From: an uncultured virus (IMG/VR IMGVR_UViG_3300049846_001141)
Taxonomy: Duplodnaviria > Heunggongvirae > Uroviricota > Caudoviricetes
Length of the DNA: 64,000 nucleotides
Reading direction: 5' to 3' (one strand)
Virus record (IMG/VR): IMGVR_UViG_3300049846_001141
Shown: one piece after another, positions 1-64,000 of the stretch
Layout: each line of letters begins with the position of its first letter
Position numbering within the stretch: the stretch's first letter is position 1
Translations under genes and position numbers: made by a program
Notes under the pieces: generated by a model
The model's database searches: none
Seen by the model: the letters and a program-made list of their open reading frames with translations, nothing else
What the model was told of the DNA's origin: nothing

Positions 1-146
1 CACGCTGCATATAAAGGCATCTCCGCATGGCAGCGCAAAAATGCTCGCGATGCTGATGCGGCTAAGGACAATCCATCTATCCGCATACGCATCTCGGGCT
101 TGCGGCGGTTTTTACCGGGCGAGAACAACAAACTCACCACGCGCTG
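1..146 (+). repeat. Exact 146-bp direct repeat, copy 1 (within polA)
   Basis: Identical to 42275-42420; first mismatch at 147 (C) vs 42421 (T). Confidence 0.95.
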
Positions 147-414
147 CAACACTCCAATCCAGGGAGCTGGTGCAGCAGTCCTCAAACTTACGCTCGGCAA
201 ACTGTGGCCGTTACTCCACGCCGACGGGGAGGACGTGGTGCGTTTGGCCGGCGTGGTGCACGATGAAATCATCCTGCTTGTCGCTGAAAAACACGCCGAT
301 GCCTGGGCACTCCAGCTCCAGTCAGTGATGGAGGAGGCGGAAGCTATGTGGTTGGGTGAGATTCCGCCGCTTGCCGAAGCTAAGGTCGGGGATAGCTGGG
401 ATCAGGCAAAGTGA
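1..414 (+). CDS. polA: DNA polymerase family A, C-terminal part (5'-truncated by the window)
   Basis: Frame open from base 1 (HAAYKG...); NTPIQG and VHDEI motifs; matches the C-terminus of 40862-42688. Confidence 0.95.
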   Translation, partial: HAAYKGISAWQRKNARDADAAKDNPSIRIRISGLRRFLPGENNKLTTRCNTPIQGAGAAVLKLTLGKLWPLLHADGEDVVRLAGVVHDEIILLVAEKHADAWALQLQSVMEEAEAMWLGEIPPLAEAKVGDSWDQAK

Positions 415-581
415 ACCAGGAGCAGATCGAGTACCGCGTGCGGATGCACCCGCGTCACGGTGGTACTCACGATCTGTTTGTTATCGCTCCAGATGCTTTC
501 TCCGCAAGGATGAAGGCACTGGAGCTTTGCCCTGATCAGCACGTTCAGTCGATCTTGCGAGTCTCAGAGTTAAACGCATGA
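411..581 (+). CDS. Hypothetical protein
   Basis: GTG start overlapping the polA stop; homologue of 42685-42867. Confidence 0.7.
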   Translation: MNQEQIEYRVRMHPRHGGTHDLFVIAPDAFSARMKALELCPDQHVQSILRVSELNA

Positions 582-793
582 GTCGCAGCCGCACGGGTAG
601 AGAATTGGTGATGGAGTGGCTGATGAAGGAGATTCGGCAGGCGAAGACTGCGGATTTGCATCGGGCTGCGGCTTTTTTGGAGTGGGCGCGGGGTATTCGG
701 AAGGATTGCACCAAGCAGCGTTCCAGTGCGAGGGCGGCGCAGTCCAATGCGTGGCGGAAAGGGGTGGATGAGGATGTGCGGTGGCGGGTCTAA
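578..793 (+). CDS. Hypothetical protein
   Basis: ATGA overlap; conserved with 42864-43079. Confidence 0.8.
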   Translation: MSRSRTGRELVMEWLMKEIRQAKTADLHRAAAFLEWARGIRKDCTKQRSSARAAQSNAWRKGVDEDVRWRV

Positions 794-836
794 TGTGTCG
801 CACTATGCTATTGTGTAGGAGACTAGAGGACCAGTA

Positions 837-1112
837 ATGCCCCTGAAGCACGGGTCGAAAATTTATTGCCAGCTACTGTTGGACAGTAATAGGTACAAGT
901 TGGCGGAACAGCTTGCAGCCAGCGAAGGCAAGCGGGTAACTGGAATGTTGAGGGATATGGTTTACGCCGCTTTGGAAAAGGCTGTTCCAGTGTCGGATTA
1001 CAAGGCTGCAGAGGCTGCTGATAAGGCGGCTTGGGCGGAGTCGGTGCAACGACGGGTGCAGGGAAGGATGCGCTCCAAGCAATCAGAAGATGTGTCAGAA
1101 ATGGACGCATGA
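837..1112 (+). CDS. Hypothetical protein, possibly a small DNA-binding protein
   Basis: Conserved with 43123-43398; TGCTATTGT extended -10-like motif upstream. Confidence 0.75.
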   Translation: MPLKHGSKIYCQLLLDSNRYKLAEQLAASEGKRVTGMLRDMVYAALEKAVPVSDYKAAEAADKAAWAESVQRRVQGRMRSKQSEDVSEMDA

Positions 1113-1190
1113 GACTTAGTGAAATGTCTTCATAGTCTGGTTCTGGTAGGCTAAACTCACTAGGCTTACACAGTAATTCATTTGAAGGTA

Positions 1191-1406
1191 ATGACGCGCT
1201 ATGTCGTCATGGTTGAGGATCGCTGGGTTACGGCGGTTTACGGCCCTGGCAAAGGTATTGGTCTCACCGCATCCAAGGAGGATGCATCCAGCTGGGTCAC
1301 GTATGAGCGAGCTGTCGCTGCGGCGAGAGTTGTTGCTGAGTGCACTAACAGCGCTGTTGCTGTTCATAGCATCGACGAACCCGCCTACTTCAAATCATGG
1401 AAGTAA
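1191..1406 (+). CDS. Hypothetical protein
   Basis: ATG at 1191; conserved with 43477-43692. Confidence 0.75.
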   Translation: MTRYVVMVEDRWVTAVYGPGKGIGLTASKEDASSWVTYERAVAAARVVAECTNSAVAVHSIDEPAYFKSWK

Positions 1407-1714
1407 CTCCGTTCCAGCAGCAACTCGACCCTGAGTTGCGCCTTGGTGAAGGTCGCTCACGTACCAGTGCACCGAAAACTGCTTTATTTGAGTTGAAAAT
1501 TTGGTTGCCTGGGCAGGGCGCGATGCGGGATTTGATTCGGGCTGAGTCGCTCCAGCAGGCTTTGACATTTGCCGCAAATCGTTACCCGAATTGCAAGGTT
1601 GAAGTGCCGGATGCTGTGGCGAAAAAGCCTAGGCTGGTGCGCTCGAACAATGGGCCGAAGGAATCGGCTCGGCGTCGGCTAAAACTCGTGGAGAGTAAAA
1701 ATGAGCAACCCTGA
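1397..1714 (+). CDS. Hypothetical protein
   Basis: Conserved with 43683-44000. Confidence 0.8.
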   Translation: MEVTPFQQQLDPELRLGEGRSRTSAPKTALFELKIWLPGQGAMRDLIRAESLQQALTFAANRYPNCKVEVPDAVAKKPRLVRSNNGPKESARRRLKLVESKNEQP

Positions 1715-1874
1715 AATCGCTGATTGGGCGCGGCAAAACTGGGGTCAGGTGATCGTTGATCACTCCCGGATGGATTTGCTCGAAAAGTTGTACGAGTGGG
1801 ATGGACGCTCCAATCCAGAGCACCCGCAACATCACACCTACACCGGGCTGTACGAAAAGTACAACCAGCGCTAG
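1701..1874 (+). CDS. Hypothetical protein (57 aa, MSNPEIADWARQ...)
   Basis: Read from the sequence; conserved with 43987-44160. Confidence 0.75.
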   Translation: MSNPEIADWARQNWGQVIVDHSRMDLLEKLYEWDGRSNPEHPQHHTYTGLYEKYNQR

Positions 1875-2092
1875 GCCGAGTCGCGGTCTAGTCCGAATTG
1901 ATCGGCCAGGTTTTCTGCAGCTTCGCGGATTGCCCAGGCCGATTTTGTTCGTTCCAACTGGTGGAGCGTGTTCAGCACCAAAGCAGCTTCAAGTAGGCCG
2001 CGATAGTCCTGCTTATTAAAAAGATCAACCAGCCACTGGTCTGTTGCAGCTTTGTGGAATTTGGATTCCGTGCTGTGTTCGATGGGACGCAT
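1871..2092 (-). CDS. Hypothetical protein
   Basis: Conserved with 44157-44378. Confidence 0.8.
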   Translation of the reverse strand: MRPIEHSTESKFHKAATDQWLVDLFNKQDYRGLLEAALVLNTLHQLERTKSAWAIREAAENLADQFGLDRDSA

Positions 2093-2094
2093 GG

Positions 2095-3222
2095 TTACCT
2101 CGGGCGGATACGCATGAACCAGCCCGTGTCGTTGCCTTCGATGAGCCAGCGAGGTAGCCAGTTCTTGCGGGAATACGCGATTCCAGCGCCTCCCTTATTA
2201 CTGACGTAGCCGCCAGCAACTAGATTTGCCTCACCGAACGGGTCCATATGTATGAAGTGCGTTGGTGTATATCCAGCGACAACGCTCCAATGGCCTGTGC
2301 CCGAAGGGTTTGAAATCGGGCCTTTGTGAAGCCAGCCGACTGGAACGGGGTGACCGTGGGTAATTTCGTTCTCTAGGTCTTCGACTGTGCCGTCCATCTC
2401 GAAAGTGGCGGTTAGTCCCAGGGATTTCAATGCGGCAATTTGTGCTTTGGGGTCGGTGGTGTCTCCAAAGCGGGCGCGGATTGCGTTGTACTGGTAATCG
2501 CCTGAAATTTTGCCGTAATAGCGGGCCACCATTGCACAGCTGGAACTAAAGCACTGGCGGTAACCAGTCGCTCCATCGTCAGGACCGAGCTGGTATTCGT
2601 AGGCGACTTTCAGGATCTTTTCCTTTGGTGCGACCAGCGGTTTCGTGCCAGCGTGCTGGTTCATTAACTCGATTAGTTTGCCCGGGTAGTTGGGATCGGT
2701 TGCGTATCCTTCTTTATGCAACCATTTCGCAGCTTCATCTCGGGTTGCGGCGTTATTGCAGCCTTTGTAGTTCTTGTAGTCCTTGTACCAGTGGTCGACT
2801 AGATACATCACGCAGGACAGCAGATCGGGGAAGTCGATGAAGCTGTCGGTGATCGTGACCCACTGGCCGTTGATGAATTCTTGGGTTTTCTTGTCGCTAC
2901 CCTGGCCTTTGAGGCCGAAAAAGTTGTTTCTGCCGGAAACCAGTTTTCCGTAGTTGGATTCCAGCGCCCATTGGGCGGCTACAAGTTCTGGAAATTTTGC
3001 GCCAGCGACGCGGGCAGCTTCGAGGATGCCCTCCCAGCTATTGGGAAAGTTGGTTTGTTTGCCGGCAACGCTCCAGGTTTTGAACCAGCCTTGGTCGCGG
3101 CCAAGAATGTGGGGGTTGGCCTTGTTGATGGCTTGCTCCAGCTCAGTGATGGCTGCCATCTGGTGGGGCAGACCTTTGTAAAACCGAAACAGGTCGTTGA
3201 GGCGGAGTTTGTTGTTTGCCAT
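2095..3222 (-). CDS. Endolysin: GH73 glucosaminidase-like domain plus C39-like peptidase domain
   Basis: AAQWALES, NFFGLK and YATDPNY motifs; C-terminal QCFSSS...GHW...DP. Confidence 0.85.
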   Translation of the reverse strand: MANNKLRLNDLFRFYKGLPHQMAAITELEQAINKANPHILGRDQGWFKTWSVAGKQTNFPNSWEGILEAARVAGAKFPELVAAQWALESNYGKLVSGRNNFFGLKGQGSDKKTQEFINGQWVTITDSFIDFPDLLSCVMYLVDHWYKDYKNYKGCNNAATRDEAAKWLHKEGYATDPNYPGKLIELMNQHAGTKPLVAPKEKILKVAYEYQLGPDDGATGYRQCFSSSCAMVARYYGKISGDYQYNAIRARFGDTTDPKAQIAALKSLGLTATFEMDGTVEDLENEITHGHPVPVGWLHKGPISNPSGTGHWSVVAGYTPTHFIHMDPFGEANLVAGGYVSNKGGAGIAYSRKNWLPRWLIEGNDTGWFMRIRPR

Positions 3223-3241
3223 GACAAGGCCCTCGCGTGGA

Positions 3242-3385
3242 TTAGCGGCGACGCTTTGGGAACGCCATTTTTAGTGCCTGCAGTCCCAGCTGAATCCAAC
3301 TGTTGGACTTCAACTTGCTCATGCCGATTAGTTCGGAACCGGCGGCAACGATGATGGCGATGATGGCGATTTGCTGGTCGGTCAT
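3242..3385 (-). CDS. Small membrane protein, holin-like (47 aa)
   Basis: MTDQQIAIIAIIVAAGSELIG...FPKRRR; hydrophobic N-terminus and basic tail; directly upstream of the endolysin; homologue at 45758-45895. Confidence 0.7.
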   Translation of the reverse strand: MTDQQIAIIAIIVAAGSELIGMSKLKSNSWIQLGLQALKMAFPKRRR

Positions 3386-3483
3386 AAAAAGCTGTGGCTT
3401 TTATTGAGTTTAGCTGTACTAGAGAAGAAGGCTAGTGCGCGTAATAGTTTCTACCGCTACATTCTGTGGAGCCACTGCTGGGT

Positions 3484-3801
3484 ATGGACCATCGCATTGA
3501 AGATGGCGAATACTTAAACAAAAAAGAAGCAAAGGCGCGATTTAGGCAATCAATTCTTAAACATTGGCAGAACAAATGTGCTTACTGTTCTGTTGATTTA
3601 GGACGGTCAGCAACGCTGGATCACGTGCACCCGAAAATGCGGGGTGGGCATACGCACCAGCAGAATTTGGTGGCGTGCTGTTTCGCGTGCAATATCTCGA
3701 AGTCGGCGGAAGATTGGATTGAGTGGTACAGAGATCAGGATTTTTGGGAGCCGCACCGCGAGGACGCGATTGTGCAGTGGATTACTGGGGGGTTGCTTTA
3801 G
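3484..3801 (+). CDS. HNH endonuclease
   Basis: CAYC...TLDHVHP..GG...NLVACC..CN..K. Confidence 0.9.
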   Translation: MDHRIEDGEYLNKKEAKARFRQSILKHWQNKCAYCSVDLGRSATLDHVHPKMRGGHTHQQNLVACCFACNISKSAEDWIEWYRDQDFWEPHREDAIVQWITGGLL

Positions 3802-3964
3802 GGTCCCAGCCCATGCCTTCGAGATACATCATCGCGATGTAGTGGTCTTCGGCGTAGCGGCAGACGCTGTTTAAACAGGCTCGGTAGTACAGTTCGCCAC
3901 GTTCGTTTTCCAGCTGGTCCAAGCTGTAGCCGTTACCGAAGTCGGTGGTGTGGACGACGCTCAT
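3782..3964 (-). CDS. Hypothetical protein
   Basis: Conserved with 46293-46475. Confidence 0.75.
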   Translation of the reverse strand: MSVVHTTDFGNGYSLDQLENERGELYYRACLNSVCRYAEDHYIAMMYLEGMGWDPKATPQ

Positions 3965-4215
3965 TTATTTTGGGTGCCGACAGTCATTTCAATCTGACGC
4001 ACTCTGGTTTCGAGATCGCTAAGCCTTTCTTTAGAGTCGTTTTTTAGTTCTTGAATATCGGCGGCTACTGTGCTTACTGACTGGTCTAATTTTGCAACTT
4101 GCATGAAAAGACCGCCGAGACCCAGCACAGCTGCGGTCAACAGGGCTGGGACGGCTTGGTTTAAGGGGTTATTTGGTGGAGTTGCGGAAGTAATAGCCTC
4201 TTCGTGGTGATCCAT
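3961..4215 (-). CDS. Membrane-anchored coiled-coil protein (possibly lysis-associated)
   Basis: One TM segment followed by a coiled coil; conserved in B. Confidence 0.7.
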   Translation of the reverse strand: MDHHEEAITSATPPNNPLNQAVPALLTAAVLGLGGLFMQVAKLDQSVSTVAADIQELKNDSKERLSDLETRVRQIEMTVGTQNK

Positions 4216-4246
4216 TGCGAGGCATACTGCCGACCTTTTACCTAAT

Positions 4247-4384
4247 TTAGCGGCCTTGGCCCACTAGCTTTTTCTTGCCGCGACGGCGTGGACGGCTATG
4301 TTGCCCGAACCCCTGACGGGTTGTTTTCGGGCGTCCGGGTTGGTGCTCAATGCGAGCGGTGCCAGTCTTACTCTTGACCGCCAT
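4247..4384 (-). CDS. Small basic protein (45 aa, MAVKSKTG...GQGR)
   Basis: Read from the sequence; homologue at 46758-46892. Confidence 0.75.
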   Translation of the reverse strand: MAVKSKTGTARIEHQPGRPKTTRQGFGQHSRPRRRGKKKLVGQGR

Positions 4385-4874
4385 CTGCCGATGCCTCGAT
4401 TACGGGTGCGGGTGCGTAAGGATCAGCAGGCCATGCTGGGTAGTCTGCGCCAGTGATGTATGCGGCAAGCGCTGCTGTATCGGCGGTCTGCTCGATCTCG
4501 TAGTTCTTGCTGCCGGCGGCTAGGCGGATTTCTTCGCGCCAAGTCTTCAGGACAGGATCAGCGGCCTTGCCATTGTCAGCTTCGCGGATGATGATCCAGT
4601 CAGTCGGAGACAGCAAGCTGTTAGCAGTAGCGCGGGTTTGCAAGACCCATTGCGTCACAAGCTCCGCGTGATCTTTGGGGATCAGAGTGCCGTCTGCGTC
4701 ATAGCCCCAGTAGAAGCGCTGGTCGTAGGGCTGGGGGTCGGGTGCTTCGGTGATGCCGATGGCTTCGCGTTCTTCAGGCGTCGCTAGGCGCAAAAAGTTA
4801 GCAGGGTACTGAATCTGATTCAGCGTAAAAGGCACATCCGGGGAGATTGGACGGCCATCAGGAAGAATGAACAT
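4368..4874 (-). CDS. Tail-fibre assembly/chaperone-like protein
   Basis: YPANFLRL...R.N.LL..TDW...WP pattern; follows the fibre genes. Confidence 0.65.
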   Translation of the reverse strand: MFILPDGRPISPDVPFTLNQIQYPANFLRLATPEEREAIGITEAPDPQPYDQRFYWGYDADGTLIPKDHAELVTQWVLQTRATANSLLSPTDWIIIREADNGKAADPVLKTWREEIRLAAGSKNYEIEQTADTAALAAYITGADYPAWPADPYAPAPVIEASADGGQE

Positions 4875-4894
4875 GGCTCGCTAGTGGGTAGTGG

Positions 4895-5548
4895 TTACCT
4901 GGCACGAGCCAGGGAGAAAGGGGACTGGTTAATCGAACGCAAAGGAGTTGTCATTGCTTTTTCAACAGGCCATTTCTGCACCCTAATTCGCTTGTGTAGT
5001 GTCTTGTACGGCATTTGAAGTTCTTCCGCCCAATCCTTCAGGCACATGGTTCGCCCGTCGTATGTCACAAGTTGCGTTCGTCGCGTGTTGCGATTCTGTT
5101 CGGCTATTGTCGCCCATCGGCAGTTTTCTTTAGAGTATGGGCCATCGCTGTCGATGCGATCTAAAGTTTTACCTTTTGGACGCTCGCCCATATCCGCGTA
5201 AAATTGCTCGAAGGCTTTCCAGTCTTCGCTGACTGTTATCCCTTTGCCGCCATAGCGCTCATAGCATCCAACATTTGGATTGGTGCAGCGAGAAAGCATA
5301 TTGGACCAAATGCGATACTCCGTACTTTGACACATGCCGTGTGTCTTATTCAGATTGCCTACAACTTCTTTTTGCAGGCATCCGCAACTGGTTGTGTTCT
5401 TGCTGCGAAGTGAAGGTCCACGCACCACGACGGTATTACCGCAGTCACACTGGCAGTTAAAAGCAAGGAACGAGCCAAGTCGACCAGCCTCTTCAAGGAC
5501 AACCAAGCGGCCGAAACGCTTGCCTACCATCGGAATCTTATTGCTCAT
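4895..5548 (-). CDS. HNH homing endonuclease
   Basis: GKRFGRLVV, CQCDCG, SCGC, YGGKGI, TLDRID.DG.Y...NCRWAT motifs. Confidence 0.9.
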   Translation of the reverse strand: MSNKIPMVGKRFGRLVVLEEAGRLGSFLAFNCQCDCGNTVVVRGPSLRSKNTTSCGCLQKEVVGNLNKTHGMCQSTEYRIWSNMLSRCTNPNVGCYERYGGKGITVSEDWKAFEQFYADMGERPKGKTLDRIDSDGPYSKENCRWATIAEQNRNTRRTQLVTYDGRTMCLKDWAEELQMPYKTLHKRIRVQKWPVEKAMTTPLRSINQSPFSLARAR

Positions 5549-7935
5549 CGCGCTCTAGCAAAATTAAATGCTACCTCACTGAAGGCGGCATACACATAAG
5601 TGCCAGCATTTGTATTGAACGTAGCGTCGGTGGTGCGCACCTTAAAACCGTTGCTCGTGATGTCGATCAGGTCTGTTGTCCCTTCGACATTGCTTCGGTT
5701 TGGATACAGCGGGTCGTTATCTACGTTGTAACCTTCGCGCTGGTAATCAAGCATTGTCCAGTCACCGGTACTGCTCGACATTTTGACAATGACAAGCGCG
5801 GGACGGAATCCCAAGTAAACAAACGGACCATCTGCGCTGCCGTTGCCGGTGTAGGAACCGAAGGCGCTGTAGCCCGCGACTGGGGCGAAGCAGTAGGCAA
5901 CAAAATTAGATCCATTGCCGTTGGTTGCAGCACCACTTCCAACAGAAAAAACTGAAGCTGTTGGGTCACTATTTGCACTTCCCCATGTAGCGTTTGCGCT
6001 ACCACCTGCAGCCGAAGTATCAAACAGCAAATAGAACGCACCACCCAATGCACGGTGGTAAATAACCCAAGAGTTTGATGTACTTCTACTTTTTACAATT
6101 AAAAACGACGGTGCAACACCCAATCCATGTCCTACTGTTGCACTTGCCCCGTTGCCAGTCCAAGTAACCACCGAAAACCCCGCACTTGGATTAGCCCGCA
6201 CCTGCGAGCTGATGGTGCCAGCGGTGTTGGTGACGGTGCTGCTGCCGGCGTCCCAGGCCCAAGAGACAAAAGACTTGCCAGATCCGTTGACTTGAATTCC
6301 ATTTCCCCCGTTGGTAAGTGTAAAACCGTCAGAAGTAAATGCAGATAGATAACCGTTAGTGTCGTTGCTGTACTCAGCACCTGTTTCGTTTGATGCCAGT
6401 ATTTTGTTTGCACCGCGTACCGTATCGTTAAACAAATTCCAGCTCAAATTATCTTGGCGGTTTTTGATCCACACAAAATCTGGCGAGAACCCGAGCCCAC
6501 TAATTGTCTGCGTGCCACCATTGCCGGTGTAGAGCTTCACATCCATCACGGTGCTGGGCTTGGTGATGGTGGGTGTTGGCAAGTTCTGCGTGCAGAGCGC
6601 CTTAAAGCCGCTGGGGGCGGTGTAGGCGAAGGGGCGTTGGCCGAAGTTCCAAGTAACGCTAGGAGCATTTGAGCCAAACGCGAAGAAATACGGCCCACTA
6701 GTTAATCCAGTAAACGCCGCAGTGCCACTATTCTGAACAGTTCCGTTTTTGTAAAAATACAAACTTCCGGCGTCAGCATCGAAGGCAATACCAATAACGT
6801 CACCGGTTGTATATGTATTTCCGTAACTTATGCCGCCGTTATTGTTTGTATATTTAAGACCATTCATTCCGTAACCCCAGCCTTCAGGGCTGCTGCCAGT
6901 CCAGTTAGAAAGAACAATTCCCCCTTTGGCTATTCCGACAAGGCAAGATCCGCCTACGTTATCTACGGTTACTTCGCAGTACCATTTGCCGCTACTCATG
7001 CCGATAGTGGCAAGAGTTGTTTTGTCAACAGCGCCAACGGCTTGGAGATTGCCGTTTGAAAGCGTGTTTCCGCCGTTAGCCAACGGATTCAACGTACAGT
7101 AATTCCCCCTCACCTGCCCCCCACTTCCCGTATCAACCTCGCTGCCATTAGTGGGAACGTCTACGAGGCTGTCGTTGCCTGCACCAGCAGCAACCGAAAT
7201 GTTGTTGACAGTCCACGTGTTCCCGTTGCCAGAAGAGTCCGTCCCTAATGCGGCGGCAGAGGCATTATTTGAGAAATCAAGGTGGAATCCATTTGTACCG
7301 TATGTTCCGGCGTACCGCTTAGGTATCCACACGCCGGTGGTAGCGGAGAACTCACCGAAGCTGCTGGGGGTCAGGGCTTGGCCGTCGATGAAGTGGACTT
7401 CGGCTAGGTAGTAGTTAGCGTAATTGTCGCCAGGATCCACCCGGCGTCCTATGTTGTGCGCGCTAGTGCGATTTACACCAGTATCAGCGTTTTGCGAGGG
7501 GTTGTTTAGTACGTCAAATGTCGTTATCTCTGACCCGTTTATATATAATCTAATCCGGCTATTTGCGGCTGCCAGTGTAGTGTCAACACTGATCAGAACA
7601 TGATACCAAGCGCTTGGATCTCTGTAGACAGCAGTTGTTGTTCTGAATGAAACCGCCCCTCCATCTACTGCCAGCTTATTGTCAGAACCGAAATACAAAA
7701 GCAGCCTGCCAGTATCCCCGTCAGTGTTCAGACCGACTGAAAACAATATAGTGGTCGCACTTATCGCGGACCTCTTGATCCACCCGCTCCACGTCCACGT
7801 TTTCCTGTTTCCCGCTGATGCCGGGGTGCGGCTCAGGTAAGCCGAATCCGCTGAGTTGAATCGCAGACTGCGCTCAATCTTGTAGCCACCTGCACCACCA
7901 AGCAGGAGTGGGTTGCCGGCACCAGGAATCGACAT
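5545..7935 (-). CDS. Tail fibre / receptor-binding protein with ConA(LamG)-like and SPRY-like domains
   Basis: SLRFN, WTWSGWIKR, SAWYH, GKWYCE, GDVIGIAFD, NFGQRPF motifs. Confidence 0.8.
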   Translation of the reverse strand: MSIPGAGNPLLLGGAGGYKIERSLRFNSADSAYLSRTPASAGNRKTWTWSGWIKRSAISATTILFSVGLNTDGDTGRLLLYFGSDNKLAVDGGAVSFRTTTAVYRDPSAWYHVLISVDTTLAAANSRIRLYINGSEITTFDVLNNPSQNADTGVNRTSAHNIGRRVDPGDNYANYYLAEVHFIDGQALTPSSFGEFSATTGVWIPKRYAGTYGTNGFHLDFSNNASAAALGTDSSGNGNTWTVNNISVAAGAGNDSLVDVPTNGSEVDTGSGGQVRGNYCTLNPLANGGNTLSNGNLQAVGAVDKTTLATIGMSSGKWYCEVTVDNVGGSCLVGIAKGGIVLSNWTGSSPEGWGYGMNGLKYTNNNGGISYGNTYTTGDVIGIAFDADAGSLYFYKNGTVQNSGTAAFTGLTSGPYFFAFGSNAPSVTWNFGQRPFAYTAPSGFKALCTQNLPTPTITKPSTVMDVKLYTGNGGTQTISGLGFSPDFVWIKNRQDNLSWNLFNDTVRGANKILASNETGAEYSNDTNGYLSAFTSDGFTLTNGGNGIQVNGSGKSFVSWAWDAGSSTVTNTAGTISSQVRANPSAGFSVVTWTGNGASATVGHGLGVAPSFLIVKSRSTSNSWVIYHRALGGAFYLLFDTSAAGGSANATWGSANSDPTASVFSVGSGAATNGNGSNFVAYCFAPVAGYSAFGSYTGNGSADGPFVYLGFRPALVIVKMSSSTGDWTMLDYQREGYNVDNDPLYPNRSNVEGTTDLIDITSNGFKVRTTDATFNTNAGTYVYAAFSEVAFNFARAR
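7149..7163. other. Candidate recombinase core site TAGA-CGTTCCC-ACTA (gene strand)
   Basis: Encodes V-D-V-P-T at the junction between LamG-like and SPRY-like regions. Confidence 0.5.
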
Positions 7936-7936
7936 C

Positions 7937-9634
7937 TCAGCTCAGGTTGGTGATCAGTTGGGCGGTGATTTGCGTGGCCGACTGGACTGCGTAAACCAGG
8001 CAATCCCGTGCATTAGCCGTTGTGGTTAATGTCGGCGCGGTGCCGCCGGTGAAGTCCCAATAGCTGCCGTATGCCAGCGTGCGGGAGCCGGTGCCGTCCT
8101 GCGTGATCCAGATGCAGCCGGACTGCCCAGCAACCAAGTTGGTTGGATTGGCGAGAGTGCGGTTACCGCCAAGAGTCACGCTGTAGTTGTTGCTGTCGCT
8201 GAAATCTGGCGTGATCGTAGCCCCATCCGTGAGAGCTGTAATCTCACCGCGTTGGCCTTTTGTCCAAGTCTGCGCTGTATCCAGTCCTGCACCAGAGGCT
8301 GGTGTTGTCCAGCTAAGAGTGCCGGAGCCGTTGGTACTCAGGACTTGGGATGCAGTTCCATCAGCACTGGGTAGCGTCCAAGTGATATTACTTGCGACAG
8401 TTGCCGGAGCTTGGAAGGCGACCCAGTTGCTGCTATCCGCGTCCGCAAAACGCAGATCGGATTGAGCGTTAAGTGTTACGTCGCCAGTAAGCGTTCCACC
8501 GGCTTTGGGGAGTGCTGCGTTGGCCAAGTCGTATGCAGACTTGACGCTGTTGGGAGTAGCAGCAGTTGTAGTGCTGGTGCTGCTAGTGCTATCGGTTAGC
8601 TGTACGACGCCGGCAACAGAAGTAGAAGCGGCGGTGCCAGCTACGGAAATTGAGCCGCTGCCGTTCGTGATTGTGATGCCGGTACCGGCACTCAGTGTTG
8701 CTTTGGTAAGAGTGTTGCCGGTGCTATTGCCAATCAGCAGTTGGCCGTCGGTATAGGTGGTTTGCCCGGTGCCGCCGTCTGCAACACCAAGTGTTCCAGT
8801 GATGCTGCTGGCGCCAAGGTCAACAGCCAGTGCGTTGGTCTCGGTAACAAGACCGCCATTCGCCTTAAGACTCAGCGAAATATCGGGGGCTGTGCCACCC
8901 GAACTTGCGATTGGAGCGGTGCCGGTGACGCCGGTGACTGTTCCACCAGATCCAGCGGCTGCAATGGTGATTGAGCCGTTGCCGTTGGTAATCGTGACGC
9001 CGGCCCCAGCGGTCAACGTTGCTTTCGTCAGCGTGTTACCTGTGCTGTTACCAATCAGCAGTTGACCGTTGGTATAGCTGGTTTGGCCAGTGCCTCCTTT
9101 ATCGACAGCAATAGTCGAAGCGCTCCAGGTACCTGTGGTGACGGTGCCGAGGCTGGTAAGGCTGGAGCCGGTGACGCCGCTGCCGAGTGTTGTGCTGCTT
9201 AGGACCTGGCTGCCGTTGATGTAGTAGCTCTTGCCGCTGGCGAGGTCGACGTGCTCACTGCTGGTCCACGCATCCGTGGCGTTGACCCAGTTCAGTGTTT
9301 TGTTTGTCGCACCACGCAGAGTGATGCCGCCACCGTCAGCAGTTACATCGGTGGGAGTGGCGACTGCGCCAAGCTCGATATTTTTGTCGTCAACTACGAC
9401 TGTTGTGCTTTCAATCGTTGTGCTGGTGCCGTTGACCGTAAGGTCGCCAGTGATAACGACGTCATCGCCGAAGGTGACTGGGCCAGCGTTCAGTCGGGCG
9501 CCAGCCTTAACGAGGTCGGCAGCGGTGATCTTTTTGGTCTCGGTTGCCGAAATATCCGCAACAGCCAAAACGTCGGCGGATACAACGTCCGCTTCCGCTA
9601 TGGCTGCCAGCTGACTGATCTTGAGATTGGCCAT
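7937..9634 (-). CDS. Tail fibre protein
   Basis: Gly/Thr-rich; internal GGTGQT.YT.GQLLIGN duplication; GVVQL...AATP motif; LGGNRTLANP C-terminus. Confidence 0.8.
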   Translation of the reverse strand: MANLKISQLAAIAEADVVSADVLAVADISATETKKITAADLVKAGARLNAGPVTFGDDVVITGDLTVNGTSTTIESTTVVVDDKNIELGAVATPTDVTADGGGITLRGATNKTLNWVNATDAWTSSEHVDLASGKSYYINGSQVLSSTTLGSGVTGSSLTSLGTVTTGTWSASTIAVDKGGTGQTSYTNGQLLIGNSTGNTLTKATLTAGAGVTITNGNGSITIAAAGSGGTVTGVTGTAPIASSGGTAPDISLSLKANGGLVTETNALAVDLGASSITGTLGVADGGTGQTTYTDGQLLIGNSTGNTLTKATLSAGTGITITNGSGSISVAGTAASTSVAGVVQLTDSTSSTSTTTAATPNSVKSAYDLANAALPKAGGTLTGDVTLNAQSDLRFADADSSNWVAFQAPATVASNITWTLPSADGTASQVLSTNGSGTLSWTTPASGAGLDTAQTWTKGQRGEITALTDGATITPDFSDSNNYSVTLGGNRTLANPTNLVAGQSGCIWITQDGTGSRTLAYGSYWDFTGGTAPTLTTTANARDCLVYAVQSATQITAQLITNLS

Positions 9635-9657
9635 AGCAAAGCCTCCGTGTGTACAGT

Positions 9658-10521
9658 TTAAGCCGCTTCAAGCTCCAAGCTGCCTGAGCTTTGCTCCAGC
9701 AGAATTTCGTCTTCGGACTCCTGCAGAAGTAGCGCATCGGCTACGTCGCCGTAACGAATTGCGATCAGTCCGGTCGTTGCAAATTCAATCGTGGATCGAA
9801 CTGGCTCTGAAGGCTCAAAGGACATCGCCACGTTTGTGACGACGGCGTTAATTAAGTAGTACAGAGATTCCGTTGGGTTGCCGCTTACGCCTCCAGCAGG
9901 GGCACTGTCTGCGGTTTTTAGTACCAGGGCTGCCTTAAACGTGCTACCTAGTTGCTGACGCAGGATTAACTGGTGGAAGTACATCGAATTTTCGACGTCT
10001 CCCGCACCTGCGCTGTAATCCCACAGGCACTCAATGCTGCCACTGCCGCTGATTAGCGTCCCTATTTGTGCGGAGTAGGCGTCACCTAGTGCAGTGACGT
10101 CTGCAGAATTTCTGTTAGTGCTAAGTGTGTACGAGAGGATTTGACCTAGATCGCGGTAGCCGTCACCTAGTAGTTCAAATGTTGCTGTGTAGGGGCTTGC
10201 TGGATCGGCAAGTAAAAATGCTTCGTTGGGGTCATTATTGATGGACTTTTTCCAGGTGTTGTAAAGGCGGATTCCGCCCAAAGTATCTACGTTGACGTAA
10301 GCACTTACAGAATTTTGTGTGTAGCCGCTAATGAAATCAAGCGCGGTACTGCTTGTTATAGAAATTCTGTCGCCAGTTGTGAATACGTTGGAGCCGAAGT
10401 CGAGTTCCAGTCGACTGGCGGAAACGTTTACAGCGTTATCGTTGATTACTGAATCGAAGGAACGCCCGGATAGTCGGCGTAGTTTGATGAGTCCACCATT
10501 GCCGAGATAGATGCCAGACAT
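9658..10521 (-). CDS. Minor tail / structural protein
   Basis: Position in the tail operon; tube-like DVT.LGD...GSGS motif; acidic LL.E C-terminus. Confidence 0.6.
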   Translation of the reverse strand: MSGIYLGNGGLIKLRRLSGRSFDSVINDNAVNVSASRLELDFGSNVFTTGDRISITSSTALDFISGYTQNSVSAYVNVDTLGGIRLYNTWKKSINNDPNEAFLLADPASPYTATFELLGDGYRDLGQILSYTLSTNRNSADVTALGDAYSAQIGTLISGSGSIECLWDYSAGAGDVENSMYFHQLILRQQLGSTFKAALVLKTADSAPAGGVSGNPTESLYYLINAVVTNVAMSFEPSEPVRSTIEFATTGLIAIRYGDVADALLLQESEDEILLEQSSGSLELEAA

Positions 10522-10949
10522 TAGGAGGCTCCCATCGTGGCTTCGGTCAGCAGCCCTGTCACAACAAAGTCTACGGAAACCTCCACAACTTCACCGCTAC
10601 TGGCGCTGATCGAGGCAGAGTTGATCAGCACATTGGCCTGGATAGCGCGGGCTGAGGTCAGCTGCAACTTCAAAACATGCGTCGTTGTGCTGGGCAGTGA
10701 CGTTGTGCGGATCGTGTTAGCCAGCAGCGGCTGCATCGCCAGTGCTCCAGTGCTGTCTTGGTAGTACAGGACAGTGCAACTGCCGCTCCAGCCTTGGCGG
10801 CCGAAGACGTAGGTGCGGGCGTAGTCGCCTGTGGTAGTTGTCTCTAGTGTTTCGGCAGTGGCGTTAAGGGTCCAGCTGCGGACTTTTGCAACTTGAGTGC
10901 CGTTGATCAACAACGCACCGTCAATTCCAGTGAAGTAGCGGGCTGCCAT
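10521..10949 (-). CDS. Tail-tube-like minor protein
   Basis: VRSW.L...LETT..GD..RTY..G...WSGS pattern resembles the major tail protein. Confidence 0.6.
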   Translation of the reverse strand: MAARYFTGIDGALLINGTQVAKVRSWTLNATAETLETTTTGDYARTYVFGRQGWSGSCTVLYYQDSTGALAMQPLLANTIRTTSLPSTTTHVLKLQLTSARAIQANVLINSASISASSGEVVEVSVDFVVTGLLTEATMGAS

Positions 10950-11326
10950 TAGAACACAGCCACCAGCTCGACGGACACACTAACAATACCGGGACTTGGA
11001 TAAGTTACGGATGGTGTGGTGGAGTAGCGCCAGCTGGTAAGGGCGGGCTGGATGTTGTTGTAAACGCTTAAACCCGCGTAGACCTGTGCGGGAAGGGAGA
11101 AAAGTTCAAACGGACCACGGGCAAGTTCGTAGTGGTCTGTGATCAGTTTCGCGTTTGCTTCTGTGAGATTTTCAAACTGCAGTACCAGCGTGGTATTTAC
11201 GGGTGTGGTGCCGTGCAAGATGCGAACTTCTTTTCCGTTTAGCGAGCTGAAGCGTGAGGATGGTGGGACGCCAGGAGTCCAAGCACGAGTTGTGGGTGCC
11301 AGGCTTGGGAAGTTGGCGATGGCCAC
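10949..11326 (-). CDS. Minor tail protein (distal-tail-like)
   Basis: Homologous to the B genes starting MATFPAL. Confidence 0.6.
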   Translation of the reverse strand: MAIANFPSLAPTTRAWTPGVPPSSRFSSLNGKEVRILHGTTPVNTTLVLQFENLTEANAKLITDHYELARGPFELFSLPAQVYAGLSVYNNIQPALTSWRYSTTPSVTYPSPGIVSVSVELVAVF

Positions 11327-11340
11327 AGACTTGTCCTCCT

Positions 11341-13401
11341 TTAATCTTCAGTGTAACTGGCTGTGAGGATGTCAGCAATGATCGTGCTTTTTCCTTCTTC
11401 GTTTATTGGGAAATGTGTTGCCGTAACTTCTACTTCACCTGTAGTTACTTCAGTGATCGTGTCAATTTGGTAAAAATACGATTCACCACCTGCTGTATCT
11501 AGAGCGTCTGCATAGTTCCAGTCAATCTTGATGATGTCCAGAGGTGTCAGATTTAAGACATCTACAGTTGTAGAAAATCTCACTGTATGGGTAATGTGTT
11601 TACGGCTTGCAAGGATATATTTACCAATAAGTGCTGCGTGTGCTTCGGAAACACAGAAGTTATACATGTCGTACGACTCAAACGGACCATCCGGGGCTTC
11701 ACCGGAATAGCGCACTTCCAGCATGTTGCCAATGACGTCCGTAGAAGATTGATTGCGCCATTCCAGCAAAGCACAAATACTTTTACGCTCAGTAAATGGA
11801 ATGTATGTTCGGCTATAGCTACCTTCTGTGATGTCGTCCATGTCAAATGTGTGGACAGCTGTAATTACGCCATCGTTAAAGCTACCGTTTCCGTTGACTG
11901 GCAGAACAGGTTTGAAAGAGTATTTTCCGTCTACGGTCAGACTGCGCAGCAAGAAAAAGGGTGATGTTTCTTCAAAAAAAGTCTTTAAGTTTGTTGCTGC
12001 AGTAAGTGCTCCGTTGAAGTACATTGAGTGATAATTTGTAAATGTAGCGGCAGCCGTAAAGTCAGCAGTGTTGATTAGCCCCACGGGCACATCTGCCTGC
12101 TGAAGTAAGTAGTAAGCGAGGTCTAAAAAGTTGCTGCTACTAGCCGTGCTTGTAGTGAGAAGGTTGTAGACCTGAATACCATTGCGGACCAAGCAGCGTA
12201 GTGAATCTTGAGAAAGTGCAGAAACAGCATTGGCCTCTGCGGATGCTTCTGTTGTAATAGTGGCTGTGAGCGTTGAACCGCCCGGGAAACTACCTCCGCT
12301 AGGATGACTAATAATGATTTGAACATCTACCGCCTCATAATAAGTGCGCGTGTAATTGAGAGAAGAAACCGATACAGTGGCTGTAGCTGACGTACCATCC
12401 GCTAATACTCCATCTACGTAAATATCGTACGCAAACTGCTGACTGACAATCCCACTAAGTACACGTAGATTGTCAATGTCAAGTTTTGTAATACCATTTT
12501 TTGTTATAGTTACTTGCGTTACTACGCTCGAAGAGAAGTTATCAATACTTGAAGTGCTATAACCGGCTGTGCCAACAAAGGAACCTTTTACAGCAAGACA
12601 CGTCAGACCTGCAAATGTACCGCCGGAACCTGGTGTACGCGGTTCACCTGAATATGCCAGGCTATCTTCTGGTGTTGCAGCAACCAGTTTTTGAACAACA
12701 AAACGGCTGTAAAGTGTCGTGCCAGCGGGTGCTGCGCTAGGAATAATAGTAAGGACTAAAGTTTTTAAACTTGTGAATGTAGTGGTGTAGTTAAGAGATG
12801 AAACAGTGCTGGCTCCACTGGTGGCGATAGTCACGCCGTCGGCAGTCAACGTGTAACTGAATTGTTGCGATACACTTGATGATGGTGTGAATACCCGAAG
12901 GTTTTCGATAGAAATATAGGTGGCATTTGTTTGTGTTAAAGTATAAGGAGAAGTAGTGACAGCTGTGGCAACGTAAAAATCTACATTTTTTAGAACTTCC
13001 GCAGAAATTGTGTAGTTAAAACCAGCTGTTGGGATACTGCCGTACGCCGTAGTTGCTGCGCTATTTGGTATGTCGGATAGAAGTATTTGCCCTTTATAAA
13101 TGTCGGCTGTAGTAATAGCACCTAGTTGGCCTTCACTAATTACGTATGCAGTAGAACTATCTGTGCCAAGAGCTGAGTTGTACTGTGAGCCGTACCGGAT
13201 GCCATAAGGGTAAAGCCAGACACCGCCTACACCACTAATCTGTTTGGCAAATACAATCGGAATCGGAAGACCGATTTCAACGTATTTTTGTGCGTTGAGA
13301 AATGCGTCGTCTGGTGAACGAGATTGTTTAATTGCTCCGAGTTCGTCTCTGGAGACAGATACCGCAATCGCTGATGTTGGATTTTTGGATGGGACTGTCA
13401 T
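11341..13401 (-). CDS. Tail tip / baseplate hub protein
   Basis: G.PIPIVF N-terminus; homologous to 52109-54391. Confidence 0.7.
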   Translation of the reverse strand: MTVPSKNPTSAIAVSVSRDELGAIKQSRSPDDAFLNAQKYVEIGLPIPIVFAKQISGVGGVWLYPYGIRYGSQYNSALGTDSSTAYVISEGQLGAITTADIYKGQILLSDIPNSAATTAYGSIPTAGFNYTISAEVLKNVDFYVATAVTTSPYTLTQTNATYISIENLRVFTPSSSVSQQFSYTLTADGVTIATSGASTVSSLNYTTTFTSLKTLVLTIIPSAAPAGTTLYSRFVVQKLVAATPEDSLAYSGEPRTPGSGGTFAGLTCLAVKGSFVGTAGYSTSSIDNFSSSVVTQVTITKNGITKLDIDNLRVLSGIVSQQFAYDIYVDGVLADGTSATATVSVSSLNYTRTYYEAVDVQIIISHPSGGSFPGGSTLTATITTEASAEANAVSALSQDSLRCLVRNGIQVYNLLTTSTASSSNFLDLAYYLLQQADVPVGLINTADFTAAATFTNYHSMYFNGALTAATNLKTFFEETSPFFLLRSLTVDGKYSFKPVLPVNGNGSFNDGVITAVHTFDMDDITEGSYSRTYIPFTERKSICALLEWRNQSSTDVIGNMLEVRYSGEAPDGPFESYDMYNFCVSEAHAALIGKYILASRKHITHTVRFSTTVDVLNLTPLDIIKIDWNYADALDTAGGESYFYQIDTITEVTTGEVEVTATHFPINEEGKSTIIADILTASYTED

Positions 13402-13407
13402 TAGCGT

Positions 13408-13857
13408 TTACACCAGCGGAGGTGTTCCAACGAGAGCGGTTGTAAATTTACGGGGTGGTGCTTGGGCTTCCCTGGCATCAAGTGGGGAACCAAGTGTCAG
13501 CGTTAGGACAGTCTGATCAAGACTAGCGCCGATGATTTGGCCTGTATAGCCAGCGATAGCGGTTTTGCTGGCGGGCAGTGTATCGCCAGGTGCCAGCGTG
13601 AATTTGTAAAGCGTGACGGTGGCTAAGTAACCATCCTCGATTCCCGTCTCCGCTAGCGCCACTGTGGTGGCGTTCATCGGTAAACGTATGTCCAGATCTG
13701 TCTGCATACTGTTGCGGGCAGAAATCAAAGACCCAACATCAAACGGATAAAAAGTGTAGGTATCAACTGTTTGATCGGGCCAAAAACTTTGCCACTTGTA
13801 CACACTTGTGCCGTTTGCAGTTGTGATTTGTAGATAAGTAGCTAGGGCTGTTGTCAT
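13408..13857 (-). CDS. Minor tail protein
   Basis: Follows the tape measure; homologous to 54388-54852. Confidence 0.65.
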   Translation of the reverse strand: MTTALATYLQITTANGTSVYKWQSFWPDQTVDTYTFYPFDVGSLISARNSMQTDLDIRLPMNATTVALAETGIEDGYLATVTLYKFTLAPGDTLPASKTAIAGYTGQIIGASLDQTVLTLTLGSPLDAREAQAPPRKFTTALVGTPPLV

Positions 13858-16800
13858 CGCAGAATACCAACGCTCCTACGGGCTTCCGGGTCGTTTTTCA
13901 GCCTGGAGAGTGCCAGTGCAGCACCTTGCTTTGCGGCGGAGCTTGTCGCAGACATTAGATCGCCTTGGGAAACGTAGTTTTGATCGCCCATGCGCATCAC
14001 CGGACCAGTCGTAATGCTGACTTGCGGATTGATTCCTGCAGAACCAGCGCCGCCAGCACTGCTAGGACCGAAGCGCTCCATGGCAGAGGATACGCGACTG
14101 GAACTGCTACCAGCTCCTGGCATGTAGAAGCCTAGATCGCTAATTTCAGCTTGGGCTTGCTGGCGGCGTTGGCCGGCTTGGATGCGGTTATACCGTTCAG
14201 CCAGTGCCAAGAATTCTTCAAAGGCTCTGTTGTAGTCGCGTTGCTTGCCGGCGACAGTGCCAGTTTGGGCGTCTAGTTGCTTAAGACGTTCATACCAGGC
14301 GTTAGCAAATTCGAGGTTTTTACCCGCTTCGCCAAATGCAATCAGCGCCGGAGTTGATGCTGTTCCAGTGCCTGTGGCTTGCTGGAGTGCGGCTGTTGTG
14401 CGCTCGGCAGCGGCTGCGGTACCTTCCATGCTGGCTTTGAGATTTGCAGCATTAACAGAAGCGTTGTATACCGCATCTGCTGCACGTAATTGAGCGTCGG
14501 CAACACGAAGCGTAGTTGCGTAGTTATCTTTTGCAATTCGGAGAGCGGATTCTTGAGCACGCAGTGCTTCGATGTGATCAATCGTTAGGACTTTTTGTGC
14601 ACGTGCCAAAGCGACTACGGACTGGAGTTCCCTGTATTTGACTTCCGCCATGGACAGGGCGATGCGCTGACGTTCTACTTCTGCGCGTATTTGTGTACGA
14701 GTTGACTCAAGCGTTATACGCGCATTTTCGATTTCAATTTCTCGAATAGCATCCAAAATATCAATACGCTGACCTTCAGTTTTGGCCTGAGCCAGTTTGT
14801 TTTGAAGACTTTCAATTTCAATGTTGTTTATTTGTAATGCTGTTTGTGTTAAAGCGTCACTTACTTGTAGGCGATTGTTAAGAGCATTGGTGGCCTCATT
14901 TGCGGCACGATTGAAAGCCTCAGTTTGGCGTGCTGCGTCAGCAGCGTAGGCAGCTACTTTTTGTACAGTAATAGCCCGTTGTTCTTCAAGTCTATTTCTT
15001 TCGATAAGAGCCTTTGAAACTACAAGTTGGGCATCAGCATCTTCTTTAGCTAGTTGAGCTGTTTCTCGCGTTATACCTATATTGCGCTGAGCTATTGCCT
15101 CTTGAGCAATAATGTTGTTCAACTCTACTTCTTTTAATGCTGTAAGGTCTCCAGCGGCACGTAAAGCCTCTTTATCAGCTTCAGCAGCCCTGGCCATTAC
15201 ACTAGCACGGTCTGCTTCCGCTACAGCTTCACGCACACTTGCGTCTGCACGTAATTTTGTCATTTCAGCTTCATTTCGTGCACTTTCTTGTTGTGTAGAG
15301 GCTATTTCGTTTACTTTATTAGACATAGCGCCGTATATAGCGTATGTTTCGTTTAGTGATGTACTAAATTTTAGTTGTGTTTGATAACCCTTAAGACGAC
15401 TATTTGCACTACTTTCCTCTAGACGGGTAGAGTTTTGCCCCGATTCGAGAAGAGCTTGGGATAGTTTTAAATCTTGTTGGCGAATTTGTTCTTTACGGTT
15501 AATTGCCCCGAGTTCTGCCGTTGCTGTAGCACGAATTACATCTAGGGTTTGCTCCAGTTCCAAGCGTTCCCGTTTACGGAGTGCCTCGCGCTCCACGAGC
15601 CTTTGATTAAGTTTGAATTCAACTTGGATCTGTTTTTCAAGTACAGCTAACTGCGTATCGTCAACACCACCGAACTCTTTACGTGCAGCACGTAGATCTG
15701 CATCTCTCTTAGCAACTAAAGAGTTGATCTGTTTTTGGCGATCCAGTTCGTTATTCTGTATTTGGGCTGCTGCCGTTGTACCTCTATTCATCCGTTTGTC
15801 TATCCGTTCTTGTTTGCCCATTAGGACAAGATTGTACATACGATTATCTGTTTCTTCCTCTAAAGCAGCTTTACGCTTTTCTACGCCTTCATTTACTCCA
15901 CTAGGCATAGCATTTGATAGTTGCTTAAGTAAAGGAATAATAGGTAATAATGGTGCAAGGCCTGTTTCTAAGATTGGACCTACTTTGGCGAAAAGACTTA
16001 GTAGTGTATTTGCACCTTGTGCAGCCAAGGTCACAACATTCAATACCGCTGTTAAACCGTCTAGTAACGGTTGCCCTATGATTCCGGCTGTCGTCGAGAC
16101 CGCGCTAGTAAAGCGATCCCACGCAGTAAATAGCTTTTGGGTGCTAGCAGTAACGCCAGAAATGGCCTGCGTGCTTGCGCCAGTCTGAGCTGCTACTTCA
16201 GCGGCAAGTGTGGCGCGGGCTTTGTCGATTTGACCCGCTTCGAGTAGACGGCGTACTGTGGTATCAAGCTCTGCGTTAACGACGATAAAACTATCGCGCA
16301 AATCATTAGTGCTGATTGCGTTGATGGCGTCGCCTACTTCTTTTACTTTTACAACGGCGGCGTCTAATTGTTGCCCCACGGCAGATAGGCCGATGCTGAG
16401 GGCCATGCCGGCCATGCCGCCCATAGCACCACCAATAAAACCTCCGGCTGCGCCACCCAGAACGGCGCCGGGGCCGCCGCCGAACAGCATCGGGAAGCCG
16501 CCACCCAAAATGGCGTCCATGACGCCTGGGGCTTGAAGACCCGTAGGTTTTTTTGTTGGTGGACGAGCTGGTCCTTGTACACCGAAGCCGGCGTCGGCAA
16601 CCCCTTTGGCGACGCCGCCACCACTAAGTTGCATGAGCCCGCGCTCAGCGAGTTTTCTGCGTAGACGCTCCTGTTGTATAAGCTGCGCGTTTAATTGTTG
16701 GGCTTCGGCACGAGCGGCTCTAGAAGCTTGGCTTTCTGCGATATTGGCTTCTACATTTGCGCGAATTGCATTTGTAGCCGCGTTACGTGTGTTTATTTCT

Positions 16801-17096
16801 GCCTGAATAAGTTTGTTTTGTCGGTCTCTCGCTACATTCGAATTGTTTAAAGCGGTTACATAGTTACTGATTGCACGTTGTTCTTGTACAGAGCCAATAG
16901 CAACTTTTTGGAGTGACCGTTCGGCAAGTTGTAGTTGAGCGGAAAAACGCTCGATGGTTCTGTTTGGTGCGCCCATACGGGCGGCTGCTTCATTTACTTC
17001 ATCAATCTTGCGGGCAGTACCTTCTAATTGTTTTTGAATACGCGCCAGATCTTGGAAGCCGCGTACGTTAATTAAAATATCGGCTTGGTAAGCCAC
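13854..17096 (-). CDS. Tape measure protein
   Basis: 1080 aa, Ala/Gln-rich helical; follows the tail chaperones. Confidence 0.85.
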   Translation of the reverse strand: MAYQADILINVRGFQDLARIQKQLEGTARKIDEVNEAAARMGAPNRTIERFSAQLQLAERSLQKVAIGSVQEQRAISNYVTALNNSNVARDRQNKLIQAEINTRNAATNAIRANVEANIAESQASRAARAEAQQLNAQLIQQERLRRKLAERGLMQLSGGGVAKGVADAGFGVQGPARPPTKKPTGLQAPGVMDAILGGGFPMLFGGGPGAVLGGAAGGFIGGAMGGMAGMALSIGLSAVGQQLDAAVVKVKEVGDAINAISTNDLRDSFIVVNAELDTTVRRLLEAGQIDKARATLAAEVAAQTGASTQAISGVTASTQKLFTAWDRFTSAVSTTAGIIGQPLLDGLTAVLNVVTLAAQGANTLLSLFAKVGPILETGLAPLLPIIPLLKQLSNAMPSGVNEGVEKRKAALEEETDNRMYNLVLMGKQERIDKRMNRGTTAAAQIQNNELDRQKQINSLVAKRDADLRAARKEFGGVDDTQLAVLEKQIQVEFKLNQRLVEREALRKRERLELEQTLDVIRATATAELGAINRKEQIRQQDLKLSQALLESGQNSTRLEESSANSRLKGYQTQLKFSTSLNETYAIYGAMSNKVNEIASTQQESARNEAEMTKLRADASVREAVAEADRASVMARAAEADKEALRAAGDLTALKEVELNNIIAQEAIAQRNIGITRETAQLAKEDADAQLVVSKALIERNRLEEQRAITVQKVAAYAADAARQTEAFNRAANEATNALNNRLQVSDALTQTALQINNIEIESLQNKLAQAKTEGQRIDILDAIREIEIENARITLESTRTQIRAEVERQRIALSMAEVKYRELQSVVALARAQKVLTIDHIEALRAQESALRIAKDNYATTLRVADAQLRAADAVYNASVNAANLKASMEGTAAAAERTTAALQQATGTGTASTPALIAFGEAGKNLEFANAWYERLKQLDAQTGTVAGKQRDYNRAFEEFLALAERYNRIQAGQRRQQAQAEISDLGFYMPGAGSSSSRVSSAMERFGPSSAGGAGSAGINPQVSITTGPVMRMGDQNYVSQGDLMSATSSAAKQGAALALSRLKNDPEARRSVGILR

Positions 17097-17137
17097 GCTG
17101 GCCGGACGGACTTCTGTTTAGCAGTCTATCCCGTTAG

Positions 17138-17160
17138 AAAGCCGCCGGGTTAGCGGCGGC
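17138..17160 (-). terminator. Rho-independent terminator-like hairpin
   Basis: GCCGCC-loop-GGCGGC followed by Ts; conserved in B. Confidence 0.55.
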
Positions 17161-17350
17161 CGCGCTTGGCTTTTTCGTAGGCAGCTGGCTCTTCGTCCGA
17201 CTGGATCTTGAAGTAGGTGAACCAGCCCAAGAGTTCGGTGTCTGTCATCCGGTTGCGCAGGTCGCTCAACGTTAGGCTGAGCTTTTCGGCAACGAAAAAC
17301 TGGATGCGCAGGTAACCGTCCTTTTTAAGCTCCTCTTCAAGCGCTTTTGG
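17150..17350 (-). CDS. Tail assembly chaperone, frameshift extension (gpGT-like)
   Basis: Overlaps the chaperone end in the +1 frame; conserved with B 58325-58522 upstream of any shared ATG. Confidence 0.7.
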   Translation of the reverse strand, partial: PKALEEELKKDGYLRIQFFVAEKLSLTLSDLRNRMTDTELLGWFTYFKIQSDEEPAAYEKAKRGRR

Positions 17351-17681
17351 TGTCCAACTCCTCCGAATCATCGGTCAAGACGGCCAGCATCAATACCTGG
17401 AGATCCTTATCCTTGACTTCGTTTTTGAGGACGTCGATTTCGGCGGCACTGAACAGCTTGGCTCCGGTCTCGTCGCAGGCTTTTTGCAGCAACAGCTGGA
17501 GGGCGAAGGCGGTGGCGTCCTCGGACTTGGCTTGCTTCTGGGCGCGTTCGCGCTCAGCCATGGTCAGAGGAGTGACCCACATTTCGAAAGTGGAGCCGTC
17601 GCTGAGTTCCACTTCTTTTTTGGTGGGCTCCAGGTTTGCTGCCTTGCGGAGACGGTCGATTGCACGAAGCGCGGCAGGCAT
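17337..17681 (-). CDS. Tail assembly chaperone (gpG-like)
   Basis: Lies between the major tail and tape measure genes. Confidence 0.8.
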   Translation of the reverse strand: MPAALRAIDRLRKAANLEPTKKEVELSDGSTFEMWVTPLTMAERERAQKQAKSEDATAFALQLLLQKACDETGAKLFSAAEIDVLKNEVKDKDLQVLMLAVLTDDSEELDTKSA

Positions 17682-17726
17682 AAAAAACTGCTACTTAAGA
17701 CAGAAGTAGTGTAGCGCAATAGAAAT

Positions 17727-17755
17727 AAAAAGCCCCAGCCGGCGAGGGCTGGGGC
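17727..17755 (-). terminator. Rho-independent terminator after the major tail gene
   Basis: GCCCCAGCC/GGCTGGGGC stem plus T5. Confidence 0.8.
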
Positions 17756-17787
17756 GCGGTGTGCTGAACTGGCTGAGTAGCAGCCTA

Positions 17788-18534
17788 TCAGGACTTCGAC
17801 AGGTCGAAGGTGGGGGCGGCGCTGGGGCGGAAGGCGATTTCCACGCTCTGGCCGTCGTCCGGGTTCACGGTCAGGCTGGCCGAGGTCAGAATCACAGGCA
17901 CCGTGATGCTGCGGCTGGTGGTGTCGTTCACCGAGCCAGAAGCAACAATGCGGTCGATGTAGAGCTTCATCGTCGCGCCAGCCTGGGTTGCCTGGATGAC
18001 GTCCTCGATCATCCGGCTGGACAGGTTGGTGTCGTCGTCGGTGGTGTACACCGTGGCAGAACCAGAGCCGTCGGCGAAGCCAGTGATATAGCTGCGGAAG
18101 GGGGCGTACTGACCGGCTTCCTGACCGATGGTTGTGACGTCAATTTCGCTTCGTGTGATTTCGAAGCTCCACTCGCGCACAGAGCCCACAGCTGCGGGGG
18201 CGGTGTACGCAATGCTGGCGAAGTTTGCGCCAAAGCCGCTGGGTGCTGCAGTTGCGGTAACGGCCACGCCGCCAGCGGTGGCGCTAAGAGTCATGATGCC
18301 GGTTGCGGCGTTGTACGTCTTGACGAAGTACGGACCAGCGGGAATTGCGTTGGTGGTCGTGGCGCCTACGGGGTAGGTCAGGGTCACAGGGTCATTGACC
18401 TTGAAGCCCAAGTAGGAGCCGACGGTGATGTTGGCGCCAGTAGAAGGGAAGGCGCCAGCAGTCAGAGTGGTGACGGAGGTGCCGGCAGGGGTGTAATACA
18501 GGGCGCCGGAAGTGCCCGAGAGAACGGTGGCCAT
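17788..18534 (-). CDS. Major tail (tube) protein
   Basis: VREWSFEITRSEIDVT motif; position; own terminator. Confidence 0.85.
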   Translation of the reverse strand: MATVLSGTSGALYYTPAGTSVTTLTAGAFPSTGANITVGSYLGFKVNDPVTLTYPVGATTTNAIPAGPYFVKTYNAATGIMTLSATAGGVAVTATAAPSGFGANFASIAYTAPAAVGSVREWSFEITRSEIDVTTIGQEAGQYAPFRSYITGFADGSGSATVYTTDDDTNLSSRMIEDVIQATQAGATMKLYIDRIVASGSVNDTTSRSITVPVILTSASLTVNPDDGQSVEIAFRPSAAPTFDLSKS

Positions 18535-18611
18535 TGGTTGTACCGAATGGATGGGACAGTGACGCGGGCACAGCCCGGCTTAATACAGGTTAGCTCCAGT
18601 GCAGTTGGGGA

Positions 18612-19079
18612 TTAAGAGATAACTTGTGCTTGGAATCCTGCCTCGATTCGTGAAATAAAGAAGGGTGTAAATGCGCGACGGGATTGTTGATCTGGAGTAG
18701 TGCCACCGAAGTCAGGGCTGAAGGCCGGGCCGTCGATGGATCCAGTGCGGACGTAGACGCCGGACGCCGGTTTTGGTGTGGCGTTGATGGTCTGAAGGGC
18801 GGTGGTGGCGACGTTGATTAGCGTCTGGTTGCGGGCAGGACCACGGCCTTTTGGGGTGTACGTGCGAATAACAATCACGCCGCGCACCATGTCCAAACTT
18901 GTCGTCAGCGTACTTTCGGTTGTAAGGCCGAATTGGATATTGATGTCGACGAATTCTTCGGCGCTGTCGGCACCATCGTTCATTACGTTGTCAAAGTAGA
19001 CCGGGACTGCTGGTGACAGGCTGTTATACGCCGTCAAAAGCGGAGTCTCGAATACGGCGCGGATGGCTTGGTAGTTCAT
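18612..19079 (-). CDS. Tail terminator/completion protein
   Basis: Synteny; conserved in B. Confidence 0.65.
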   Translation of the reverse strand: MNYQAIRAVFETPLLTAYNSLSPAVPVYFDNVMNDGADSAEEFVDINIQFGLTTESTLTTSLDMVRGVIVIRTYTPKGRGPARNQTLINVATTALQTINATPKPASGVYVRTGSIDGPAFSPDFGGTTPDQQSRRAFTPFFISRIEAGFQAQVIS

Positions 19080-19600
19080 CGTGTCTGCATGGCAACTTGG
19101 ATTGCCTTATCAATAGCACCGGCTTTCAGATAAATACTGAACCAGTCCAATGGGGCGGTTCTGCGGTTACCGCCTTGTCCGGTCAGTAGACCACGGATAC
19201 CTTTTTGACGTTTGCCGGTTTTGTCGACAGGTTTGATTGGATCTGTTCCTGGATTGATGAACGTGCCAGGCTCCATGTCAGTGGCAACTCCTGCATAGGA
19301 AGCAAAGTTGCTGATGGTGAATACAACTTTGTTTTTTGTCAGTAAAGATCGCGTTACTTGTTGGCCAGTAAGCACTGGGACAGTGATTGGGACAGGGCGG
19401 CCGGCTGCTCCAGTGCCTCCTTTGATGCCTGTAGGGGATGCGATTTGCCAAGAATTTGAGAATTGGCCCGTCCAAGCGGGGCCACGTTCTTGTAAATCAC
19501 GCACAATTTTTTCGGCGGCACGCTTCGGGCCGTTATAAACCGTTGTCGCAGCAACGCGATCCAATTCTTTGGCTAAGTTCCAGAGTCCATTGCGGGCCAT
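19076..19600 (-). CDS. Neck / tail-completion protein (HK97 gp10-like)
   Basis: P.WTG.F.NSW and I.N.A.Y motifs; synteny. Confidence 0.65.
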   Translation of the reverse strand: MARNGLWNLAKELDRVAATTVYNGPKRAAEKIVRDLQERGPAWTGQFSNSWQIASPTGIKGGTGAAGRPVPITVPVLTGQQVTRSLLTKNKVVFTISNFASYAGVATDMEPGTFINPGTDPIKPVDKTGKRQKGIRGLLTGQGGNRRTAPLDWFSIYLKAGAIDKAIQVAMQTR

Positions 19601-19977
19601 TATTGGGGCCTCAATAGGATCGTGTGGACAACTGGATTTTCGCCGCGGGATGTTTTGCAGCTGATGATGCGGCCCGTGCGGGTTTTGCTGTTTTCGCTGT
19701 ACTGGATGCGGTCGCGGATGCTTGGTGAATACGCTCCAAGTTCGGCGTTGCCGATGATGACCTTTAGGTCATTGGTCTGATAAAACGATTCGAATTCTTC
19801 TGGGCGGGCTTGGAAAATTAGGGCGCGAACCGTAAGGCTGGTGTCGGCTCCAGAAACTTCACCCGTTGTGGTGTTATAGGTCGGGGCGGTGTTGGCCTTG
19901 AGGTAGGTCACGTTTTGGCCCCAGTCAGCTAAAAGCTGGGCAGGGATTGCGGCGAATGTGGAGTCGACGAGGCTCAT
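19600..19977 (-). CDS. Head closure / head-tail joining protein
   Basis: Synteny; conserved in B. Confidence 0.6.
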   Translation of the reverse strand: MSLVDSTFAAIPAQLLADWGQNVTYLKANTAPTYNTTTGEVSGADTSLTVRALIFQARPEEFESFYQTNDLKVIIGNAELGAYSPSIRDRIQYSENSKTRTGRIISCKTSRGENPVVHTILLRPQ

Positions 19978-19979
19978 AA

Positions 19980-20510
19980 TTAACCCCTAAAGACGCGCAG
20001 TTGGTAACCGCCCGAGCCGCCTGCGCAGTAGGCGCCAAGGTAGGACTGGAGCCAGGGGTAGACGTCGAAGATGTTGTTGATGGGATTGTCAACCTTGTCG
20101 TCCTTGTAGCGGACTTTGAGATCGCCCAATGTGACCTCTTGGTACAGCTCGTTGGGGTCGCTTTCGGTGTTGGTGATTGCGTCGGTGTCGTTGGCGAGAG
20201 CCCGGGCTAGTTCATACGTTGCGTACTTAATGTCGTTCGGGATAACGCTGCAGCTCAGCGAGATATTGTCGACGTCGTAGTTGGTGCGCGGCCATTTCAA
20301 TGCTTGGCCGGCGTCGCAGCGGTCGCCGTAGAAATTCAGCGTGTCGATCCAGCGCGTTGCGGAGATCAGGGCGCGGTTTTTCTGGTCGGTGGTTTTGTCG
20401 ATCCAGGTGGCTGAATTGGGGACGGTTTCGAAATATGCGTCCGCGTCGGCAAGCGTTACGTAGCTGTTGGCCGACGCGCTACTCAAAGTGGCGTTGATCG
20501 TCGCGGGCAC
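19980..20510 (-). CDS. Head-tail adaptor protein
   Basis: ANSYVTLA.AD.YF...AL..ATR.ID...Q.L.WPR motif; follows the capsid gene. Confidence 0.75.
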   Translation of the reverse strand: MPATINATLSSASANSYVTLADADAYFETVPNSATWIDKTTDQKNRALISATRWIDTLNFYGDRCDAGQALKWPRTNYDVDNISLSCSVIPNDIKYATYELARALANDTDAITNTESDPNELYQEVTLGDLKVRYKDDKVDNPINNIFDVYPWLQSYLGAYCAGGSGGYQLRVFRG

Positions 20511-20548
20511 AGCTACTTAGTCCACCTTTGTTTCAGTGTAGCGCCAAC

Positions 20549-20572
20549 AAAAAAGCCCCACCGAAGTGGGGC
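20549..20572 (-). terminator. Rho-independent terminator after the capsid gene
   Basis: GCCCCAC-TTCG-GTGGGGC plus T6. Confidence 0.85.
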
Positions 20573-20595
20573 CTGGTGTACACGCACTCTGATTA

Positions 20596-21675
20596 TCAGA
20601 TGGTGCTGGTGTCGAGGGGGCTGTTGACTGTGACTTGAACCAGGGGGATCAGGTCGATGTCGTAGGTGGCTTGCCAGTTGCCGGAGGTGGCGAGGCCGCC
20701 GTTGGTCGGGTTGTCGGAGCCCGAGTTCCACTTGGTGCCCATCACGTGGTAGGCAGAGTGGTAGTCGACCGAGAGCACGTCCTGCTTGGACAGGATGTTG
20801 CGGTCGGCTTCGATGCGCAGGTCCTGCTGGTTGCCTTCCAGAATCGTGCCCGACTTGGTGAGGTAGCAGTAGAACTCGCGCTGGTGGCCGGCCGTGCCAG
20901 GGGCAACGGTGTTGACCAGGGGGTCCATGATCACGCGGCAGCCAGCGAATTCGCCGATTGCACGGGCACCAATGCCCACGCCGCCAGCGCCCCACACCAC
21001 GGCGCCGGAGGCGGCCAGGGCAGAGGTGGAGAAGGTCAGCAGGCCTACCTGGTACAGGTAGAAGCCCACGGTGGGGTGCACCACCAGGGTGTCCAGTTCG
21101 TCGCCGCGCTCACCCAGCAGGTTGCGGGCGCGGGCCACAGCGGCGCCAGTCAGGAAGTTGGCTTCGCCAGCGCCAGAGGCGGCGGCCACGCCGAGGTCCA
21201 GGCTGTTAGCCGACAGGGCAGAACCACACAGACCAGCCAGTTGGCTGAACAGACGCTGGCTGTTCAGTTTGTTGATGGCGTCGGCAAGCTGGTTGCGGAT
21301 GTGAAGCATGGGGTCTTCACCGGCCGCAAGCATCGCGACGTCGTCCACTGCATACGCGAAACCGCGGTGGCAGATGGTGGCAACCTGGGTGGCGGTGCCG
21401 ATCTTCTGAGGAGTCAGATAGCCGGCGGTGCTGGTGCCCCAGGTCGCGGTGCCGTCCATGATCTCCTCAGTGGGAGCCACGGGATTGAACTCGGGAACCT
21501 GGATGCGGGTGCCGCCTTCGCGGGCATCCAGCAGAGGGTTGCGAACAACAGCGCCGCTCTTTAGGAACAGGCTGCGGTCCTTGATTGCCTCAGACACATA
21601 GGTGCTGAGGTTATTGCGCTTGACGACGTCCGCGAGAAGGACGCCGCCGGAATAGTTCTGAAATGGTGCGGCCAT
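20596..21675 (-). CDS. Major capsid protein
   Basis: 359 aa after the scaffold; strongly biased codons; about 22 substitutions vs the B copy by my count. Confidence 0.85.
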   Translation of the reverse strand: MAAPFQNYSGGVLLADVVKRNNLSTYVSEAIKDRSLFLKSGAVVRNPLLDAREGGTRIQVPEFNPVAPTEEIMDGTATWGTSTAGYLTPQKIGTATQVATICHRGFAYAVDDVAMLAAGEDPMLHIRNQLADAINKLNSQRLFSQLAGLCGSALSANSLDLGVAAASGAGEANFLTGAAVARARNLLGERGDELDTLVVHPTVGFYLYQVGLLTFSTSALAASGAVVWGAGGVGIGARAIGEFAGCRVIMDPLVNTVAPGTAGHQREFYCYLTKSGTILEGNQQDLRIEADRNILSKQDVLSVDYHSAYHVMGTKWNSGSDNPTNGGLATSGNWQATYDIDLIPLVQVTVNSPLDTSTI

Positions 21676-21745
21676 TTCTTAGTACCAGGGGATGGGGTTT
21701 TGCGGGTCCAAGTCACAGACTTGGCAAGCACCACGGGTGCAAAAA

Positions 21746-22468
21746 TTAGAGTCCTGCTTCCCTCTTCAGCACAGCTGCGAGGTCAGGGTCCTGACTAGAA
21801 ATTAGCATCTGTTGTGTGAGGTTGATTGAACCTTCTTTCCAGGGGTTTGATACACCTGAAGAAACAACAGATGTGGGATTCGGTTTCGCTCCCATCCCAG
21901 CTGCAGAGCTGGGTTTGAAGTGATGTTCGTATCCCGAGCCAGGGGCTTTTAGGTTGGCGATGTAAGTCGCCAGGTCTTGCTCCACGCCGCCATTGAGGAT
22001 GACGACATTGCCGGACTCGTTTTTACGGAGGCTACTTTGAAGTAGCTGGAGCATTTGCTCGGCGTTGATTGCACCAGCCTGGCTGATGGCAGCCATTGCC
22101 TTGGTGCGTACTGCAGCGTTCTCGTTGCTTTGGCGGAGATCCTCAAGTTGGCGCTTGAGGTCGGCAATTTCTTGGTCTTTTTCTTGGCCGGTTCGGTTGG
22201 CCTCTTCCCAGAGGTCTTTCCATTGGCCTTGGTCTTCCAGCGTTTTCTTGCGCTGGTCGTCCTGGCGTTTGTAGACCTCGTCGAGTTTGGCCTTGATGCC
22301 TTGGAAACGTTCCTCGGCTTCGGTGGCTTGCGCCTTCAAAGCGTTGATTTGCGCTTCGTACTCGTTGCGTAACGAGGCAGAAGTGTCAATCGGGGGAGCG
22401 GTGTCGACTCCAGCCACGGGCTGGTCAGGAGTCACCACGGGTGTCTCCTGGATGACTTGCTCGTCCAT
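21746..22468 (-). CDS. Capsid scaffolding protein
   Basis: Coiled coil with C-terminal NPW...NLT.Q motif; upstream of the capsid gene. Confidence 0.8.
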   Translation of the reverse strand: MDEQVIQETPVVTPDQPVAGVDTAPPIDTSASLRNEYEAQINALKAQATEAEERFQGIKAKLDEVYKRQDDQRKKTLEDQGQWKDLWEEANRTGQEKDQEIADLKRQLEDLRQSNENAAVRTKAMAAISQAGAINAEQMLQLLQSSLRKNESGNVVILNGGVEQDLATYIANLKAPGSGYEHHFKPSSAAGMGAKPNPTSVVSSGVSNPWKEGSINLTQQMLISSQDPDLAAVLKREAGL

Positions 22469-22470
22469 AC

Positions 22471-22647
22471 TCAGAATTCAGTGTCAGTGGGGGTTTCGTC
22501 GGTTTTGGTGCGGCGGGTCTTGCGCACCAAGGGCTCGGGTTCGGGAGCGGGTTTGTCCTTTTCGTACAAGTTCTCGGCCCGCAACTCCACAAGTTGCCAC
22601 TTGTAGGTGCCGTCGGGCTGCAGAACTTTGTCTAGCGATTCGGCCAT
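22471..22647 (-). CDS. Small hypothetical protein (MAESLDKVLQPDG...)
   Basis: Read from the sequence; homologue at 63662-63856. Confidence 0.7.
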   Translation of the reverse strand: MAESLDKVLQPDGTYKWQLVELRAENLYEKDKPAPEPEPLVRKTRRTKTDETPTDTEF

Positions 22648-22691
22648 GACAAAGGGTTTTGTGACTCTTGTAGTATAGGAGTACGGGCTGT

Positions 22692-22937
22692 TTAGGTCGC
22701 TATAAAGTCGCCGGCCTCAGTAAGGAGTGGTTCGGAGGTTTCTGTAAGCAACAGAACTGCCCGCTCCAGTAGCAATAGATATGCGTCCTCTGTTAAGAGC
22801 GAGAAACCGTCTTCTAGTAGCAAGTGGTAATCAGTTATTTCGGGCAGGATTTCGGTACTGTCGATGAAAATTTGAGTGACTTCGGTACTGCCTAAGTACA
22901 GGGATTGGACTTCTTCGTTGCCGAGCCGGAAGGCCAT
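22692..22937 (-). CDS. Acidic LL.E-repeat structural protein
   Basis: LLLEDG/LLTED/LLTET/LLTEA repeats. Confidence 0.6.
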   Translation of the reverse strand: MAFRLGNEEVQSLYLGSTEVTQIFIDSTEILPEITDYHLLLEDGFSLLTEDAYLLLLERAVLLLTETSEPLLTEAGDFIAT

Positions 22938-23656
22938 TAGACGATGACGTACAGCGTCGTAGCGCTTTTGGTTGGTAGGGCGTCGTAGTCGGCTTGGCTG
23001 ATCTTGATGATGTTTGTGATTGCTGTTGCTCCAGTGATGCCGGTGGTGTTGGAGGTCAGGACGTTGGCCCAGCCGGTGTCGTAGCTGGTGTCGGTGGTTT
23101 TGACGAGCGCTTGGCCAGTGGTGCCGCCGCTGGCAATGCCGATTCCGGGGCGGCCGTTCAAGCCGTCTGCGCCGTCCTTACCCTTTTTGCCCGGTGGGCC
23201 GACCAGGCTTTCCAGCCATTCAGATTCGGTGCCGTCGAAGCCGTCGGAAACCGCAAGTTCGTAGGCGCTTGCTCCAGTGGGGCCGTTTAGGCCGTTGATG
23301 CCAGGGCGGCCTTCGGGGCCGGGTGCGCCAGCGTCGCCTTTGTCGCCTTTTGGGCCTTGAGGGCCGGCGGGGCCGATCTCGCCGCGTTCACCCTTAGGGC
23401 CGATTTCGCCGCGGTCGCCTTTCTCTCCACGTTCACCGCGGGGGCCGACGTCGCCCTGTGGGCCTTGCGGGCCTTGCGCTCCAGTGGGACCGCGGGGGCC
23501 GGGGTCGCCTTTGGGGCCTTGTAGGCCGTCCGCTCCAGCAGGGCCTGGCTCGCCGGGTGCTGGTGGGCCTTGGGACTCGATGGCCTCAAGGCGTTTGGCC
23601 AAGCGCAGCAGTGTCGCTACCTGCGCCAGCGTGAGGTAGTCGGCTGCAGTTGGCAT
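22937..23656 (-). CDS. Collagen-like (Gly-X-Y) protein, putative head fibre
   Basis: Long GXY run; SAYE.A...GF.GTE.EWL.SL motif. Confidence 0.85.
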   Translation of the reverse strand: MPTAADYLTLAQVATLLRLAKRLEAIESQGPPAPGEPGPAGADGLQGPKGDPGPRGPTGAQGPQGPQGDVGPRGERGEKGDRGEIGPKGERGEIGPAGPQGPKGDKGDAGAPGPEGRPGINGLNGPTGASAYELAVSDGFDGTESEWLESLVGPPGKKGKDGADGLNGRPGIGIASGGTTGQALVKTTDTSYDTGWANVLTSNTTGITGATAITNIIKISQADYDALPTKSATTLYVIV

Positions 23657-23660
23657 CGAC

Positions 23661-25220
23661 TTACTGCCCCAGCAGTGCTTGCATCAGTTGTTCCATCCGG
23701 TCTGGGGTGAGATCGGATTCGTTCTCGTCCTGCATTTCGCCGGGGGATTCTTCACCTTCGGGTTCGTCATCCTGGGATTCCATTTCGCCGGGCTCCTCCT
23801 CGGGAAGGGCGCCAAGTTCCATCGAGGGGAGGATTTCGCCTTGGGTCAAAATGGCGCGGACCTCTTCCAGCGTGATGACGCCCTTGTCGAAGAGGGCCGT
23901 GATTGCCGTGACGTCTTGGCCGATCAGGCGGTCAATGTCGAAGTCGCGGCTGATGCTCACCTCAGGCGGTTCCAGGCCGAGGTAGGCCGCGGCGTAGTCG
24001 AACGCTTTTTGGAGGGTTTGTTCCAGGTCGAGGCTGACGGCAGCCAGCATTGAGTTGGTGTCGACGCGGTCCAGGCGGCGGGCGTCGGCAGATTCCGCCA
24101 CGAACTTCTGCTGGCTCAGCGTGCTAATGCCGAGCGTTGCCATTTGCTGCTGTAGTTCGCGGATTTCGTTGCTCTGTGCTTCAAATGCACTAGCCGCAGG
24201 CTCCACGTAGTAGACCTTGTTGCCTGGGGCGGTGGCCATCGCGTAGTTCACGCTTACCGCCATGTCCTTGGTCTGGTCGTCCCAGCCCTCAAGGACAAGC
24301 ATCGGCTGGGATGCGATGTGGAGGCTGTGGATGAGGTCCGCTTGGCGTTGGAAGTGCGCCAGGTTTAGGTAGGCGACGTCCAGGAGTGGGGGGCGGCTGA
24401 CGAGGGTGTCGACTTTGTTGCTGTAAGTAGTAACCAGCGGGATTTGGTTGAGGCTGTAGGTGCCCGAGTCGATGAGTTCGTAGTCGGTGCTGTTGTTAAG
24501 GGGTTCAGCGAAGCCGTGGCCCAGTGGCTTTTGTTCGTTGCGTTGGCGGTAGATTTCATAGCGGCCCGGGTAGATAACGCGGATTTGGTCGTAAACCTTT
24601 TCGCCGAATTTGCCGTCCGGGACAATCGCTTGCTCGTGGATACGCACCTGGGTCAAGGTGCCGTATGCGGCTTCGCGGTCTAGGCGCCAGCCGTAGACGT
24701 CGTAAGGGTCGACTTCGACCCAGTAGGGGCGGCGGCCTAGGGCGCGTTCTTCCGCGAGGCTGCGGATTTCGGTGGGGGCCGGGAAGTCGATTAGTACATT
24801 CGCGTGCCCGTAAGTCAGGCTGCAAATCACCAGCCGGCGGGCAAATTCGTCTAGATCAGAGCCGCAGCCGTCAACGTCGCGGGCGAAGACTTCGCGCCAG
24901 TACGGGTCGCCCTCAAGCGCAATCGGCTTGCGCATGATCAGTCCGGCAGCGGCGCGGACCAAGCGCTGCGTGTAGGGAGAAAAGACGGCGCGGTTGACGC
25001 GGCTTAGGTATGCCGTGTAATCCTCGCGGGGTTCCAAGGGGAGGAAGGCTTCGCTGTTTTCACGCAGATATTCCGTGCCGCGGCTGACCGCTTTCATAAT
25101 CTCCCAGCCCTTCATCATGTTCAGGACCGCTGCCGTGCGGTTGAACGGGCTGTCCGTTCCACCCTGGTAGGTGGTGGAGACGATGTTGGTTGGGTAGCGG
25201 CCCGGGACTGCGTAGGTCAT
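23661..25220 (-). CDS. Portal protein
   Basis: 519 aa; YLP.EP.E....Y..R..RA.F and PPLLD.A.LN.AH motifs; synteny. Confidence 0.85.
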   Translation of the reverse strand: MTYAVPGRYPTNIVSTTYQGGTDSPFNRTAAVLNMMKGWEIMKAVSRGTEYLRENSEAFLPLEPREDYTAYLSRVNRAVFSPYTQRLVRAAAGLIMRKPIALEGDPYWREVFARDVDGCGSDLDEFARRLVICSLTYGHANVLIDFPAPTEIRSLAEERALGRRPYWVEVDPYDVYGWRLDREAAYGTLTQVRIHEQAIVPDGKFGEKVYDQIRVIYPGRYEIYRQRNEQKPLGHGFAEPLNNSTDYELIDSGTYSLNQIPLVTTYSNKVDTLVSRPPLLDVAYLNLAHFQRQADLIHSLHIASQPMLVLEGWDDQTKDMAVSVNYAMATAPGNKVYYVEPAASAFEAQSNEIRELQQQMATLGISTLSQQKFVAESADARRLDRVDTNSMLAAVSLDLEQTLQKAFDYAAAYLGLEPPEVSISRDFDIDRLIGQDVTAITALFDKGVITLEEVRAILTQGEILPSMELGALPEEEPGEMESQDDEPEGEESPGEMQDENESDLTPDRMEQLMQALLGQ

Positions 25221-25224
25221 TTAG

Positions 25225-25497
25225 TCACCATTTTTCGCGGTTGGCCCAGTAGGCAGCCGACATCTTTCCTTTTTTAATGTTAGCCGCATGGCGTGCTTTA
25301 AATGCTTCGCGCCGTTTGCGGTCGGCGTCGCTTTCACCAGCTTTCTTTGGTGAACCAGATACGCCCTGTTGGCCGAAGCGGATTAGTTTTACTTCGGTGC
25401 CTTCTTTTGCGAGGACTGCGTGTGATTTAGTGGGGTGATTTGGGGTGCGTTTTGGTTTGTTATAGCCCTCGAAACGCTCGCCACGGTACTCAATCAT
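25225..25497 (-). CDS. Basic hypothetical protein
   Basis: K.IRFGQQG...F.ARH...SAAYWA motif common in phages. Confidence 0.75.
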   Translation of the reverse strand: MIEYRGERFEGYNKPKRTPNHPTKSHAVLAKEGTEVKLIRFGQQGVSGSPKKAGESDADRKRREAFKARHAANIKKGKMSAAYWANREKW

Positions 25498-25687
25498 CGT
25501 CTTCCTCCTCGTCGTCGGGGTCGGTGATAGGTACCAGCACTTCGATACCTTGGGTCAACATAGTTACAAAGCCGCCGATAATCTCAGGGTTTTGTGGGGT
25601 CTTAAATACGAAGGTGGCGTGCGTTAAACCGTCCTCGGCGTCGATTTCGATGTGAACGCAACCACCATTTATTGTCTGGATAGCCAT
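25490..25687 (-). CDS. Hypothetical protein
   Basis: Coupled ORF with acidic tail. Confidence 0.6.
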   Translation of the reverse strand: MAIQTINGGCVHIEIDAEDGLTHATFVFKTPQNPEIIGGFVTMLTQGIEVLVPITDPDDEEEDDD

Positions 25688-26040
25688 TAGATTGCCCCTA
25701 CCTTACAGGCAATAGTTGGGCCATCTGGCATAGAAACAACGTGGGCACGAACATAGCGGCAAGGACTACTTGTTGCGAAATACATGACAGTTGTATTTTC
25801 GTTAATTACTAAGTTGCCAGCATGTTTAGTGGTAACTGTAATGTGTCCCCAATTTGTGCCATCAAGGCTACCATCAAAGTCGAAGTTGATGTTGCCGCTG
25901 GTGTGATTGGTTACAGTTATTTGAAATGACCAGTAATTGGCTGTTGCGTCGATAGCAGTGAAGAATCCGGCACTTGTTCGCGTGCCAGCGTCGTAGATGG
26001 TTAGTTCGCCGTCGTAAATGGTGCCAGTTCCGGTAGCCAT
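25687..26040 (-). CDS. Hypothetical beta-rich structural protein
   Basis: GSLDGTNW...RYVR motif. Confidence 0.65.
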   Translation of the reverse strand: MATGTGTIYDGELTIYDAGTRTSAGFFTAIDATANYWSFQITVTNHTSGNINFDFDGSLDGTNWGHITVTTKHAGNLVINENTTVMYFATSSPCRYVRAHVVSMPDGPTIACKVGAI

Positions 26041-26058
26041 GGGTCTTTTTTGAGGGGT

Positions 26059-26226
26059 TTACTTGCGACCTTTAGGTCGCTTGGCGGTTTTGGCCGCTTT
26101 GCGGAAGTCAGCGGCGGTTGGGGCGCCTTTGCTGCCCGGTTTGCGCATCTTTTCGCCCGAGCCAGCCTCAATGCGCTTGCGTTTGGCCGCGATATTTGCG
26201 TATAAACCCTTTTTCTTGGGTGCCAT
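26059..26226 (-). CDS. Small basic protein (MAPKKKGLYANIAAKRKRI...)
   Basis: Read from the sequence; recognisable phage family motif. Confidence 0.75.
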   Translation of the reverse strand: MAPKKKGLYANIAAKRKRIEAGSGEKMRKPGSKGAPTAADFRKAAKTAKRPKGRK

Positions 26227-26228
26227 TG

Positions 26229-26408
26229 TTATTTCTTTCCTTTTTTGGTGGTTTTGGGGCGGGATTTGCCCGCTTCGCTTAGTGCAATCGCGATTGCTTG
26301 CTTACGGCTGGTTACTTTTTTGCCTGAGCTGGACTTAAGCGTTCCAGCGCCGTATTCGCGCATGACCTTGGAGACCTTTTTCTCCGCTTTTGTGGGTTTT
26401 TTGGCCAT
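26229..26408 (-). CDS. Small basic protein (DUF6496-like)
   Basis: KVMREY..GTLKS..GKKVTSRKQAIAIALSEA. Confidence 0.75.
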   Translation of the reverse strand: MAKKPTKAEKKVSKVMREYGAGTLKSSSGKKVTSRKQAIAIALSEAGKSRPKTTKKGKK

Positions 26409-26441
26409 GGTGTTGCGGTATTTGTACCAGTCTATGAGGGG

Positions 26442-27692
26442 TTAGTAGAGGCGGTAGTTGGTTTGGCCTAGGGTGCCGATGTTGGCGAGGTTGAATTGTT
26501 GGAGGCATAAGTAGCCGAAGGCGTCGAAAGCGTGGTCTACGCCTAGGTTTTTGTTGGGGAGGCCCGTTCCAGGGGCATAGGTCAAGGTGCGGAGGGATTT
26601 GATTAACTCCTTGCAGCGGGGGTGGATTACGGTGCGGCGTGTTCCAGCAGCATCCAAAAGGGCGGTGTTGACGGCGGTGATCTTGTCGCGGATTTTCCAA
26701 GGGGCTTTTGGGCTGGAGACGCTAAAACCGCTGCGGCGCAAGATGTTGTGGTCCGTGAGGCCCACGCCGCTGGTCTTTCGCGCTCCACCCGTGGGGTCTG
26801 GGCAGGCGATGACGCGGCGATCCACGCCGAAGCGGCGCGTTACCTCCTCCGCGAAGTCCCAGGTGGTGGCGCCACCAGTGAGCATGATTTCGTCGAATAC
26901 ATACAGCGTGTCGTCCTTGCGGACGGCGCAGATGCCAGACATGGGGTCCACGTTGAAGTCGACGCCAAGTAAAAGTGGGAGGACGGAAATGTCTTCGGCT
27001 TCGGGGCTGATGTTCTCGTCTCCAAAGGAGACTGCGACGAGACCGCTGAGGTTCTCGAAGCTGGCTTCGAATTCTTGGCGGAATGTGCGGGCGTCGAGTT
27101 GGCCGCGGGCGGCTTCAATTTCTTCCGGGGGGACGTTGTCGCCGTCAATCGTGGTGAATTGCCAGCGGCTCCAGTTGTCGTCGCCGCTGTCCGCGTATTG
27201 CCAGAGTTCGTAGAACCAGCTAGCTGTGCCATCCGGGGTGGAGATGAATAAGGCCCAGCCTTGTTTGTCGGCTAATGCGGGACGGATGACCTCGAACCAG
27301 ACGTCGGCGCTCATAAATGCGGCTTCGTCGAGTACCACGCCAGCGAGACTTCTGCCTCGCAGGGCCATAGCGTTTTCAGTGCCCTTCAGTTCGATTGTTG
27401 AGCCGTTCACTAGCTCCAGCTTCAGGTCCGTTTCGTTCTTGCTCTTTACCCAGGCTTTCGGGACTAGCTTTTTTAGGACTTTCCAGGCAATGTCCTTCGC
27501 CATCCGGTATGTAGGGGCCGCGTAAAAGAAGGTTTCGCCCGGCCGCTCTATCGCCCCACGCAATAATTCGATGCATGAGAGGTAGCTTTTTCCGAAGCGG
27601 CGGCCTGCTACCAGCACTCTGAAGCGTTTTCGACTGCCGAAGACTTGACCCTGGGCGTAACGGAGGGTGAGTGCTCCAGCAGATTCGGGCAT
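26442..27692 (-). CDS. terL: Terminase large subunit
   Basis: AGRRFGKS Walker A, LDEAAF Walker B, GVDFN and DHAFDA nuclease motifs. Confidence 0.95.
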   Translation of the reverse strand: MPESAGALTLRYAQGQVFGSRKRFRVLVAGRRFGKSYLSCIELLRGAIERPGETFFYAAPTYRMAKDIAWKVLKKLVPKAWVKSKNETDLKLELVNGSTIELKGTENAMALRGRSLAGVVLDEAAFMSADVWFEVIRPALADKQGWALFISTPDGTASWFYELWQYADSGDDNWSRWQFTTIDGDNVPPEEIEAARGQLDARTFRQEFEASFENLSGLVAVSFGDENISPEAEDISVLPLLLGVDFNVDPMSGICAVRKDDTLYVFDEIMLTGGATTWDFAEEVTRRFGVDRRVIACPDPTGGARKTSGVGLTDHNILRRSGFSVSSPKAPWKIRDKITAVNTALLDAAGTRRTVIHPRCKELIKSLRTLTYAPGTGLPNKNLGVDHAFDAFGYLCLQQFNLANIGTLGQTNYRLY

Positions 27693-27869
27693 TTGTAGTA
27701 GACGGGTACCTTCTAGGTTATTACAGGAATTCAACCCCTCCCCCCGGTGTGTAACAGAGGAAGGAAATGGAGTTATATCAGTAGGTTCCTAGGGACTGAC
27801 ACCGCACGCGCAGAATCCGCAACCCTCCCCCTGGGAGTGAGAACCGTTATCAGTCTCGGCCGCCTGGCG

Positions 27870-28058
27870 CTAGGTGGCGAGTAGGCGGCGGACGGTGGAG
27901 CGTGAGCAGCCGAGGCGGTCGGCGATGGCTTGCTGTGTGAGGCCGGCGCGGCGCCAGCGGCGGGCGCGCTGCTGGCGGGACTCACTGGCCCAGAGAAGCA
28001 CCAGCAGGGGGAGCAGGATCAGCGCCAGCAGCAGAGCGGCGGTGGTGGTAAGGGTCAT
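27870..28058 (-). CDS. Membrane-anchored HTH protein
   Basis: Hydrophobic N-terminus plus GLTQQAIADRLGCSRSTVRR. Confidence 0.7.
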   Translation of the reverse strand: MTLTTTAALLLALILLPLLVLLWASESRQQRARRWRRAGLTQQAIADRLGCSRSTVRRLLAT

Positions 28059-28062
28059 CGGA

Positions 28063-28272
28063 TCAGCGAGCGGCGCGAGTGTTCAGGTAGCGCACCAGCT
28101 GATCGGTGGTGCGGAATGAGTACTCATTGCCCCAGAGGGTCAGCTCCCAGCAGCGGGCTTCGGTTCGCATGATCATGCCGATAGCACCGCCGGGTTGCTC
28201 CCAGTGGTTGACGACAAAGCCGGCGCCAGCTTGGCGGATGGTGAAGGCGGGGTGCAGTTCGGTGAGGTTCAC
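28063..28272 (-). CDS. Hypothetical protein
   Basis: GTG start downstream of the TGTGCTACAAT promoter-like motif. Confidence 0.55.
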   Translation of the reverse strand: MNLTELHPAFTIRQAGAGFVVNHWEQPGGAIGMIMRTEARCWELTLWGNEYSFRTTDQLVRYLNTRAAR

Positions 28273-28298
28273 GGGTTGGTTTCCCTTGGTGACTCTTG

Positions 28299-28310
28299 TA
28301 TTGTAGCACA
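28299..28310 (-). promoter_or_regulatory. Extended -10 sigma70-type promoter
   Basis: TG-C-TACAAT on the minus strand. Confidence 0.55.
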
Positions 28311-28374
28311 ACAGAGCAGCGCGTGTGGCTGCTGCTGTAATACACTGTAACGTAGTGCAGCCGTACTAGTCTCG

Positions 28375-28518
28375 CTAGCGGCCGAGCACCAGCAGGCGGC
28401 AAGTCTCCTGGCCGCGGCCGGTAGCCTCGCAGCGTTCCAGCTGGGCTGTGTTGTCGGCGCCCATCGCCAGGATGCCAGCGCCGATGGTGAGCAGCGCGAA
28501 TAGGTGGAGCTTGTGCAT
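28375..28518 (-). CDS. Small secreted/membrane protein (47 aa)
   Basis: MHKLHLFALLTIGAGILAMG...; TGATACAGT motif upstream. Confidence 0.55.
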   Translation of the reverse strand: MHKLHLFALLTIGAGILAMGADNTAQLERCEATGRGQETCRLLVLGR

Positions 28519-28568
28519 GGGGGAGCGTGGTGAGCTTGCCCCTACTGTATCACAAAAGCGGCCAGCGG

Positions 28569-29033
28569 CTAGGGCTGGCGCCGATCTTCCACCGTGATGT
28601 TCAGCGTGGGGGCAGCGGCTGCCTGTTGCTCTGGCGCGGCCTCTCCAATCACAGCGCCCATGTCCTTGAGCAGCATCGCCACTGTCTGCAACTGGCCTTT
28701 TGCCATGGCTTTTCGGCAGGCAGAAAGACGCAATGCCTGTATTTGGTTCAGCAGATCGCCTCTCGTTGCAATTTGCTCCGTTTTAAGCATCTCTGCTGCG
28801 CGGCTGTAGTCGTCGTCTGCCGTGCGCACAGACACCCCGAAGCGATCCGCTAGTTTCTGCGTGATTTGCCTACGCGTGCCACCATTCAGAATCTCCGCGT
28901 AACACCAATTCGCCCGTTCCTCTACGCGTACGCTTGACCCCTTACCACCGCGCCAGCGCTTCGACTCGTCATTAGCAACGGTCGTCGGTTTCGTTACTTC
29001 CAACTCGTCAGAATCGGGCACCGTTTGAGTCAC
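28569..29033 (-). CDS. HTH protein, probable terminase small subunit
   Basis: LADRFGVSVRT HTH, helical body, beta C-terminus; upstream of terL. Confidence 0.55.
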   Translation of the reverse strand: MTQTVPDSDELEVTKPTTVANDESKRWRGGKGSSVRVEERANWCYAEILNGGTRRQITQKLADRFGVSVRTADDDYSRAAEMLKTEQIATRGDLLNQIQALRLSACRKAMAKGQLQTVAMLLKDMGAVIGEAAPEQQAAAAPTLNITVEDRRQP

Positions 29034-29100
29034 AAACTCTATAGGTCAATGCTAACCTCTCTGCTGTCACGTTTCGCAAGCGAGCGAAGCGAGCGCCGCG

Positions 29101-29125
29101 AAAAAGCCCGACCTACTGGCCGGGC
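29101..29125 (-). terminator. Rho-independent terminator
   Basis: GCCCG stem plus T5. Confidence 0.6.
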
Positions 29126-29147
29126 CGTTGATCGGTGGGGGCGCCAG

Positions 29148-29801
29148 TCAGCAAGGCCGGAATACTGCCCATTGGCTCCCGTTAATACGCTGCAACCAAT
29201 AGGCATCGCCAAGCTCTAGTTCGCGCCAGGCAGCCTGCCAGTCAATACAACTCATTGGCCAGCTGGCGCCGTCAAGCTTGGGGGGCAGTCCTAATTCATC
29301 GGCCAGCTGCTGAGCGTAGTCTGCGCCAGCTTGTTCTGAGCTGTAGCCTTCTGCCTCGCCTTGGTAGCAGTCTTCGTAGGTATCGGGATCGACGCCAGAA
29401 CTGCACAGCTCAGAGATGATCGGCACCAAAGCCGCAGGGTCAGAGTCTGCAGCAAAACCGCAATGCTCCAGGCACTCTGCCCATTCTTCCTGCAACCAGA
29501 AACCAAAACACGCGCCATCGCCTTCTGAAGCGCCGAAGTAAAAGCCCGTGGGCGCCAGCTCGCCCAAGCGGTCAAACGCCCAAGCGGTTGCAATCTCCCA
29601 GGCGTCGCAGGGTTCCGGCCCGGTAAGGTCCGAAGCGTAGGCAGCGCACTGCTGCAAATCTGAGCGGAACGGTTCCGGCACGTCTTGCCCCAAGCGGTCG
29701 AAAGCGCCTAGGTAGGCATCCGCCAAGTGATCAATGCGAAGCGTGTCAGTGCTGACGATCCAGGGGAAGGATGCCAGCTGTTCGGTGGTGTAACGGGTCA
29801 T
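29148..29801 (-). CDS. Acidic protein with ArdA-like C-terminus (candidate antirestriction protein)
   Basis: YQGE...ADYAQQLADE...IDWQAAWREL; highly acidic. Confidence 0.5.
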   Translation of the reverse strand: MTRYTTEQLASFPWIVSTDTLRIDHLADAYLGAFDRLGQDVPEPFRSDLQQCAAYASDLTGPEPCDAWEIATAWAFDRLGELAPTGFYFGASEGDGACFGFWLQEEWAECLEHCGFAADSDPAALVPIISELCSSGVDPDTYEDCYQGEAEGYSSEQAGADYAQQLADELGLPPKLDGASWPMSCIDWQAAWRELELGDAYWLQRINGSQWAVFRPC

Positions 29802-29858
29802 GGTGTGAGCCTATGGGTTGGGCTTATGTGTGAGTGTAAAACCGGATCCGGCCCGGCG

Positions 29859-30248
29859 TCAATACCGGGAGCGCCAGCCCAATAGGCGGCAAACCCTGAG
29901 CCAACTGGAATCGGTGATCCAGTCCGGCCGATGCACCGAAGCCGTAACGCTCAGGGCATCCTCTCCTGCCAGATCACGCCAGAAGGGGGAAAGCCAGAGG
30001 TCAGACTGCGGATCCAGCGTCACCCAACGTGGCACGGTATCGCCGTCACCTTCCGCGTAGCAACCTGCCAGCTTATCGGTAAGGTCGCGCAAGTCCCAGA
30101 CAGAATCTGAGTAGCCATCCGCGGGGCTGCCGTTCCAGCTGAGCCAGCCGGATTCTGCGGAGTCTCCCTGCTCGGCAGATTCTGCGGTCACCGTTTCGTA
30201 GGTCACTCGGAAAGTGCCGCGCGGTTCTGTGATTCGGAGGATTGTCAT
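29859..30248 (-). CDS. Hypothetical early protein
   Basis: VTYE.VT.ESAEQGD...GW motif. Confidence 0.7.
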   Translation of the reverse strand: MTILRITEPRGTFRVTYETVTAESAEQGDSAESGWLSWNGSPADGYSDSVWDLRDLTDKLAGCYAEGDGDTVPRWVTLDPQSDLWLSPFWRDLAGEDALSVTASVHRPDWITDSSWLRVCRLLGWRSRY

Positions 30249-30388
30249 CTTGTGCCTGGGTGTGGCTTGACCGCAATCCTAACCTCAGCTCCAGTCATTC
30301 CCTGCCCTTACTGTTGCACATCTTAATGTGGCTGGCGGTCCCGCCGCGTGGTGTTATTGTTAGAGGGTATTGCCCTACCCTTAGGCAA

Positions 30389-30644
30389 CATGCACATCAC
30401 AACGCGCCAGGGGACCGTTCTGACGGTTCAGCTGACAGCATTTCACCGCGTACCAGGCGGCCATCCAGAGCCGATAGTTGAATTTCGCTATGGCGGCGGG
30501 GTGCTTTGCTCCAGCTACTACCTTTCGACCTTTAACGCCATAACCGCCGGGCTTTGCCTGGAGGGTGACCGCATTAACCGCCAGGATCTCAGCCCGGAAG
30601 CCGTAGCAGCGTGCCAGGCATGGCTGCAGGAGGTTCTGGCGTGA
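30389..30644 (+). CDS. Hypothetical protein
   Basis: ATG downstream of a TGTTATTGT motif. Confidence 0.6.
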
Positions 30645-31072
30645 GCGGCGGCGAATGGGTCACACAGCGCCAGCGTAAGGAAAACCGCGAGGAAGCGCGA
30701 GAGGCTAAGCGCCGCTTGCTGATTGAATTCGCCGACAAGCTATGGCTGGCTCAGAACCATCCCTGTGATGATGCTGTGCTGGCCTGGCTGAGCGAGAATC
30801 GCGCCGAGGCTTCAAAAATAGGCTCCGGCCGCTGGCATCTGGAAACCTTGCCGAACCTTCATAAGCGCCAGCAACAGCTCAGGCAGGCTGCAGCATTTGA
30901 GGATGTGTTGGCTCGCGCCAAGGTGAGCCAGCAGACTCTGACGGCGGAGGCGGTTCTGGCCGCTGGCGGTTTTCCACAGAATCCACAAGTTCAAGTTGTG
31001 GAAAACAAACAACGCCGCGCAAACGCCGGCAAGCGCCAGCCCTCCCGCAAGGTGCGAACCCCGCAAGGGTGA
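30641..31072 (+). CDS. Hypothetical protein
   Basis: GTGA overlap with the previous ORF. Confidence 0.65.
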   Translation: MSGGEWVTQRQRKENREEAREAKRRLLIEFADKLWLAQNHPCDDAVLAWLSENRAEASKIGSGRWHLETLPNLHKRQQQLRQAAAFEDVLARAKVSQQTLTAEAVLAAGGFPQNPQVQVVENKQRRANAGKRQPSRKVRTPQG

Positions 31073-31240
31073 ACGCTCCAGTGGGTACGATCCCCCAGGC
31101 TCCAGCAGTCTGGGGCTTTGCCGTATCCGGGACTAGGTACAAACACCTATTGCCTGGGTAGTGTTTTTGTGTGCTCCAGCAAAAAAGGGGCCCGTTGAAT
31201 GGCCCCCAGGGAACCTTGACCGCTCCAGCATGAATGGTTT

Positions 31241-32080
31241 TTAGGCAGTCTCTTGAATGGCTTTCTGGAGATTTTCGAAATAAAGCTCCACCCGAGCCAT
31301 GAATGACTTTTCTGCGTCGGCGAGTTCACGAGCCGACATGTAATGAATGTTTGGCTGGCCGCAGCGGCGTGCCAAGACGATGGCTGCTCCAGTCGGTGAA
31401 AGGCCGGTCAGGTGCTTTAGTCCCAGTGAGTAGGCGCCACACTGGTCGATGTATGAATGGCCGTTGGGGAGGCGTTCTTGGCCGTCATGAATGGCCGTTT
31501 TGCGTCCCACGCTGGTCTTCCAGTCCGCTAGTACCAGCTCGTTATTTTTCATGCCGATTAAGGCGTCACACGTTCCAGCGAAGCCGGCGGGGTGATGAAT
31601 GGAAAATTCGCTGGCGAAAATCTCGGTGACGTTCTCGGCGATCCAGTCGGACAGGCTGCGGGCATAACCTGAGGCGCTCCAGCCAACTCGGGGGACATTG
31701 GGTCTTACCCGTTTGAGTGCCCACTGCGTTATGGGGGCAGGGATACGCGCCAGGCCCTGTTCGTCCCAGCGGATTGAATTGCGCTTGTTTGCAGTGGATC
31801 GCGCCAGCTGCATTGAGGTTTTGAGGAGATACTCAGCCTGTGAATGGGCCATGTTGCCTCGGGTGGCGGCAACATTGCGCTGTTGGGTGGCTTCGACTGG
31901 GCCGAGGCGGGCTTCCCAGCGCTCCAGCCCGGTTTTGTCGCTTGTTTCCTTTAGGATGTGTGTAACACTATGGTAGATATTGCCGTTTATGTCGCGGTAG
32001 ACCCGGAAGGGGCCTGAATTGTCTTGTTCCAGCCTCCATTTACGCAGTCCTGCCAGCGTGTCTTGGGTGTTGGAGGCCAT
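31241..32080 (-). CDS. PD-(D/E)XK exonuclease
   Basis: SVTHIL, RGN..H, AGTCD, LADWKTS, Q..AY motifs. Confidence 0.85.
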   Translation of the reverse strand: MASNTQDTLAGLRKWRLEQDNSGPFRVYRDINGNIYHSVTHILKETSDKTGLERWEARLGPVEATQQRNVAATRGNMAHSQAEYLLKTSMQLARSTANKRNSIRWDEQGLARIPAPITQWALKRVRPNVPRVGWSASGYARSLSDWIAENVTEIFASEFSIHHPAGFAGTCDALIGMKNNELVLADWKTSVGRKTAIHDGQERLPNGHSYIDQCGAYSLGLKHLTGLSPTGAAIVLARRCGQPNIHYMSARELADAEKSFMARVELYFENLQKAIQETA

Positions 32081-32113
32081 TTAGTTATTCTTTCCCAATC
32101 TGATAATACCACT

Positions 32114-32135
32114 AAAAAAGCCCCTGGGTAGGGGC
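32114..32135 (-). terminator. Rho-independent terminator
   Basis: GCCCCT/AGGGGC stem plus T6. Confidence 0.7.
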
Positions 32136-32157
32136 CTTGAAAATTTCAAAGTGCTAC

Positions 32158-32739
32158 TTAAGCCGCTTTGAAAGGATTACCCCCGGTAAGCAGGCGGGTG
32201 ATATCGAAGCCTTCGGATTTGGCTTCTAGCCAGGCGGCGTCGATGTGCTCTTGGCTGCCCTTTTTGCGGGGTACGGGGCGCACGGTGTACTCAGTCAGCA
32301 GGCCCGAGCCCTTTTTGCCGATGGTGAAGTCCCACTCCAGCAGGTTTTCGTAGTCCTCCATCTGGGAGATCTGGTCGATTTCCTTGAGGATGGACTTTTG
32401 GGTGATCTGTAGGACTTGAACTTTGCCGGATTCGTAGTTGTAAACCGGGCAGGCGATGGCGAATTTCACGTCTGCGGTGCCGGGGCCGCCGCGGCCTTCA
32501 CGGGGTTCGTAGTCACCCATTTCGGCAACCACGTCTTCATAGGTGGGCTCGAAGTCGAAGCGGAAGGGCTTAGAGGCTCCGTTGGACTGGCCCCAGGATT
32601 CGTAGAACTCCAGAGGTTCGTCGGTGAGTAGGGCGAATCGGACAGAGCCACCGTCGGGCAGTTTGCTGAGGCTGAGGTAGCCGCCTCCTGTTGCATTAGA
32701 GGTGACTGCAGCGGAAGCGGTTTTGGAGAGAAATCCCAT
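32158..32739 (-). CDS. Probable ssDNA-binding protein
   Basis: Q.LQITQKSI...D..I.K.G.GL.TEY.V...NPF; next to the exonuclease. Confidence 0.6.
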   Translation of the reverse strand: MGFLSKTASAAVTSNATGGGYLSLSKLPDGGSVRFALLTDEPLEFYESWGQSNGASKPFRFDFEPTYEDVVAEMGDYEPREGRGGPGTADVKFAIACPVYNYESGKVQVLQITQKSILKEIDQISQMEDYENLLEWDFTIGKKGSGLLTEYTVRPVPRKKGSQEHIDAAWLEAKSEGFDITRLLTGGNPFKAA

Positions 32740-32879
32740 TGTGTTGGTGCTTTTGGATGGTCGCCCGAGGGCAACGTCTAACACAGTAACACGGGATTGA
32801 CTGGCTGGCTACCATGAGAAAACGCCCCACGGCCAGAAGGCTGCAGGGCGTGATGAACATTCTCGTGTGAGAGTCTAGC

Positions 32880-35315
32880 ATGTCTCAAGGTAAGACGCAG
32901 GAGCTGTTGGCGTTTGTGCGCCAGCTGCCTGCAGGAATCGCTTATGCCCCGATTTACGCCAAGGGCAAGGCGATCCAGTCCGGGAAAATCAGCAAAGGCA
33001 AGACGCCCTTAGAGCGCAGTCATCACACGGTGATGGCGCCTTCGGATGTGGCGCTTCAGATCGAGCGCAAGCCTGAGGTGTTCCAGGCAGTGGGTGCGTT
33101 TACTGGCGCTCGCAGTGCTGGACTCGTGATTCTCGATGTGGATCGGAATCTCAGCCGCCTGAAAAAGAAGTGGGGTGACTCGCTGGAGGGTGCTCCAGTC
33201 ATCACTTCGACTAAGGCCAACGCGGCGAAGTACCTGTTCCGCGTCCCAGAGGCTCTGTGGGCCTCGGTGAAGGGTTTTGGCCTGAGTGATACCGGCGCTG
33301 GGTATGAGGTGCTCTGGGGCCGTCAGGGGCTTCTCTACGGGGCTTATCCGGGCTCCAGTGATGGGAAGGCTCCGGCAGGCCATTACGGCTTTGAAGGCGA
33401 CATGGAGGCCATTCCGGTGGCTCCTGAGTGGCTGCTGGCGGAAATGCGGGATGCCAGTGGGAAGGATGTGCAGGATGGCGGCTTCATTAAGAACCGCAAG
33501 GCGCTGGATTTCTCGGATCGAGACCCGGCTGAGGTGGCTGAGATCATTCAGTCGGCGCTGCGGGTGATTCCCGGCCAAGGCAGTGGCAGCCGGGATCACT
33601 GGGTCAAGGTGGGGATGGCGATTCACTCGGAGTTGCCGACTGACCTCGGTTTGACGCTTTGGTCCGCTTGGTCTTCGGAAGACCCCGAATTTTTTCAGGA
33701 TTGGGCAGAAGGCAATCCCTGTGAAGAGGTTTGGAAATCCTTCCGCAAGGGGCCGGTGAGCCTTGGCTCGCTGTTCTGGCTGGCGGATCAGCAGATGCCT
33801 GGCCGCATGTGGCTTTCGGAGGATCTGCGGAAGGTTGTTTCTGAGGCTGAGCAAGATCGGGTGCAGCGGTTCCGCACCACCGGTCTTTCGCACGAAGAAA
33901 TCGTTAATCGCGCTACTGCTGCGATGGCGCTGCCGAATCCGTCGGAAGTGCAGCACAAGCTCCACGAGATCGCCCTGGAGGCTGGTTATCGGGAAGCTGC
34001 GGCTGTTGTGCGCTTGCTGATCGCAGACCAGGAGTACCGACGCGGATCACAGGGAGGCAGCCTGCAGGAAATTTTTGCCATGGAGGACGCGCCAATCGAG
34101 TACCTGATTCCCGATTTGCTGCCTAAGCCAGGCACTGTGTTGATCCACGGGCGTGGTGGCTGTGGCAAGACCATGGCGGTGCTGACGTTGGCTAAGCACA
34201 TCGCACGGGGGATTCCGTTCTCTGTACGCGGTGCAGAAGTGCCTGTCGAGCAGGGCAAGGTGCTGTGGCTTAACGGCGATCAGAACAGCCGCCGGATGCG
34301 TAAGCAGTTCAAGGACTTGGACTTCACTGCTGATGATCCGGTTGTAGTACAGAACAAAGTTTCGATGCTTTGGTATCCCTGGTTTATCCAGCAGATTGAG
34401 GAGCATCGCCCCAAGCTCGTGGTTTGGGATTCGGTAACCGCTTGTATGCGTGGTTGTGCGTACGACCAGAACAAGGCCGAATACGCCGAGCCGATCTACT
34501 GGTACAGCGCGGAAAACGGCGAGAGCTTCCCGGCAACCACCATCGTTTTCATCCACCATGCCGCCAAGAGCGGGGACTTCAGGGGCACCTCAGCGCTCCA
34601 AGACGCCGTGGATGAGTCTTGGGCTATCAACCGTCCGGAAAAGTCCGAGCTGGAACGTGTAGGGGCTTCTGCACGCCTCATCACCATCGGTAAAAGCCGC
34701 GAGGGTAATGAGGGCAAGCAACTGGTGCTGCGCCAGAAGGAAGACCTCACGTTCTCGCTCCAGGATCTACCGGCTGCGGAAGGCGTGGATTCCGCTGCAC
34801 CTGCCTCGATCATCGACCGGGTGCTCCAGCGGCTGCGTACCAAGGGCGTGCCGATGACTAAAGCCGAGCTGAACGCTGACCCTCTGCTGGGCGGCAGCGT
34901 CAACGCCATCTCGAAGTCGCTCCAGCGTTTGATCGACCGTGGGCTGGTCTCTGTTGAAGGAGAACGTTCCAGCAAGCGCTACTCAGCAGTTCTCGCGCGC
35001 AGGGGGGGAGGAGGTACAAGTTGTCCCAAAGAAGAAGAATCCAGTGCTGGAGCTGGATCTGAAGAAATGGCTTGTCCCACTTTGTCCCGTTCTGTCCCAA
35101 GTTGTCCCGAATTGGAGCCAAAACCGGCTTCTGGGACACCAAAAGGACAGGTTGGGACAAAACGGGACAAAACGGGACAGCTAAAAACGGCAGATCTATT
35201 GCAGCGCAACGTTTCTGAGAGTTTGGGACAAGAAGACAGCTCTATCTTCACGCGCGAGAACTGGCGCACTCCCGAAGAAATGGAGCGGCTTACAAAGGAG
35301 GCCGACATCTGGTAA
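32880..35315 (+). CDS. Primase-polymerase / PriCT-2 / RecA-like helicase replication protein
   Basis: ILDVD, W.KVGMA.H...WS, GRGGCGKT Walker A, WDS, HHAAK, FRGTSA. Confidence 0.85.
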   Translation: MSQGKTQELLAFVRQLPAGIAYAPIYAKGKAIQSGKISKGKTPLERSHHTVMAPSDVALQIERKPEVFQAVGAFTGARSAGLVILDVDRNLSRLKKKWGDSLEGAPVITSTKANAAKYLFRVPEALWASVKGFGLSDTGAGYEVLWGRQGLLYGAYPGSSDGKAPAGHYGFEGDMEAIPVAPEWLLAEMRDASGKDVQDGGFIKNRKALDFSDRDPAEVAEIIQSALRVIPGQGSGSRDHWVKVGMAIHSELPTDLGLTLWSAWSSEDPEFFQDWAEGNPCEEVWKSFRKGPVSLGSLFWLADQQMPGRMWLSEDLRKVVSEAEQDRVQRFRTTGLSHEEIVNRATAAMALPNPSEVQHKLHEIALEAGYREAAAVVRLLIADQEYRRGSQGGSLQEIFAMEDAPIEYLIPDLLPKPGTVLIHGRGGCGKTMAVLTLAKHIARGIPFSVRGAEVPVEQGKVLWLNGDQNSRRMRKQFKDLDFTADDPVVVQNKVSMLWYPWFIQQIEEHRPKLVVWDSVTACMRGCAYDQNKAEYAEPIYWYSAENGESFPATTIVFIHHAAKSGDFRGTSALQDAVDESWAINRPEKSELERVGASARLITIGKSREGNEGKQLVLRQKEDLTFSLQDLPAAEGVDSAAPASIIDRVLQRLRTKGVPMTKAELNADPLLGGSVNAISKSLQRLIDRGLVSVEGERSSKRYSAVLARRGGGGTSCPKEEESSAGAGSEEMACPTLSRSVPSCPELEPKPASGTPKGQVGTKRDKTGQLKTADLLQRNVSESLGQEDSSIFTRENWRTPEEMERLTKEADIW
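34990..35260. repeat. Symmetric iteron-like TGTCCC/GGGACA array (candidate origin)
   Basis: TGTCCC at 35022, 35073, 35083, 35093, 35103 mirrored by (G/A)GGACA ending at 35149, 35159, 35169, 35179, 35230. Confidence 0.75.
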
Positions 35316-35336
35316 ACGCGCTAAAGTGATGCGGTT

Positions 35337-35552
35337 ATGCACAGTTGTATGAACCGCATCACTGTTTCTTTTTCGGATGTGACCGCAAACGGCTTGGAGT
35401 GGCTATCCAAACGCACCATGCGCAAGCCCTCCAACCTGCTTGCTTTCCTGTTGAGTCAAGAAATTGAGCGCCAGTTGCAGGCCATGACTCATGAGGAACG
35501 CGCTGAGGTCTATGCACAGCTATCCGACGTTCGGGTTCTGTCTCCTCACTAA
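35337..35552 (+). CDS. Small DNA-binding-like protein (RHH-like)
   Basis: RITVSFSD...L..LSK...R..SNL pattern. Confidence 0.55.
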   Translation: MHSCMNRITVSFSDVTANGLEWLSKRTMRKPSNLLAFLLSQEIERQLQAMTHEERAEVYAQLSDVRVLSPH

Positions 35553-35560
35553 AACTCCCG

Positions 35561-35899
35561 ATGTTCAACCCGCCTAACTTTTTCCTAGGGCTCATGCGCG
35601 TCGTGGCATGGGCTTTTTGGAGAGATCCCGTGGCTAAGCCTGAACCGCCCCAGCCGAAGCGTCCCAGGAAGCCGATCCTGGGGTACACCGTTGGCGACAT
35701 TCCGTTTGAGCTGATGGCCGTGGTCCGGGTCTCCTGGTACCGCAAGGGCATGGCCTACGAAGTTGAGGAATACAAGATCGAGGAGTCCGAGGACGCCCAA
35801 GATCAGTTCCACTACGTCGTTGGCACGGCCCTCAAACAAGGCGCCGACGTGTGCGTGCTGACGCAGTACCAGCCGGAGGAGCTAGGGGTTCCAACGTGA
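35561..35899 (+). CDS. Hypothetical protein
   Basis: ORF with phage-like codon use. Confidence 0.7.
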   Translation: MFNPPNFFLGLMRVVAWAFWRDPVAKPEPPQPKRPRKPILGYTVGDIPFELMAVVRVSWYRKGMAYEVEEYKIEESEDAQDQFHYVVGTALKQGADVCVLTQYQPEELGVPT

Positions 35900-36069
35900 T
35901 CCCGCCCGTGATCGTGTTCGGGTTGACGTGGCTACTGGGGATGCTGGCAGTCACCGTCTACCTCACGCGGATGTAACGAAATGCGACAGCCCGGCCTTGC
36001 GGTTGGGCTGTTCGTGTGCAACACTAAGAGCACGCCCGGAGAGCGGGCGCCGTTACTACTGAATTACAA

Positions 36070-36309
36070 ATGGACACGTTGCACACTCCAATCGAAAACA
36101 CCAAGCTCAGTCCGTGGTTCTTCGCGGTCAACTGGGGCATCATCACGCTCCAGCAGAAGATCACTGAGATGGAGGCTCGCGGCCTCAACCCGATCTACGA
36201 CATCAAACAGCTGGAGCAGCTGCAGGATCTGGAGCAGTTCTTGAAGATGAGCTGGGACATGTGGCTGGCTCGTTATGAAACCAGCGAAACTGCACAGGAG
36301 GTCAAATGA
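36070..36309 (+). CDS. Hypothetical protein
   Basis: ORF; coupled to the next gene. Confidence 0.7.
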   Translation: MDTLHTPIENTKLSPWFFAVNWGIITLQQKITEMEARGLNPIYDIKQLEQLQDLEQFLKMSWDMWLARYETSETAQEVK

Positions 36310-36560
36310 AGGTACTGGACATTGAGGAGCTGCGATTTGAAGGCGACCATCTCGTTGTCGATGCCGTTGTTGATGACGCTGTTCTGGTCTATCCGCAGAC
36401 GCAACTCGACCCACCAGAGTGGGGGCCTGCCCTGTGCCGAGGCACCCTCTACTTTTCAGATGAAGACTTGATTCCAGCCACCGATGCCGAACTCCGAGCC
36501 ATGCTCACCGACCGCGTCGATGATTGGGCTCCAATCGACACGTCTGATTGGTACGACTGA
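36306..36560 (+). CDS. Hypothetical protein
   Basis: GGAGG SD; DPPEWGPALC motif. Confidence 0.75.
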   Translation: MKVLDIEELRFEGDHLVVDAVVDDAVLVYPQTQLDPPEWGPALCRGTLYFSDEDLIPATDAELRAMLTDRVDDWAPIDTSDWYD

Positions 36561-36810
36561 AGCCCGTGAGCTTCGTAACCAGCCTGAGTATGACGATTGG
36601 TATGCAGGATTGGAGCCAATCCCCGGCGATACCCACTGGGTCAGGATCAAAACTCTGACCCAGCTTTACCGCCACCTCATTTACGTGTTCGCCACAAGCG
36701 ACACCATCAGTTCCACCCGCTTAGCCAAGCTGGCCATCCACGAGATTCTCAAGTTGAGACTCACGGATCTCACCCGGTTGAGGCAGCAAGATCCAAACTT
36801 TTTTGCATGA
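36484..36810 (+). CDS. Hypothetical protein (start uncertain)
   Basis: ORF fills the gap; ATGA-type overlap downstream. Confidence 0.55.
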   Translation: MPNSEPCSPTASMIGLQSTRLIGTTEARELRNQPEYDDWYAGLEPIPGDTHWVRIKTLTQLYRHLIYVFATSDTISSTRLAKLAIHEILKLRLTDLTRLRQQDPNFFA

Positions 36811-36817
36811 GATTTCA

Positions 36818-37243
36818 ATGACTGACGCAGCTTTCAATCTCCAGCAACTGGAGAGTCGCTCTAACTGGTACGAGCACGTTGGTGCTGTCGAGCTGGCGAT
36901 GGGCCTGGATTACGAAAAGTGGTCGATTCGACAGGACTACGGCTGGGAAGGGGATGACGGTGGGGAGTGGGGACCCAACCCACTGGAGCCCGGTCAAGAC
37001 GTGCTGGAGTCGGACTGGTACGACACTTTGGCGCTACCGTTTCCCGAGGAGTTCCAAGCATGTGACTCCTACGTGTACGAGCTGATGGACACCATCGGTC
37101 AGTACAAGCACGATCCAGCGCTGATGGCGCACATGGTCGCGCTTCGCGCTGCTGATTACCTCGGCAACGTGGGGCACGACGAGACCATCAAAATCCGGAG
37201 CCAGCTCCGTAATTCCTACGTTGTTGAACACGCTGATGACTGA
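36818..37243 (+). CDS. Acidic hypothetical protein
   Basis: ORF. Confidence 0.7.
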   Translation: MTDAAFNLQQLESRSNWYEHVGAVELAMGLDYEKWSIRQDYGWEGDDGGEWGPNPLEPGQDVLESDWYDTLALPFPEEFQACDSYVYELMDTIGQYKHDPALMAHMVALRAADYLGNVGHDETIKIRSQLRNSYVVEHADD

Positions 37244-37493
37244 AAATTCGATGGTGCCGTTTTACCGTTCCTATTTGCTGAACGGGCGGACCATTTATTT
37301 GGACAAGCTTTCCGAGCTTTCGGACTCGGAGCTGCACCTTCTCAACGTTGACACCATGGCTGCGCTCCAAGAGGCGCGGCATGAGTACGACAACATCGAA
37401 AACAAGCAGTCCGAGGAAGCTCGTCCGGCATACCGCAGGCTGAAGGTGGCTGGTTATTTTCAGGCCGCTATCAAACTTGAACTACAAGATTGA
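37236..37493 (+). CDS. Hypothetical protein
   Basis: ORF overlapping the previous stop. Confidence 0.7.
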   Translation: MTENSMVPFYRSYLLNGRTIYLDKLSELSDSELHLLNVDTMAALQEARHEYDNIENKQSEEARPAYRRLKVAGYFQAAIKLELQD

Positions 37494-37521
37494 TCAGTTC
37501 TACACACTACGAGGTTCACGA

Positions 37522-37890
37522 ATGACTCAAGAACACCCGATCACCCCACCGCCTGAGCTCGTGAAGCAGTGGCGAGAAATGCCTGAGTATGCCAGCATCT
37601 CAGAAAAGCTTTTCACAGTCAATATCACAACAAACAAGCTTCAAGACATCGCCACCCAAGCCGCCCGCTGGGGCGCTGATCAGGAGCTGGAGGCGTGCTG
37701 TGAGTATGAGGCAACGGTTTATTCAACCGACTGTGCAGACGGTCTCCGTCGCCATCGCCGCCCCGAGCCGCCGAGCTTGAAGGAGCAGGCATTAGCGGCG
37801 TTAGACGAAGCGGTAATGCGTGGTGACTGCATCACTGTCTCTGACGCATTGCGGCCCATCCGCCGCGCACTTGAATCCCTACCTGATTAG
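37522..37890 (+). CDS. Hypothetical protein, cassette-like ORF 1
   Basis: GAGG SD; MTQEHPITPPPEL; TAG stop forms the left arm of TAGT-N7-ACTA. Confidence 0.75.
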   Translation: MTQEHPITPPPELVKQWREMPEYASISEKLFTVNITTNKLQDIATQAARWGADQELEACCEYEATVYSTDCADGLRRHRRPEPPSLKEQALAALDEAVMRGDCITVSDALRPIRRALESLPD

Positions 37891-37908
37891 TCAACATCAC
37901 TAACCACC

Positions 37909-38118
37909 ATGACTGACTTTTGTTTATCCGTCGATTCTCCAGATAGCTCTTCTATCAGTTTCCATATGAGCCCGGCTTCTGAGGAAGTCATCCGAATCGA
38001 CGCCAAAGGCTTCCATTACCGAGGCCAGTTCATCGCTGATGCAGGCGAAGCGCACCGTTTATTGGTGGAGTTTCTACGCAAACACCAACCAGATACTGAC
38101 TGGCAACACGCCGAGTAG
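37909..38118 (+). CDS. Hypothetical protein, cassette-like ORF 2
   Basis: EVIRID.KGFHYRGQFIADAGEAHRL; starts 6 bp after a site and stops in the next. Confidence 0.7.
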   Translation: MTDFCLSVDSPDSSSISFHMSPASEEVIRIDAKGFHYRGQFIADAGEAHRLLVEFLRKHQPDTDWQHAE

Positions 38119-38132
38119 TCCGATCAACTCCG

Positions 38133-38330
38133 ATGTCTGAGTTTCCATTTATCTACGTCTGCAGCCACGCAGGGAAGATCGGTAATTTCCGCTGGGTCAA
38201 TTCAGACACCCGCTGGCCAGACTGGATTCACAGGCGTTGGATTGGCTCAGCAATGCGGAAGGGTTACTGGGGCCGTTGCGGTTTAGTCAACCCTCCGGGA
38301 TCTCCAGATAGTTCCCCGCCGCTTCCTTAG
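38133..38330 (+). CDS. Hypothetical protein, cassette-like ORF 3
   Basis: Starts 2 bp after a site and stops in the next. Confidence 0.6.
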   Translation: MSEFPFIYVCSHAGKIGNFRWVNSDTRWPDWIHRRWIGSAMRKGYWGRCGLVNPPGSPDSSPPLP

Positions 38331-38420
38331 TCAAACCCACTAGCCAGCTCCTAATTTCCGCCTAATTAGGAGTTGACACAGACCCGCTCTTCCCTACTAC
38401 ACTGCACACGTTCCAAACCG

Positions 38421-38825
38421 ATGAACATGTACATCCTTTCGGAAGCTCAGTTTGATCAGGTCATCAAAGCTCTTGATGCTGCTCGCTTTGCTCTTGATAC
38501 GTGCCAGCACGTTGAGCTGGATCTGACCAATCCCAAGCAGACGATCCCGCTGCCCGCTGGCGAGAAAATTGTACGTACAACTGCCGTACGCCAGTCTCAA
38601 AGTAAGACTCGTAAGTCCAGCCGCAAGGGACAGCGTGGGGTGGCGGTGTTGACTGAGGCGAAGGTGCTGGAAATCAAGCGCCAGTTGGCTGCGGGCGGGA
38701 AGTCGGTGGCCAAGATCGCTAAGGAGTTTGGCGTGCACTCCACGACGGTGAATTGCATCAAATGGGGCCGCACGTGGAAACACGTTGTGCTCCAGCAGGA
38801 AACCGTTGCCACTGCGGCGGCGTGA
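38421..38825 (+). CDS. HTH DNA-binding protein
   Basis: LTEAKVLEIK...IAKEFGV...TVNCIK.GRTWKHV; TTGACA at 38373. Confidence 0.75.
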   Translation: MNMYILSEAQFDQVIKALDAARFALDTCQHVELDLTNPKQTIPLPAGEKIVRTTAVRQSQSKTRKSSRKGQRGVAVLTEAKVLEIKRQLAAGGKSVAKIAKEFGVHSTTVNCIKWGRTWKHVVLQQETVATAAA

Positions 38826-39334
38826 GCATCCTGTGTGACATTGACATTCACACGTTGGCGAGGAGGGAGCTTGTTACTCCCTTCGATCCAGCCCTGGTGA
38901 ATCCCGCGAGTCTCGATGTGAGACTCGGTGAGAATTTGCTGGTGGAGTTACCGACGACTTCCAGCTTGGTGCCCTATTCCATTGCTGGGCACACGCAGGA
39001 AAAGCCGTTCATGCTCCAGCCGCATGAGTTCGTTCTGGCTGAAACGCTGGAGGAGTTCAAGCTGCCTGACTGTATTGCTGGGCAACTGGCGCTCAAGTCG
39101 AGCCGGGCTAGGGAAGGTATCGAGCATTTGCTTGCTGGATACATAGATCCTGGTTATAGCGGGAGACTGACGCTGGAATTGCAAAATGCGCGTTCCATGC
39201 ACCCCGTTGGTCTATGGCCTGGGATGCGGATTGCACAGATTGTGTTCCATCGGATGACGATGCTGCCCAGCAAGGACTACTCCCACACTGGGAGGTATCA
39301 AGGAGACAAAACCGTTCAGGCTTCTAAAGGATGA
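38822..39334 (+). CDS. dcd: dCTP deaminase
   Basis: NPASLDVRLG, KSSRAREG, AGYIDPGYSGRLTLEL, RIAQ, YQG. Confidence 0.9.
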   Translation: MSILCDIDIHTLARRELVTPFDPALVNPASLDVRLGENLLVELPTTSSLVPYSIAGHTQEKPFMLQPHEFVLAETLEEFKLPDCIAGQLALKSSRAREGIEHLLAGYIDPGYSGRLTLELQNARSMHPVGLWPGMRIAQIVFHRMTMLPSKDYSHTGRYQGDKTVQASKG

Positions 39335-39573
39335 GCGATCCAGTCAACCATCCGTCGCACTACACGGCGGGCAAAGTCGAAGTAATCGACGTTATTGAAG
39401 ACTGGGTTAGGCCAGCTCCAGATGCTGTTGTTGGTGGCTTGCATTGGCAGGTCATTAAATACATCAGTCGGGCGTGGCTGAAAAAAGATCCTTATGAGGA
39501 TTTTTGTAAGGCTCGTTGGTACCTAAACCGCCTCATCAATACCTTGGCTACGGAGGCGTACCAAGACCGATGA
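39331..39573 (+). CDS. DUF3310 family protein
   Basis: DPVNHPSHYT...KY..R...K...ED..KARWYL. Confidence 0.85.
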   Translation: MSDPVNHPSHYTAGKVEVIDVIEDWVRPAPDAVVGGLHWQVIKYISRAWLKKDPYEDFCKARWYLNRLINTLATEAYQDR

Positions 39574-39770
39574 GGCATTGGTGGCGAATTGTCGCCAAGG
39601 CCCTTGGAGAGAAGGCGCACCAGCGTGACCAGATTGCTGATCAGGTTGCACTGGTGCGTTTTTGTATCTTGGCGGCCTACATGATCACAAACATTTTCAT
39701 TTGCGCAGGCGTTATCCGTCACTGGAATGACCAAAACTGTCAAGCTAATCCACTGCACGCCGGACGCTGA
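39570..39770 (+). CDS. Small membrane protein
   Basis: WRI.AKALGEKA...AD..A.VR...Y.ITN.FI.AGVIRHW. Confidence 0.7.
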   Translation: MRHWWRIVAKALGEKAHQRDQIADQVALVRFCILAAYMITNIFICAGVIRHWNDQNCQANPLHAGR

Positions 39771-40365
39771 AAAGCTCATCGTCAAGATGGCTCGCGTCAG
39801 CAACCCGCAGAACCAAGAGAACTGGGATACCGGGCCTAAATTGCTTGGCTATCTCATCAAACACAAGCACTGGAGCCCGTTTGAGATGGCTTCGATGTGC
39901 GTCGAAATTAAAACTGAGCGTGATATAGCGGCGCAGATTTTGCGTCATAGGAGTTTTTCATTCCAGGAATTTAGTCAGCGCTATGCGAAGACTTCTCCAG
40001 CGGAATGTCCTCACATGCGGTTGCAAGATGAGAAAAATAGGCAGAACAGTTTGGACGGGCTTGATAACGCTACGCAGGCGTTTTGGGCGAATGAGACTGG
40101 CAAAGTAATCATGCAAAGTTACACGTTGTATCAAACACTTCTAGATGCAGGTATAGCTAAAGAAACAGCACGGCGTATTTTGCCGTTGTGCACGCCAACG
40201 ACGATGTACATGCATGGAACGTTGCGGTCATGGCTGCACTACATCGAGGTGCGGACTGATCCTGGGACGCAGCTGGAACACAGACAGATTGCGCTCCAGT
40301 GCAAAGACATTTTTACTCAGTGCTTTCCAGTTATTGCGGAGGCTGCTTTCGATGAGGTGCGCTAA
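39727..40365 (+). CDS. thyX: FAD-dependent thymidylate synthase
   Basis: HWSPFE, QILRHRSFSFQEFSQRY, ETAR..LP, TQ.EHR. Confidence 0.95.
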   Translation: MTKTVKLIHCTPDAEKLIVKMARVSNPQNQENWDTGPKLLGYLIKHKHWSPFEMASMCVEIKTERDIAAQILRHRSFSFQEFSQRYAKTSPAECPHMRLQDEKNRQNSLDGLDNATQAFWANETGKVIMQSYTLYQTLLDAGIAKETARRILPLCTPTTMYMHGTLRSWLHYIEVRTDPGTQLEHRQIALQCKDIFTQCFPVIAEAAFDEVR

Positions 40366-40561
40366 GTGCGATTTCAAGCGGATGGATGTAGACCGCACTT
40401 GTCGGGATACAGCCGAGTCAATACTGCGTAAACGCAAATGCCCGGAGTGTGGTCACACCGTTTTTACGGTGGAAGTAGAACTACCGGATGGGGCGGCATG
40501 TCATTCACAGCAATTCACCCTTAAGCGCTTACCTGGATTTTTACGTGTTCATTTTTCGTAA
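40352..40561 (+). CDS. Zn-ribbon protein (resembles the NrdR N-terminus)
   Basis: MRCAKC...RKRKCPECGH...T.E. Confidence 0.7.
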   Translation: MRCAKCDFKRMDVDRTCRDTAESILRKRKCPECGHTVFTVEVELPDGAACHSQQFTLKRLPGFLRVHFS

Positions 40562-40836
40562 TGGCAGTCACAATTAACAGCAGGCCGTGCCAGCAGTGCG
40601 GTAAACACACGACAAATCCGGTCATGTGTATGAGGTGTTATCGCTCCAGTCCTGCTGGCTTGGAGGAGATTCGGATGGATCGGTTGCGCCAGAGTTACAA
40701 GCCTCAGGAAGGTGGTGGGCCGTGTAAGCACTGCGTTCATTGGGAAAAGCGGTGTTTGCTGGGACTTCCCGAGGGTGGGACACTCGCGGCGGCGGTGTTG
40801 TGTTCGGCGCGGGAGGTTGACAGCCTGCTAGAGTAG
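40561..40836 (+). CDS. Cys-rich hypothetical protein
   Basis: Several CxxC pairs. Confidence 0.7.
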   Translation: MAVTINSRPCQQCGKHTTNPVMCMRCYRSSPAGLEEIRMDRLRQSYKPQEGGGPCKHCVHWEKRCLLGLPEGGTLAAAVLCSAREVDSLLE

Positions 40837-40861
40837 TAGGGTACAAGTTGCCCTACCAGGC

Positions 40862-42688
40862 TTGGACTTTCTTCTTGGCATCGAGCATCTCCACACGCTC
40901 GACGATGAACGGCTGATCGCGTTTGACTCGGAGACGACGCAGCTCCAGCCGAAGATGGGTGGGATGCGGCTTTTGCAGTTGGGTGCTCCAGGCAAACAGC
41001 CTGTGGTGCTCGACTGCTTTGATTTGGACGACAACGACTGGATCACAGTCGAAGAGTTTTTCGGTGTAGAGCGCACTTGGGTGGCGCACAACGCGGTGTT
41101 TGATCTCGGCTGGCTGCAAGAGCACGAGATTTATCCGGCGGGCAAAGTGTTGTGCACCATGCTGGCGAGTCGGATTCTTACCAACGGGATGCCCAACGTG
41201 AAGCACGGGCTCCAGCACTTGGTAAAACGCTACCTGCACGAGGATATTTCTAAGGAAGAGCAGAAGAGCGATTGGTCGGGTGATCTGACCGAGAGCCAGC
41301 TGGAATATGCGGCAAAGGATGTGTTGGTGTTGTTGGATTTGTTTGATCAGATCCAGCAGAGGATGGCGACGGCTGCGCTCCACCCGGCTTGGTATCTGGA
41401 GTGCAATGCGTTGCCAGCTATGGCGCAGTTGTGGCGAACTGGCCTTCCTTTTAATGAGAAAGACCTAAAGCAGTTGATTGAAGATCTCGATATTGAGCAT
41501 TACGAAGTAGGCGAAAAGTTTATTGAGGATTTTGATGCTGCACTGTCCGAAGGTGACAAGCTGTGCCGTGGGATTGATGGGAAGTTGCTGTACCAGACAA
41601 AGCCTGGGCCGAAGGGTAAAAAGGTCGATCCAAACGTGTTCAACCTCAATAGTCCGGCGCAGCTGTTGAAAAAATTCACTGCGTTGTTGGGCGAGGCGCC
41701 GATTGACGCAAAGAACGGAAAGCCCAGTGCTAGTCGGATGGCGCTCCAGGAATATGTTGGGGATCACAAGATTGTGGCTGATTATTTGCGGTGGAAAAAA
41801 GTTGAAAAGAAGCGCCAGATGGCGGAGTCGTTATTGAAAAGTTTGGCGAAGGATGGGTTTATTCGTGCCAGCTATATGCAAATGGGGGCTGATACCGGAA
41901 GGATGAGTTGCATGAGTCCCAACTTGCAACAGATTCCAAGGGATCAACGGTTTAGGGCTTGTGTTCAAGCGCCAGAAGGATGGAAATTTGTGGTGGCGGA
42001 CTATGGGCAGATGGAGTTGAGGTTGGCGGCGGCGGAAGCTAAGGATTCTCTTATGACTCAGGTGTTCCAGCAGGGGAAAGACCTTCATACGATTACGGCG
42101 ACGCAGATTTATGGGGTCGCAGAGGGTGAAGTTACAAAGGAGCAGCGTCAGATCAGTAAGTCGGCGAATTTCGGGTTGCTCTATGGCTCGGGTGCAAAAG
42201 GACTCCGAAACTATGCGGCCTCGACCGGAGTACAGATGGATCTTGCTGAGGCTGCGGAAGTGCGGGAAAAGTTTCACGCTGCATATAAAGGCATCTCCGC
42301 ATGGCAGCGCAAAAATGCTCGCGATGCTGATGCGGCTAAGGACAATCCATCTATCCGCATACGCATCTCGGGCTTGCGGCGGTTTTTACCGGGCGAGAAC
42401 AACAAACTCACCACGCGCTGTAATACACCAATCCAAGGGGCTGGTGCAGCAGTCCTCAAACTTACTCTCGGCAAATTGTGGCCGTTACTCCACGCCGACG
42501 GGGAAGATGTTGTGCGCTTGGCCGGCGTGGTGCATGACGAGATCATCTTGCTCGTCGCTGAAGAACACGCCGACACTTGGGCGCTCCAGCTGCAATCCGT
42601 GATGGAAGAGTGTGAGGCGAAGTGGTTAGGCGAGATTCCGCCGCTTGCCGAAGCTAAGGTCGGGGATAGCTGGGATCAGGCGAAGTGA
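40862..42688 (+). CDS. polA: DNA polymerase family A with 3'-5' exonuclease
   Basis: FDSET, HNAVFD, YAAKD, PNLQQIP, DYGQMELR, KSANFGLLYG, VHDEI. Confidence 0.95.
   Translation: MDFLLGIEHLHTLDDERLIAFDSETTQLQPKMGGMRLLQLGAPGKQPVVLDCFDLDDNDWITVEEFFGVERTWVAHNAVFDLGWLQEHEIYPAGKVLCTMLASRILTNGMPNVKHGLQHLVKRYLHEDISKEEQKSDWSGDLTESQLEYAAKDVLVLLDLFDQIQQRMATAALHPAWYLECNALPAMAQLWRTGLPFNEKDLKQLIEDLDIEHYEVGEKFIEDFDAALSEGDKLCRGIDGKLLYQTKPGPKGKKVDPNVFNLNSPAQLLKKFTALLGEAPIDAKNGKPSASRMALQEYVGDHKIVADYLRWKKVEKKRQMAESLLKSLAKDGFIRASYMQMGADTGRMSCMSPNLQQIPRDQRFRACVQAPEGWKFVVADYGQMELRLAAAEAKDSLMTQVFQQGKDLHTITATQIYGVAEGEVTKEQRQISKSANFGLLYGSGAKGLRNYAASTGVQMDLAEAAEVREKFHAAYKGISAWQRKNARDADAAKDNPSIRIRISGLRRFLPGENNKLTTRCNTPIQGAGAAVLKLTLGKLWPLLHADGEDVVRLAGVVHDEIILLVAEEHADTWALQLQSVMEECEAKWLGEIPPLAEAKVGDSWDQAK
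42275..42420 (+). repeat. Exact 146-bp direct repeat, copy 2
   Basis: Identical to 1-146. Confidence 0.95.
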
Positions 42689-42867
42689 GCCCCGAACAGG
42701 TCGTCGAAGACTACGAATACCGAGTGCGGATGCACCCGCGCCACGGTGGTACGCACGACCTGTTTGTTACTGCTCCAGATGCTTTCACCGCGAGGATGAG
42801 GGCTCTGGAGCTTTGTCCTGATCAGCACGTTCAGTCGATCTTGAGAGTCTCAGAGTTAGACGCATGA
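42685..42867 (+). CDS. Hypothetical protein
   Basis: Homologue of 411-581. Confidence 0.7.
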   Translation: MSPEQVVEDYEYRVRMHPRHGGTHDLFVTAPDAFTARMRALELCPDQHVQSILRVSELDA

Positions 42868-43079
42868 GTCTCCCGCGGACAGGTAGAGAACTTGTGATGG
42901 AGTGGTTGATGCGGGAGATTCGGCAGGCGAAGACTGCGGATTTGCATCGGGCTGCGGCGTTTCTGGAGTGGGCGCGGGGTATTCGGAAAGGCTGTACCAA
43001 GCAGCGTTCCAGTGCAAGGGCGGCGCAGTCCAATGCTTGGCGGAAGGATGTGGATGATGACGTGCGCTGGCGGGTCTAG
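42864..43079 (+). CDS. Hypothetical protein
   Basis: Homologue of 578-793. Confidence 0.8.
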   Translation: MSLPRTGRELVMEWLMREIRQAKTADLHRAAAFLEWARGIRKGCTKQRSSARAAQSNAWRKDVDDDVRWRV

Positions 43080-43122
43080 TGTGTCGCAGTATGCTACTGT
43101 GTAGCAGACTAGAGAAGCAGCA

Positions 43123-43398
43123 ATGCCGCTGAAGCACGGGTCAAAAATTTATTGCCAGTTGCTGCTTGACAGCCATCGCTACAAATTGGCCGAGCAGCTT
43201 GCAGCCAGTGAAGGCAAGCGGGTAACTGGAATGTTGAGGGATATGGTTTACGCCGCTTTGGAGAAGGCTGTTCCAACGTCGGATTACAAGGCTGCGGAAG
43301 CTGCTGATAAGGCGGCCTGGGCGGAGTCGGTGCAACGGCGGGTACAGGGAAGGATGCGCTCCAAGCAAGAAGGAAGTGGGTTAGAGCAAGACGCATGA
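43123..43398 (+). CDS. Hypothetical protein
   Basis: Homologue of 837-1112. Confidence 0.75.
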   Translation: MPLKHGSKIYCQLLLDSHRYKLAEQLAASEGKRVTGMLRDMVYAALEKAVPTSDYKAAEAADKAAWAESVQRRVQGRMRSKQEGSGLEQDA

Positions 43399-43476
43399 GA
43401 CTTAGTGAAATGTCTTCATAGTCTGGTTCCAACAGGCTAAACTTACTAGGCTTACACAGTAAATCATTTGAAGGTA

Positions 43477-43692
43477 ATGACGCGCTATGTCGTCATGGTT
43501 GAAGATCGCTGGGTTACGGCGGTTTACGGCCCTGGCAAAGGTATTGGTCTCACCGCATCCAAGGAAGATGCATCCAGCTGGGTTACGTACGAACGAGCTA
43601 TCGCTGCGGCGCGAGCTGTTGCTGAGTGCACTAACAGCAACGTTGCTGTTCATAGCGTCGATGAACCCACCTACCCCAAATCATGGAAGTAA
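43477..43692 (+). CDS. Hypothetical protein
   Basis: Homologue of 1191-1406. Confidence 0.75.
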   Translation: MTRYVVMVEDRWVTAVYGPGKGIGLTASKEDASSWVTYERAIAAARAVAECTNSNVAVHSVDEPTYPKSWK

Positions 43693-44000
43693 CTCCGTTC
43701 CAGCAACAACTCGACCCTGAAGTTCGTCTTGGCGAGGGACGTTCACGTACCAGTGCTGAAAAGACTGAGCTGTTTGAATTGAAGATTTGGCTGCCTGGTC
43801 AAGGCGCTATGCGGGATTTGGTGCGAGCAGAGTCTCTCCAGCAGGCTTTGCTATTTGCAGCAAATCGTTACCCGAATTGCAAGGTGGAGGTGCCGTCACA
43901 GGCGGCAAAAAAACCTAGGCTGGTGCGCTCGAACAATGGGCCGAAAGAATCGGCCCGGCGTCGTCTCAAACTAGTGGAGAGTAAAAATGAACAACCCTGA
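43683..44000 (+). CDS. Hypothetical protein
   Basis: Homologue of 1397-1714. Confidence 0.8.
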   Translation: MEVTPFQQQLDPEVRLGEGRSRTSAEKTELFELKIWLPGQGAMRDLVRAESLQQALLFAANRYPNCKVEVPSQAAKKPRLVRSNNGPKESARRRLKLVESKNEQP

Positions 44001-44160
44001 ACTTGCTGATTGGGCTCGGCAGAACTGGGGCCAAGTGATCGTCGATCATTCCCGGATGGATCTGCTCGAAAAGTTGTATGAGTGGGATGGGCGCTCCAAT
44101 CCAGAGCATCCAAATCACCACACGTATACAGGTTTGTACGAAAAGTACAGCCAGCGTTAG
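43987..44160 (+). CDS. Hypothetical protein
   Basis: Homologue of 1701-1874. Confidence 0.75.
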   Translation: MNNPELADWARQNWGQVIVDHSRMDLLEKLYEWDGRSNPEHPNHHTYTGLYEKYSQR

Positions 44161-44378
44161 GCCGAATTGCGGTCTAACCCGAATTGATCGGCCAGGTTAT
44201 CGGCGGCTTCGCGGATAGCCCAGGCCGATTTTGTTCGTTCCAGCTGGTGGAGTGTGTTCAATACAAGAGCTGCTTCCAAGAGGCCGCGATAATCTTGGCG
44301 GTTAAAAAGATCCACCAGCCATTTGTCGGTGGCGGCTTTGTGGAAGCTGGATTCAGCGGTGTGTTCGATGGGGCGCAT
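44157..44378 (-). CDS. Hypothetical protein
   Basis: Homologue of 1871-2092. Confidence 0.8.
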   Translation of the reverse strand: MRPIEHTAESSFHKAATDKWLVDLFNRQDYRGLLEAALVLNTLHQLERTKSAWAIREAADNLADQFGLDRNSA

Positions 44379-44380
44379 AG

Positions 44381-45508
44381 CTACCTAGGGCGAACTTTTA
44401 AGAACCAGCCGGTGTCATTGCCTTCGATGAGCCAGCGAGGCAGCCAGTTTTTGCGGGAATACGCAACACCAGCGCCTCCCTTGTTACTGACGTAGCCGCC
44501 AGTAGTCAGGTTGGCCTCGCCAAATGGATCGTTGTGGATGAAATGCGTCGGCGTAAATCCGATCACTGCGCTCCAGTGGCCTGTACCACTTGGGTTGCTG
44601 ATGGGTCCTTTGTGTAGCCAGCCGACTGGTACGGGGTAGCCGTGAGTAATTTCGGTTTCTAGGTCTTCGACTGTTCCATCCATCTCAAAGGTGGCGGTTA
44701 GTCCCAGTGATTTCAGTGCTGCAATCTGGGCTTTGGGATCGGTGGTGTCGCCGAAACGAGCGCGGATCTTGTTGTACTCGTAGTCGCCAGAGATTTTGCC
44801 GTAGTAGCGGGCCACCATTGCACAGCTGGAGCTAAAGCACTGGCGATAACCCGTTGCTCCATCGTCTGGTCCGAGCTGGTACTCGTACGCGACCTTGAGG
44901 ATTTTTTCTTTTGGTGCGACCAGTGGTTTCGTGCCAGCGTGCTGGTTCATTAGTTCGATTAACTTACCTGGATAATTTGGATCTGTTGCATATCCTTCTT
45001 TATGTAACCATTTGGCAGCTTCGTCGCGGGTTGCAGCGTTATTGCAGCCTTTGTAGTTTTTGAAGTCTTTGTACCAGTGGTCGACTAGGTACATCACGCA
45101 GGACAGCAGATCGGGAAAGTCGATAAAGCTGTCGGTGATCGTGACCCACTGACCGTTGATGAATTCTTGGGTTTTCTTGTCGCTGCCTTCGCCCTTAAGA
45201 CCAAAAAAGTTATTTCTCCCGGAGACTAGTTTTCCGTAGTTGGATTCCAGTGCCCATTGGGCGGCTACTAGTTCAGGGAATTTGGCGCCGGCAACGCGGG
45301 CGGCTTCAAGAATTCCTTCCCAGCTGTTGGGGAAGTTAGTTTGTTTGCCGGCAACGCTCCAGGTTTTGAACCAGCCTTGGTCGCGACCAAGAATATGGGG
45401 GTTGGCCTTATTGATCGCGGCCTCTAGCTCGGTCAGCGCGGCTGCTTGATGAGGCAGCTGGCGATAATACCGAAAGAGGTCAATCAGGCGGATCTTGTTG
45501 GTTGGCAT
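44381..45508 (-). CDS. Endolysin (GH73-like plus C39-like)
   Basis: Homologue of 2095-3222. Confidence 0.85.
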   Translation of the reverse strand: MPTNKIRLIDLFRYYRQLPHQAAALTELEAAINKANPHILGRDQGWFKTWSVAGKQTNFPNSWEGILEAARVAGAKFPELVAAQWALESNYGKLVSGRNNFFGLKGEGSDKKTQEFINGQWVTITDSFIDFPDLLSCVMYLVDHWYKDFKNYKGCNNAATRDEAAKWLHKEGYATDPNYPGKLIELMNQHAGTKPLVAPKEKILKVAYEYQLGPDDGATGYRQCFSSSCAMVARYYGKISGDYEYNKIRARFGDTTDPKAQIAALKSLGLTATFEMDGTVEDLETEITHGYPVPVGWLHKGPISNPSGTGHWSAVIGFTPTHFIHNDPFGEANLTTGGYVSNKGGAGVAYSRKNWLPRWLIEGNDTGWFLKVRPR

Positions 45509-45770
45509 CGGACCAGGGGGAGTGGATATTCATGGCGCCACCCAGAAGGCGGCTTTCGCCGGTTTGTAGTTCGTCATTTGGTGGTTCGTGAACCACAACG
45601 GGTTTTGGTGTTAATGGCTGATCCGCGTGCCAGTCTTCGATGGCGCGATCCAGGCGTGGTTTGAGCGTGGCGTTGAATTTGTGGTCCTGCGCTGCTTTGC
45701 GTAGGTGATCGCGCCAGCCCTTGTCGCCGAATCGCGCCAGCCAAACTGTGTTGGATCTCAGCGCTTTGGG
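45480..45770 (-). CDS. Start-less ORF, probable -1 frameshift extension of the holin-like gene
   Basis: 97-codon frame entered at C CCA AAG; in-frame TAA just upstream; no early ATG/GTG/TTG. Confidence 0.6.
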   Translation of the reverse strand, partial: PKALRSNTVWLARFGDKGWRDHLRKAAQDHKFNATLKPRLDRAIEDWHADQPLTPKPVVVHEPPNDELQTGESRLLGGAMNIHSPWSDANQQDPPD

Positions 45771-45895
45771 AAAAGCACTTTCAGCGCTTTAATGATCAGC
45801 TGGATCCAGCTGTTCTCTTTGACCGGGAGGATTGCGATGATCTCGGAGCCGGCGGCAACCAAGATTGCAATCACGGCTGCGGTGGTGGGATCCAT
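45758..45895 (-). CDS. Small membrane protein, holin-like (45 aa)
   Basis: MDPTTAAVIAILVAAGSEII...LFPKR. Confidence 0.7.
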   Translation of the reverse strand: MDPTTAAVIAILVAAGSEIIAILPVKENSWIQLIIKALKVLFPKR

Positions 45896-45994
45896 AGGAA
45901 GTAAGGATTCTTGGCAAAGTTTAGCTGTACTAAAGAAGAGATCCAGTGCGCGTAATAGTTTCTACCGCTACATTCTGTGGAGCCACTGCTGGGT

Positions 45995-46312
45995 ATGGAC
46001 CATCGCATCGAGGATGGCGAATACTTAAACAAAAAGGAAGCAAAGGCGCGATTTAGGCAATCAATTCTTAAACATTGGGAGAACAAGTGTGCCTACTGTT
46101 CTACAGATTTAGGTAGGTCGGCGACGCTGGATCACGTTCACCCCAAGATGCGGGGTGGTCATACGCACCAGCAGAATCTGGTGGCTTGCTGTTTTGCTTG
46201 CAATATCTCGAAGTCGGCCGAGGACTGGATTGAGTGGTACAGGCAGCAGGATTTTTGGGAGCCGTACCGCGAGGATGCAATCGTGCAGTGGATTACTGGT
46301 GGTCTGCTTTAG
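45995..46312 (+). CDS. HNH endonuclease
   Basis: Homologue of 3484-3801. Confidence 0.9.
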   Translation: MDHRIEDGEYLNKKEAKARFRQSILKHWENKCAYCSTDLGRSATLDHVHPKMRGGHTHQQNLVACCFACNISKSAEDWIEWYRQQDFWEPYREDAIVQWITGGLL

Positions 46313-46475
46313 GGTCCCAGCCCATGCCTTCGAGATACATCATCGCGATGTAGTGGTCTTCGGCATAGCGGCAGACGCTGTTTAAACAGGCGCGGTAGTA
46401 CAGTTCGCCCCGCTCGTTTTCCAGTTGGTCTAGGGTGTAGCCGTTGTCGAAATCAGTGGTGTTGACGACGCTCAT
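46293..46475 (-). CDS. Hypothetical protein
   Basis: Homologue of 3782-3964. Confidence 0.75.
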   Translation of the reverse strand: MSVVNTTDFDNGYTLDQLENERGELYYRACLNSVCRYAEDHYIAMMYLEGMGWDPKADHQ

Positions 46476-46480
46476 TTGTT

Positions 46481-46726
46481 TTACCGGCCAACTTTCATTT
46501 CAATCTGGCGCACTCTACTTTCAAGATCGCTAAGCCTTTCTTTGGAATCGTTCTTGAGTTCTTGAATATCGGCGGCTACTGTACTAACTGATTGATCCAG
46601 TTTGGCTACCTGCATAAAAAGACCGCCCAGCCCGATGACCGCAGCGGTCAAAAGAGCTGGCACGGCTTGGTTAAATGGGTTGGGGTGTTCAGGCGCTGCG
46701 GCGTAAACCTCTTCGTGGTTGTCCAT
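46481..46726 (-). CDS. Membrane-anchored coiled-coil protein
   Basis: Homologue of 3961-4215. Confidence 0.7.
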   Translation of the reverse strand: MDNHEEVYAAAPEHPNPFNQAVPALLTAAVIGLGGLFMQVAKLDQSVSTVAADIQELKNDSKERLSDLESRVRQIEMKVGR

Positions 46727-46757
46727 TGCGAGGCATACTGCCAACCTTTTTTATAGG

Positions 46758-46892
46758 TTAGCGTCCTTGACCTCTTAGCTTTTTGCGCCCGTGATTGGGC
46801 AGGCTGTTTTGTCCTTGACCCTGGCGCGTTTTCTTGGGACGGCCGGGTTTGTGGTCGAGGCGCCCCAGTGCGGTTTTGGATTTAACAGCCAT
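46758..46892 (-). CDS. Small basic protein
   Basis: Homologue of 4247-4384. Confidence 0.75.
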   Translation of the reverse strand: MAVKSKTALGRLDHKPGRPKKTRQGQGQNSLPNHGRKKLRGQGR

Positions 46893-47209
46893 CAGTTAGC
46901 CCACGGTACACCACTGCCTGTCACCGGATTGCGCTGCAGGTCGATCTGGTTCTGCAGTGCCTGCTGGATCTCCTGCACTTTTTCATCACCAAAGTGATTA
47001 GCGACCCAGCTGGCGACGGTGAATTCGTCGAGATCAGCGAAGGGGATCATCGCAGCAGGATCTGCAGGCTTAAGGCCAACACTGCCATAGGCGCTGCTGC
47101 TGTAGGTGCCATCGTGGGCGCTGACCGTGTAATGAACGGTCGTGACCATGCCATCGGCAAGGTTGCGCTCCATGTTGGCAACTTTCCAGGCGTAGGTGGT
47201 GTCAGCCAC
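46892..47209 (-). CDS. Tail-fibre-associated hypothetical protein
   Basis: W.VANMER...G.V.TVHY...IPFADL.E..V..WV...GVPW family pattern. Confidence 0.7.
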   Translation of the reverse strand: MADTTYAWKVANMERNLADGMVTTVHYTVSAHDGTYSSSAYGSVGLKPADPAAMIPFADLDEFTVASWVANHFGDEKVQEIQQALQNQIDLQRNPVTGSGVPWAN

Positions 47210-47233
47210 TGGGTTAGATAGTTTGCTAAGTGC

Positions 47234-48082
47234 TCATAATACCGGCATTTCGTACTCTTGTGTAGTATTGCAGTAGTGCTTAAAAATCACTTCGCTAGTG
47301 TTTCCAGCCCACGCCGCTACCTGTGGTACGGGAATCCCTGCTTCAATCCAGCGGCTTATAGCTGTGTGTCGGCAATCGTATGGTCGATACACATGCGAAA
47401 TTAGCTCTGCCTGCTTAAGCGGGGATAGCTTTTTACGGAAGTAACTCTGAAAAGCCAATCTATTCCACGGGAAGATAAACTTATCGGTTTTTGGTAAATC
47501 TTCCAAGATTTCTACGCAGCGCTGATTCAGAGGAACCCATCGCTTTTTATTTGTCTTTGTGCTGTTTTTTAGTCCGTGAGTAAGTGTGTAGTTTTGATGA
47601 ACAAGAATTTTATTGTCTTTTATGTCGTCCCACATAAGGGAACGCACTTCGCCAGTACGCATTGCAGTCTGCAACATAAATTCCGTGTAGCTAGCCCAGT
47701 TGACGTGACGGTAAGTTTGTTTACCTTCTAGTGCTGCTAGTACCAAGCCCACTTCGTTTCTAGGTATAACAACTATCTCCTCATCTTTTTGTGGGGCTTT
47801 TGGCATTTTGAAGCTGGCGAGAGGGTTGCGTTCCAGCAGAGCAACGTCTTCCTGAGCAGCCCACTTGTACATGGTTTTTAGATACATGGCCACGCGCCTG
47901 GCCGTTAAGACTGGTTGCTGCTGCAAGACCCAGATCATGATTTGCCTTGCTTGAGCCGGGTCTTGTATTGGGCACTGGGCCAGTCGCTTCGATACCTGCC
48001 GATAATCCGACGTAAGGCTGGTAGGGCATAAGGAAATGGAGCGCTCTTCCAGGAAGGCGCTCCAGAGATCATTCAATTTCAC
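47234..48082 (-). CDS. Tyrosine recombinase (integrase family; no arm-binding domain evident)
   Basis: TAMRTGEV (R), STKT (K), PYDCRHT (Y-x-x-R), WAGN, FKHY (Y). Confidence 0.9.
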   Translation of the reverse strand: MKLNDLWSAFLEERSISLCPTSLTSDYRQVSKRLAQCPIQDPAQARQIMIWVLQQQPVLTARRVAMYLKTMYKWAAQEDVALLERNPLASFKMPKAPQKDEEIVVIPRNEVGLVLAALEGKQTYRHVNWASYTEFMLQTAMRTGEVRSLMWDDIKDNKILVHQNYTLTHGLKNSTKTNKKRWVPLNQRCVEILEDLPKTDKFIFPWNRLAFQSYFRKKLSPLKQAELISHVYRPYDCRHTAISRWIEAGIPVPQVAAWAGNTSEVIFKHYCNTTQEYEMPVL

Positions 48083-48090
48083 TGGAGTGT

Positions 48091-48139
48091 AGTATGGATG
48101 TACTCTACTACACTACACTATAGGGTACCCTTTTGTCAA
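48091..48139 (-). promoter_or_regulatory. Recombinase promoter with LexA-like operator
   Basis: TTGACA (48139-48134), 18 bp, TAGTGT; AGTATGGATGTACT at 48091-48104. Confidence 0.5.
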
Positions 48140-48143
48140 ACAG

Positions 48144-48158
48144 TAGTGACGTGGACTA
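48144..48158. other. Candidate recombinase core site TAGT-CCACGTC-ACTA (gene strand)
   Basis: Perfect 4-bp inverted arms and 7-bp spacer just upstream of the recombinase promoter. Confidence 0.65.
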
Positions 48159-48228
48159 ACGGCTTTGCTCAAAAACAAGTCTGGCTGACAAAGAATGCGG
48201 CTGCCATACTCATGCTGCGCAAAACCAG

Positions 48229-48243
48229 TATCGAAGGGGACTA
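48229..48243. other. Degenerate core site TAGT-CCCCTTC-GATA
   Basis: Begins 1 bp after the tail-fibre stop codon. Confidence 0.45.
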
Positions 48244-48244
48244 A

Positions 48245-50929
48245 TCAGCAGGCCATCAGTACACAAGGCACGCAGTAGCTGCCGTCGTCATAGGTGCAGC
48301 TCACATTGGTGCTGGTCACCTTGGCGATGGTCTTGCTGCGGATGATGTCGTCATCTTGTGGTTTGGCGGTGCCATCACCAGCGGACATCAGCAGATTACC
48401 GCGCTCAACAGTGACGCCAGCGCCAATACGGATGATGAAGTCACCCGTCATCGCGCAGTAGAAATCGTTGGTGTAGGTGTCATCGTCATCGTCCCAAGCT
48501 TGGAACACGCCGGACACGTTCTTGTCACCTTCGACATCGCTCACCTTCATCCGGTTGAGCTGTTCGTTGTCCTCCTCGCCCCATTCGCACATCTCGTCGA
48601 TGTTAGACAGCACAGAGCCACGCAGAATTTCAGTGCGCTCAGCACCAGAAGGAAGTTGCGACCAGCGGCTTAGGTGAGCACCGTTGTAGGAGACGGTGGT
48701 GCCGGAGACAGAAATGCTGCCTTCTTGTACTGCATCTTGCTGAATCTCAACGATGGTTCCGTCGCTTGTATTACGGTTTACATAAAGACAAGTCCCAGAA
48801 GATCGCGCCAGTATCTCAACACCAGAACTCCAGAATTCAACACCATTTGAAGATGAGTTATCAGGAGTCTTGCCAATCCCAACACGCTGCTGCGAATCAA
48901 TGCGAAGCGCTTCAGTTGGACTTGCCTGGCCATCTTTAGTAGTGGAGAACACTAGACGGCCTGGCATGTCATTAGCGCCAGGGGTGCCGTCTACAACAGC
49001 CACGATCTCGGCAGCCCTTGTGTCTAAATCAGTGCCATCCGCGCCTGCAAAAATAATTTGCCCGAGAGTGTCGCCATTTTGAACAATCGTTGACGAGCCA
49101 ACAGTTGTTCCGCGAGATTTTCCGATAATGAATCGCGGTCCATTTGTATCGTTTCTGTTAAGAACACATGTAAAAGGTGTCAGGTCTGCTGATGGCTGCT
49201 CAATGTAGATACCTGAGTTTTGTGCGCTCTGGAATCCTTCTCCGACCGCACGGACACTAGACGTACCAACTAAGAGCCTGCCGGAGCTGTCGATGCGGGC
49301 GCGTTCGGTAGTGGACTGATAGAAGACCGTGGAGCCACCGTTTGTCGATAAAAAGGCGTCGGTACCGTTATGAGCTAACTCAACAGTTCCTGAGCCCGAT
49401 TGCACTCTGGATGTAATTACGCCAGATGCTCCATAAACGTGGTGGTTGACTGCCGGACTCGCGGTTCCGATGCCGACGTTGCCGAGATGGGTAATTGTTA
49501 CCGCTTCGCTAAGCGTGCCGTTGTTTAATGTTGATAGCTTAAGGCCAGAGCCTACGCCTTGAGAAATGTAGCCACCAATGGCTCCTCCATAGCCGCTGTC
49601 TTTTTCAAGCCTGAGATAAGTAGCGGAAGTTCCAGTAACGTTGGCAGATGAAAGAAGCTGACCAAGATAAGTTGTTGCACTGTTGCTGCTAGAGACGGCG
49701 GTAAGCAAATATCCAGGACTACTAGTCCCCACGCCCACGAGGCCAGCCGAGGTGATTCGCAGGCGTTCTTGAGGGGTTACTGAGGCTGATGGAGTGGTGT
49801 TGAAAGTAAGAGACCCTGGCGAAGAGGTGCTGCTGACGGCTCCATCCGAGACACCAGCGACAGTGCTGACTGCCCTATAAGCGGTACTATCAAATCCTTG
49901 GAACCGGACTGCACCAAGTGTTGTTGATGTAGAAATTGCTGCTGGAGAAGCTTGACTGCCTTCCGCCGCCCTTAAATTAATGCCCGGACCGCCACCAGCT
50001 CTGTGGACGCTCAAGTTGCTTTCTGTTTTAAAGTCAATACTGCCATCGCTATTCACAAACAACCGCCCAGTGCCATTAGTCGAGATGGCTACTTGATCTG
50101 CGCCGGGGGAGTAGATGCCGGTGTTAGTGTCCGCGCCGAAGATCAGCGATGGCGTTGCAGCACTGCCTGCAGGCAGGTCCACCGCCTGATTGCTGGTCCA
50201 GGCGTCGGTGGTATCGCTCCAGGTGATCGTCTTATCGGTGGCGCCTTTCAGCGTGATGCCGCCACCGTCTGCTGTGGTGTCGGTGGGTGTGGCAACATCC
50301 GCAAGGATGATGTTCTTGTCTTCAACGACAAGGTTCTGCGTATTGATATTGGTAGTGGTGCCGTTGACGGTCAAATCGCCCGCAATGGTGACCGCCGCAT
50401 CAAACGTGGCAGCACCAGTCACGTCCAACGTGCCAGGCACATCAACGTTGCTAGTCCACTCAACGCCAGTGCCGGCAGCATCGGTCTGCAGCAGTTGACG
50501 CGCTGCACCATCCGCCAGCTTGCTGACGGCGATCTCAGCACTGGCGCTGATATCCGCGTCAACGATGCTGGCGTTACCGCTCACGATGACGGTGCCGCTT
50601 TGGTTGGGCAGCGTGATCGTGCGATCAGCTGTCGGATCTGTCACCGCCAGCGTGGTCTCAAACCCATTAGCGGTGCTGCCTTCAAACGTCAGCGTGCCTG
50701 TGCTGCCGATCTCCAGATTTCCCAGCACCGTGCCGCCGGAGACGACGAACGGGAAGTAAGCGAGGCTGTTCCAGGCAGTGCTGCCGTTGCCGACCTTTAG
50801 CTTCTTGGTGTCGGTTTCGAGTGCCAGCTCGTTGTTGAGCAGGACAGGGTTGACGGACGACCAGTTGGCGGCTGTATCAGCGCGAAGCTGCAGTTTGACT
50901 TGGACTGTTGTGGGAGTCGGTGTTGTCAT
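48245..50929 (-). CDS. Modular tail fibre protein
   Basis: QLRADTAANW...ETDT.KLKVG.G N-terminus; repeated ER.RI...G.VG.GT modules; YCVPCVLMAC C-terminus. Confidence 0.85.
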   Translation of the reverse strand: MTTPTPTTVQVKLQLRADTAANWSSVNPVLLNNELALETDTKKLKVGNGSTAWNSLAYFPFVVSGGTVLGNLEIGSTGTLTFEGSTANGFETTLAVTDPTADRTITLPNQSGTVIVSGNASIVDADISASAEIAVSKLADGAARQLLQTDAAGTGVEWTSNVDVPGTLDVTGAATFDAAVTIAGDLTVNGTTTNINTQNLVVEDKNIILADVATPTDTTADGGGITLKGATDKTITWSDTTDAWTSNQAVDLPAGSAATPSLIFGADTNTGIYSPGADQVAISTNGTGRLFVNSDGSIDFKTESNLSVHRAGGGPGINLRAAEGSQASPAAISTSTTLGAVRFQGFDSTAYRAVSTVAGVSDGAVSSTSSPGSLTFNTTPSASVTPQERLRITSAGLVGVGTSSPGYLLTAVSSSNSATTYLGQLLSSANVTGTSATYLRLEKDSGYGGAIGGYISQGVGSGLKLSTLNNGTLSEAVTITHLGNVGIGTASPAVNHHVYGASGVITSRVQSGSGTVELAHNGTDAFLSTNGGSTVFYQSTTERARIDSSGRLLVGTSSVRAVGEGFQSAQNSGIYIEQPSADLTPFTCVLNRNDTNGPRFIIGKSRGTTVGSSTIVQNGDTLGQIIFAGADGTDLDTRAAEIVAVVDGTPGANDMPGRLVFSTTKDGQASPTEALRIDSQQRVGIGKTPDNSSSNGVEFWSSGVEILARSSGTCLYVNRNTSDGTIVEIQQDAVQEGSISVSGTTVSYNGAHLSRWSQLPSGAERTEILRGSVLSNIDEMCEWGEEDNEQLNRMKVSDVEGDKNVSGVFQAWDDDDDTYTNDFYCAMTGDFIIRIGAGVTVERGNLLMSAGDGTAKPQDDDIIRSKTIAKVTSTNVSCTYDDGSYCVPCVLMAC
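48940..48954. other. In-gene core site TAGT-GTTCTCC-ACTA
   Basis: Encodes L-V-F-S-T. Confidence 0.6.
49258..49272. other. In-gene core site TAGT-TGGTACG-TCTA
   Basis: Encodes L-V-G-T-S. Confidence 0.55.
50077..50091. other. In-gene core site TAGC-CATCTCG-ACTA
   Basis: Encodes V-A-I-S-T at the end of the GC-rich N-terminal part. Confidence 0.55.
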
Positions 50930-51444
50930 TGACCTGCGCCGCCGCCGCTTAAAAGAAGGGTTGCCGTGGAGCTTGCGCTCCCACTGTTAAGGATAAAGGG
51001 GGCGTACCCGTTAAACGCAAACGAGGTAAACGCTGTTGTTGCAGGTGCTGTTGCTCCACCGCCATTCAAGATGTAGAGCAGGATTGCCCCAAACACCACG
51101 CGCAGCTGTACTGTCGCGCTGTAGTACAGCCCTTGGTGATCTTCTTGTGGAGCTGCGGCGTAGCGGTACAGGGCGTTCGCGTCTACGGCAGTCAGTCCGC
51201 CCCAGATTGAAGCCGGGACGTTGAAGTAACCGTGTGTACCGTTTTCGGTGTAAAAGTGATCGCGGAGGCTTTCAATTTGAGCCTGCGACAGACCCGTGTA
51301 GTTAATGTTGAGCGTGTGTCCGCTGACACGCTGGTTATGCCGAAAGCGGACTGGCACCCGATCCTGTGAGGAAGACTCGCTTAAGTTCAGCTGTCCCAGG
51401 TCGAAACTGATTGAGTTTGGGATTAAGGCTGGAAATGTAGCCAT
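50926..51444 (-). CDS. Minor tail protein (distal-tail-like paralogue 2)
   Basis: MATFPALIP; homologous to 10949-11326. Confidence 0.65.
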   Translation of the reverse strand: MATFPALIPNSISFDLGQLNLSESSSQDRVPVRFRHNQRVSGHTLNINYTGLSQAQIESLRDHFYTENGTHGYFNVPASIWGGLTAVDANALYRYAAAPQEDHQGLYYSATVQLRVVFGAILLYILNGGGATAPATTAFTSFAFNGYAPFILNSGSASSTATLLLSGGGAGQ

Positions 51445-51446
51445 GG

Positions 51447-52106
51447 CTAGCTAACGCAACCAACGGAGTACGACCAAGCAGTCCCTTCGGTCTGTGCCTC
51501 AATCGTAAGTGTGATGTACCGATCTGCTGTTGTTTTTGGGATCGAGACGGTCGCTGTGCCAGACACGTAACCCGTGTCGTAAGAGGCTGCCCCAGTGATG
51601 ATGAAGCGATCTGGGATTGTGTAAGCGGTGTAGGTAAAGCTAAAAGATCCGTAACCGGGACCTACATCTATAACGCGGGTATAAGTGCCGATCCCACCTG
51701 TTTCTGCGTTAGCCGTAGTTGGGCATCCTGAAATATCTGTAGCCAGATCTCGTGGCTGAGCCTCTAGTTCAACAGTTGTCGTAACAATACCGGGGCTGTA
51801 GTCCGTGCTAGGGCTACTACTATATGTCCAGAGATAATTAGCCGGAAGTTGTATATTCGAGCCTCGCAGTGTAATTTCGGCAAGATCAAAATAGACGAAC
51901 CTGCCGTGATTCGTGTAGTGGCTAACAATAGCGAAGTGATCTGTTGTTGATAGCCCTGTAAATGTAAGACGCAGGCTGTAGCTGGTTGAGGCGTTGGTAT
52001 GGAGCACACTGAGTTCGTCGCCGTCGAGCGTGCCTATCGGCGTGGCAGCCTTTTGGCCTGGAACAAAGGTCCGGGCGTTCGGATTTAGCGCGGGAAAAGT
52101 TGCCAT
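51447..52106 (-). CDS. Minor tail protein (paralogue 1) with extra C-terminal domain
   Basis: MATFPALNP start at 52106. Confidence 0.65.
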   Translation of the reverse strand: MATFPALNPNARTFVPGQKAATPIGTLDGDELSVLHTNASTSYSLRLTFTGLSTTDHFAIVSHYTNHGRFVYFDLAEITLRGSNIQLPANYLWTYSSSPSTDYSPGIVTTTVELEAQPRDLATDISGCPTTANAETGGIGTYTRVIDVGPGYGSFSFTYTAYTIPDRFIITGAASYDTGYVSGTATVSIPKTTADRYITLTIEAQTEGTAWSYSVGCVS

Positions 52107-52108
52107 GA

Positions 52109-54391
52109 CTAGGAGGCGCAACCTACCGAATAGACCCAAGCCGTTCCAGAAAGCGGTGCATACACAGTCACAGTAATCCAAGGATTAGTGCTTGTTTTTG
52201 TAACGGACGCACTGCCGCTGCCAGAAACAGTCCCTGTGTCAAAAGTAGCCGCCCCACTTATAACGAACCTGTCTGGAATACTGTACGCAGTCCAGCTAAA
52301 GGAGAAAGAGCCTGACCCTTCACCTACATTAACGAGTCGAGTAAATGTGCCTTGTCCACCAGAATCAGAGCCACCAGGGCAATAAATAGGCGGAACAGGC
52401 GGTTCACCTATAGGTTCAGTCTGCTCGGATTCGTGGCATGTACCGTAACCTGTAGGCGAACCTGGATCAGGACAACAGCCAACAACGTATACAGTTTTGC
52501 CTGTTAAATTTGGATCGGCAATAATATACTCAGCAGCTACACCTTCGGAAACAATAGTTTCTTCACCGGTTGCAGTATCCACTAAATACCAGGTATTGTA
52601 TTGTCCTGGGCATACATTCGATACGCTTAATTCGTCTCCTGGCAGCGGCACGCCACCTGGCCCGCTTGGACCAGAAATAGTAGGAGCCGGTATATCTTCA
52701 TCAAATGGATCGCTTGGGTTGCCGCCTGTTGGACTGCCGCTAGGTGGATAGCCCGTCGTAGACGTGCCTCCAGGGAAGACTGGGCGATCTGTGGGCGGTG
52801 TTGGATCATTCGGATCCAGCACATCAGGCGCTGGTAGGTCTACGTCAGTATCAGGCTCTTCTGGATTGTTGCCGTCACCTGGATCGGTCGGGTCCACAGG
52901 GGTGTCGTCATCTACGTTGTCTTCGTTATCGCATGTGTATTCGTTCCTGTCGATGTCGTACAAGTAACCTGTTCCTTCAGCTCCAGCGACATACAACGCG
53001 AGGATGCTGCGTCCCAGTGCATCAATCGGAAAGTGCATCAGGTCAAGTTCAACAGCGCCAGATGCGGTTTTGTTGATCTTTTCGACTTCGTATAAGTAAT
53101 CGTGGAAACTGACGATACCTGGTTCAGTTTCGCGGCGTAATTGCACGCGCACAATGTTGCCCAGCACCAGTGTGGTGTTAAAGGAGTCGGGTTTAACTTT
53201 GATACGTAGCGCGTGCGTTACATACTTGCGGCGTGCAAGCTGATAAGCGCCAACTTTGACCGCATGATCCTCACGAGTACAAAATTGGCTCATGTCATAT
53301 TGTTCGTATGGACCATCGGGCGCTTCACCGTCGATGCGAACCTCCGTTGTACGAATAAAACCAACGTCATAAGGAGGCTGCTGCCGCCAAATCATCTGAG
53401 CGCAAATCGGCTTGCGATCTTCTAAGTTGATGTATTCAATCTGGAAGCTATCTGGGACAATATGCTCCTCTGTGAAGCCAAAGACCCAGCTAACGGGATT
53501 AGTGCTAATTAAATAGGTCATTCCGTTGTACGGCAGCAGCGGACGGAAGCCCTTTTTGCCGTTTTTATCACCTACACGCAGCAGGAAATATCCTGCCATC
53601 TGCTGCATCCAGTCTTCAAGATTTATGCCTTGATCAACAACGCCGTCCCAGGTAAATCCGTTCGCTTGCACATAATTTGCAGCGATAAACATCTGTGTCA
53701 GATCAATTAGCAGCTCTGGTACACGACTGGTTGCACGGATCAGATACAACGCTAGGTCGATCATGTTGTTGCTTGATCCGACCGTGCCAGGGATCATCCG
53801 AGGGACATGGATACCCTCGCGGATAAATACATGAACCTGTTTGGTATAAGTATCGTCACCAGCTGCAAAATCATTACGGTAATAAAGAGTTGTTAGATCT
53901 TCGTATGTACCGGCGTCGGATCCTGTGTAGCTTGGTCCGTTCCAAGTGATTGTGATACTGCCGCCATTCTTTGTAAACGTACCAGGTGCAAAATAAGGTC
54001 CGGCAAGTTTGTCGTATGCCCAAACTGCTGTGCCACGACGGCAGGTGCGCTGGTAAATGTCTTGAACTTTCGGTTGTGGTAAGTAGCCTTCGCTAAGTAC
54101 CAGGCAGATCTTTAGTGTTAGTTCATTCGTTATTTCGTCGATTTCGTAGCGAACTTTTGTTGCGCCTGGGCTGATGAAGATGCCGCCGTGATCTGCATCG
54201 GTTCCTGGTTGATCGACATACTTGCCGAAGACAATCGGGACAGGCGTACCAAGTTGTACGGCACGCTGTTGAACGTCTAGCTGAGAGGATGTATCGCCTT
54301 CGCCTGCTTTTTTGGTGCTAGCAGTAAAAATAACTCCCGTCTGATACGGAAGTAGCTGCAATGGATCGCTGACTCGGATCTTAGGTGTCAT
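52109..54391 (-). CDS. Tail tip / hub protein with Pro/Asp linker and C-terminal domains
   Basis: GTPVPIVFG; homologous to 11341-13401. Confidence 0.7.
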   Translation of the reverse strand: MTPKIRVSDPLQLLPYQTGVIFTASTKKAGEGDTSSQLDVQQRAVQLGTPVPIVFGKYVDQPGTDADHGGIFISPGATKVRYEIDEITNELTLKICLVLSEGYLPQPKVQDIYQRTCRRGTAVWAYDKLAGPYFAPGTFTKNGGSITITWNGPSYTGSDAGTYEDLTTLYYRNDFAAGDDTYTKQVHVFIREGIHVPRMIPGTVGSSNNMIDLALYLIRATSRVPELLIDLTQMFIAANYVQANGFTWDGVVDQGINLEDWMQQMAGYFLLRVGDKNGKKGFRPLLPYNGMTYLISTNPVSWVFGFTEEHIVPDSFQIEYINLEDRKPICAQMIWRQQPPYDVGFIRTTEVRIDGEAPDGPYEQYDMSQFCTREDHAVKVGAYQLARRKYVTHALRIKVKPDSFNTTLVLGNIVRVQLRRETEPGIVSFHDYLYEVEKINKTASGAVELDLMHFPIDALGRSILALYVAGAEGTGYLYDIDRNEYTCDNEDNVDDDTPVDPTDPGDGNNPEEPDTDVDLPAPDVLDPNDPTPPTDRPVFPGGTSTTGYPPSGSPTGGNPSDPFDEDIPAPTISGPSGPGGVPLPGDELSVSNVCPGQYNTWYLVDTATGEETIVSEGVAAEYIIADPNLTGKTVYVVGCCPDPGSPTGYGTCHESEQTEPIGEPPVPPIYCPGGSDSGGQGTFTRLVNVGEGSGSFSFSWTAYSIPDRFVISGAATFDTGTVSGSGSASVTKTSTNPWITVTVYAPLSGTAWVYSVGCAS

Positions 54392-54852
54392 AGCTTTGGT
54401 GGATTCCCTACAAGACGCGAGGAGAACGTGCGGGGTGGTACTTGCGATCCAACTGGTGCAAGGCTAGACCCGATGCTGGCTTCAATCTCATTGAAGTTAC
54501 CGCCCAGTCCGACGACCTCTCCAATAAATGAACCAATCAAAAGTTGACTGGCTTGCGGCACGGCTTGGGATAAACGGCTATCAAACTCATACATCTTGAT
54601 TTCGCACAAGTAGTTCTTGTCGATTGCATTACTGAAAGCGGCCACCGTAGCCTGCAATGCAGGAGCTGTGACCGAGATGCCTGCTGCCGCTTGCGTGGCA
54701 GTACCAATCAGTGCATTAACAGTGAACGGTGTATAGATCCAGGAATTGCTGTCCCAGGTGACTGTGGTGTTGTAGTAGAAGTTTTGCCAGCGGACGTAGG
54801 TGGCGGTCTCGTCGAAAATCCGCAGGTATTGAGATTGGGCGCGGTTTGCCAT
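54388..54852 (-). CDS. Minor tail protein
   Basis: Homologue of 13408-13857. Confidence 0.65.
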   Translation of the reverse strand: MANRAQSQYLRIFDETATYVRWQNFYYNTTVTWDSNSWIYTPFTVNALIGTATQAAAGISVTAPALQATVAAFSNAIDKNYLCEIKMYEFDSRLSQAVPQASQLLIGSFIGEVVGLGGNFNEIEASIGSSLAPVGSQVPPRTFSSRLVGNPPKL

Positions 54853-57800
54853 CAGCTCACACCTTGGTAGCGGCGACCGCCAGAGGTACGGGAGTTCTCG
54901 AAGATCGTAGCGGCAAAGTCTTGCAGAATCTGCTCCAGGTCCTTAAGGCTGACGTATTTTTCGCCGTTGTTCTGTTGGATTACGGGTCCGGTCTGCAGGT
55001 TGATTGTGCTTGGGAAGCTGTCAATGATGGCTGTACCAGGGCCGCCGCCCGGTTGGCGCGATAGGCCGGTAGCAAGTGGTGCAGTAAGCGGGATCGGCGC
55101 GGTACTTGGAGTTTTAGTAAGTGGGGCAGCGGGTGTTTCTGTAGAAATGGCAGGTGCTCCCGCTGCTTTCTGCTGCAGTACATAGTCTCTAAACGCAATA
55201 CGAGCGATTGCGTCGCGGGCACGCTGCAAAATATCCGCTTGGATGCTGGCGATGCCTTTTGTAGCGGCAAAACGCTCGGCATCTTTCCAGATCTTTTCGG
55301 CTTGCGCCTTGAGTCCTGGATCTTGGATAGCTCCGGCGCCACCCATCGCGGCGAACGGTGCCCCAGTCATTCCGCCCATGGCGCCAGCGGCGCGTTCCAT
55401 GTTGCCGGCGAATTGTCCTGCAGCAGCGGCAACGCCGCCCATTTCTTTTTTGAGTTGGGCGGCGTCGACGGCGGCTTTGAATACCGCGTCGGCTGCTTTC
55501 AACTGCCATTGGGCAATTTGGCCGGCTGTGGTGAGATTATCTTTAGCGATGCGTAGTGCAGATCCTTGTGCTTCAAGTGCTTCGTAGTGAGCGCGATTGA
55601 CTACGCCTTCGGCTTTTGCAATTTCTACAACAGCCCGCAACTCTTCGTATTTAAGTTGGACTGCTCGATATGCAGCTTGGGTCCGTGCCAGTTCAGCTTT
55701 AACTTGGGCACGAGTTGCTTCAAGAGCAACGCGAGCATTTTGTACTTCTAGCTCATAGATACGCTCCAGTATTTTGGCGCGTTGTCCTGTGCTGCTAGTG
55801 CGTTCCAGTTCGCGCGTAAGTCCTTCGATTTCTATGTTATTTATTGTTTGAACTGCTTGACTGATAGCAGCAGTCAGTGAAGCACGATTGCTAAGTGTGC
55901 TGGTCTGCTCTTCTAGTGCTCGTGTCGCTTTTTCTGTGTTACGTGCGTACTCCGCTGCGTACTCTGCTACTACAGCTTGCTTACGTTCAATTTCTATGAT
56001 GTACGTAGCTTGTTTGTAAACTTCGTTAGCAATGTCTTTTTCAATCTTCGCTTGAGCTACGGTATTTTGGTATATCTTGTACCTGTTTTGGTATTCTTCG
56101 ACAGAAAGTTGACCCGCTTTAAATCGGGCATCGAGTATAGCAAAATCTAGTTGCGCTTGTTTTATTGCTGAGTCTTGATTACGGATTACATTATCGCGTT
56201 CTAAGGCGGCAATCTTTAACTTTTGCGCTTGTATAGCATTAACAGAATTTACTTCTTGGTTTAAGTACAGGTTGAAGTCTTTTTGTACTTGTAAGCGCTG
56301 CAGTTCATTTTGCAGACGTGTTTTTTGTAGATTACTTTGTGTGTTTTCTAGTTGACTACGGCTTGCTTCCAAATCTTTCAAGGACTGCATGTACGATATG
56401 TATACGTCTAGTAGAGCTTGTTGTTTTGCTCTTTTAGCCGCGAGATCCGCTTCTTGTTTTTGCAGTTCTGAGTTAGCGATAGCTATATCTCTCTTTAGTT
56501 TAAGTTGTTGCGCAGTAAGATTAACGCTGTCCGTGTTAATCTGCTTTAGCTCTTTTTCTAAATCTGTTTCACTCTGTAGGTATGCTTTTTTACGTTCTGC
56601 CTCAATTTGCGATATACGTGCTTCTTCGGTAGTACCTTGAATTATCTGCTTATCTATGGCTAAACGCTGTTTTCTCGTCTGCAAATCAACTACTCCTGCA
56701 TCAATAGCAGCTTGGGCAGCGGCAACAAGTTTTTGCTGTTCTTCCGTATTTTGAGGTAAAACTTTTGCTAGTTGTTGGAGGAACGCTCCAACTGGATTGA
56801 GTATGGGTAAGTACGTGTTAAATATCTTGCCTAGTTCTCTTGCGCCTGAAACAACGACGTTAATACCTTTGAGGACAAGATTTACTAGCTGAAGTACGCC
56901 AGCCAGTGCAGTCTGGAGTTCGACTGTAAATACGGCTAATAGAGTATTTACAGTTCCGCTGACTGCGTTCCAGGCGGCTGAAAGCTGTTTTGTCGCTCTT
57001 GTTGAGTCTTGGATACCTGAACCAAGTGAGCCAGTCTGATTAGCGATTTCTTTTGCAATTACTGCACGAGCTTGGTCGTACTTGCCTGCTTCTACCAGTA
57101 GACGTACTTGATTATCGAGTTCAGCGGTTACATTGATTGTTGATTCGCGCAAAGCTTGAACGTCAAGCTTGCTTAGTGCTGAGCCTAGTTCTGCTGTTTT
57201 CTGGATGGCGGCACCAAAAATTTGGTCGAGCTTTTGGCCGACGGCAGAAAGACCGATGCTTAGGGCCATGCCGGCCATGCCGCCCATCTTTCCACCAATA
57301 AGACCGCCAGCAGCGCCACCGACGATGGCACCCGGTCCACCGCCAAACAGCATTGGAAAGCCGCCTCCCAAAATGGCGTCAAGAACACCAGGCCGCTCTA
57401 AGCCTGTCGGCGGTGCTTTCGGTCCTTGCATGCCAAAGCCAGCATTTTGAATACGTTCACGCCTAGTAGCTTCTTCACTTAACCGCTGGCGAGCGCCTGC
57501 ACTAGCAGCGCCCTCACGACTACGGATTGCAGCAGCAGCTTCTTGGGCTTGAATAAGTAAATCGGTTGCTAAATTTTGTGCTTCAGTAAAGAAAGTATTC
57601 CAGCTATTCTTTATGTTCATAGCTTTTGCTGTTGCGGCTGCTTGTAGTTCCTGTCCTAATTGTGCGGCCTCTGTAAAGAAGGTGTTCCAGCTATTTCTAA
57701 TGTTTAGTGTTTTTGCTTTTGCAGCTACCTGCACCTCTTGACCTAGGTCAGCAGCTTCTGTAAAGAAGGTGTTCCAGCTGTTTCTGATGTTTAGTGTTTT

Positions 57801-58268
57801 TGCTTTTGCGTTTGTTTGTAACTCTCTGCCTAGTTCGTCTGCTTGAATAAAAAACGTGTTCCAGGCTTGCTGGATCTCGCGCCCGCGTACCACTGCTGGA
57901 GGTAGCGCAGGACCTTGTTGCCCAAAAGGTGCTATTGAAGGATTTACACGTCTTTGATTGGCTATTTCTTGAGCAACTAATGAGTTCTGACGTGCACGGG
58001 CTGCGTTAGCCTCTCCGAGAGCTTTTACGTATTCTTGAATAGCTTTTGTTTCTGCTTGTGTGCCAGCACCTACGCGCTCAAGAGACGCTGCAGCTCGATT
58101 TAAGTTGTTTACGTAATTTTCTATGTTTTGAACTAATCCACCACGGGCACCTACAACATCGTTAAGGCTGTCTACAGCTTGAGCAGTTTTATTTATGTCT
58201 GAGCGAAGCTGCTCTAGGGCACGTACGCCGACTACGCCGATTTCAATATCAGCTCTATAAGCGGCCAC
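54852..58268 (-). CDS. Tape measure protein
   Basis: 1138 aa; synteny. Confidence 0.85.
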   Translation of the reverse strand: MAAYRADIEIGVVGVRALEQLRSDINKTAQAVDSLNDVVGARGGLVQNIENYVNNLNRAAASLERVGAGTQAETKAIQEYVKALGEANAARARQNSLVAQEIANQRRVNPSIAPFGQQGPALPPAVVRGREIQQAWNTFFIQADELGRELQTNAKAKTLNIRNSWNTFFTEAADLGQEVQVAAKAKTLNIRNSWNTFFTEAAQLGQELQAAATAKAMNIKNSWNTFFTEAQNLATDLLIQAQEAAAAIRSREGAASAGARQRLSEEATRRERIQNAGFGMQGPKAPPTGLERPGVLDAILGGGFPMLFGGGPGAIVGGAAGGLIGGKMGGMAGMALSIGLSAVGQKLDQIFGAAIQKTAELGSALSKLDVQALRESTINVTAELDNQVRLLVEAGKYDQARAVIAKEIANQTGSLGSGIQDSTRATKQLSAAWNAVSGTVNTLLAVFTVELQTALAGVLQLVNLVLKGINVVVSGARELGKIFNTYLPILNPVGAFLQQLAKVLPQNTEEQQKLVAAAQAAIDAGVVDLQTRKQRLAIDKQIIQGTTEEARISQIEAERKKAYLQSETDLEKELKQINTDSVNLTAQQLKLKRDIAIANSELQKQEADLAAKRAKQQALLDVYISYMQSLKDLEASRSQLENTQSNLQKTRLQNELQRLQVQKDFNLYLNQEVNSVNAIQAQKLKIAALERDNVIRNQDSAIKQAQLDFAILDARFKAGQLSVEEYQNRYKIYQNTVAQAKIEKDIANEVYKQATYIIEIERKQAVVAEYAAEYARNTEKATRALEEQTSTLSNRASLTAAISQAVQTINNIEIEGLTRELERTSSTGQRAKILERIYELEVQNARVALEATRAQVKAELARTQAAYRAVQLKYEELRAVVEIAKAEGVVNRAHYEALEAQGSALRIAKDNLTTAGQIAQWQLKAADAVFKAAVDAAQLKKEMGGVAAAAGQFAGNMERAAGAMGGMTGAPFAAMGGAGAIQDPGLKAQAEKIWKDAERFAATKGIASIQADILQRARDAIARIAFRDYVLQQKAAGAPAISTETPAAPLTKTPSTAPIPLTAPLATGLSRQPGGGPGTAIIDSFPSTINLQTGPVIQQNNGEKYVSLKDLEQILQDFAATIFENSRTSGGRRYQGVS
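57580..57870 (-). repeat. 87-bp (29-aa) tandem repeat in the tape measure gene
   Basis: WNTFF four times; K.LNIRNSWNTFFTEA..LGQE unit. Confidence 0.85.
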
Positions 58269-58324
58269 GTCTCGTGTCTGCTGCGTCTTTGGTTTTCAGT
58301 CTATCCCGTAAAAAAGCCGCCGGG

Positions 58325-58522
58325 TTAGCGGCGGCGTTTGGCGGCTTCGTAGGCTTTTTTCTCCTCGTCAGCGCGGATGCTGAAGTAAGCGTTCCAGGCC
58401 AGCATTTCCATGTCGGTCATGCGGGTCCGTAGCTCGTTCAGCGTCATGCCCAGTTCTTTGGCGACGTAGAACTGGAGCATGAGGTAGGTGTCCTTGCGGA
58501 GCTGGTCCTCAAGCGCTTTTGG
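58325..58522 (-). CDS. Tail assembly chaperone frameshift extension
   Basis: KALEDQLRKDTYLMLQFYVAKELG...; homologue of 17150-17350. Confidence 0.7.
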   Translation of the reverse strand, partial: PKALEDQLRKDTYLMLQFYVAKELGMTLNELRTRMTDMEMLAWNAYFSIRADEEKKAYEAAKRRR

Positions 58523-58859
58523 TGTCCAGCTCTTCGCTGCCGTCCGTCAGGATTGCCAGCATCAGAGATTGGAGGTCTTTATCGCGCACGTCGTTCTTCA
58601 GCATGTCGATCTCACCTGCCTTGAACAACTTCTGGCCGTTCTCGTCGCAAGCCTTAGAGATCAGCAACTGCAGGGCAAAAGCGCTTGCGTCGTCGGACTT
58701 TGCCTGGCGTTGGGCGCGTTCGCGTTCGGCCATCGTCATGGGGGTGACCCACATCTCGAAGATGGAGCCATCGCTAAGCTCCACTTCCTTTTTGGTGGGC
58801 TCCAGGTTGGCTGCTTTGCGCAGGCGTTCCAGTGCGCTCATGACAGTTGGAGCAGGCAT
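58509..58859 (-). CDS. Tail assembly chaperone
   Basis: Homologue of 17337-17681. Confidence 0.8.
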   Translation of the reverse strand: MPAPTVMSALERLRKAANLEPTKKEVELSDGSIFEMWVTPMTMAERERAQRQAKSDDASAFALQLLISKACDENGQKLFKAGEIDMLKNDVRDKDLQSLMLAILTDGSEELDTKSA

Positions 58860-58903
58860 AAAACTGCTAATTAAGACTTTTGTAGTGTAGCGGACTAGAA
58901 ATG

Positions 58904-58932
58904 AAAAACCCCAGTCCGGTTAGGGACTGGGG
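58904..58932 (-). terminator. Rho-independent terminator
   Basis: CCCCAGTCC/GGACTGGGG stem plus T5; compensatory changes relative to A. Confidence 0.8.
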
Positions 58933-58961
58933 GTTGCTGAACTGACTGCTGTAGCAGACTA

Positions 58962-59729
58962 TCAGGACTTGGCGAGGTCGAAGGTGGGGGCGGCGCTGGG
59001 GCGGAAGGCAATTTCCACGCTCTGGCCGTCGTCGGGGTTCACGGTGAGGCTGGCCGAGGTCAGGATCACGGGAACAGTGATCGAACGGCTCAGGGTGTCG
59101 TCCACAGAACCGCCGCTCACCACGCGGTCGATGTACAGCTTCATCGTGGCGCCCACTTGCTGGCGCTGCAGCACGTCTTCCACCATCCGGTTGGACAGGT
59201 TGGTGTCGTCGTCGGTGGTGTACACAGTTGCAGAGCCAGAACCATCGGCAAAGCCGGTGATGTAGCTGCGGAAGGGTGCGTACTGACCCAGGGTTTGACC
59301 GATGACTGTAACATCAATCTCGCTTCGTGTAATTTCGAAGCTCCACTCGCGTACAGAACCCACTACAGCGGGAGCGCCATAAGCCACCTTGAAGGCATTA
59401 GGGGCCACAGCGGTGCCGTTGTCGGTAATAGCTACAGAAGCACCGCCCAGAGTTGCCGAAACAGTCAGTGCTCCGGTGGCGGGGGTGTAGCCGATCACGT
59501 AGTAGGTGGTGCCTGCAGACAGACCAGCAGGGAGGGTGCCAGTACCAGCGGCGCCGGTTTCGGTGTTGACGATGCTGAACTTGACGGGATCGCCGACTTT
59601 GAAGTTCAGGTAGGTGTCAACAGTGATGACGTCGGTGGTGTCGTTGACAGCTGCTTCGCCAAAGGTGGCGGTGGTGCCTGCAGGTGCGTAGTAGAGGGCG
59701 CCGGAAGTGCCCGAGAGAACGGTGGCCAT
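58962..59729 (-). CDS. Major tail protein
   Basis: Homologue of 17788-18534. Confidence 0.85.
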   Translation of the reverse strand: MATVLSGTSGALYYAPAGTTATFGEAAVNDTTDVITVDTYLNFKVGDPVKFSIVNTETGAAGTGTLPAGLSAGTTYYVIGYTPATGALTVSATLGGASVAITDNGTAVAPNAFKVAYGAPAVVGSVREWSFEITRSEIDVTVIGQTLGQYAPFRSYITGFADGSGSATVYTTDDDTNLSNRMVEDVLQRQQVGATMKLYIDRVVSGGSVDDTLSRSITVPVILTSASLTVNPDDGQSVEIAFRPSAAPTFDLAKS

Positions 59730-59803
59730 TGGTCGTACCAGTGGTAAGGGTTGTCGCGGGCACAGCCCGGCTTAATACAGGTTAGCTCCAGTGCAGTTCG
59801 GTA

Positions 59804-60271
59804 TTAAGAAATAACCTGCGCTTGGAATCCTGCTTCGATTCGAGAAATAAAGAAGGGCGTAAATGCCCGGCGAGATTGTTGGTCGGGTGTCGTACCGCCG
59901 AAGTCGGGGCTGAAGCTGGGACCGTCAATCGAGCCAGTGCGTACATACACACCTGAGGCGGGTTTTGCTGTGTTGTTGATTGTTTGTAGGGTTGTTGTTG
60001 CGACGTCGATCAGTGTTTGGTTGCGGGCAGGACCACGGCCTTTTGGTGTGTAGGTGCGAATGACGATGACCCCACGGATGCGGTCCGGGTTGTTGGTAAG
60101 CGTTAGTTCGGTGGTAAGTCCGAATTGGATGTTGACGTGGACAAATTCTTCGGCGCTGTCGGCGCCGTCGTTCATCACGTTGTCGAAGTAGACCGGTACT
60201 GCTGGCGACAGATTGTTATACGCCGTCAACAGCGGAGTCTCGAAAACAGAACGGACTGCTTGGTAGTTCAT
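59804..60271 (-). CDS. Tail terminator protein
   Basis: Homologue of 18612-19079. Confidence 0.65.
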   Translation of the reverse strand: MNYQAVRSVFETPLLTAYNNLSPAVPVYFDNVMNDGADSAEEFVHVNIQFGLTTELTLTNNPDRIRGVIVIRTYTPKGRGPARNQTLIDVATTTLQTINNTAKPASGVYVRTGSIDGPSFSPDFGGTTPDQQSRRAFTPFFISRIEAGFQAQVIS

Positions 60272-60798
60272 CGGTCGGTTGTTCTCATGGCGATTTCAAT
60301 AGTCTTGTCGATTCCGCCGCCTTTTACATACAGACTGAACCAGTCCAGGGGTGCTGTTCGTTGGTTACCGCCTGTGCCTGTCAACAGACCACGGATTCCT
60401 TTTTGTCGTTTGCCTGTTTTTTCGATGGGTTTAATCGGGTCTGTGCCGGGATTGATAAAGGTTCCGGGTTTGAAATCGGTGGCTATTTCTGCATGCGGAG
60501 CAAAATTAGAGATACTGAACACAATTTTGTCTTTAGTTAGTAAAGATCGGGTTACCTGTCTTCCTGTTAAAGGTGGAACAACCAGACGTTGTGGAAGACC
60601 TGCTTGGCCAGTACCACCGACAACAGCAGTCGGTGTAGTTATTTGCCAGGAATTTGAGAACTCGCCTGTCCACGCTGGGCCTTGTTTTTGTAGATCTTGT
60701 ACGACTTTTTCTGCCGCTCTTTTAGGGCCGTTATAGACCGTTGTTGCAGCAACACGGTCTAACTCAGTCAGCAAGTTCCAGATGCCGTTGCGGGCCAT
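60268..60798 (-). CDS. Neck / tail-completion protein
   Basis: Homologue of 19076-19600. Confidence 0.65.
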   Translation of the reverse strand: MARNGIWNLLTELDRVAATTVYNGPKRAAEKVVQDLQKQGPAWTGEFSNSWQITTPTAVVGGTGQAGLPQRLVVPPLTGRQVTRSLLTKDKIVFSISNFAPHAEIATDFKPGTFINPGTDPIKPIEKTGKRQKGIRGLLTGTGGNQRTAPLDWFSLYVKGGGIDKTIEIAMRTTDR

Positions 60799-61175
60799 TA
60801 TTGGGGCCTCAACAGGATGGTGTGGACTACCGGGTTTTCACCGCGAGATGTTTTGCACTGGATGATGCGGCCGGTTTTAGTGGCATTGTTTTGGGTGTAT
60901 TGGATGCGGTCGCGGATGCTTGGGACATACGTTCCAAGCTCGGCATTGCCGATGATGACTTTGAGGTCGCTTGTTTGATACGTAGATTCAAATTCTTCGG
61001 GCTTTGCCTCGAAGATCAAAGCGCGAACTGTGATGCTCGTGTCGGCGCCAGAGACGATGCCGGTTGTTGTGTTGTATGTCGGGGCGGCGTTAGCTTTGAG
61101 ATAGGTCACGTTTTGGCCCCAGTCCGCGAGGAGTTGGGCGGGAATGCCGGCAAATGTGGTGTCGACGAGGCTCAT
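60798..61175 (-). CDS. Head closure protein
   Basis: Homologue of 19600-19977. Confidence 0.6.
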   Translation of the reverse strand: MSLVDTTFAGIPAQLLADWGQNVTYLKANAAPTYNTTTGIVSGADTSITVRALIFEAKPEEFESTYQTSDLKVIIGNAELGTYVPSIRDRIQYTQNNATKTGRIIQCKTSRGENPVVHTILLRPQ

Positions 61176-61176
61176 G

Positions 61177-61707
61177 TCATCCCCTCACAATGCGAATCTG
61201 ATAGCCGCCTACGCCGCCAATCGTGTAAGCGCCTAGGTATGACTGGAGCCAAGGGTAGACGTCGAAAATGTTGTTGATGGGGTTCTCGACTTTGCTGTCC
61301 TTGTAGCGGACTTTTAGGTCGCCAAGAGTGACTTCCTGATACAGCTCGTCCGGGTCGCTTTCGGTGTTGGTGATTGCGTCGGTGTCGTTTGCGAGGGCGC
61401 GTGCCAGTTCGTAGGTTGCGTACTTAATGTCCGGGGGGATGACGCTACAGGTCAGCTCCACGCGGTCGACGGTGTAGTTATTGCGGGGCCATTTGAGGGA
61501 TTGGCCGTTGTCGCAGCGGTCGCCGTAAAAATTCAGGCTGTCGATCCAGCGGGTGGCTGAGATCAGGGCGCGGTTTTTCTGATCTGTGGTTTTGTCGGTC
61601 CAGGTGGCTGAATTCGGGACGGTTTCGAAATATGCGTCGGCGTCGGCAAGCGTGACGTAGCTGTTGGCCGACGCGCTGCTCAAACTAGCGTTGATCGTCG
61701 CGGGCAC
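61177..61707 (-). CDS. Head-tail adaptor
   Basis: Homologue of 19980-20510. Confidence 0.75.
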   Translation of the reverse strand: MPATINASLSSASANSYVTLADADAYFETVPNSATWTDKTTDQKNRALISATRWIDSLNFYGDRCDNGQSLKWPRNNYTVDRVELTCSVIPPDIKYATYELARALANDTDAITNTESDPDELYQEVTLGDLKVRYKDSKVENPINNIFDVYPWLQSYLGAYTIGGVGGYQIRIVRG

Positions 61708-61745
61708 AGCTACTTACTTGATCTTTGTTTCAGTGTAGCGCCAAC

Positions 61746-61769
61746 AAAAAAGCCCCACCGAAGTGGGGC
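61746..61769 (-). terminator. Rho-independent terminator
   Basis: Identical to 20549-20572. Confidence 0.85.
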
Positions 61770-61792
61770 CTGGTGTACACGCAATCTGATTA

Positions 61793-62872
61793 TCAGATGG
61801 TGCTGGTGTCGAGGGGGCTGTTGACAGTGACTTGAACCAGGGGGATCAGGTCGATGTCATAGGTGGCTTGCCAGTTGCCGGCGGTAGCCAGGTTGCCGTT
61901 GGTCGGGTTGTCGCCAGCGTCCACCCACTTGGTGCCCGTCACGTGATAAGCGCCGTGGTAGTCGACCGAGAGCACGTCCTGCTTGGACAGGATGTTGCGG
62001 TCGGCTTCGATGCGGAGATCCTGCTGCACACCTTCCAGGATGGTTCCTGACTTGGTGAGATAGCAGTAGAACTCGCGCTGGTGGCCGGCTGTGCCAGGGG
62101 CAACGGTGTTCACCAGGGGGTCCATAATCACGCGGCAACCAGCGAATTCGCCGATTGCACGGGCACCGACGCCCACGCCGCCACCGCCCCAAACCACGGC
62201 GCCAGAGGCAGCCAGGGCAGAGGTCGAGAAGGTCAGCAGGCCCACCTGGTACAGGTAGAAGCCCACGGAGGGGTGAACCACCAGGGTGTCCAGTTCGTCG
62301 CCGCGCTCACCCAGCAGGGCGCGGGCGCGGGCCACGGAGGCACCAGTCAGGAAGTTGGCTTCGCCAGCGCCGGAGGCGGCGGCAACGCCCAGGTCCAGGC
62401 TGTTGGCGGACAGCGCAGTGCCGAACAAACCAGCAAGCTGGCTGAACAAGCGGGCGCTGTTCAGTTTGTTGATGGCGTCGGCAAGCTGGTTGCGGATGTG
62501 AAGCATCGGGTCTTCACCGGCCGCGAGCATCGCGACGTCGTCTACCGCGTATGCGAAACCGCGATGGCAGATGGTAGCGATCTGGGTCGCAGTGCCGATC
62601 TTCTGAGGAGTCAGATAGCCGGCGTTGCTGGTGCCCCAGGTAGCCGTCCCGTTCATGATCTCCTCAGTAGGAGCCACGGGGTTGAACTCGGGCACTTGGA
62701 TGCGGGTACCGCCTTCGCGGGCATCCAGCAGGCTGTTGCGAACAACAGCGCCGCTCTTCAGGAAGAGGCTGCGGTCCTTAATCGCCTCAGACACATAGGT
62801 GCTGAGGTTATTGCGCTTGACGATGTCCGCCAGAAGGACACCGCCGGAATAGTTCTGAAATGGGGCGGCCAT
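61793..62872 (-). CDS. Major capsid protein
   Basis: Homologue of 20596-21675. Confidence 0.85.
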   Translation of the reverse strand: MAAPFQNYSGGVLLADIVKRNNLSTYVSEAIKDRSLFLKSGAVVRNSLLDAREGGTRIQVPEFNPVAPTEEIMNGTATWGTSNAGYLTPQKIGTATQIATICHRGFAYAVDDVAMLAAGEDPMLHIRNQLADAINKLNSARLFSQLAGLFGTALSANSLDLGVAAASGAGEANFLTGASVARARALLGERGDELDTLVVHPSVGFYLYQVGLLTFSTSALAASGAVVWGGGGVGVGARAIGEFAGCRVIMDPLVNTVAPGTAGHQREFYCYLTKSGTILEGVQQDLRIEADRNILSKQDVLSVDYHGAYHVTGTKWVDAGDNPTNGNLATAGNWQATYDIDLIPLVQVTVNSPLDTSTI

Positions 62873-62939
62873 TTCAAGCTCCAGTGATTGGGTTTGCGGG
62901 GGTTCAAGTCACAGACTTGAAGTGGTGTCCCACGGGGAC

Positions 62940-63659
62940 TTACCGACCGGCTTCTCTCTTCAGCACAGCTGCGAGATCAGGGTCGGAGGCTTCCAAGGCC
63001 ATTTGCCTCGTTAAGTTAATACTACCTTCCTTCCATGGGTTAGCCATTCCGGGGGCAACATTAGATGCTGGTGTTGGTTTGGCGCCCATACCAGCGGCAG
63101 AACTCGGTTTGAAATGATGTTCAAAACCAGAGCCTGGGTTCTTTAAGTTGCTCAGATATGTACCAATGTTCTGCTCTACACCGCCGTTCAGAATCACCAC
63201 GTTTCCGTTGGCGTCCCTGCGGAGATTGCTTTGCAGAAGTTGGAGCATTTGCTCTGAGTTGATAGCTCCAGCCTGGTTGATGGCGGCAAGAGCGCTCGTG
63301 CGGATAGTGGCTTGCTCGTTGGAGGCCCGGAGGTCTTCCAGTTGGCGTTCCAGGTCCGCGATGCGGAGTTCTTTTTCTTGGGCGGTTTTGTTGGCTTCCT
63401 CCCAGAGGTCTTTCCATTGGCCTTGGTCTTCCAGCGTTTTCTTGCGCTGGTCGTCCTGCTTTTTGTAGACCTCGTCGAGTTTGTTTTTTATGCCTTGGAA
63501 TTTCTCCTCGGCTTCTGTTGCTTGAGTTTTCAGCGCTGCAATCTGACTTTCGTATTCGCTACGGAGAGCGCCGAGGTCAGCTTGAGGAGCGGTGTCGACT
63601 CCAGCCACGGGCTGGTCAGGAATCACCACGGGTGTCTCCTGGATGACTTGCTCTTCCAT
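62940..63659 (-). CDS. Scaffolding protein
   Basis: Homologue of 21746-22468. Confidence 0.8.
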   Translation of the reverse strand: MEEQVIQETPVVIPDQPVAGVDTAPQADLGALRSEYESQIAALKTQATEAEEKFQGIKNKLDEVYKKQDDQRKKTLEDQGQWKDLWEEANKTAQEKELRIADLERQLEDLRASNEQATIRTSALAAINQAGAINSEQMLQLLQSNLRRDANGNVVILNGGVEQNIGTYLSNLKNPGSGFEHHFKPSSAAGMGAKPTPASNVAPGMANPWKEGSINLTRQMALEASDPDLAAVLKREAGR

Positions 63660-63661
63660 AC

Positions 63662-63856
63662 TCAAAATTCGTATTCAGCGGTTTGGGAAATTGTTTCTTC
63701 GGTAACGTTGCGGCGCTTGGCACGCACAGGTTTTTGTTCTGCAGGCTCGGGTGCAGGCGCAGGTGCAGGTGCAGGTGCAGGTGCAGCTTCCCGGAGTTCG
63801 ACCAATTCCCAGCGGAATGTGCCGTCCGGTTGTTGCACGTAATCCAGGCTTTTCAC
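63662..63856 (-). CDS. Small hypothetical protein with (PA)n repeat
   Basis: Homologue of 22471-22647; GGTGCA hexamer run at about 63750-63787. Confidence 0.7.
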   Translation of the reverse strand: MKSLDYVQQPDGTFRWELVELREAAPAPAPAPAPAPEPAEQKPVRAKRRNVTEETISQTAEYEF

Positions 63857-63902
63857 CAGTGGATAACGGTAACGACGTTTCTAGTCTAGAACAAAAGAGG
63901 GT

Positions 63903-64000
63903 TTAGCTCTCTTCGAGGTCTTCACGCTCTTCTTCTGTTGCCTCTTCTTCGGCAGATTCCTGTGGTTCCAGCTGTTCGTCGTCGGTGTGGGGCAACATGC
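63903..64000 (-). CDS. Probable portal C-terminal acidic tail (partial)
   Basis: ...DDEQLEPQESAEEEATEEEREDLEES*; synteny with A. Confidence 0.55.
   Translation of the reverse strand, partial: MLPHTDDEQLEPQESAEEEATEEEREDLEES

Follow-up and report, generated by a model that had tools for sequence, protein, structure and literature searches.

A family of 14-nt linkers joins unrelated small genes in two variable loci of freshwater Synechococcus-type phages

Genes and linkers of the early variable locus

The DNA analysed here is a stretch of 64,000 nucleotides from an uncultured virus (the window), and the phages that carry the elements described below are a large group of freshwater Synechococcus-type tailed phages with two hypervariable loci. 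In the early locus, a conserved 90-aa gene and a conserved HTH gene enclose three adjacent small ORFs (37522-38330), each of which stops within a copy of TAGTC-N6-ACT, as an earlier note on this sequence had described. These copies are called linkers below, and the interval between two successive linkers a slot. The parts of the locus are:

37221-37493, plus strand: 90-aa gene, the conserved left anchor; by tblastn it adjoins the HTH gene in relatives (59-100% identity)
37495-37509, plus strand: linker A, degenerate, CAGTTCTACACACTA; in L087 and L099, homology to the window stops at 37509/37510
37522-37890, plus strand: ORF1, 122 aa, in slot A-B; phrog_32006 (function not known), PHROG E 2.5e-23
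37888-37901, plus strand: linker B, TAGTCAACATCACT, its TAG being the ORF1 stop; within TAGTCAACATCACTA (37888-37902)
37909-38118, plus strand: ORF2, 69 aa, the cassette in slot B-C; 79 related stretches
38116-38129, plus strand: linker C, TAGTCCGATCAACT, its TAG being the ORF2 stop; within TAGTCCGATCAACTC (38116-38130)
38133-38330, plus strand: ORF3, 65 aa, the cassette in slot C-D; 17 related stretches
38328-38341, plus strand: linker D, TAGTCAAACCCACT, its TAG being the ORF3 stop; within TAGTCAAACCCACTA (38328-38342)
38345-38375, plus strand: terminator-like hairpin of 12 pairs that closes the array (dG -16.2 kcal/mol, z -4.35)
38373-38403, plus strand: promoter-like element before the HTH gene (TTGACA, 16 nt, TACTAC(ACT)), read from the sequence
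38421-38825, plus strand: HTH gene, the conserved right anchor; 182 related stretches, 66-93% identity among the 80 loci kept

The 90-aa gene matched no Pfam or PHROG family. Linker A is the degenerate fourth copy that had been noticed before ORF1; in relatives it reads TAG[T/A]TCTACACACT, with the TAG serving as the stop of the upstream gene. In viral contigs, ORF1 has no fewer than 610 related stretches, and within the gene conserved islands alternate with variable segments as in a mosaic. A scan of genome contigs with its alignment returned only 7 MAG contigs with mixed taxon labels, which point to no host and to no prophage context. Its AlphaFold2 model is all-helical (pLDDT 81.4) and found no match in the PDB (Foldseek, E <= 0.001); searches of Pfam and NCBIfam likewise gave nothing. 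For the HTH gene, Pfam HTH_23 stayed under the cut-off, and what it matched in PHROG were the HTH portions of HNH endonucleases. The distance from a site to the next start is 6 nt for ORF2 and 2 nt for ORF3, as had been stated, and the sites of the array follow each other at 228 and 212 nt.

The suggestion that the array consists of promoterless one-gene units agrees with their single orientation, their varying content and a sigma-70 consensus scan of 35200-39200, which returned no promoter-like site and did not flag the element at 38373-38403 either. The three terminator-like matches in the same interval are all on the minus strand and not above shuffles. In 17 relatives 8 pairs of the closing hairpin are predicted, one with a compensatory change. 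The hairpin module is portable, the same module being found 3' of the tail-fibre gene in L177 and L182, and the CTACTACACTGCAC of the promoter-like element is kept in all relatives, including those with an empty site. RNA-library contigs without differences from the window cover parts of the array (37673-38145 in X16), which is no proof of transcription.

Perfect copies of TAGT-N7-ACTA had been estimated at fewer than one per 64 kb by chance. Indeed, five are found in the window (37888, 38328, 48144, 48940 and 58883) versus a mean of 0.27 in shuffles, and none of 100 shuffles reached five; with one mismatch allowed there are 30 matches versus 10.9 (shuffle maximum 23). Two of the five probably lie outside the linker family: the copy at 48940 is doubtful because of its position inside the tail-fibre ORF, and that at 58883 because it overlaps a -10-like CTACACT after a terminator hairpin, while its unit A homologue at 17707 is without TAGTC. 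All six sites of the form TAGTC-N6-ACT in the window are on the strand of the large neighbouring ORFs, and the motif marks 4 among the 17 early-gene junctions listed. In the window, a search of Rfam with gathering thresholds returned no match, and ARAGORN a single doubtful tRNA-like one. A literature search, in which the linker sequences were also searched as text, found no description of the motif, supplements aside.

The linker family in related phages

The earlier note had given the motif as TAGT-N7-ACTA. This palindrome is enriched in the window, but its arms are not the conserved unit in relatives. What about 100 related viral contigs have conserved is a directional 14-mer on the coding strand, TAG-T-C-N5-CACT. 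In 106 deduplicated loci, 658,601 nt in total, the gene strand has 103 copies of TAG-N7-CACT and the opposite strand 15, versus 6-15 copies for each of the other spacings from N3 to N13. The excess is about 7- to 17-fold relative to the other spacings and about 7-fold relative to the opposite strand. In 75 of the 98 unique sites the TAG terminates a frame that is open for 40 codons or more, and in 80 of them an ORF begins no more than 57 nt from the linker. The distance to the stop codon is fixed, whereas that to the next start varies, with peaks at 14, 18-19, 21 and 24 nt; spacers in arrays measure 14-28 nt. No covariation of the palindrome arm positions was seen in the 98 sites. Eight cores recur in 4-16 unique contexts each and share one common consensus; the ends TAGTC and CACT are constant and the centres differ among linker types, more than eight of which are recurrent. 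A copy of linker B is also present in a cultured relative, Synechococcus phage S-H1.

Several other roles for the motif were considered and rejected. A stable hairpin or attC-like fold was dropped, as no linker of the four is predicted to fold (z-scores -0.75, +0.80, +2.52 and +1.19). A genome-wide operator distribution was discarded as well, strict TAGTC-N6-ACT being found 0-3 times per relative genome versus 0-4 for the reversed control, i.e. without dispersal. Nor, when the linkers were read by eye, did any of four further readings suit every linker type: a three-frame stop signal, a promoter for leaderless mRNA, a mimic of the 16S rRNA 3' end and a -35 box on the reverse strand.

As had been expected, the number, order and identity of the genes between the ORF at 37221 and the HTH gene differ among relatives, and homology breaks at the motif edges. 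The 90-aa gene and the HTH gene are joined in 43 distinct ways, namely by 24 empty junctions of 30-34 nt, 3 short ones of 48-90 nt and 16 with inserts of 375-3216 nt and differing gene sets; the empty-site relatives keep the HTH gene and lack the motif there. Arrays are found in the closer relatives (HTH identity 76-93%, with L018 at 74% as the exception) and empty sites mostly in the more distant ones (66-84%), so that this pattern is in part clade history. Homology to the window stops at 37900/37901 (linker B) in six relatives, begins at 38116 (linker C) in one (L084) and begins at 38327/38328 (linker D) in five. The 100%-identical segment common to L084 and L092 stops on the last base of core C, and contigs of run X6 depart from the sequence of the window at 38338 and 38340, in linker D. 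Breakpoints are also found in other conserved islands (inside ORF1, in a 3'-end remnant of the 'SPAA' family and in TTGACA), as is expected under homology-guided exchange.

The flanks of the linkers are mostly unrelated. In 430 pairs of sites with the same 14-mer, neither flank is shared in 232, only the left in 120, only the right in 68 and both in 10, compared with 2 in 20,000 for chance flank similarity. A short sequence is thus kept at junctions whose flanks are otherwise unrelated (232 of 430 pairs), which is what is expected of boundary linkers. For the linker B 14-mer, 15 unique contexts were counted, and the genes downstream of it belong to 11 families; linker C occurs in 16 contexts, with 13 gene families upstream and 7 downstream, and 110 of its 120 pairs have nothing but the 14-mer in common. 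The right-hand module (hairpin and leaders) follows at least four linker types, always directly 3' of CAC(C)T, with 4-5 nt in common.

The order of the linkers is constant (A before B before C before D in all 19 loci with at least two typed linkers), whereas the content of the slots is not: no two of 13 loci agree in slot B-C, and 9 loci have 7 distinct contents in slot C-D. Which linker comes next depends on the slot, being C, D or another core after a 101-aa family and C or D after the 'SPAA' family. Since the order is fixed and one gene family precedes different linkers according to the slot, the site does not move with the cassette. Compared with L041, L036 has an extra unit of 86 bp plus linker C directly after linker B. 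The linkers are, in summary, nodes that join unrelated genes, and types A, B, C and D form a fixed scaffold in which the slot genes vary. That the same ORFs would carry the motif wherever they occur was borne out only in part: the motif is absent from many 3' ends (71 of 99 in the ORF1 family, 28 of 49 in the ORF2 family), but a homologue of ORF3 is flanked by linkers in the late locus of one relative (see below).

The late locus and the unit B integrase

The second variable locus lies behind the tail-fibre gene, is hypervariable and contains linkers F and E with 0-2 cassettes. In the window its parts are:

47234-48082, minus strand: tyrosine integrase of unit B (PF00589, E 3.1e-15; phrog_1)
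48144-48158, minus strand: linker E, TAGTCCACGTCACTA; the integrase GTG start (48082) follows 62 nt downstream
48233-48243, minus strand: remnant of linker F, TAGTCCCCTTC, 1 nt past the tail-fibre stop

The full form of linker F, TAGTCCCCTTCACT, follows the tail-fibre genes of L165, L174, L177, L180 and L182, and a variant, TAGTCCCCTTCACC, is found in L170. It is in this last contig that the ORF3 homologue lies between F and E (71% identity, E 5e-28). The linker E 15-mer gave 25 exact matches, 11 of which were set aside before analysis: six (L166, L167, L171, L176, L179 and L183) have one other flank pair in common, and the flanks of five (L168, L173, L175, L184 and L185) are unlike those of the phage group, so that these may be chance matches. 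In the remaining 14 related contigs, the left flanks of linker E fall into 7 classes and the right flanks into 6. The site beside the unit B recombinase, which had been likened to those of the array, is indeed a member of their motif family and forms a mosaic junction in its own right. The contents to the right of linker E alternate among phages, the unit B integrase being one of them, and the distance of 62 nt between this linker and the integrase gene recurs in L169.

It had also been remarked that unit A encodes no integrase, and tblastn with the unit B protein yields only the self match (47237-48082). Searched against NCBIfam, this integrase reached the cut-off of no integron-integrase model (NF040815, site-specific tyrosine recombinase/integron integrase, 18.4 bits with a cut-off of 220) and gave weak Xer-type matches only, far below the cut-offs. 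Among four complete or near-complete relatives, an integrase is present in one of the two array-bearing and in one of the two empty-site genomes, and thus does not track the arrays.

Explanations and known systems

We see about an even chance that the linkers are directional 14-nt boundary sequences for slot-wise gene exchange, working like the promoter-early stem-loops (PeSLs) of T4-type phages. Co-infecting relatives would exchange genes by recombination at the linkers and at the conserved ends of the ORF1 and 'SPAA' families; the agent may be general or phage-encoded recombination, and the outcome would be the replacement of genes slot by slot. The window encodes a recombination module, in which a PD-(D/E)XK exonuclease (31241-32080) adjoins a ssDNA-binding-like gene (32158-32784). 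The linker may also serve expression, as its TAG usually stops the upstream ORF and a short, G-poor, unstructured spacer could allow translation of the ORF that follows; the operon, promoterless within, would end in the hairpin and the TTGACA-type promoter. Two observations count against an exchange by linker homology, namely that 14 nt is short for homologous recombination and that the junctions of one module with at least four linker types have only 4-5 nt in common. That the ends are constant while the centres differ among types goes beyond homology-driven exchange alone and hints at a factor that reads the motif.

It appears unlikely that the motif is mainly an expression signal (a stoperator-like operator, or one for RNA processing or termination-reinitiation), with recombination being incidental and exchanges surviving where they preserve the signal. 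Its strict co-orientation with transcription (103 versus 15) is in line with such a role and recalls the stoperators, which are asymmetric 13-bp intergenic sites oriented with transcription (PMC3029335), but the motif does not recur throughout genomes (0-3 strict sites in each relative versus 0-4 in the control) and marks only 4 of the 17 listed early-gene junctions of the window. The HTH gene directly downstream would suit an operator, yet empty-site relatives have this gene without the motif there. Similarly, the fixed distance to the stop, the variable one to the next start and the conserved ends with free centres fit an expression signal, whereas in 23 of 98 sites the TAG does not stop a long frame, and identical centres in unrelated contexts point to descent and exchange rather than to convergent selection.

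A dedicated site-specific cassette system appears distinctly unlikely. Here a recombinase, possibly a phage tyrosine integrase acting in cis or in trans, would read TAGTC and CACT and cut at the right edge of CACT, units of leader, ORF and linker would be inserted and excised, and the centres would limit exchange to like sites. The order A-B-C-D, unbroken in 19 of 19 loci, argues against this, as the linkers do not move with the genes; so do the arms of 4-5 nt, which are not inverted repeats and whose palindrome positions do not covary, the unfolded linkers and the breakpoints inside coding islands. Nor is a recombinase linked to the arrays, in view of its absence from unit A and its even distribution over array-bearing and empty-site genomes. 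On the other hand, this model accounts for junctions exactly 3' of CAC(C)T even between linker types with 4-5 nt in common, for constant ends and variable centres across more than eight recurrent types and for the unit of 86 bp plus linker C that distinguishes L036 from L041, and linker E does lie 62 nt upstream of an integrase gene in unit B and L169. In its furthest form, which we regard as quite improbable, the linkers would be a natural cassette-exchange platform: sites of 14-15 nt with the ends TAGTC and CACT[A] and type-specific centres, at whose CACT edge a putative phage or host enzyme cuts. Single-gene units would in this way pass from slot to slot, from one of the two loci to the other and from one phage lineage to the next. 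Such a platform, if true, would be a minimal phage counterpart of integrons with a heterospecific-site logic. Finally, chance, or the plain shared ancestry of one operon in which the motif has no special role, is barely credible given the five matches versus 0.27 expected, the 7- to 17-fold excess over other spacings and 7-fold excess over the opposite strand, single 14-mers in up to 16 unrelated contexts and the constant linker order, even if two of the five perfect palindromic matches look coincidental and some ORF homologues are without the motif.

Phage genomes are mosaic, and the old idea that modules are exchanged at short linkers has few clear examples. In the present case, dozens of unrelated small genes meet at members of a defined 14-nt family, which is found at both loci, keeps a fixed scaffold order and was traced in contigs taken from several hundred related stretches of the viral collection. 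The linkers offer a way to tell where accessory-gene slots begin and end in the genomes of uncultured cyanophages, and if usable experimentally they would be natural landing pads for gene insertion. Both the boundary-linker model and its rival with a dedicated recombinase are directly testable in cultured relatives, e.g. in S-H1 with its linker B.

The earlier note had compared the array with an integron. Like integron cassettes, the units are promoterless single genes that all point the same way and have a site at the 3' end, the junctions lie at one edge of a short conserved core, and the cassette content differs between relatives. However, attC sites are imperfect inverted repeats of about 57-141 bp that fold as a single strand and have conserved core sites with a GTTRRRY core, whereas the linkers are 14 nt long, do not fold as inverted repeats, contain no such core sites or GTTRRRY and have no intI adjacent to the array (by tblastn, unit A is without an integrase homologue). 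In integrons the site belongs to the cassette and the order is free; the linkers stay put rather than moving with the gene, and their order is fixed. An integron-like mechanism is not supported, in view of the spacers of 14-28 nt without a fold, this fixed order, the lack of an integron integrase, the presence of an integrase irrespective of the arrays and the many ORF homologues without the motif.

Heterospecific lox and FRT sites (in recombinase-mediated cassette exchange) and the pdif modules of Acinetobacter plasmids are 28-34 bp long, with inverted recombinase-binding arms and a known enzyme. Similar ends, type-specific centres, exchange between like sites only and slot-wise replacement are what the linkers have in common with them; the arms of the linkers differ in being 4-5 nt, not inverted and without a known enzyme. 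The modular theory of phage evolution, reportedly due to Susskind and Botstein and to Clark et al. (cited in PMC3029335), involves short conserved boundary ('linker') sequences. The present linkers agree with these in being conserved at module junctions with unrelated DNA on either side and in a form that would permit homologous exchange, and differ in being explicit and recurrent, with a common consensus and a fixed order.

The stoperators of cluster A mycobacteriophages number 24-34 per genome, with one consensus, and are bound by the immunity repressor (PMC3029335). They are matched by the linkers as far as asymmetry, a length of 13-14 bp, location in short intergenic regions near stops and orientation with transcription (103 versus 15) are concerned. 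Tens of copies through the genome are not found in the relatives (0-3 strict sites each); the linkers are few per genome, confined to two variable loci and variable in their centres.

PeSLs are composites of a sigma-70-like early promoter and a stem-loop terminator between ORFs and act as exchange points in the hyperplastic regions of T4-type phages; mini-circles, which form by exchange between neighbouring elements, have been demonstrated for them (PMC2839356, PMC4122927; Arbiol et al. 2010; Comeau et al. 2014). As described there, PeSLs occur in T4-like myoviruses, whereas the linkers are known from assembled contigs of siphophage-like cyanobacterial phage genomes of about 40-46 kb. Measured against the same accounts, the 14-nt linkers between cassettes are neither promoters nor stem-loops and so lack the composite character of a PeSL; they also overlap a stop codon, and their several ordered types make up a scaffold. 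The element that closes the array (38345-38403), by comparison, combines a hairpin with a TTGACA promoter-like sequence and is of the same composite terminator/promoter sort. The linkers further resemble PeSLs, as there described, in being short conserved intergenic elements of hyperplastic regions rich in small ORFans, and the linkers likewise appear as points of exchange between otherwise unrelated sequences.

The array and its boundary motif

The conserved anchors of the early locus are a 90-aa gene (37221-37493) and the HTH gene (38421-38825), between which the following features are found in the window:

37495 (+): related site CAGTTCTACACACTA, upstream of ORF1
37522-37890 (+): ORF1; its TAG stop opens TAGTC-N6-ACT
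37909-38118 (+): ORF2; its TAG stop opens TAGTC-N6-ACT; start 6 nt past the preceding 15-nt site
38133-38330 (+): ORF3; its TAG stop opens TAGTC-N6-ACT; start 2 nt past the preceding 15-nt site

The 14-nt boundary sites (consensus TAG-T-C-N5-CACT) are referred to as linkers A (37495), B (37888), C (38116) and D (38328). Re-reading of the sequence and the ORFs bore out the layout, the ORF ends and the site spacing (228 and 212 nt between array sites) described in the earlier note, which had also put the chance expectation of perfect TAGT-N7-ACTA copies below one per window. Five are present versus 0.27 expected, and none of 100 shuffles reached five; with one mismatch there are 30 versus 10.9 expected. 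The perfect match at 48940 lies within a tail-fibre ORF, and that at 58883 overlaps a -10-like CTACACT 3' of a terminator hairpin, its homologue in unit A (units A and B being two tandem, related phage genome copies) having no TAGTC; the membership of these two in the family is doubtful. The motif occurs at four of the 17 junctions listed for the early block, all belonging to the array.

The motif statistics are based on 106 deduplicated loci (658,601 nt), which contain TAG-N7-CACT 103 times in the orientation of the genes and 15 times on the opposite strand; each other spacing from N3 to N13 gives 6-15 occurrences. Among 98 unique sites, T stands at position 4 in 74, C at position 5 in 77 and A at position 6 in 59; CACT is followed by A in 58 and by T in 27. 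In 75 of these sites the TAG is the stop of a frame open for 40 codons or more, and in 80 an ORF of 35 or more codons begins at most 57 nt away (preferred gaps 14, 18-19, 21 and 24 nt). The true stop is sometimes found 1-8 nt 5' of the TAG, and the motif is therefore more than a stop codon. Neither co-variation of the palindromic arms (98 unique sites) nor folding of the four linkers (z -0.75, +0.80, +2.52 and +1.19) was seen. The hairpin at 38345-38375 folds (dG -16.2, z -4.35), with a compensatory change in one of its eight pairs among 17 relatives.

Linkers as junctions of a slot scaffold

To gather relatives, ORF1 was used as one query (at least 610 related stretches) and the HTH protein as another (182); 80 stretches were kept from each set. 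Between the 90-aa gene and the HTH gene 43 distinct junction sequences were found. In 24 the junction measures 30-34 nt, the stop of the 90-aa gene being followed almost immediately by a conserved CTACTACACTGCAC element and then the HTH start; three measure 48-90 nt, and 16 hold inserts of 375-3216 nt with differing sets of small ORFs. The main prediction of the earlier note, variable gene number and identity at this locus, therefore holds, with the caveat that empty sites come mostly from more distant relatives (HTH identity 66-84%) and arrays from closer ones (76-93%, with the exception of L018 at 74%). One short form (L113) consists of linker, hairpin and promoter with zero cassettes. A 109-aa DPBB_1 gene (RlpA-like lytic transglycosylase domain; L090:1432-1758, homologues in L084, L088, L091, L092 and L105) is an alternative cassette immediately after the 90-aa gene, 5' of linker A; its N-terminus has, by eye, the appearance of a signal peptide.

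Homology between the window's locus and other arrays, as traced by BLAST, has its edges at linkers A, B, C and D, as had been predicted. It stops at 37509/37510, where site A ends on the right (L087, L099), and at 37900/37901, the final bases of linker B (six loci); its starts fall on the opening base of linker C at 38116 (L084), on that of linker D at 38327/38328 (five loci), and at 38365-38373, the hairpin end plus TTGACA (six loci). A segment 100% identical between L084 and L092 runs from inside core B to the last base of core C. In public contigs, variants change to other sequence at 38338 and 38340, within the CACT of linker D, and one RNA-library contig joins 37487 to 38390 via nine other letters, an empty-site form.

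The sequences compared show a slot scaffold (a slot being the interval between two linkers) with the linkers as its junctions, at which unrelated genes have been joined many times over. Eight 14-mers recur, each in 4-16 unique contexts. Core C (TAGTCCGATCAACT; 16 contexts) has 13 upstream and seven downstream gene families, and core B has an ORF1-family gene upstream in 13 of 15 contexts and 11 downstream families. Among 430 pairs of sites with identical cores, 232 have neither 30-nt flank in common, 120 only the left, 68 only the right and 10 both, where a common flank means at least 60% ungapped identity over 30 nt and some related flanks were possibly missed; the chance control gave 2 in 20,000. 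The order A<B<C<D holds in 19 of 19 loci with at least two typed linkers, also in arrays whose surrounding genes are unlike those of the window (L006, L031, L037, L039). In slot A-B an ORF1-family gene is present in 10 of 11 loci; the content of slot B-C is different in each of 13 loci (one empty), and slot C-D has seven distinct contents in nine. One gene family is found in different slots with a different linker 3' of each; the linker is therefore part of the scaffold and not of the gene.

The expectation that the same ORFs carry the motif elsewhere was only partly borne out, since it is frequent yet absent from many homologues. It is found at 28 of 99 unique 3' ends of the ORF1 family, and at the stop of 21 of 49 ORF2-family members (upstream in six of 49). 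In the ORF3 family a linker lies just 5' in nine of 11 unique contexts, and TAG followed by T ends seven of 11. Judged by these counts, the association is strong, not obligatory. Phage S-H1, whose genome is complete, has a single clean motif on the early-block gene strand, at the ORF1 homologue's 3' end. TGA is found at 53 of the 99 ORF1-family ends, many of which have, by eye, an overlapping ATGACTGA-type stop/start, ATGACTGA being the start of the next gene, which opens MT[D/E]. This overlap, ...GATGACTGA, seen at ORF1-family 3' ends in L009-L143, is a second conserved type of gene boundary and may be another exchange point. The ORF1 family (phrog_32006; window 37522-37890) encodes a mosaic protein of four conserved islands (HPITPPPEL, WGADQELEACC, RRPKPPSLKEQAL and IRRALExLPD; alignment A1) with three hypervariable segments between them; it is found in at least 610 viral stretches, in up to five copies per locus (L063). 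The AF2 model consists of helices only (pLDDT 81), and no PDB structure matches it.

The late locus and the two genome copies

The site beside the unit B recombinase, which the earlier note had matched to the array motif, is linker E and belongs to the same linker family. Its 15-mer at the integrase (48158-48144, -) is exact in 25 viral contigs, of which 11 were set aside; in the 14 relatives analysed it lies behind the tail-fibre gene, with seven left-flank and six right-flank classes. The order of the late locus is tail-fibre gene, linker F (TAGTCCCCTTCACT), variable content, linker E, and DUF7936 gene or integrase. Between F and E there is nothing, a hairpin module like 38345-38375, or one or two small ORFs, in L170 an ORF3 homologue (71% identity, E 5e-28). 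With this homologue and the hairpin module present, the early and late loci therefore share cassettes, terminator module and linker family. In unit B a remnant of F (48243-48233) is followed by linker E and the integrase; the genes found here in unit A are unrelated, and that unit lacks an integrase.

In the window, a phage genome of about 41-42 kb is present in more than 1.5 tandem copies, which are not identical (repeats 40.9-42.5 kb apart, 69-94% identity):

1-4273 versus 42275-46784: repeat
16362-22490 versus 57225-63681: repeat

Complete relatives measure 39.8-45.7 kb and have direct terminal repeats. The tandem copies may stem from a chimeric assembly, from a heteroconcatemer or from prophages in tandem. 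Past about 4354/46862 the late loci of the two units are unrelated. Unit A carries the late genes (terminase, DUF4055 portal-like, capsid-like, tail) on the minus strand and the early block (primase-helicase, small ORFs, HTH, dCTP deaminase, DUF3310, ThyX, DNA polymerase A) on the plus strand. The closest isolates at the DNA level are Synechococcus phages, over short stretches only. GCGCTACACT is found 3' of terminator hairpins and upstream of late genes in both units (17700-17720, 20530-20545, 58880-58897 and 61730-61745, -), and looks like a -10-type late promoter element common to both; all relatives have the similar CTACTACACT upstream of the HTH gene. Inside the unit B tail ORF of 1138 aa (54852-58268, -) lie three tandem 87-nt repeats (57569-57829, 68-71% identity) and, antisense to the ORF, a tRNA-like gene called by ARAGORN (55662-55738, +; anticodon TTA, 'Stop'), which may be spurious.

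Origin of the junctions and known systems

The most likely cause of the junctions is exchange between co-infecting relatives, which would swap genes at short conserved sequences. Like-with-like exchange would explain the unbroken A-B-C-D order. Breakpoints in other conserved islands, inside ORF1 and at TTGACA, also argue for homology-guided exchange, as do those at a remnant of the 'SPAA'-family 3' end before the linker behind a 101-aa gene. A PD-(D/E)XK exonuclease gene adjoins a gene matching PHROG families annotated as ssDNA-binding, a pair that would fit the typical composition of phage recombination modules. In L084 a 194-aa HNH_3 + AP2 homing-type endonuclease gene (2736-3317, +) replaces the 3' end of an ORF1-like gene; its right junction is inside core B, from which we infer that double-strand breaks near linkers are a possible stimulus for exchange.

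Such exchange does not, however, explain why the linker types have TAGTC and CACT ends in common, and junctions right after CAC(C)T between different linker types have only 4-5 nt in common. These two points leave room for two rivals: site-specific exchange by a factor cutting at the motif, and a factor that reads the motif for expression. As to a recombinase acting in trans, the integrase was searched for in five relatives (four complete or near-complete), and all four combinations occur (G003 array/no integrase, G004 array/integrase, G005 empty/no integrase, G006 empty/integrase), so that no dependence was seen in a sample much too small to serve as a test; the search of the fifth relative, G002 (array present, 68% complete), returned no match. 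For the unit B integrase, hits were to PF00589 and phrog_1, and no integron-integrase model scored above its cut-off.

The array observation is thus confirmed and extended, and literature searches found no published description of the motif. The idea of cassettes was right in substance; the integron mechanism is unsupported, the linker system having failed the defining tests of integrons, as well as those of PeSLs and stoperators. In function, PeSL-mediated modular shuffling and the classical boundary-sequence model (PMC3029335) resemble the linker system described here.

Follow-up and report, generated by a model that had tools for sequence, protein, structure and literature searches.

The window analysed here, a 64,000-nucleotide stretch of DNA from an uncultured virus, carries a tail-fibre gene that is followed on the same strand by a gene for a tyrosine recombinase and by a DUF7936 gene (Table 1). 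A sequence-only reading of this DNA had placed the 282-aa recombinase co-oriented behind the fibre gene and had reported a fall in GC content along the latter; both observations held, the GC content being about 0.59 over the initial 900 nt of the fibre gene and 0.49-0.55 thereafter. The N-terminus of the fibre protein is an Mtd_N-like anchor, and its distal part is a lower-GC mosaic of modules of the ER.RI..G.VGIGT type. Fibre genes in 38 phage records match short DNA islands of this gene.

Within the fibre gene lie 15-mers of the form TAG-N9-CTA, which we refer to as boxes; two further 15-mers (linkers) are found between this gene and that of the recombinase. The six copies listed by the sequence-only reading are all present, four of them exact (three boxes and linker 2) and two degenerate (the VGVGTS box and linker 1). 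As that reading had claimed, the in-gene copies share one phase: the three exact boxes are read in phase 1, with GTA, TTA or CTA followed by ACT or TCT. The VGVGTS box possesses the CTA arm only, because its initial codon is GTG instead of GTA. The box encoding VAISTN is located where the GC-rich anchor gives way to the distal fibre. As proposed, the boxes are a real nucleotide-level feature at module joints; in the window, a full box sits on only three of the six module motifs. One additional exact copy lies inside the integrase gene. It is kept at its peptide in 1 of 98 integrase homologues, in which the synonymous sites vary freely; this copy is due to chance and acts as an internal negative control.

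Table 1. Genes and sequence features of the fibre-integrase locus, with positions in the window.
Feature	Position	Strand	Remarks
DUF7936 gene	46892..47209	-	conserved right-hand neighbour of integrase
Tyrosine recombinase (phage integrase)	47234..48082	-	282 aa; no arm-binding domain
Chance TAG-N9-CTA copy	47761..47775	-	exact; within integrase gene; absent from the list of the sequence-only reading
Integrase leader	48083..48143	-	TTGACA 48134-48139, 18-nt gap, TAGTGT 48110-48115
Junction linker 2, TAGTCCACGTCACTA	48144..48158	-	left border of integrase cassette
Junction linker 1, TAGTCCCCTTCGATA	48229..48243	-	starts 1 nt past fibre TGA stop
Tail-fibre gene	48245..50929	-	894 aa; Mtd_N domain and tail-fibre PHROGs
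In-gene box TAGTGTTCTCCACTA	48940..48954	-	exact; peptide LVFSTT
In-gene box TAGTTGGTACGTCTA	49258..49272	-	exact; peptide LVGTSS; end of ERARIDSSGRL island
Degenerate box TGGGCGTGGGGACTA	49723..49737	-	peptide VGVGTS
In-gene box TAGCCATCTCGACTA	50077..50091	-	exact; peptide VAISTN; inside conserved YSPGADQVAISTNGTGRLF island

The recombinase matches PF00589 over residues 114-274 (56.8 bits; cut-off 27.1) and the integrase family phrog_1 (E = 1e-39). It matches Xer models and solved structures only weakly. Residues R142, K176/K179, R238, and Y270 are invariant among 18 homologues; by eye, the two histidine positions appear to be taken by Y235 and by N261 or W258. Among 50,697 phage records, a close homologue was found in S-LBS1 only (78% identity). 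The integrase is the best-conserved gene of the region, with mostly 77-85% amino acid identity between relatives, compared to 40-60% for DUF7936. Since a tblastn search with the integrase over the whole window revealed no second copy, unit A is without this enzyme, as had been stated; likewise confirmed was the lack of a repressor or excisionase, none being named by PHROGs for 38 ORFs in the remaining half of the unit B genome. An inverted repeat overlapping the -10 element is formed in the integrase leader by two 9-bp arms, 48086-48094 and 48106-48114, which are 11 nt apart. TTGACA is found in 24 of the 57 upstream regions of relatives, and TTGACA-N17/18-TAnnnT can be read in many of these; a simple consensus scan did not call a promoter in the leader. 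From its sequence, the leader is a candidate promoter combined with an operator or a core-like site.

Neither attP, attB nor an integrated copy was found, and the 160 integrase loci that we retrieved all lie in phage context. Searching 185,579 species genomes yielded two integrase matches, both on phage-like contigs in non-cyanobacterial metagenome-assembled genomes. As in S-LBS1, the integrase gene forms an accessory cassette, which probably serves integration into the host.

To our analysis of relatives, instances of the box peptides were admitted by peptide alone. Their DNA spelling proved to be locked: the first codon is NTA in 99 of 107 instances, the fifth is ACT in 91 of 98 instances encoding Thr, and both arms are intact in 85 of 107. 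Where this nucleotide context occurs outside the motif, GTA accounts for 13%, TTA plus CTA for 18%, and ACT for 17.5% of codon use. Conservation ends sharply at the edges of the 15-mer, just outside of which the codons vary (TTA 31 versus CTA 18; sixth codon ACT 30, ACG 20, ACC 11). The conserved unit spans about 15-16 bp, with arms of 3-4 bp and a centre of 7-9 bp, and occurs in about seven classes that have the TAG...CTA ends in common and differ in their centres. This lock is strict among the freshwater phages and looser in marine relatives, in which TGG...CTA, TAG...CTG, and TAG...CCA variants occur. The check on synonymous conservation that the sequence-only reading had called for thus came out in its favour.

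The comparison with codon-shuffled controls was divided. Over the whole window, 14 TAG-N9-CTA sites stand against 6.85 ± 2.35 expected, a number reached in none of 100 shuffles. The fibre gene possesses three sites where 2000 codon shuffles predict 0.51 (p = 0.011); an equally extreme 3-mer inverted-repeat pattern, out of 832 tested, was present in 93% of these shuffles, and for the whole locus (five sites versus 0.73 expected) the family-wise value is 0.08. The count for the fibre gene alone is therefore not significant once the choice of motif is corrected for. It is significant in the relatives, whose 113 long ORFs contain 137 sites instead of 36.8, 125 of them in phase 1.

The boxes are shared far more widely than the sequences around them. 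For one 15-mer, 28 different surroundings were counted among relatives; the boxes are islands with unrelated sequence on either side, and such islands are common to podo-, myo-, and siphoviruses. The exact 15-mer TAGGGATTGGCACTA was found at 75 unique viral loci, 72 of which lie within fibre-like open frames of at least 250 codons; the LVFSTT box has 22 occurrences among relatives and is present in the podovirus S-CBP4 as well as in S-LBS1, while the VAISTN box recurs identically in S-CBP4 and the LVGTSS box letter for letter in S-LBS1. We mapped mosaic breakpoints as the internal ends (n = 92) of segments shared at no less than 88% identity over at least 250 nt. Eleven of the 92 fall inside a box, compared with 0.9% of random positions, an enrichment in line with the earlier expectation of breakpoints at boxes; it is partly built in because BLAST extension through conserved islands drives ends to island edges, and ends within boxes make up only 12% of those mapped. 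In three of the four closest relatives (L215, L218, L219), homology starts exactly at 48158. Contigs from four runs piled up at the three box islands only, with a depth peak at 50043-50183 around the VAISTN box, and those of other phages broke off at 48158, at 48233 within linker 1, at 48938 beside the LVFSTT box, and at 49255 beside the LVGTSS box. All three marks of fibre joints at conserved motifs were thus found: sharing of motifs between dissimilar fibres, concentration of breakpoints, and independence from a dedicated site-specific recombinase. These data show the in-gene boxes to be real and widely shared, and most likely joints at which phages exchange fibre parts.

The intergenic pair of copies belongs to another kind of element. 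Their form is TAG-TC-N5-C-N-CT..., which is one-directional; conservation extends from about position -1 to +14 and includes no paired arm. They measure about 15 nt, form no hairpin, are fused to a stop codon, and continue into the start codon that follows; inverted repeats of 40 nt or longer were not found anywhere in the window. In relatives, the TAG of a linker closes the preceding open frame, and that of linker 1 is the stop codon of the fibre gene. Linkers were present at 24 of 31 loci without the integrase and at all seven integrase-positive loci. Where the integrase is missing, the DUF7936 gene comes straight after the last linker; in one such locus (L142) both linkers are present, and the 15-mer of linker 2 both ends a small ORF, as its stop codon, and links it to DUF7936. 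The view that in-gene and intergenic copies are one motif can therefore not be upheld: the former are codon-locked peptide boxes, and the latter are stop-codon linkers ending the fibre gene and small accessory genes.

Nor did the claim survive that the adjacent recombinase acts on the boxes. Among 36 assessable loci with an identical box, the canonical slot was occupied by the integrase in nine and lacked it in 27, for which no less than 3.5 kb of downstream sequence could be inspected. Podovirus S-CBP4 possesses two exact boxes of the window, and its whole record contains no PF00589 match, so that it has no tyrosine recombinase. Codon-locking was alike in both groups, with both arms kept in 62 of 88 other motif instances from integrase-less loci and in 17 of 20 from integrase-positive ones. 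Core sites of tyrosine recombinases have arms of roughly 9-13 bp around a centre of 6-8 bp; the arms of the conserved unit measure only 3-4 bp. The integrase gene is an optional companion of the fibre gene, and its product does not seem to use the boxes.

Two established routes to fibre diversity were considered and rejected. The Mtd_N domain suggested a diversity-generating retroelement (DGR); no repeat pair in the window touches the fibre gene as template and variable repeats would, and PHROGs named no reverse transcriptase among the 38 ORFs of the other genome half and 14 ORFs near the locus. Invertible fibre segments as in the Gin/Cin/Min systems or the Rci shufflon are at odds with the orientation of boxes and linkers, all of which point in the direction of the gene; no inverted pairs were found in the window, and no fibre-like sequence in inverse orientation lies downstream of the fibre gene.

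On balance, we consider it fairly probable, as one joint explanation, that this is a region for host range and accessory genes in a freshwater Synechococcus siphovirus of the S-LBS1 type, and that three separate things meet in it: boxes serving as recombination joints, linkers as a distinct element, and the integrase as an optional host-integration cassette. In the in-gene 15-mers, the DNA spelling of short conserved inter-module peptides (VAISTN, LVGTSS, LVFSTT) would have become frozen; being letter-identical in the fibre genes of many cyanophages, these 15-mers could provide short identical joints. Judged from the breakpoint mapping, co-infecting phages would swap modules in frame at these boxes by general recombination, either homologous or based on short homology; recombination of this kind could draw on an exonuclease and an SSB-like protein, for both of which the phage has genes. 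Linkers would terminate the fibre gene as well as each of the small accessory genes that separate it from DUF7936, and gene cassettes may be exchanged there too. The integrase, with its own likely promoter, would form a self-contained cassette between the last linker and DUF7936; most likely it catalyses integration at a host site, perhaps transiently and without true lysogeny as in T7-like cyanophages. General recombination alone leaves unexplained why about seven classes with different centres have the same TAG...CTA ends and why conservation stops abruptly at the edges of the 15-mer. A co-infecting phage might also supply an integrase in trans.

These ends could be accounted for if another sequence-specific factor, such as a phage HNH endonuclease, a host restriction/modification enzyme, or a dimeric DNA-binding protein, recognised TAG-N9-CTA; nicked or marked boxes would then be recombination hot spots or have some other role at the DNA level. 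We regard this as unlikely, although dimeric proteins typically bind bipartite palindromes, genes for HNH endonucleases occur frequently in these loci, locking of the ends extends across classes with centres that differ at synonymous sites, and the lock loosens from freshwater to marine phages. None of the tests performed tied a candidate protein to the boxes, no enrichment exists outside the fibre locus (9 of the 14 sites, by subtraction, against the whole-window expectation of 6.85), and conservation extends to the centres, for which a factor reading only the ends would have no need. It is decidedly unlikely that the ends are a signal by which a dedicated enzyme (HNH endonuclease, host factor, or the integrase in trans) cuts or pairs boxes while the 9-bp centres choose the partner; if so, co-infecting cyanophages would carry out a programmed in-frame exchange of fibre modules, a targeted diversification of host range distinct from DGRs and invertases.

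That the boxes have no DNA-level function, their spelling being due to constraint on the protein together with either recent common ancestry or gene conversion between paralogous modules, and their palindromic ends to historical accident, seems quite improbable to us. In the arms, the peptide dictates the last base of TAG and the first and last bases of CTA, so that two synonymous choices suffice to make them; the box classes are not independent because the modules are paralogous repeats, and the single-gene count fails after correction. Yet codons whose share in the same context of these genes is otherwise 13-18% reach 93% here, adjoining synonymous positions have diverged, one 15-mer stands as an island in 28 contexts amid unrelated flanks, and an equally conserved integrase peptide drifts freely at synonymous sites. 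Least credible, and in our view very improbable, is an integron-like or lox-like system in which the tyrosine recombinase, in cis or in trans, recognises TAG...CTA and swaps fibre modules and cassettes. The locus does resemble such an array, with co-oriented cassettes each ending in one short site and abutting the integrase promoter; centres particular to each class agree with the requirement of matching centres in partner sites, the integrase is unusually conserved with intact catalytic residues, and neither attP nor a repressor was found. Against it stand the equal presence of boxes and linkers without the integrase, and in a phage without any tyrosine recombinase, the conserved site of only about 15 bp with arms of 3-4 bp, one-directional linkers without extended inverted repeats, a score of 18.4 bits with the integron-integrase/XerA model (cut-off 220), and the linker that bounds the integrase on its left, as it would a passenger gene.

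Among known systems, integrons likewise array co-oriented small ORFs, each with one short 3' site, beside a tyrosine recombinase gene; here, however, the integrase is co-oriented with the array and downstream of it, and arrays are just as frequent without it. An identity with integrons was rejected on the score of the best NCBIfam match covering integron integrases (NF040815) and on the linkers, at which attC-type sites with imperfect inverted repeats of tens of bases were not found. A further parallel is the recombination of distal fibre and adhesin genes in T-even phages between conserved motifs (the gp37 'His boxes' and the glycine-rich motifs of gp38), which separate hypervariable segments, are common to otherwise unrelated phages, carry the mosaic joints, and are not known to need a site-specific recombinase. 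The cyanophage boxes are likewise short conserved DNA motifs with mosaic joints shared between unrelated phages, but they are locked at synonymous sites, with common TAG...CTA ends and one reading phase, features that to our knowledge have not been reported for the T-even motifs.

The linkers recall the PeSL (promoter-early stem-loop) cassettes of T4-type phages, in which short intergenic repeats composed of a promoter and a terminator stem-loop punctuate a hyperplastic region whose small, non-essential genes are shuffled, deleted, and inserted by recombination (Arbiol et al., 2010; PMC2839356); they differ by their length of about 15 nt, the absence of a hairpin, and the fusion to a stop codon. 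An integrase in a lytic-looking cyanophage without a recognisable repressor is also known from T7-like cyanophages, in which integration into the host tRNA-Leu gene takes place in the course of lytic infection and does not lead to stable lysogeny (Shitrit et al., 2021; PMC8776855). Their integrase families are not close to ours, which is separated from DUF7936 by only 24 nt and is flanked by no tRNA fragment or tRNA-like stretch in the window. A close counterpart is S-LBS1 (MG271909), for which the fibre-integrase order is already in print, together with a low GC content of the fibre gene, an induction experiment that gave no prophage, and a proposed att motif in the portal and helicase genes, away from the integrase (Zhong et al., 2018; PMC6157547); the available parts of that account do not describe boxes or linkers. 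While its fibre protein is largely unlike that of the window (30-49% identity, in pieces), S-LBS1 has the same order of tail fibre, integrase, and DUF7936-like gene, and its fibre gene possesses three TAG-N9-CTA boxes, two of them letter-identical to those of the window.

The sequence-only reading had proposed that a tyrosine recombinase beside the tail-fibre gene recognizes TAG-N9-CTA sites and thereby swaps fibre modules in frame. Its description of the locus was borne out. The recombinase behind the fibre gene is an integrase by its profile matches (Table), and all four exact and two degenerate copies of the 15-mer were recovered. The three in-gene copies (50077, 49258 and 48940; hereafter boxes) are all in the same phase, their peptides being VAISTN, LVGTSS and LVFSTT. 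Over its first 900 nt the fibre gene has a GC content of about 0.59, which falls to about 0.50 beyond. A fifth exact copy, missing from the earlier list, is present at 47761 within the integrase gene. Among the six module motifs of the window, three carry a full box and one a half box.

The window contains two related phage genomes standing end to end. Direct repeats with a spacing of 41.2-42.5 kb pair positions 1-22,500 with 42,275-63,700 at 69-94% identity. Since the segment 42294-64000 matches bases 1-21,707 of virus record G001 (39,837 bp, with 108-bp terminal repeats) at 100% identity, unit A is a separate relative placed ahead of unit B; the first 19 bases of the window look like the end of unit A. 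A chimeric assembly joining two strains would explain this arrangement, as would a real heteroconcatemer. Both units are S-LBS1-like siphoviruses of Synechococcus; at the DNA level the locus matches phage S-LBS1 best, and Synechococcus phages make up 31 of the 35 matching records. As claimed previously, unit A lacks an integrase homologue, and neither a repressor nor an excisionase was found in a PHROGs search of the other half of the unit B genome. The slot in unit A that corresponds to 47234-50929 holds quite different genes, without integrase, DUF7936 or linkers (the intergenic copies of the 15-mer). The ARAGORN call listed in the Table is probably false.

Coordinates of the features described (window positions, except where a relative's locus, L, is named)
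Feature	Coordinates	Strand	Remarks
Unit A	about 20-42293		about 42.3 kb; first genome in the window
Unit B	begins 42294; junction 42293/42294		head-to-tail after unit A
Unit A slot	4368-9634		Phage_fiber_2 fibre, 565 aa; SPRY + DUF7483 protein, 796 aa; HNH endonuclease, 217 aa; ORF, 168 aa
Fibre gene	48245-50929	minus	894 aa; Mtd_N domain and tail-fibre PHROG matches
Integrase gene	47234-48082	minus	282 aa; PF00589/phrog_1; directly after fibre gene
Perfect 9-bp inverted repeat	48086-48114		AGTGTAGTA / TACTACACT; centre of 11 nt; overlaps what is probably the -10 element of the integrase
TAGTC[TC][CG]CTACA	814-825, 43100-43111, 58886-58897, 58950-58961	minus	non-coding
tRNA-like cassette	L020:5891-5964, L218:312-383, L236:1912-1985, L294:7876-7949		72-74 nt; between two linkers, just upstream of integrase
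ARAGORN 'tRNA-Stop (tta)' call and three tandem 87-nt repeats	55662-55738 and 57569-57829	plus (call)	inside the 1138-aa tape-measure-like gene

Judged on the fibre gene of the window alone, the enrichment of the boxes is not beyond chance. The gene has three sites, compared with 0.51 when its codons are shuffled (2000 shuffles; p = 0.011), and 93% of the shuffles held some equally extreme 3-mer inverted-repeat pattern out of 832 possible ones; for the whole locus (5 sites versus 0.73) the family-wise value was 0.08, both tests being underpowered. In the same gene, GCA-N9-TGC, which like TAG-N9-CTA spans 15 nt (5 codons), was the more enriched of the two patterns (6 versus 0.86 in codon shuffles). 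The relatives provided data independent of the motif definition: their 113 long ORFs contain 137 TAG-N9-CTA sites versus 36.8 expected, with a few individual 15-mers recurring 11-29 times, and 125 of the 137 lie in phase 1. In 107 cases picked by peptide only ([LV][VGA][FILV][GS][TS][TSN]), the first codon was NTA in 99, and the fifth was ACT in 91 of 98 threonines; outside the motif, at positions of matching nucleotide context within these genes, the corresponding codons stood at 13%, 18% and 17.5%. Just outside the 15-mer, codons vary freely (TTA or CTA at the first; ACT, ACG or ACC at the sixth). The copy at 47761 served as an internal control; it is kept in only 1 of 98 integrase homologues, and its synonymous sites drift. 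The idea that the in-gene copies are chance occurrences was dropped after the family-level counts and codon-usage tests. Because of these counts, the codon-locking and the control at 47761, we conclude that the boxes are a real, family-wide feature at the nucleotide level. They fall into about seven classes whose centres differ, even at synonymous Gly codons, while NTA-G...NCT-A is kept in all; in marine relatives the lock is looser.

The sequence-only reading had pooled all copies as a single site type, and this part of it did not stand: the intergenic copies are a different element. In the relatives, TAG-TC-N5-C-N-CT... closes the fibre gene as well as every small ORF between it and the integrase. 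Its TAG usually serves as the stop, and the following gene often has its start codon within about 17 nt. Such ORFs are accessory genes, paralogous to one another and with no assigned function; HNH endonucleases occur among them. One family of these paralogues is tandemly multiplied 0.1-2.3 kb upstream of the integrase (L016, L039, L072, L074 and others); its typical members start with MTQ(E/Q)DY..HPITPPPEL, contain RRPKPPSLKEQAL and end in IRRALEQL(P)D. Four relatives carry a tRNA-like cassette (about 95% alike among them), which ARAGORN reads as Leu(CAA) or Arg(ACG) and which might be linked to integration or tRNA-dependent lysogeny. The window possesses neither this cassette nor small ORFs; it has only two linkers, 48229-48243 and 48144-48158, with a non-coding remnant between them, and none at its other gene junctions. 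With up to three mismatches allowed, the 12-mer TAGTCACCTTCA occurs 53 times in the window versus 38.9 expected, hardly an enrichment. A related motif, TAGTC[TC][CG]CTACA, is found in four other non-coding spots; one copy immediately follows the stop of a 255-aa gene at 58962, and two copies occupy the equivalent place in units A and B.

Does the integrase act on these sites? Its linkage to the locus is firm: DUF7936 (46892..47209 in the window) follows the integrase in 76 of 82 loci (rows counted by hand), and a fibre-like gene precedes it in most loci reaching far enough upstream, a synteny already in print for S-LBS1 (PMC6157547). The sites themselves occur without the enzyme. A scan for one exact 15-mer yielded 75 unique loci, and in 72 the 15-mer sits within a fibre-like open frame. 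Nine loci possess the integrase; another 27 can be followed for at least 3.5 kb downstream and lack it, with DUF7936 coming next in most of them. Linkers were present in 24 of 31 integrase-less loci and in all seven with integrase, and other motif instances had both arms in 62 of 88 and 17 of 20 cases, respectively. Each of the three boxes lies in a short DNA island with matches in the fibre genes of podo-, myo- and siphoviruses, and podovirus S-CBP4 carries exact copies of two boxes of the window in a record without any PF00589 match; among 50,697 phage records, a close integrase homologue was found only in S-LBS1. The conserved site measures about 15 bp, which is too short for a tyrosine-recombinase core site. 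Action of the recombinase on the sites is therefore unsupported. In the integrase-less locus L142, the window's two linkers are followed directly by DUF7936, and this arrangement indicates that the integrase and its TTGACA-N18-TAGTGT leader are an inserted cassette.

The integrase is better conserved than its neighbouring genes, and the catalytic residues (Arg, Lys, Arg and Tyr) do not vary among homologues; it has no arm-binding domain. Searches gave no close curated relative and no usable relative among solved structures. Scans for an integrated copy found none: 80 metagenome loci came back, all in phage context, and genome contigs gave only two phage-like MAG contigs. A tRNA-based comparison near the gene found no attP, and a tRNA-derived attP was discarded as a candidate, the cassette of the relatives having no partial match there. 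A consensus promoter scan did not call the leader element, and the leader hairpin is no more stable than shuffles (z = -0.77). The 9-bp inverted repeat, kept in the closest relative (L215) and only partly in others, is a candidate operator or core-like site. The best analogy is the integrase of T7-like cyanophages: in the course of a lytic infection it inserts the phage into a host tRNA-Leu, and neither lysogeny nor a repressor is involved (PMC8776855).

A role of the sites as in-frame joints is partly supported, without the dedicated enzyme. Among relatives, long shared segments have 92 internal ends; 11 of these fall inside a box (0.9% at random) and 30% within 40 nt of one (6.5% at random), values to be read with the tendency of alignments to extend through any conserved island, which favours ends at island edges; 88% of the mapped breakpoints fall elsewhere than in boxes. 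In three of the four closest relatives (integrase 93-99% identical), the similarity to the window ends precisely at 48158, where they have three different linker variants and different upstream neighbours. Pile-ups of contigs (four runs, four studies) are confined to 48915-49055, 49197-49337 and 50043-50183, and the contigs stop at 48158, 48233, 48938 and 49255, never more than 3 nt from a box edge. Apparent joints skipping between box islands were rejected as excision products, since they come from other phages' fibre genes in metagenomes; split junctions were sought in assembled contigs, where rare circles or deletions cannot show. General recombination accounts for the conserved islands but not for the palindromic frame shared by the boxes, and the sharp codon-locking and the ends common to all classes are more than exchange driven by simple homology would lead one to expect.

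Fibre modules and small accessory genes thus appear to have been repeatedly exchanged at 15-base joints, a reading that is partly supported; these joints are family-wide and letter-perfect at positions unconstrained by the protein. Attractive as it was, the proposal that the adjacent integrase drives these swaps is not supported, and a widespread, well-conserved integrase is now on record in phages without visible lysogeny control. Tail fibres set which cyanobacteria a phage kills, so exchange of fibre parts shapes phage-host dynamics in lakes. Among the closest known systems are the T-even fibre genes with their exchange at conserved motifs; the swapping of modules at such motifs is a known principle. 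PeSL-mediated shuffling (PMC2839356) likewise counts among the closest known systems.
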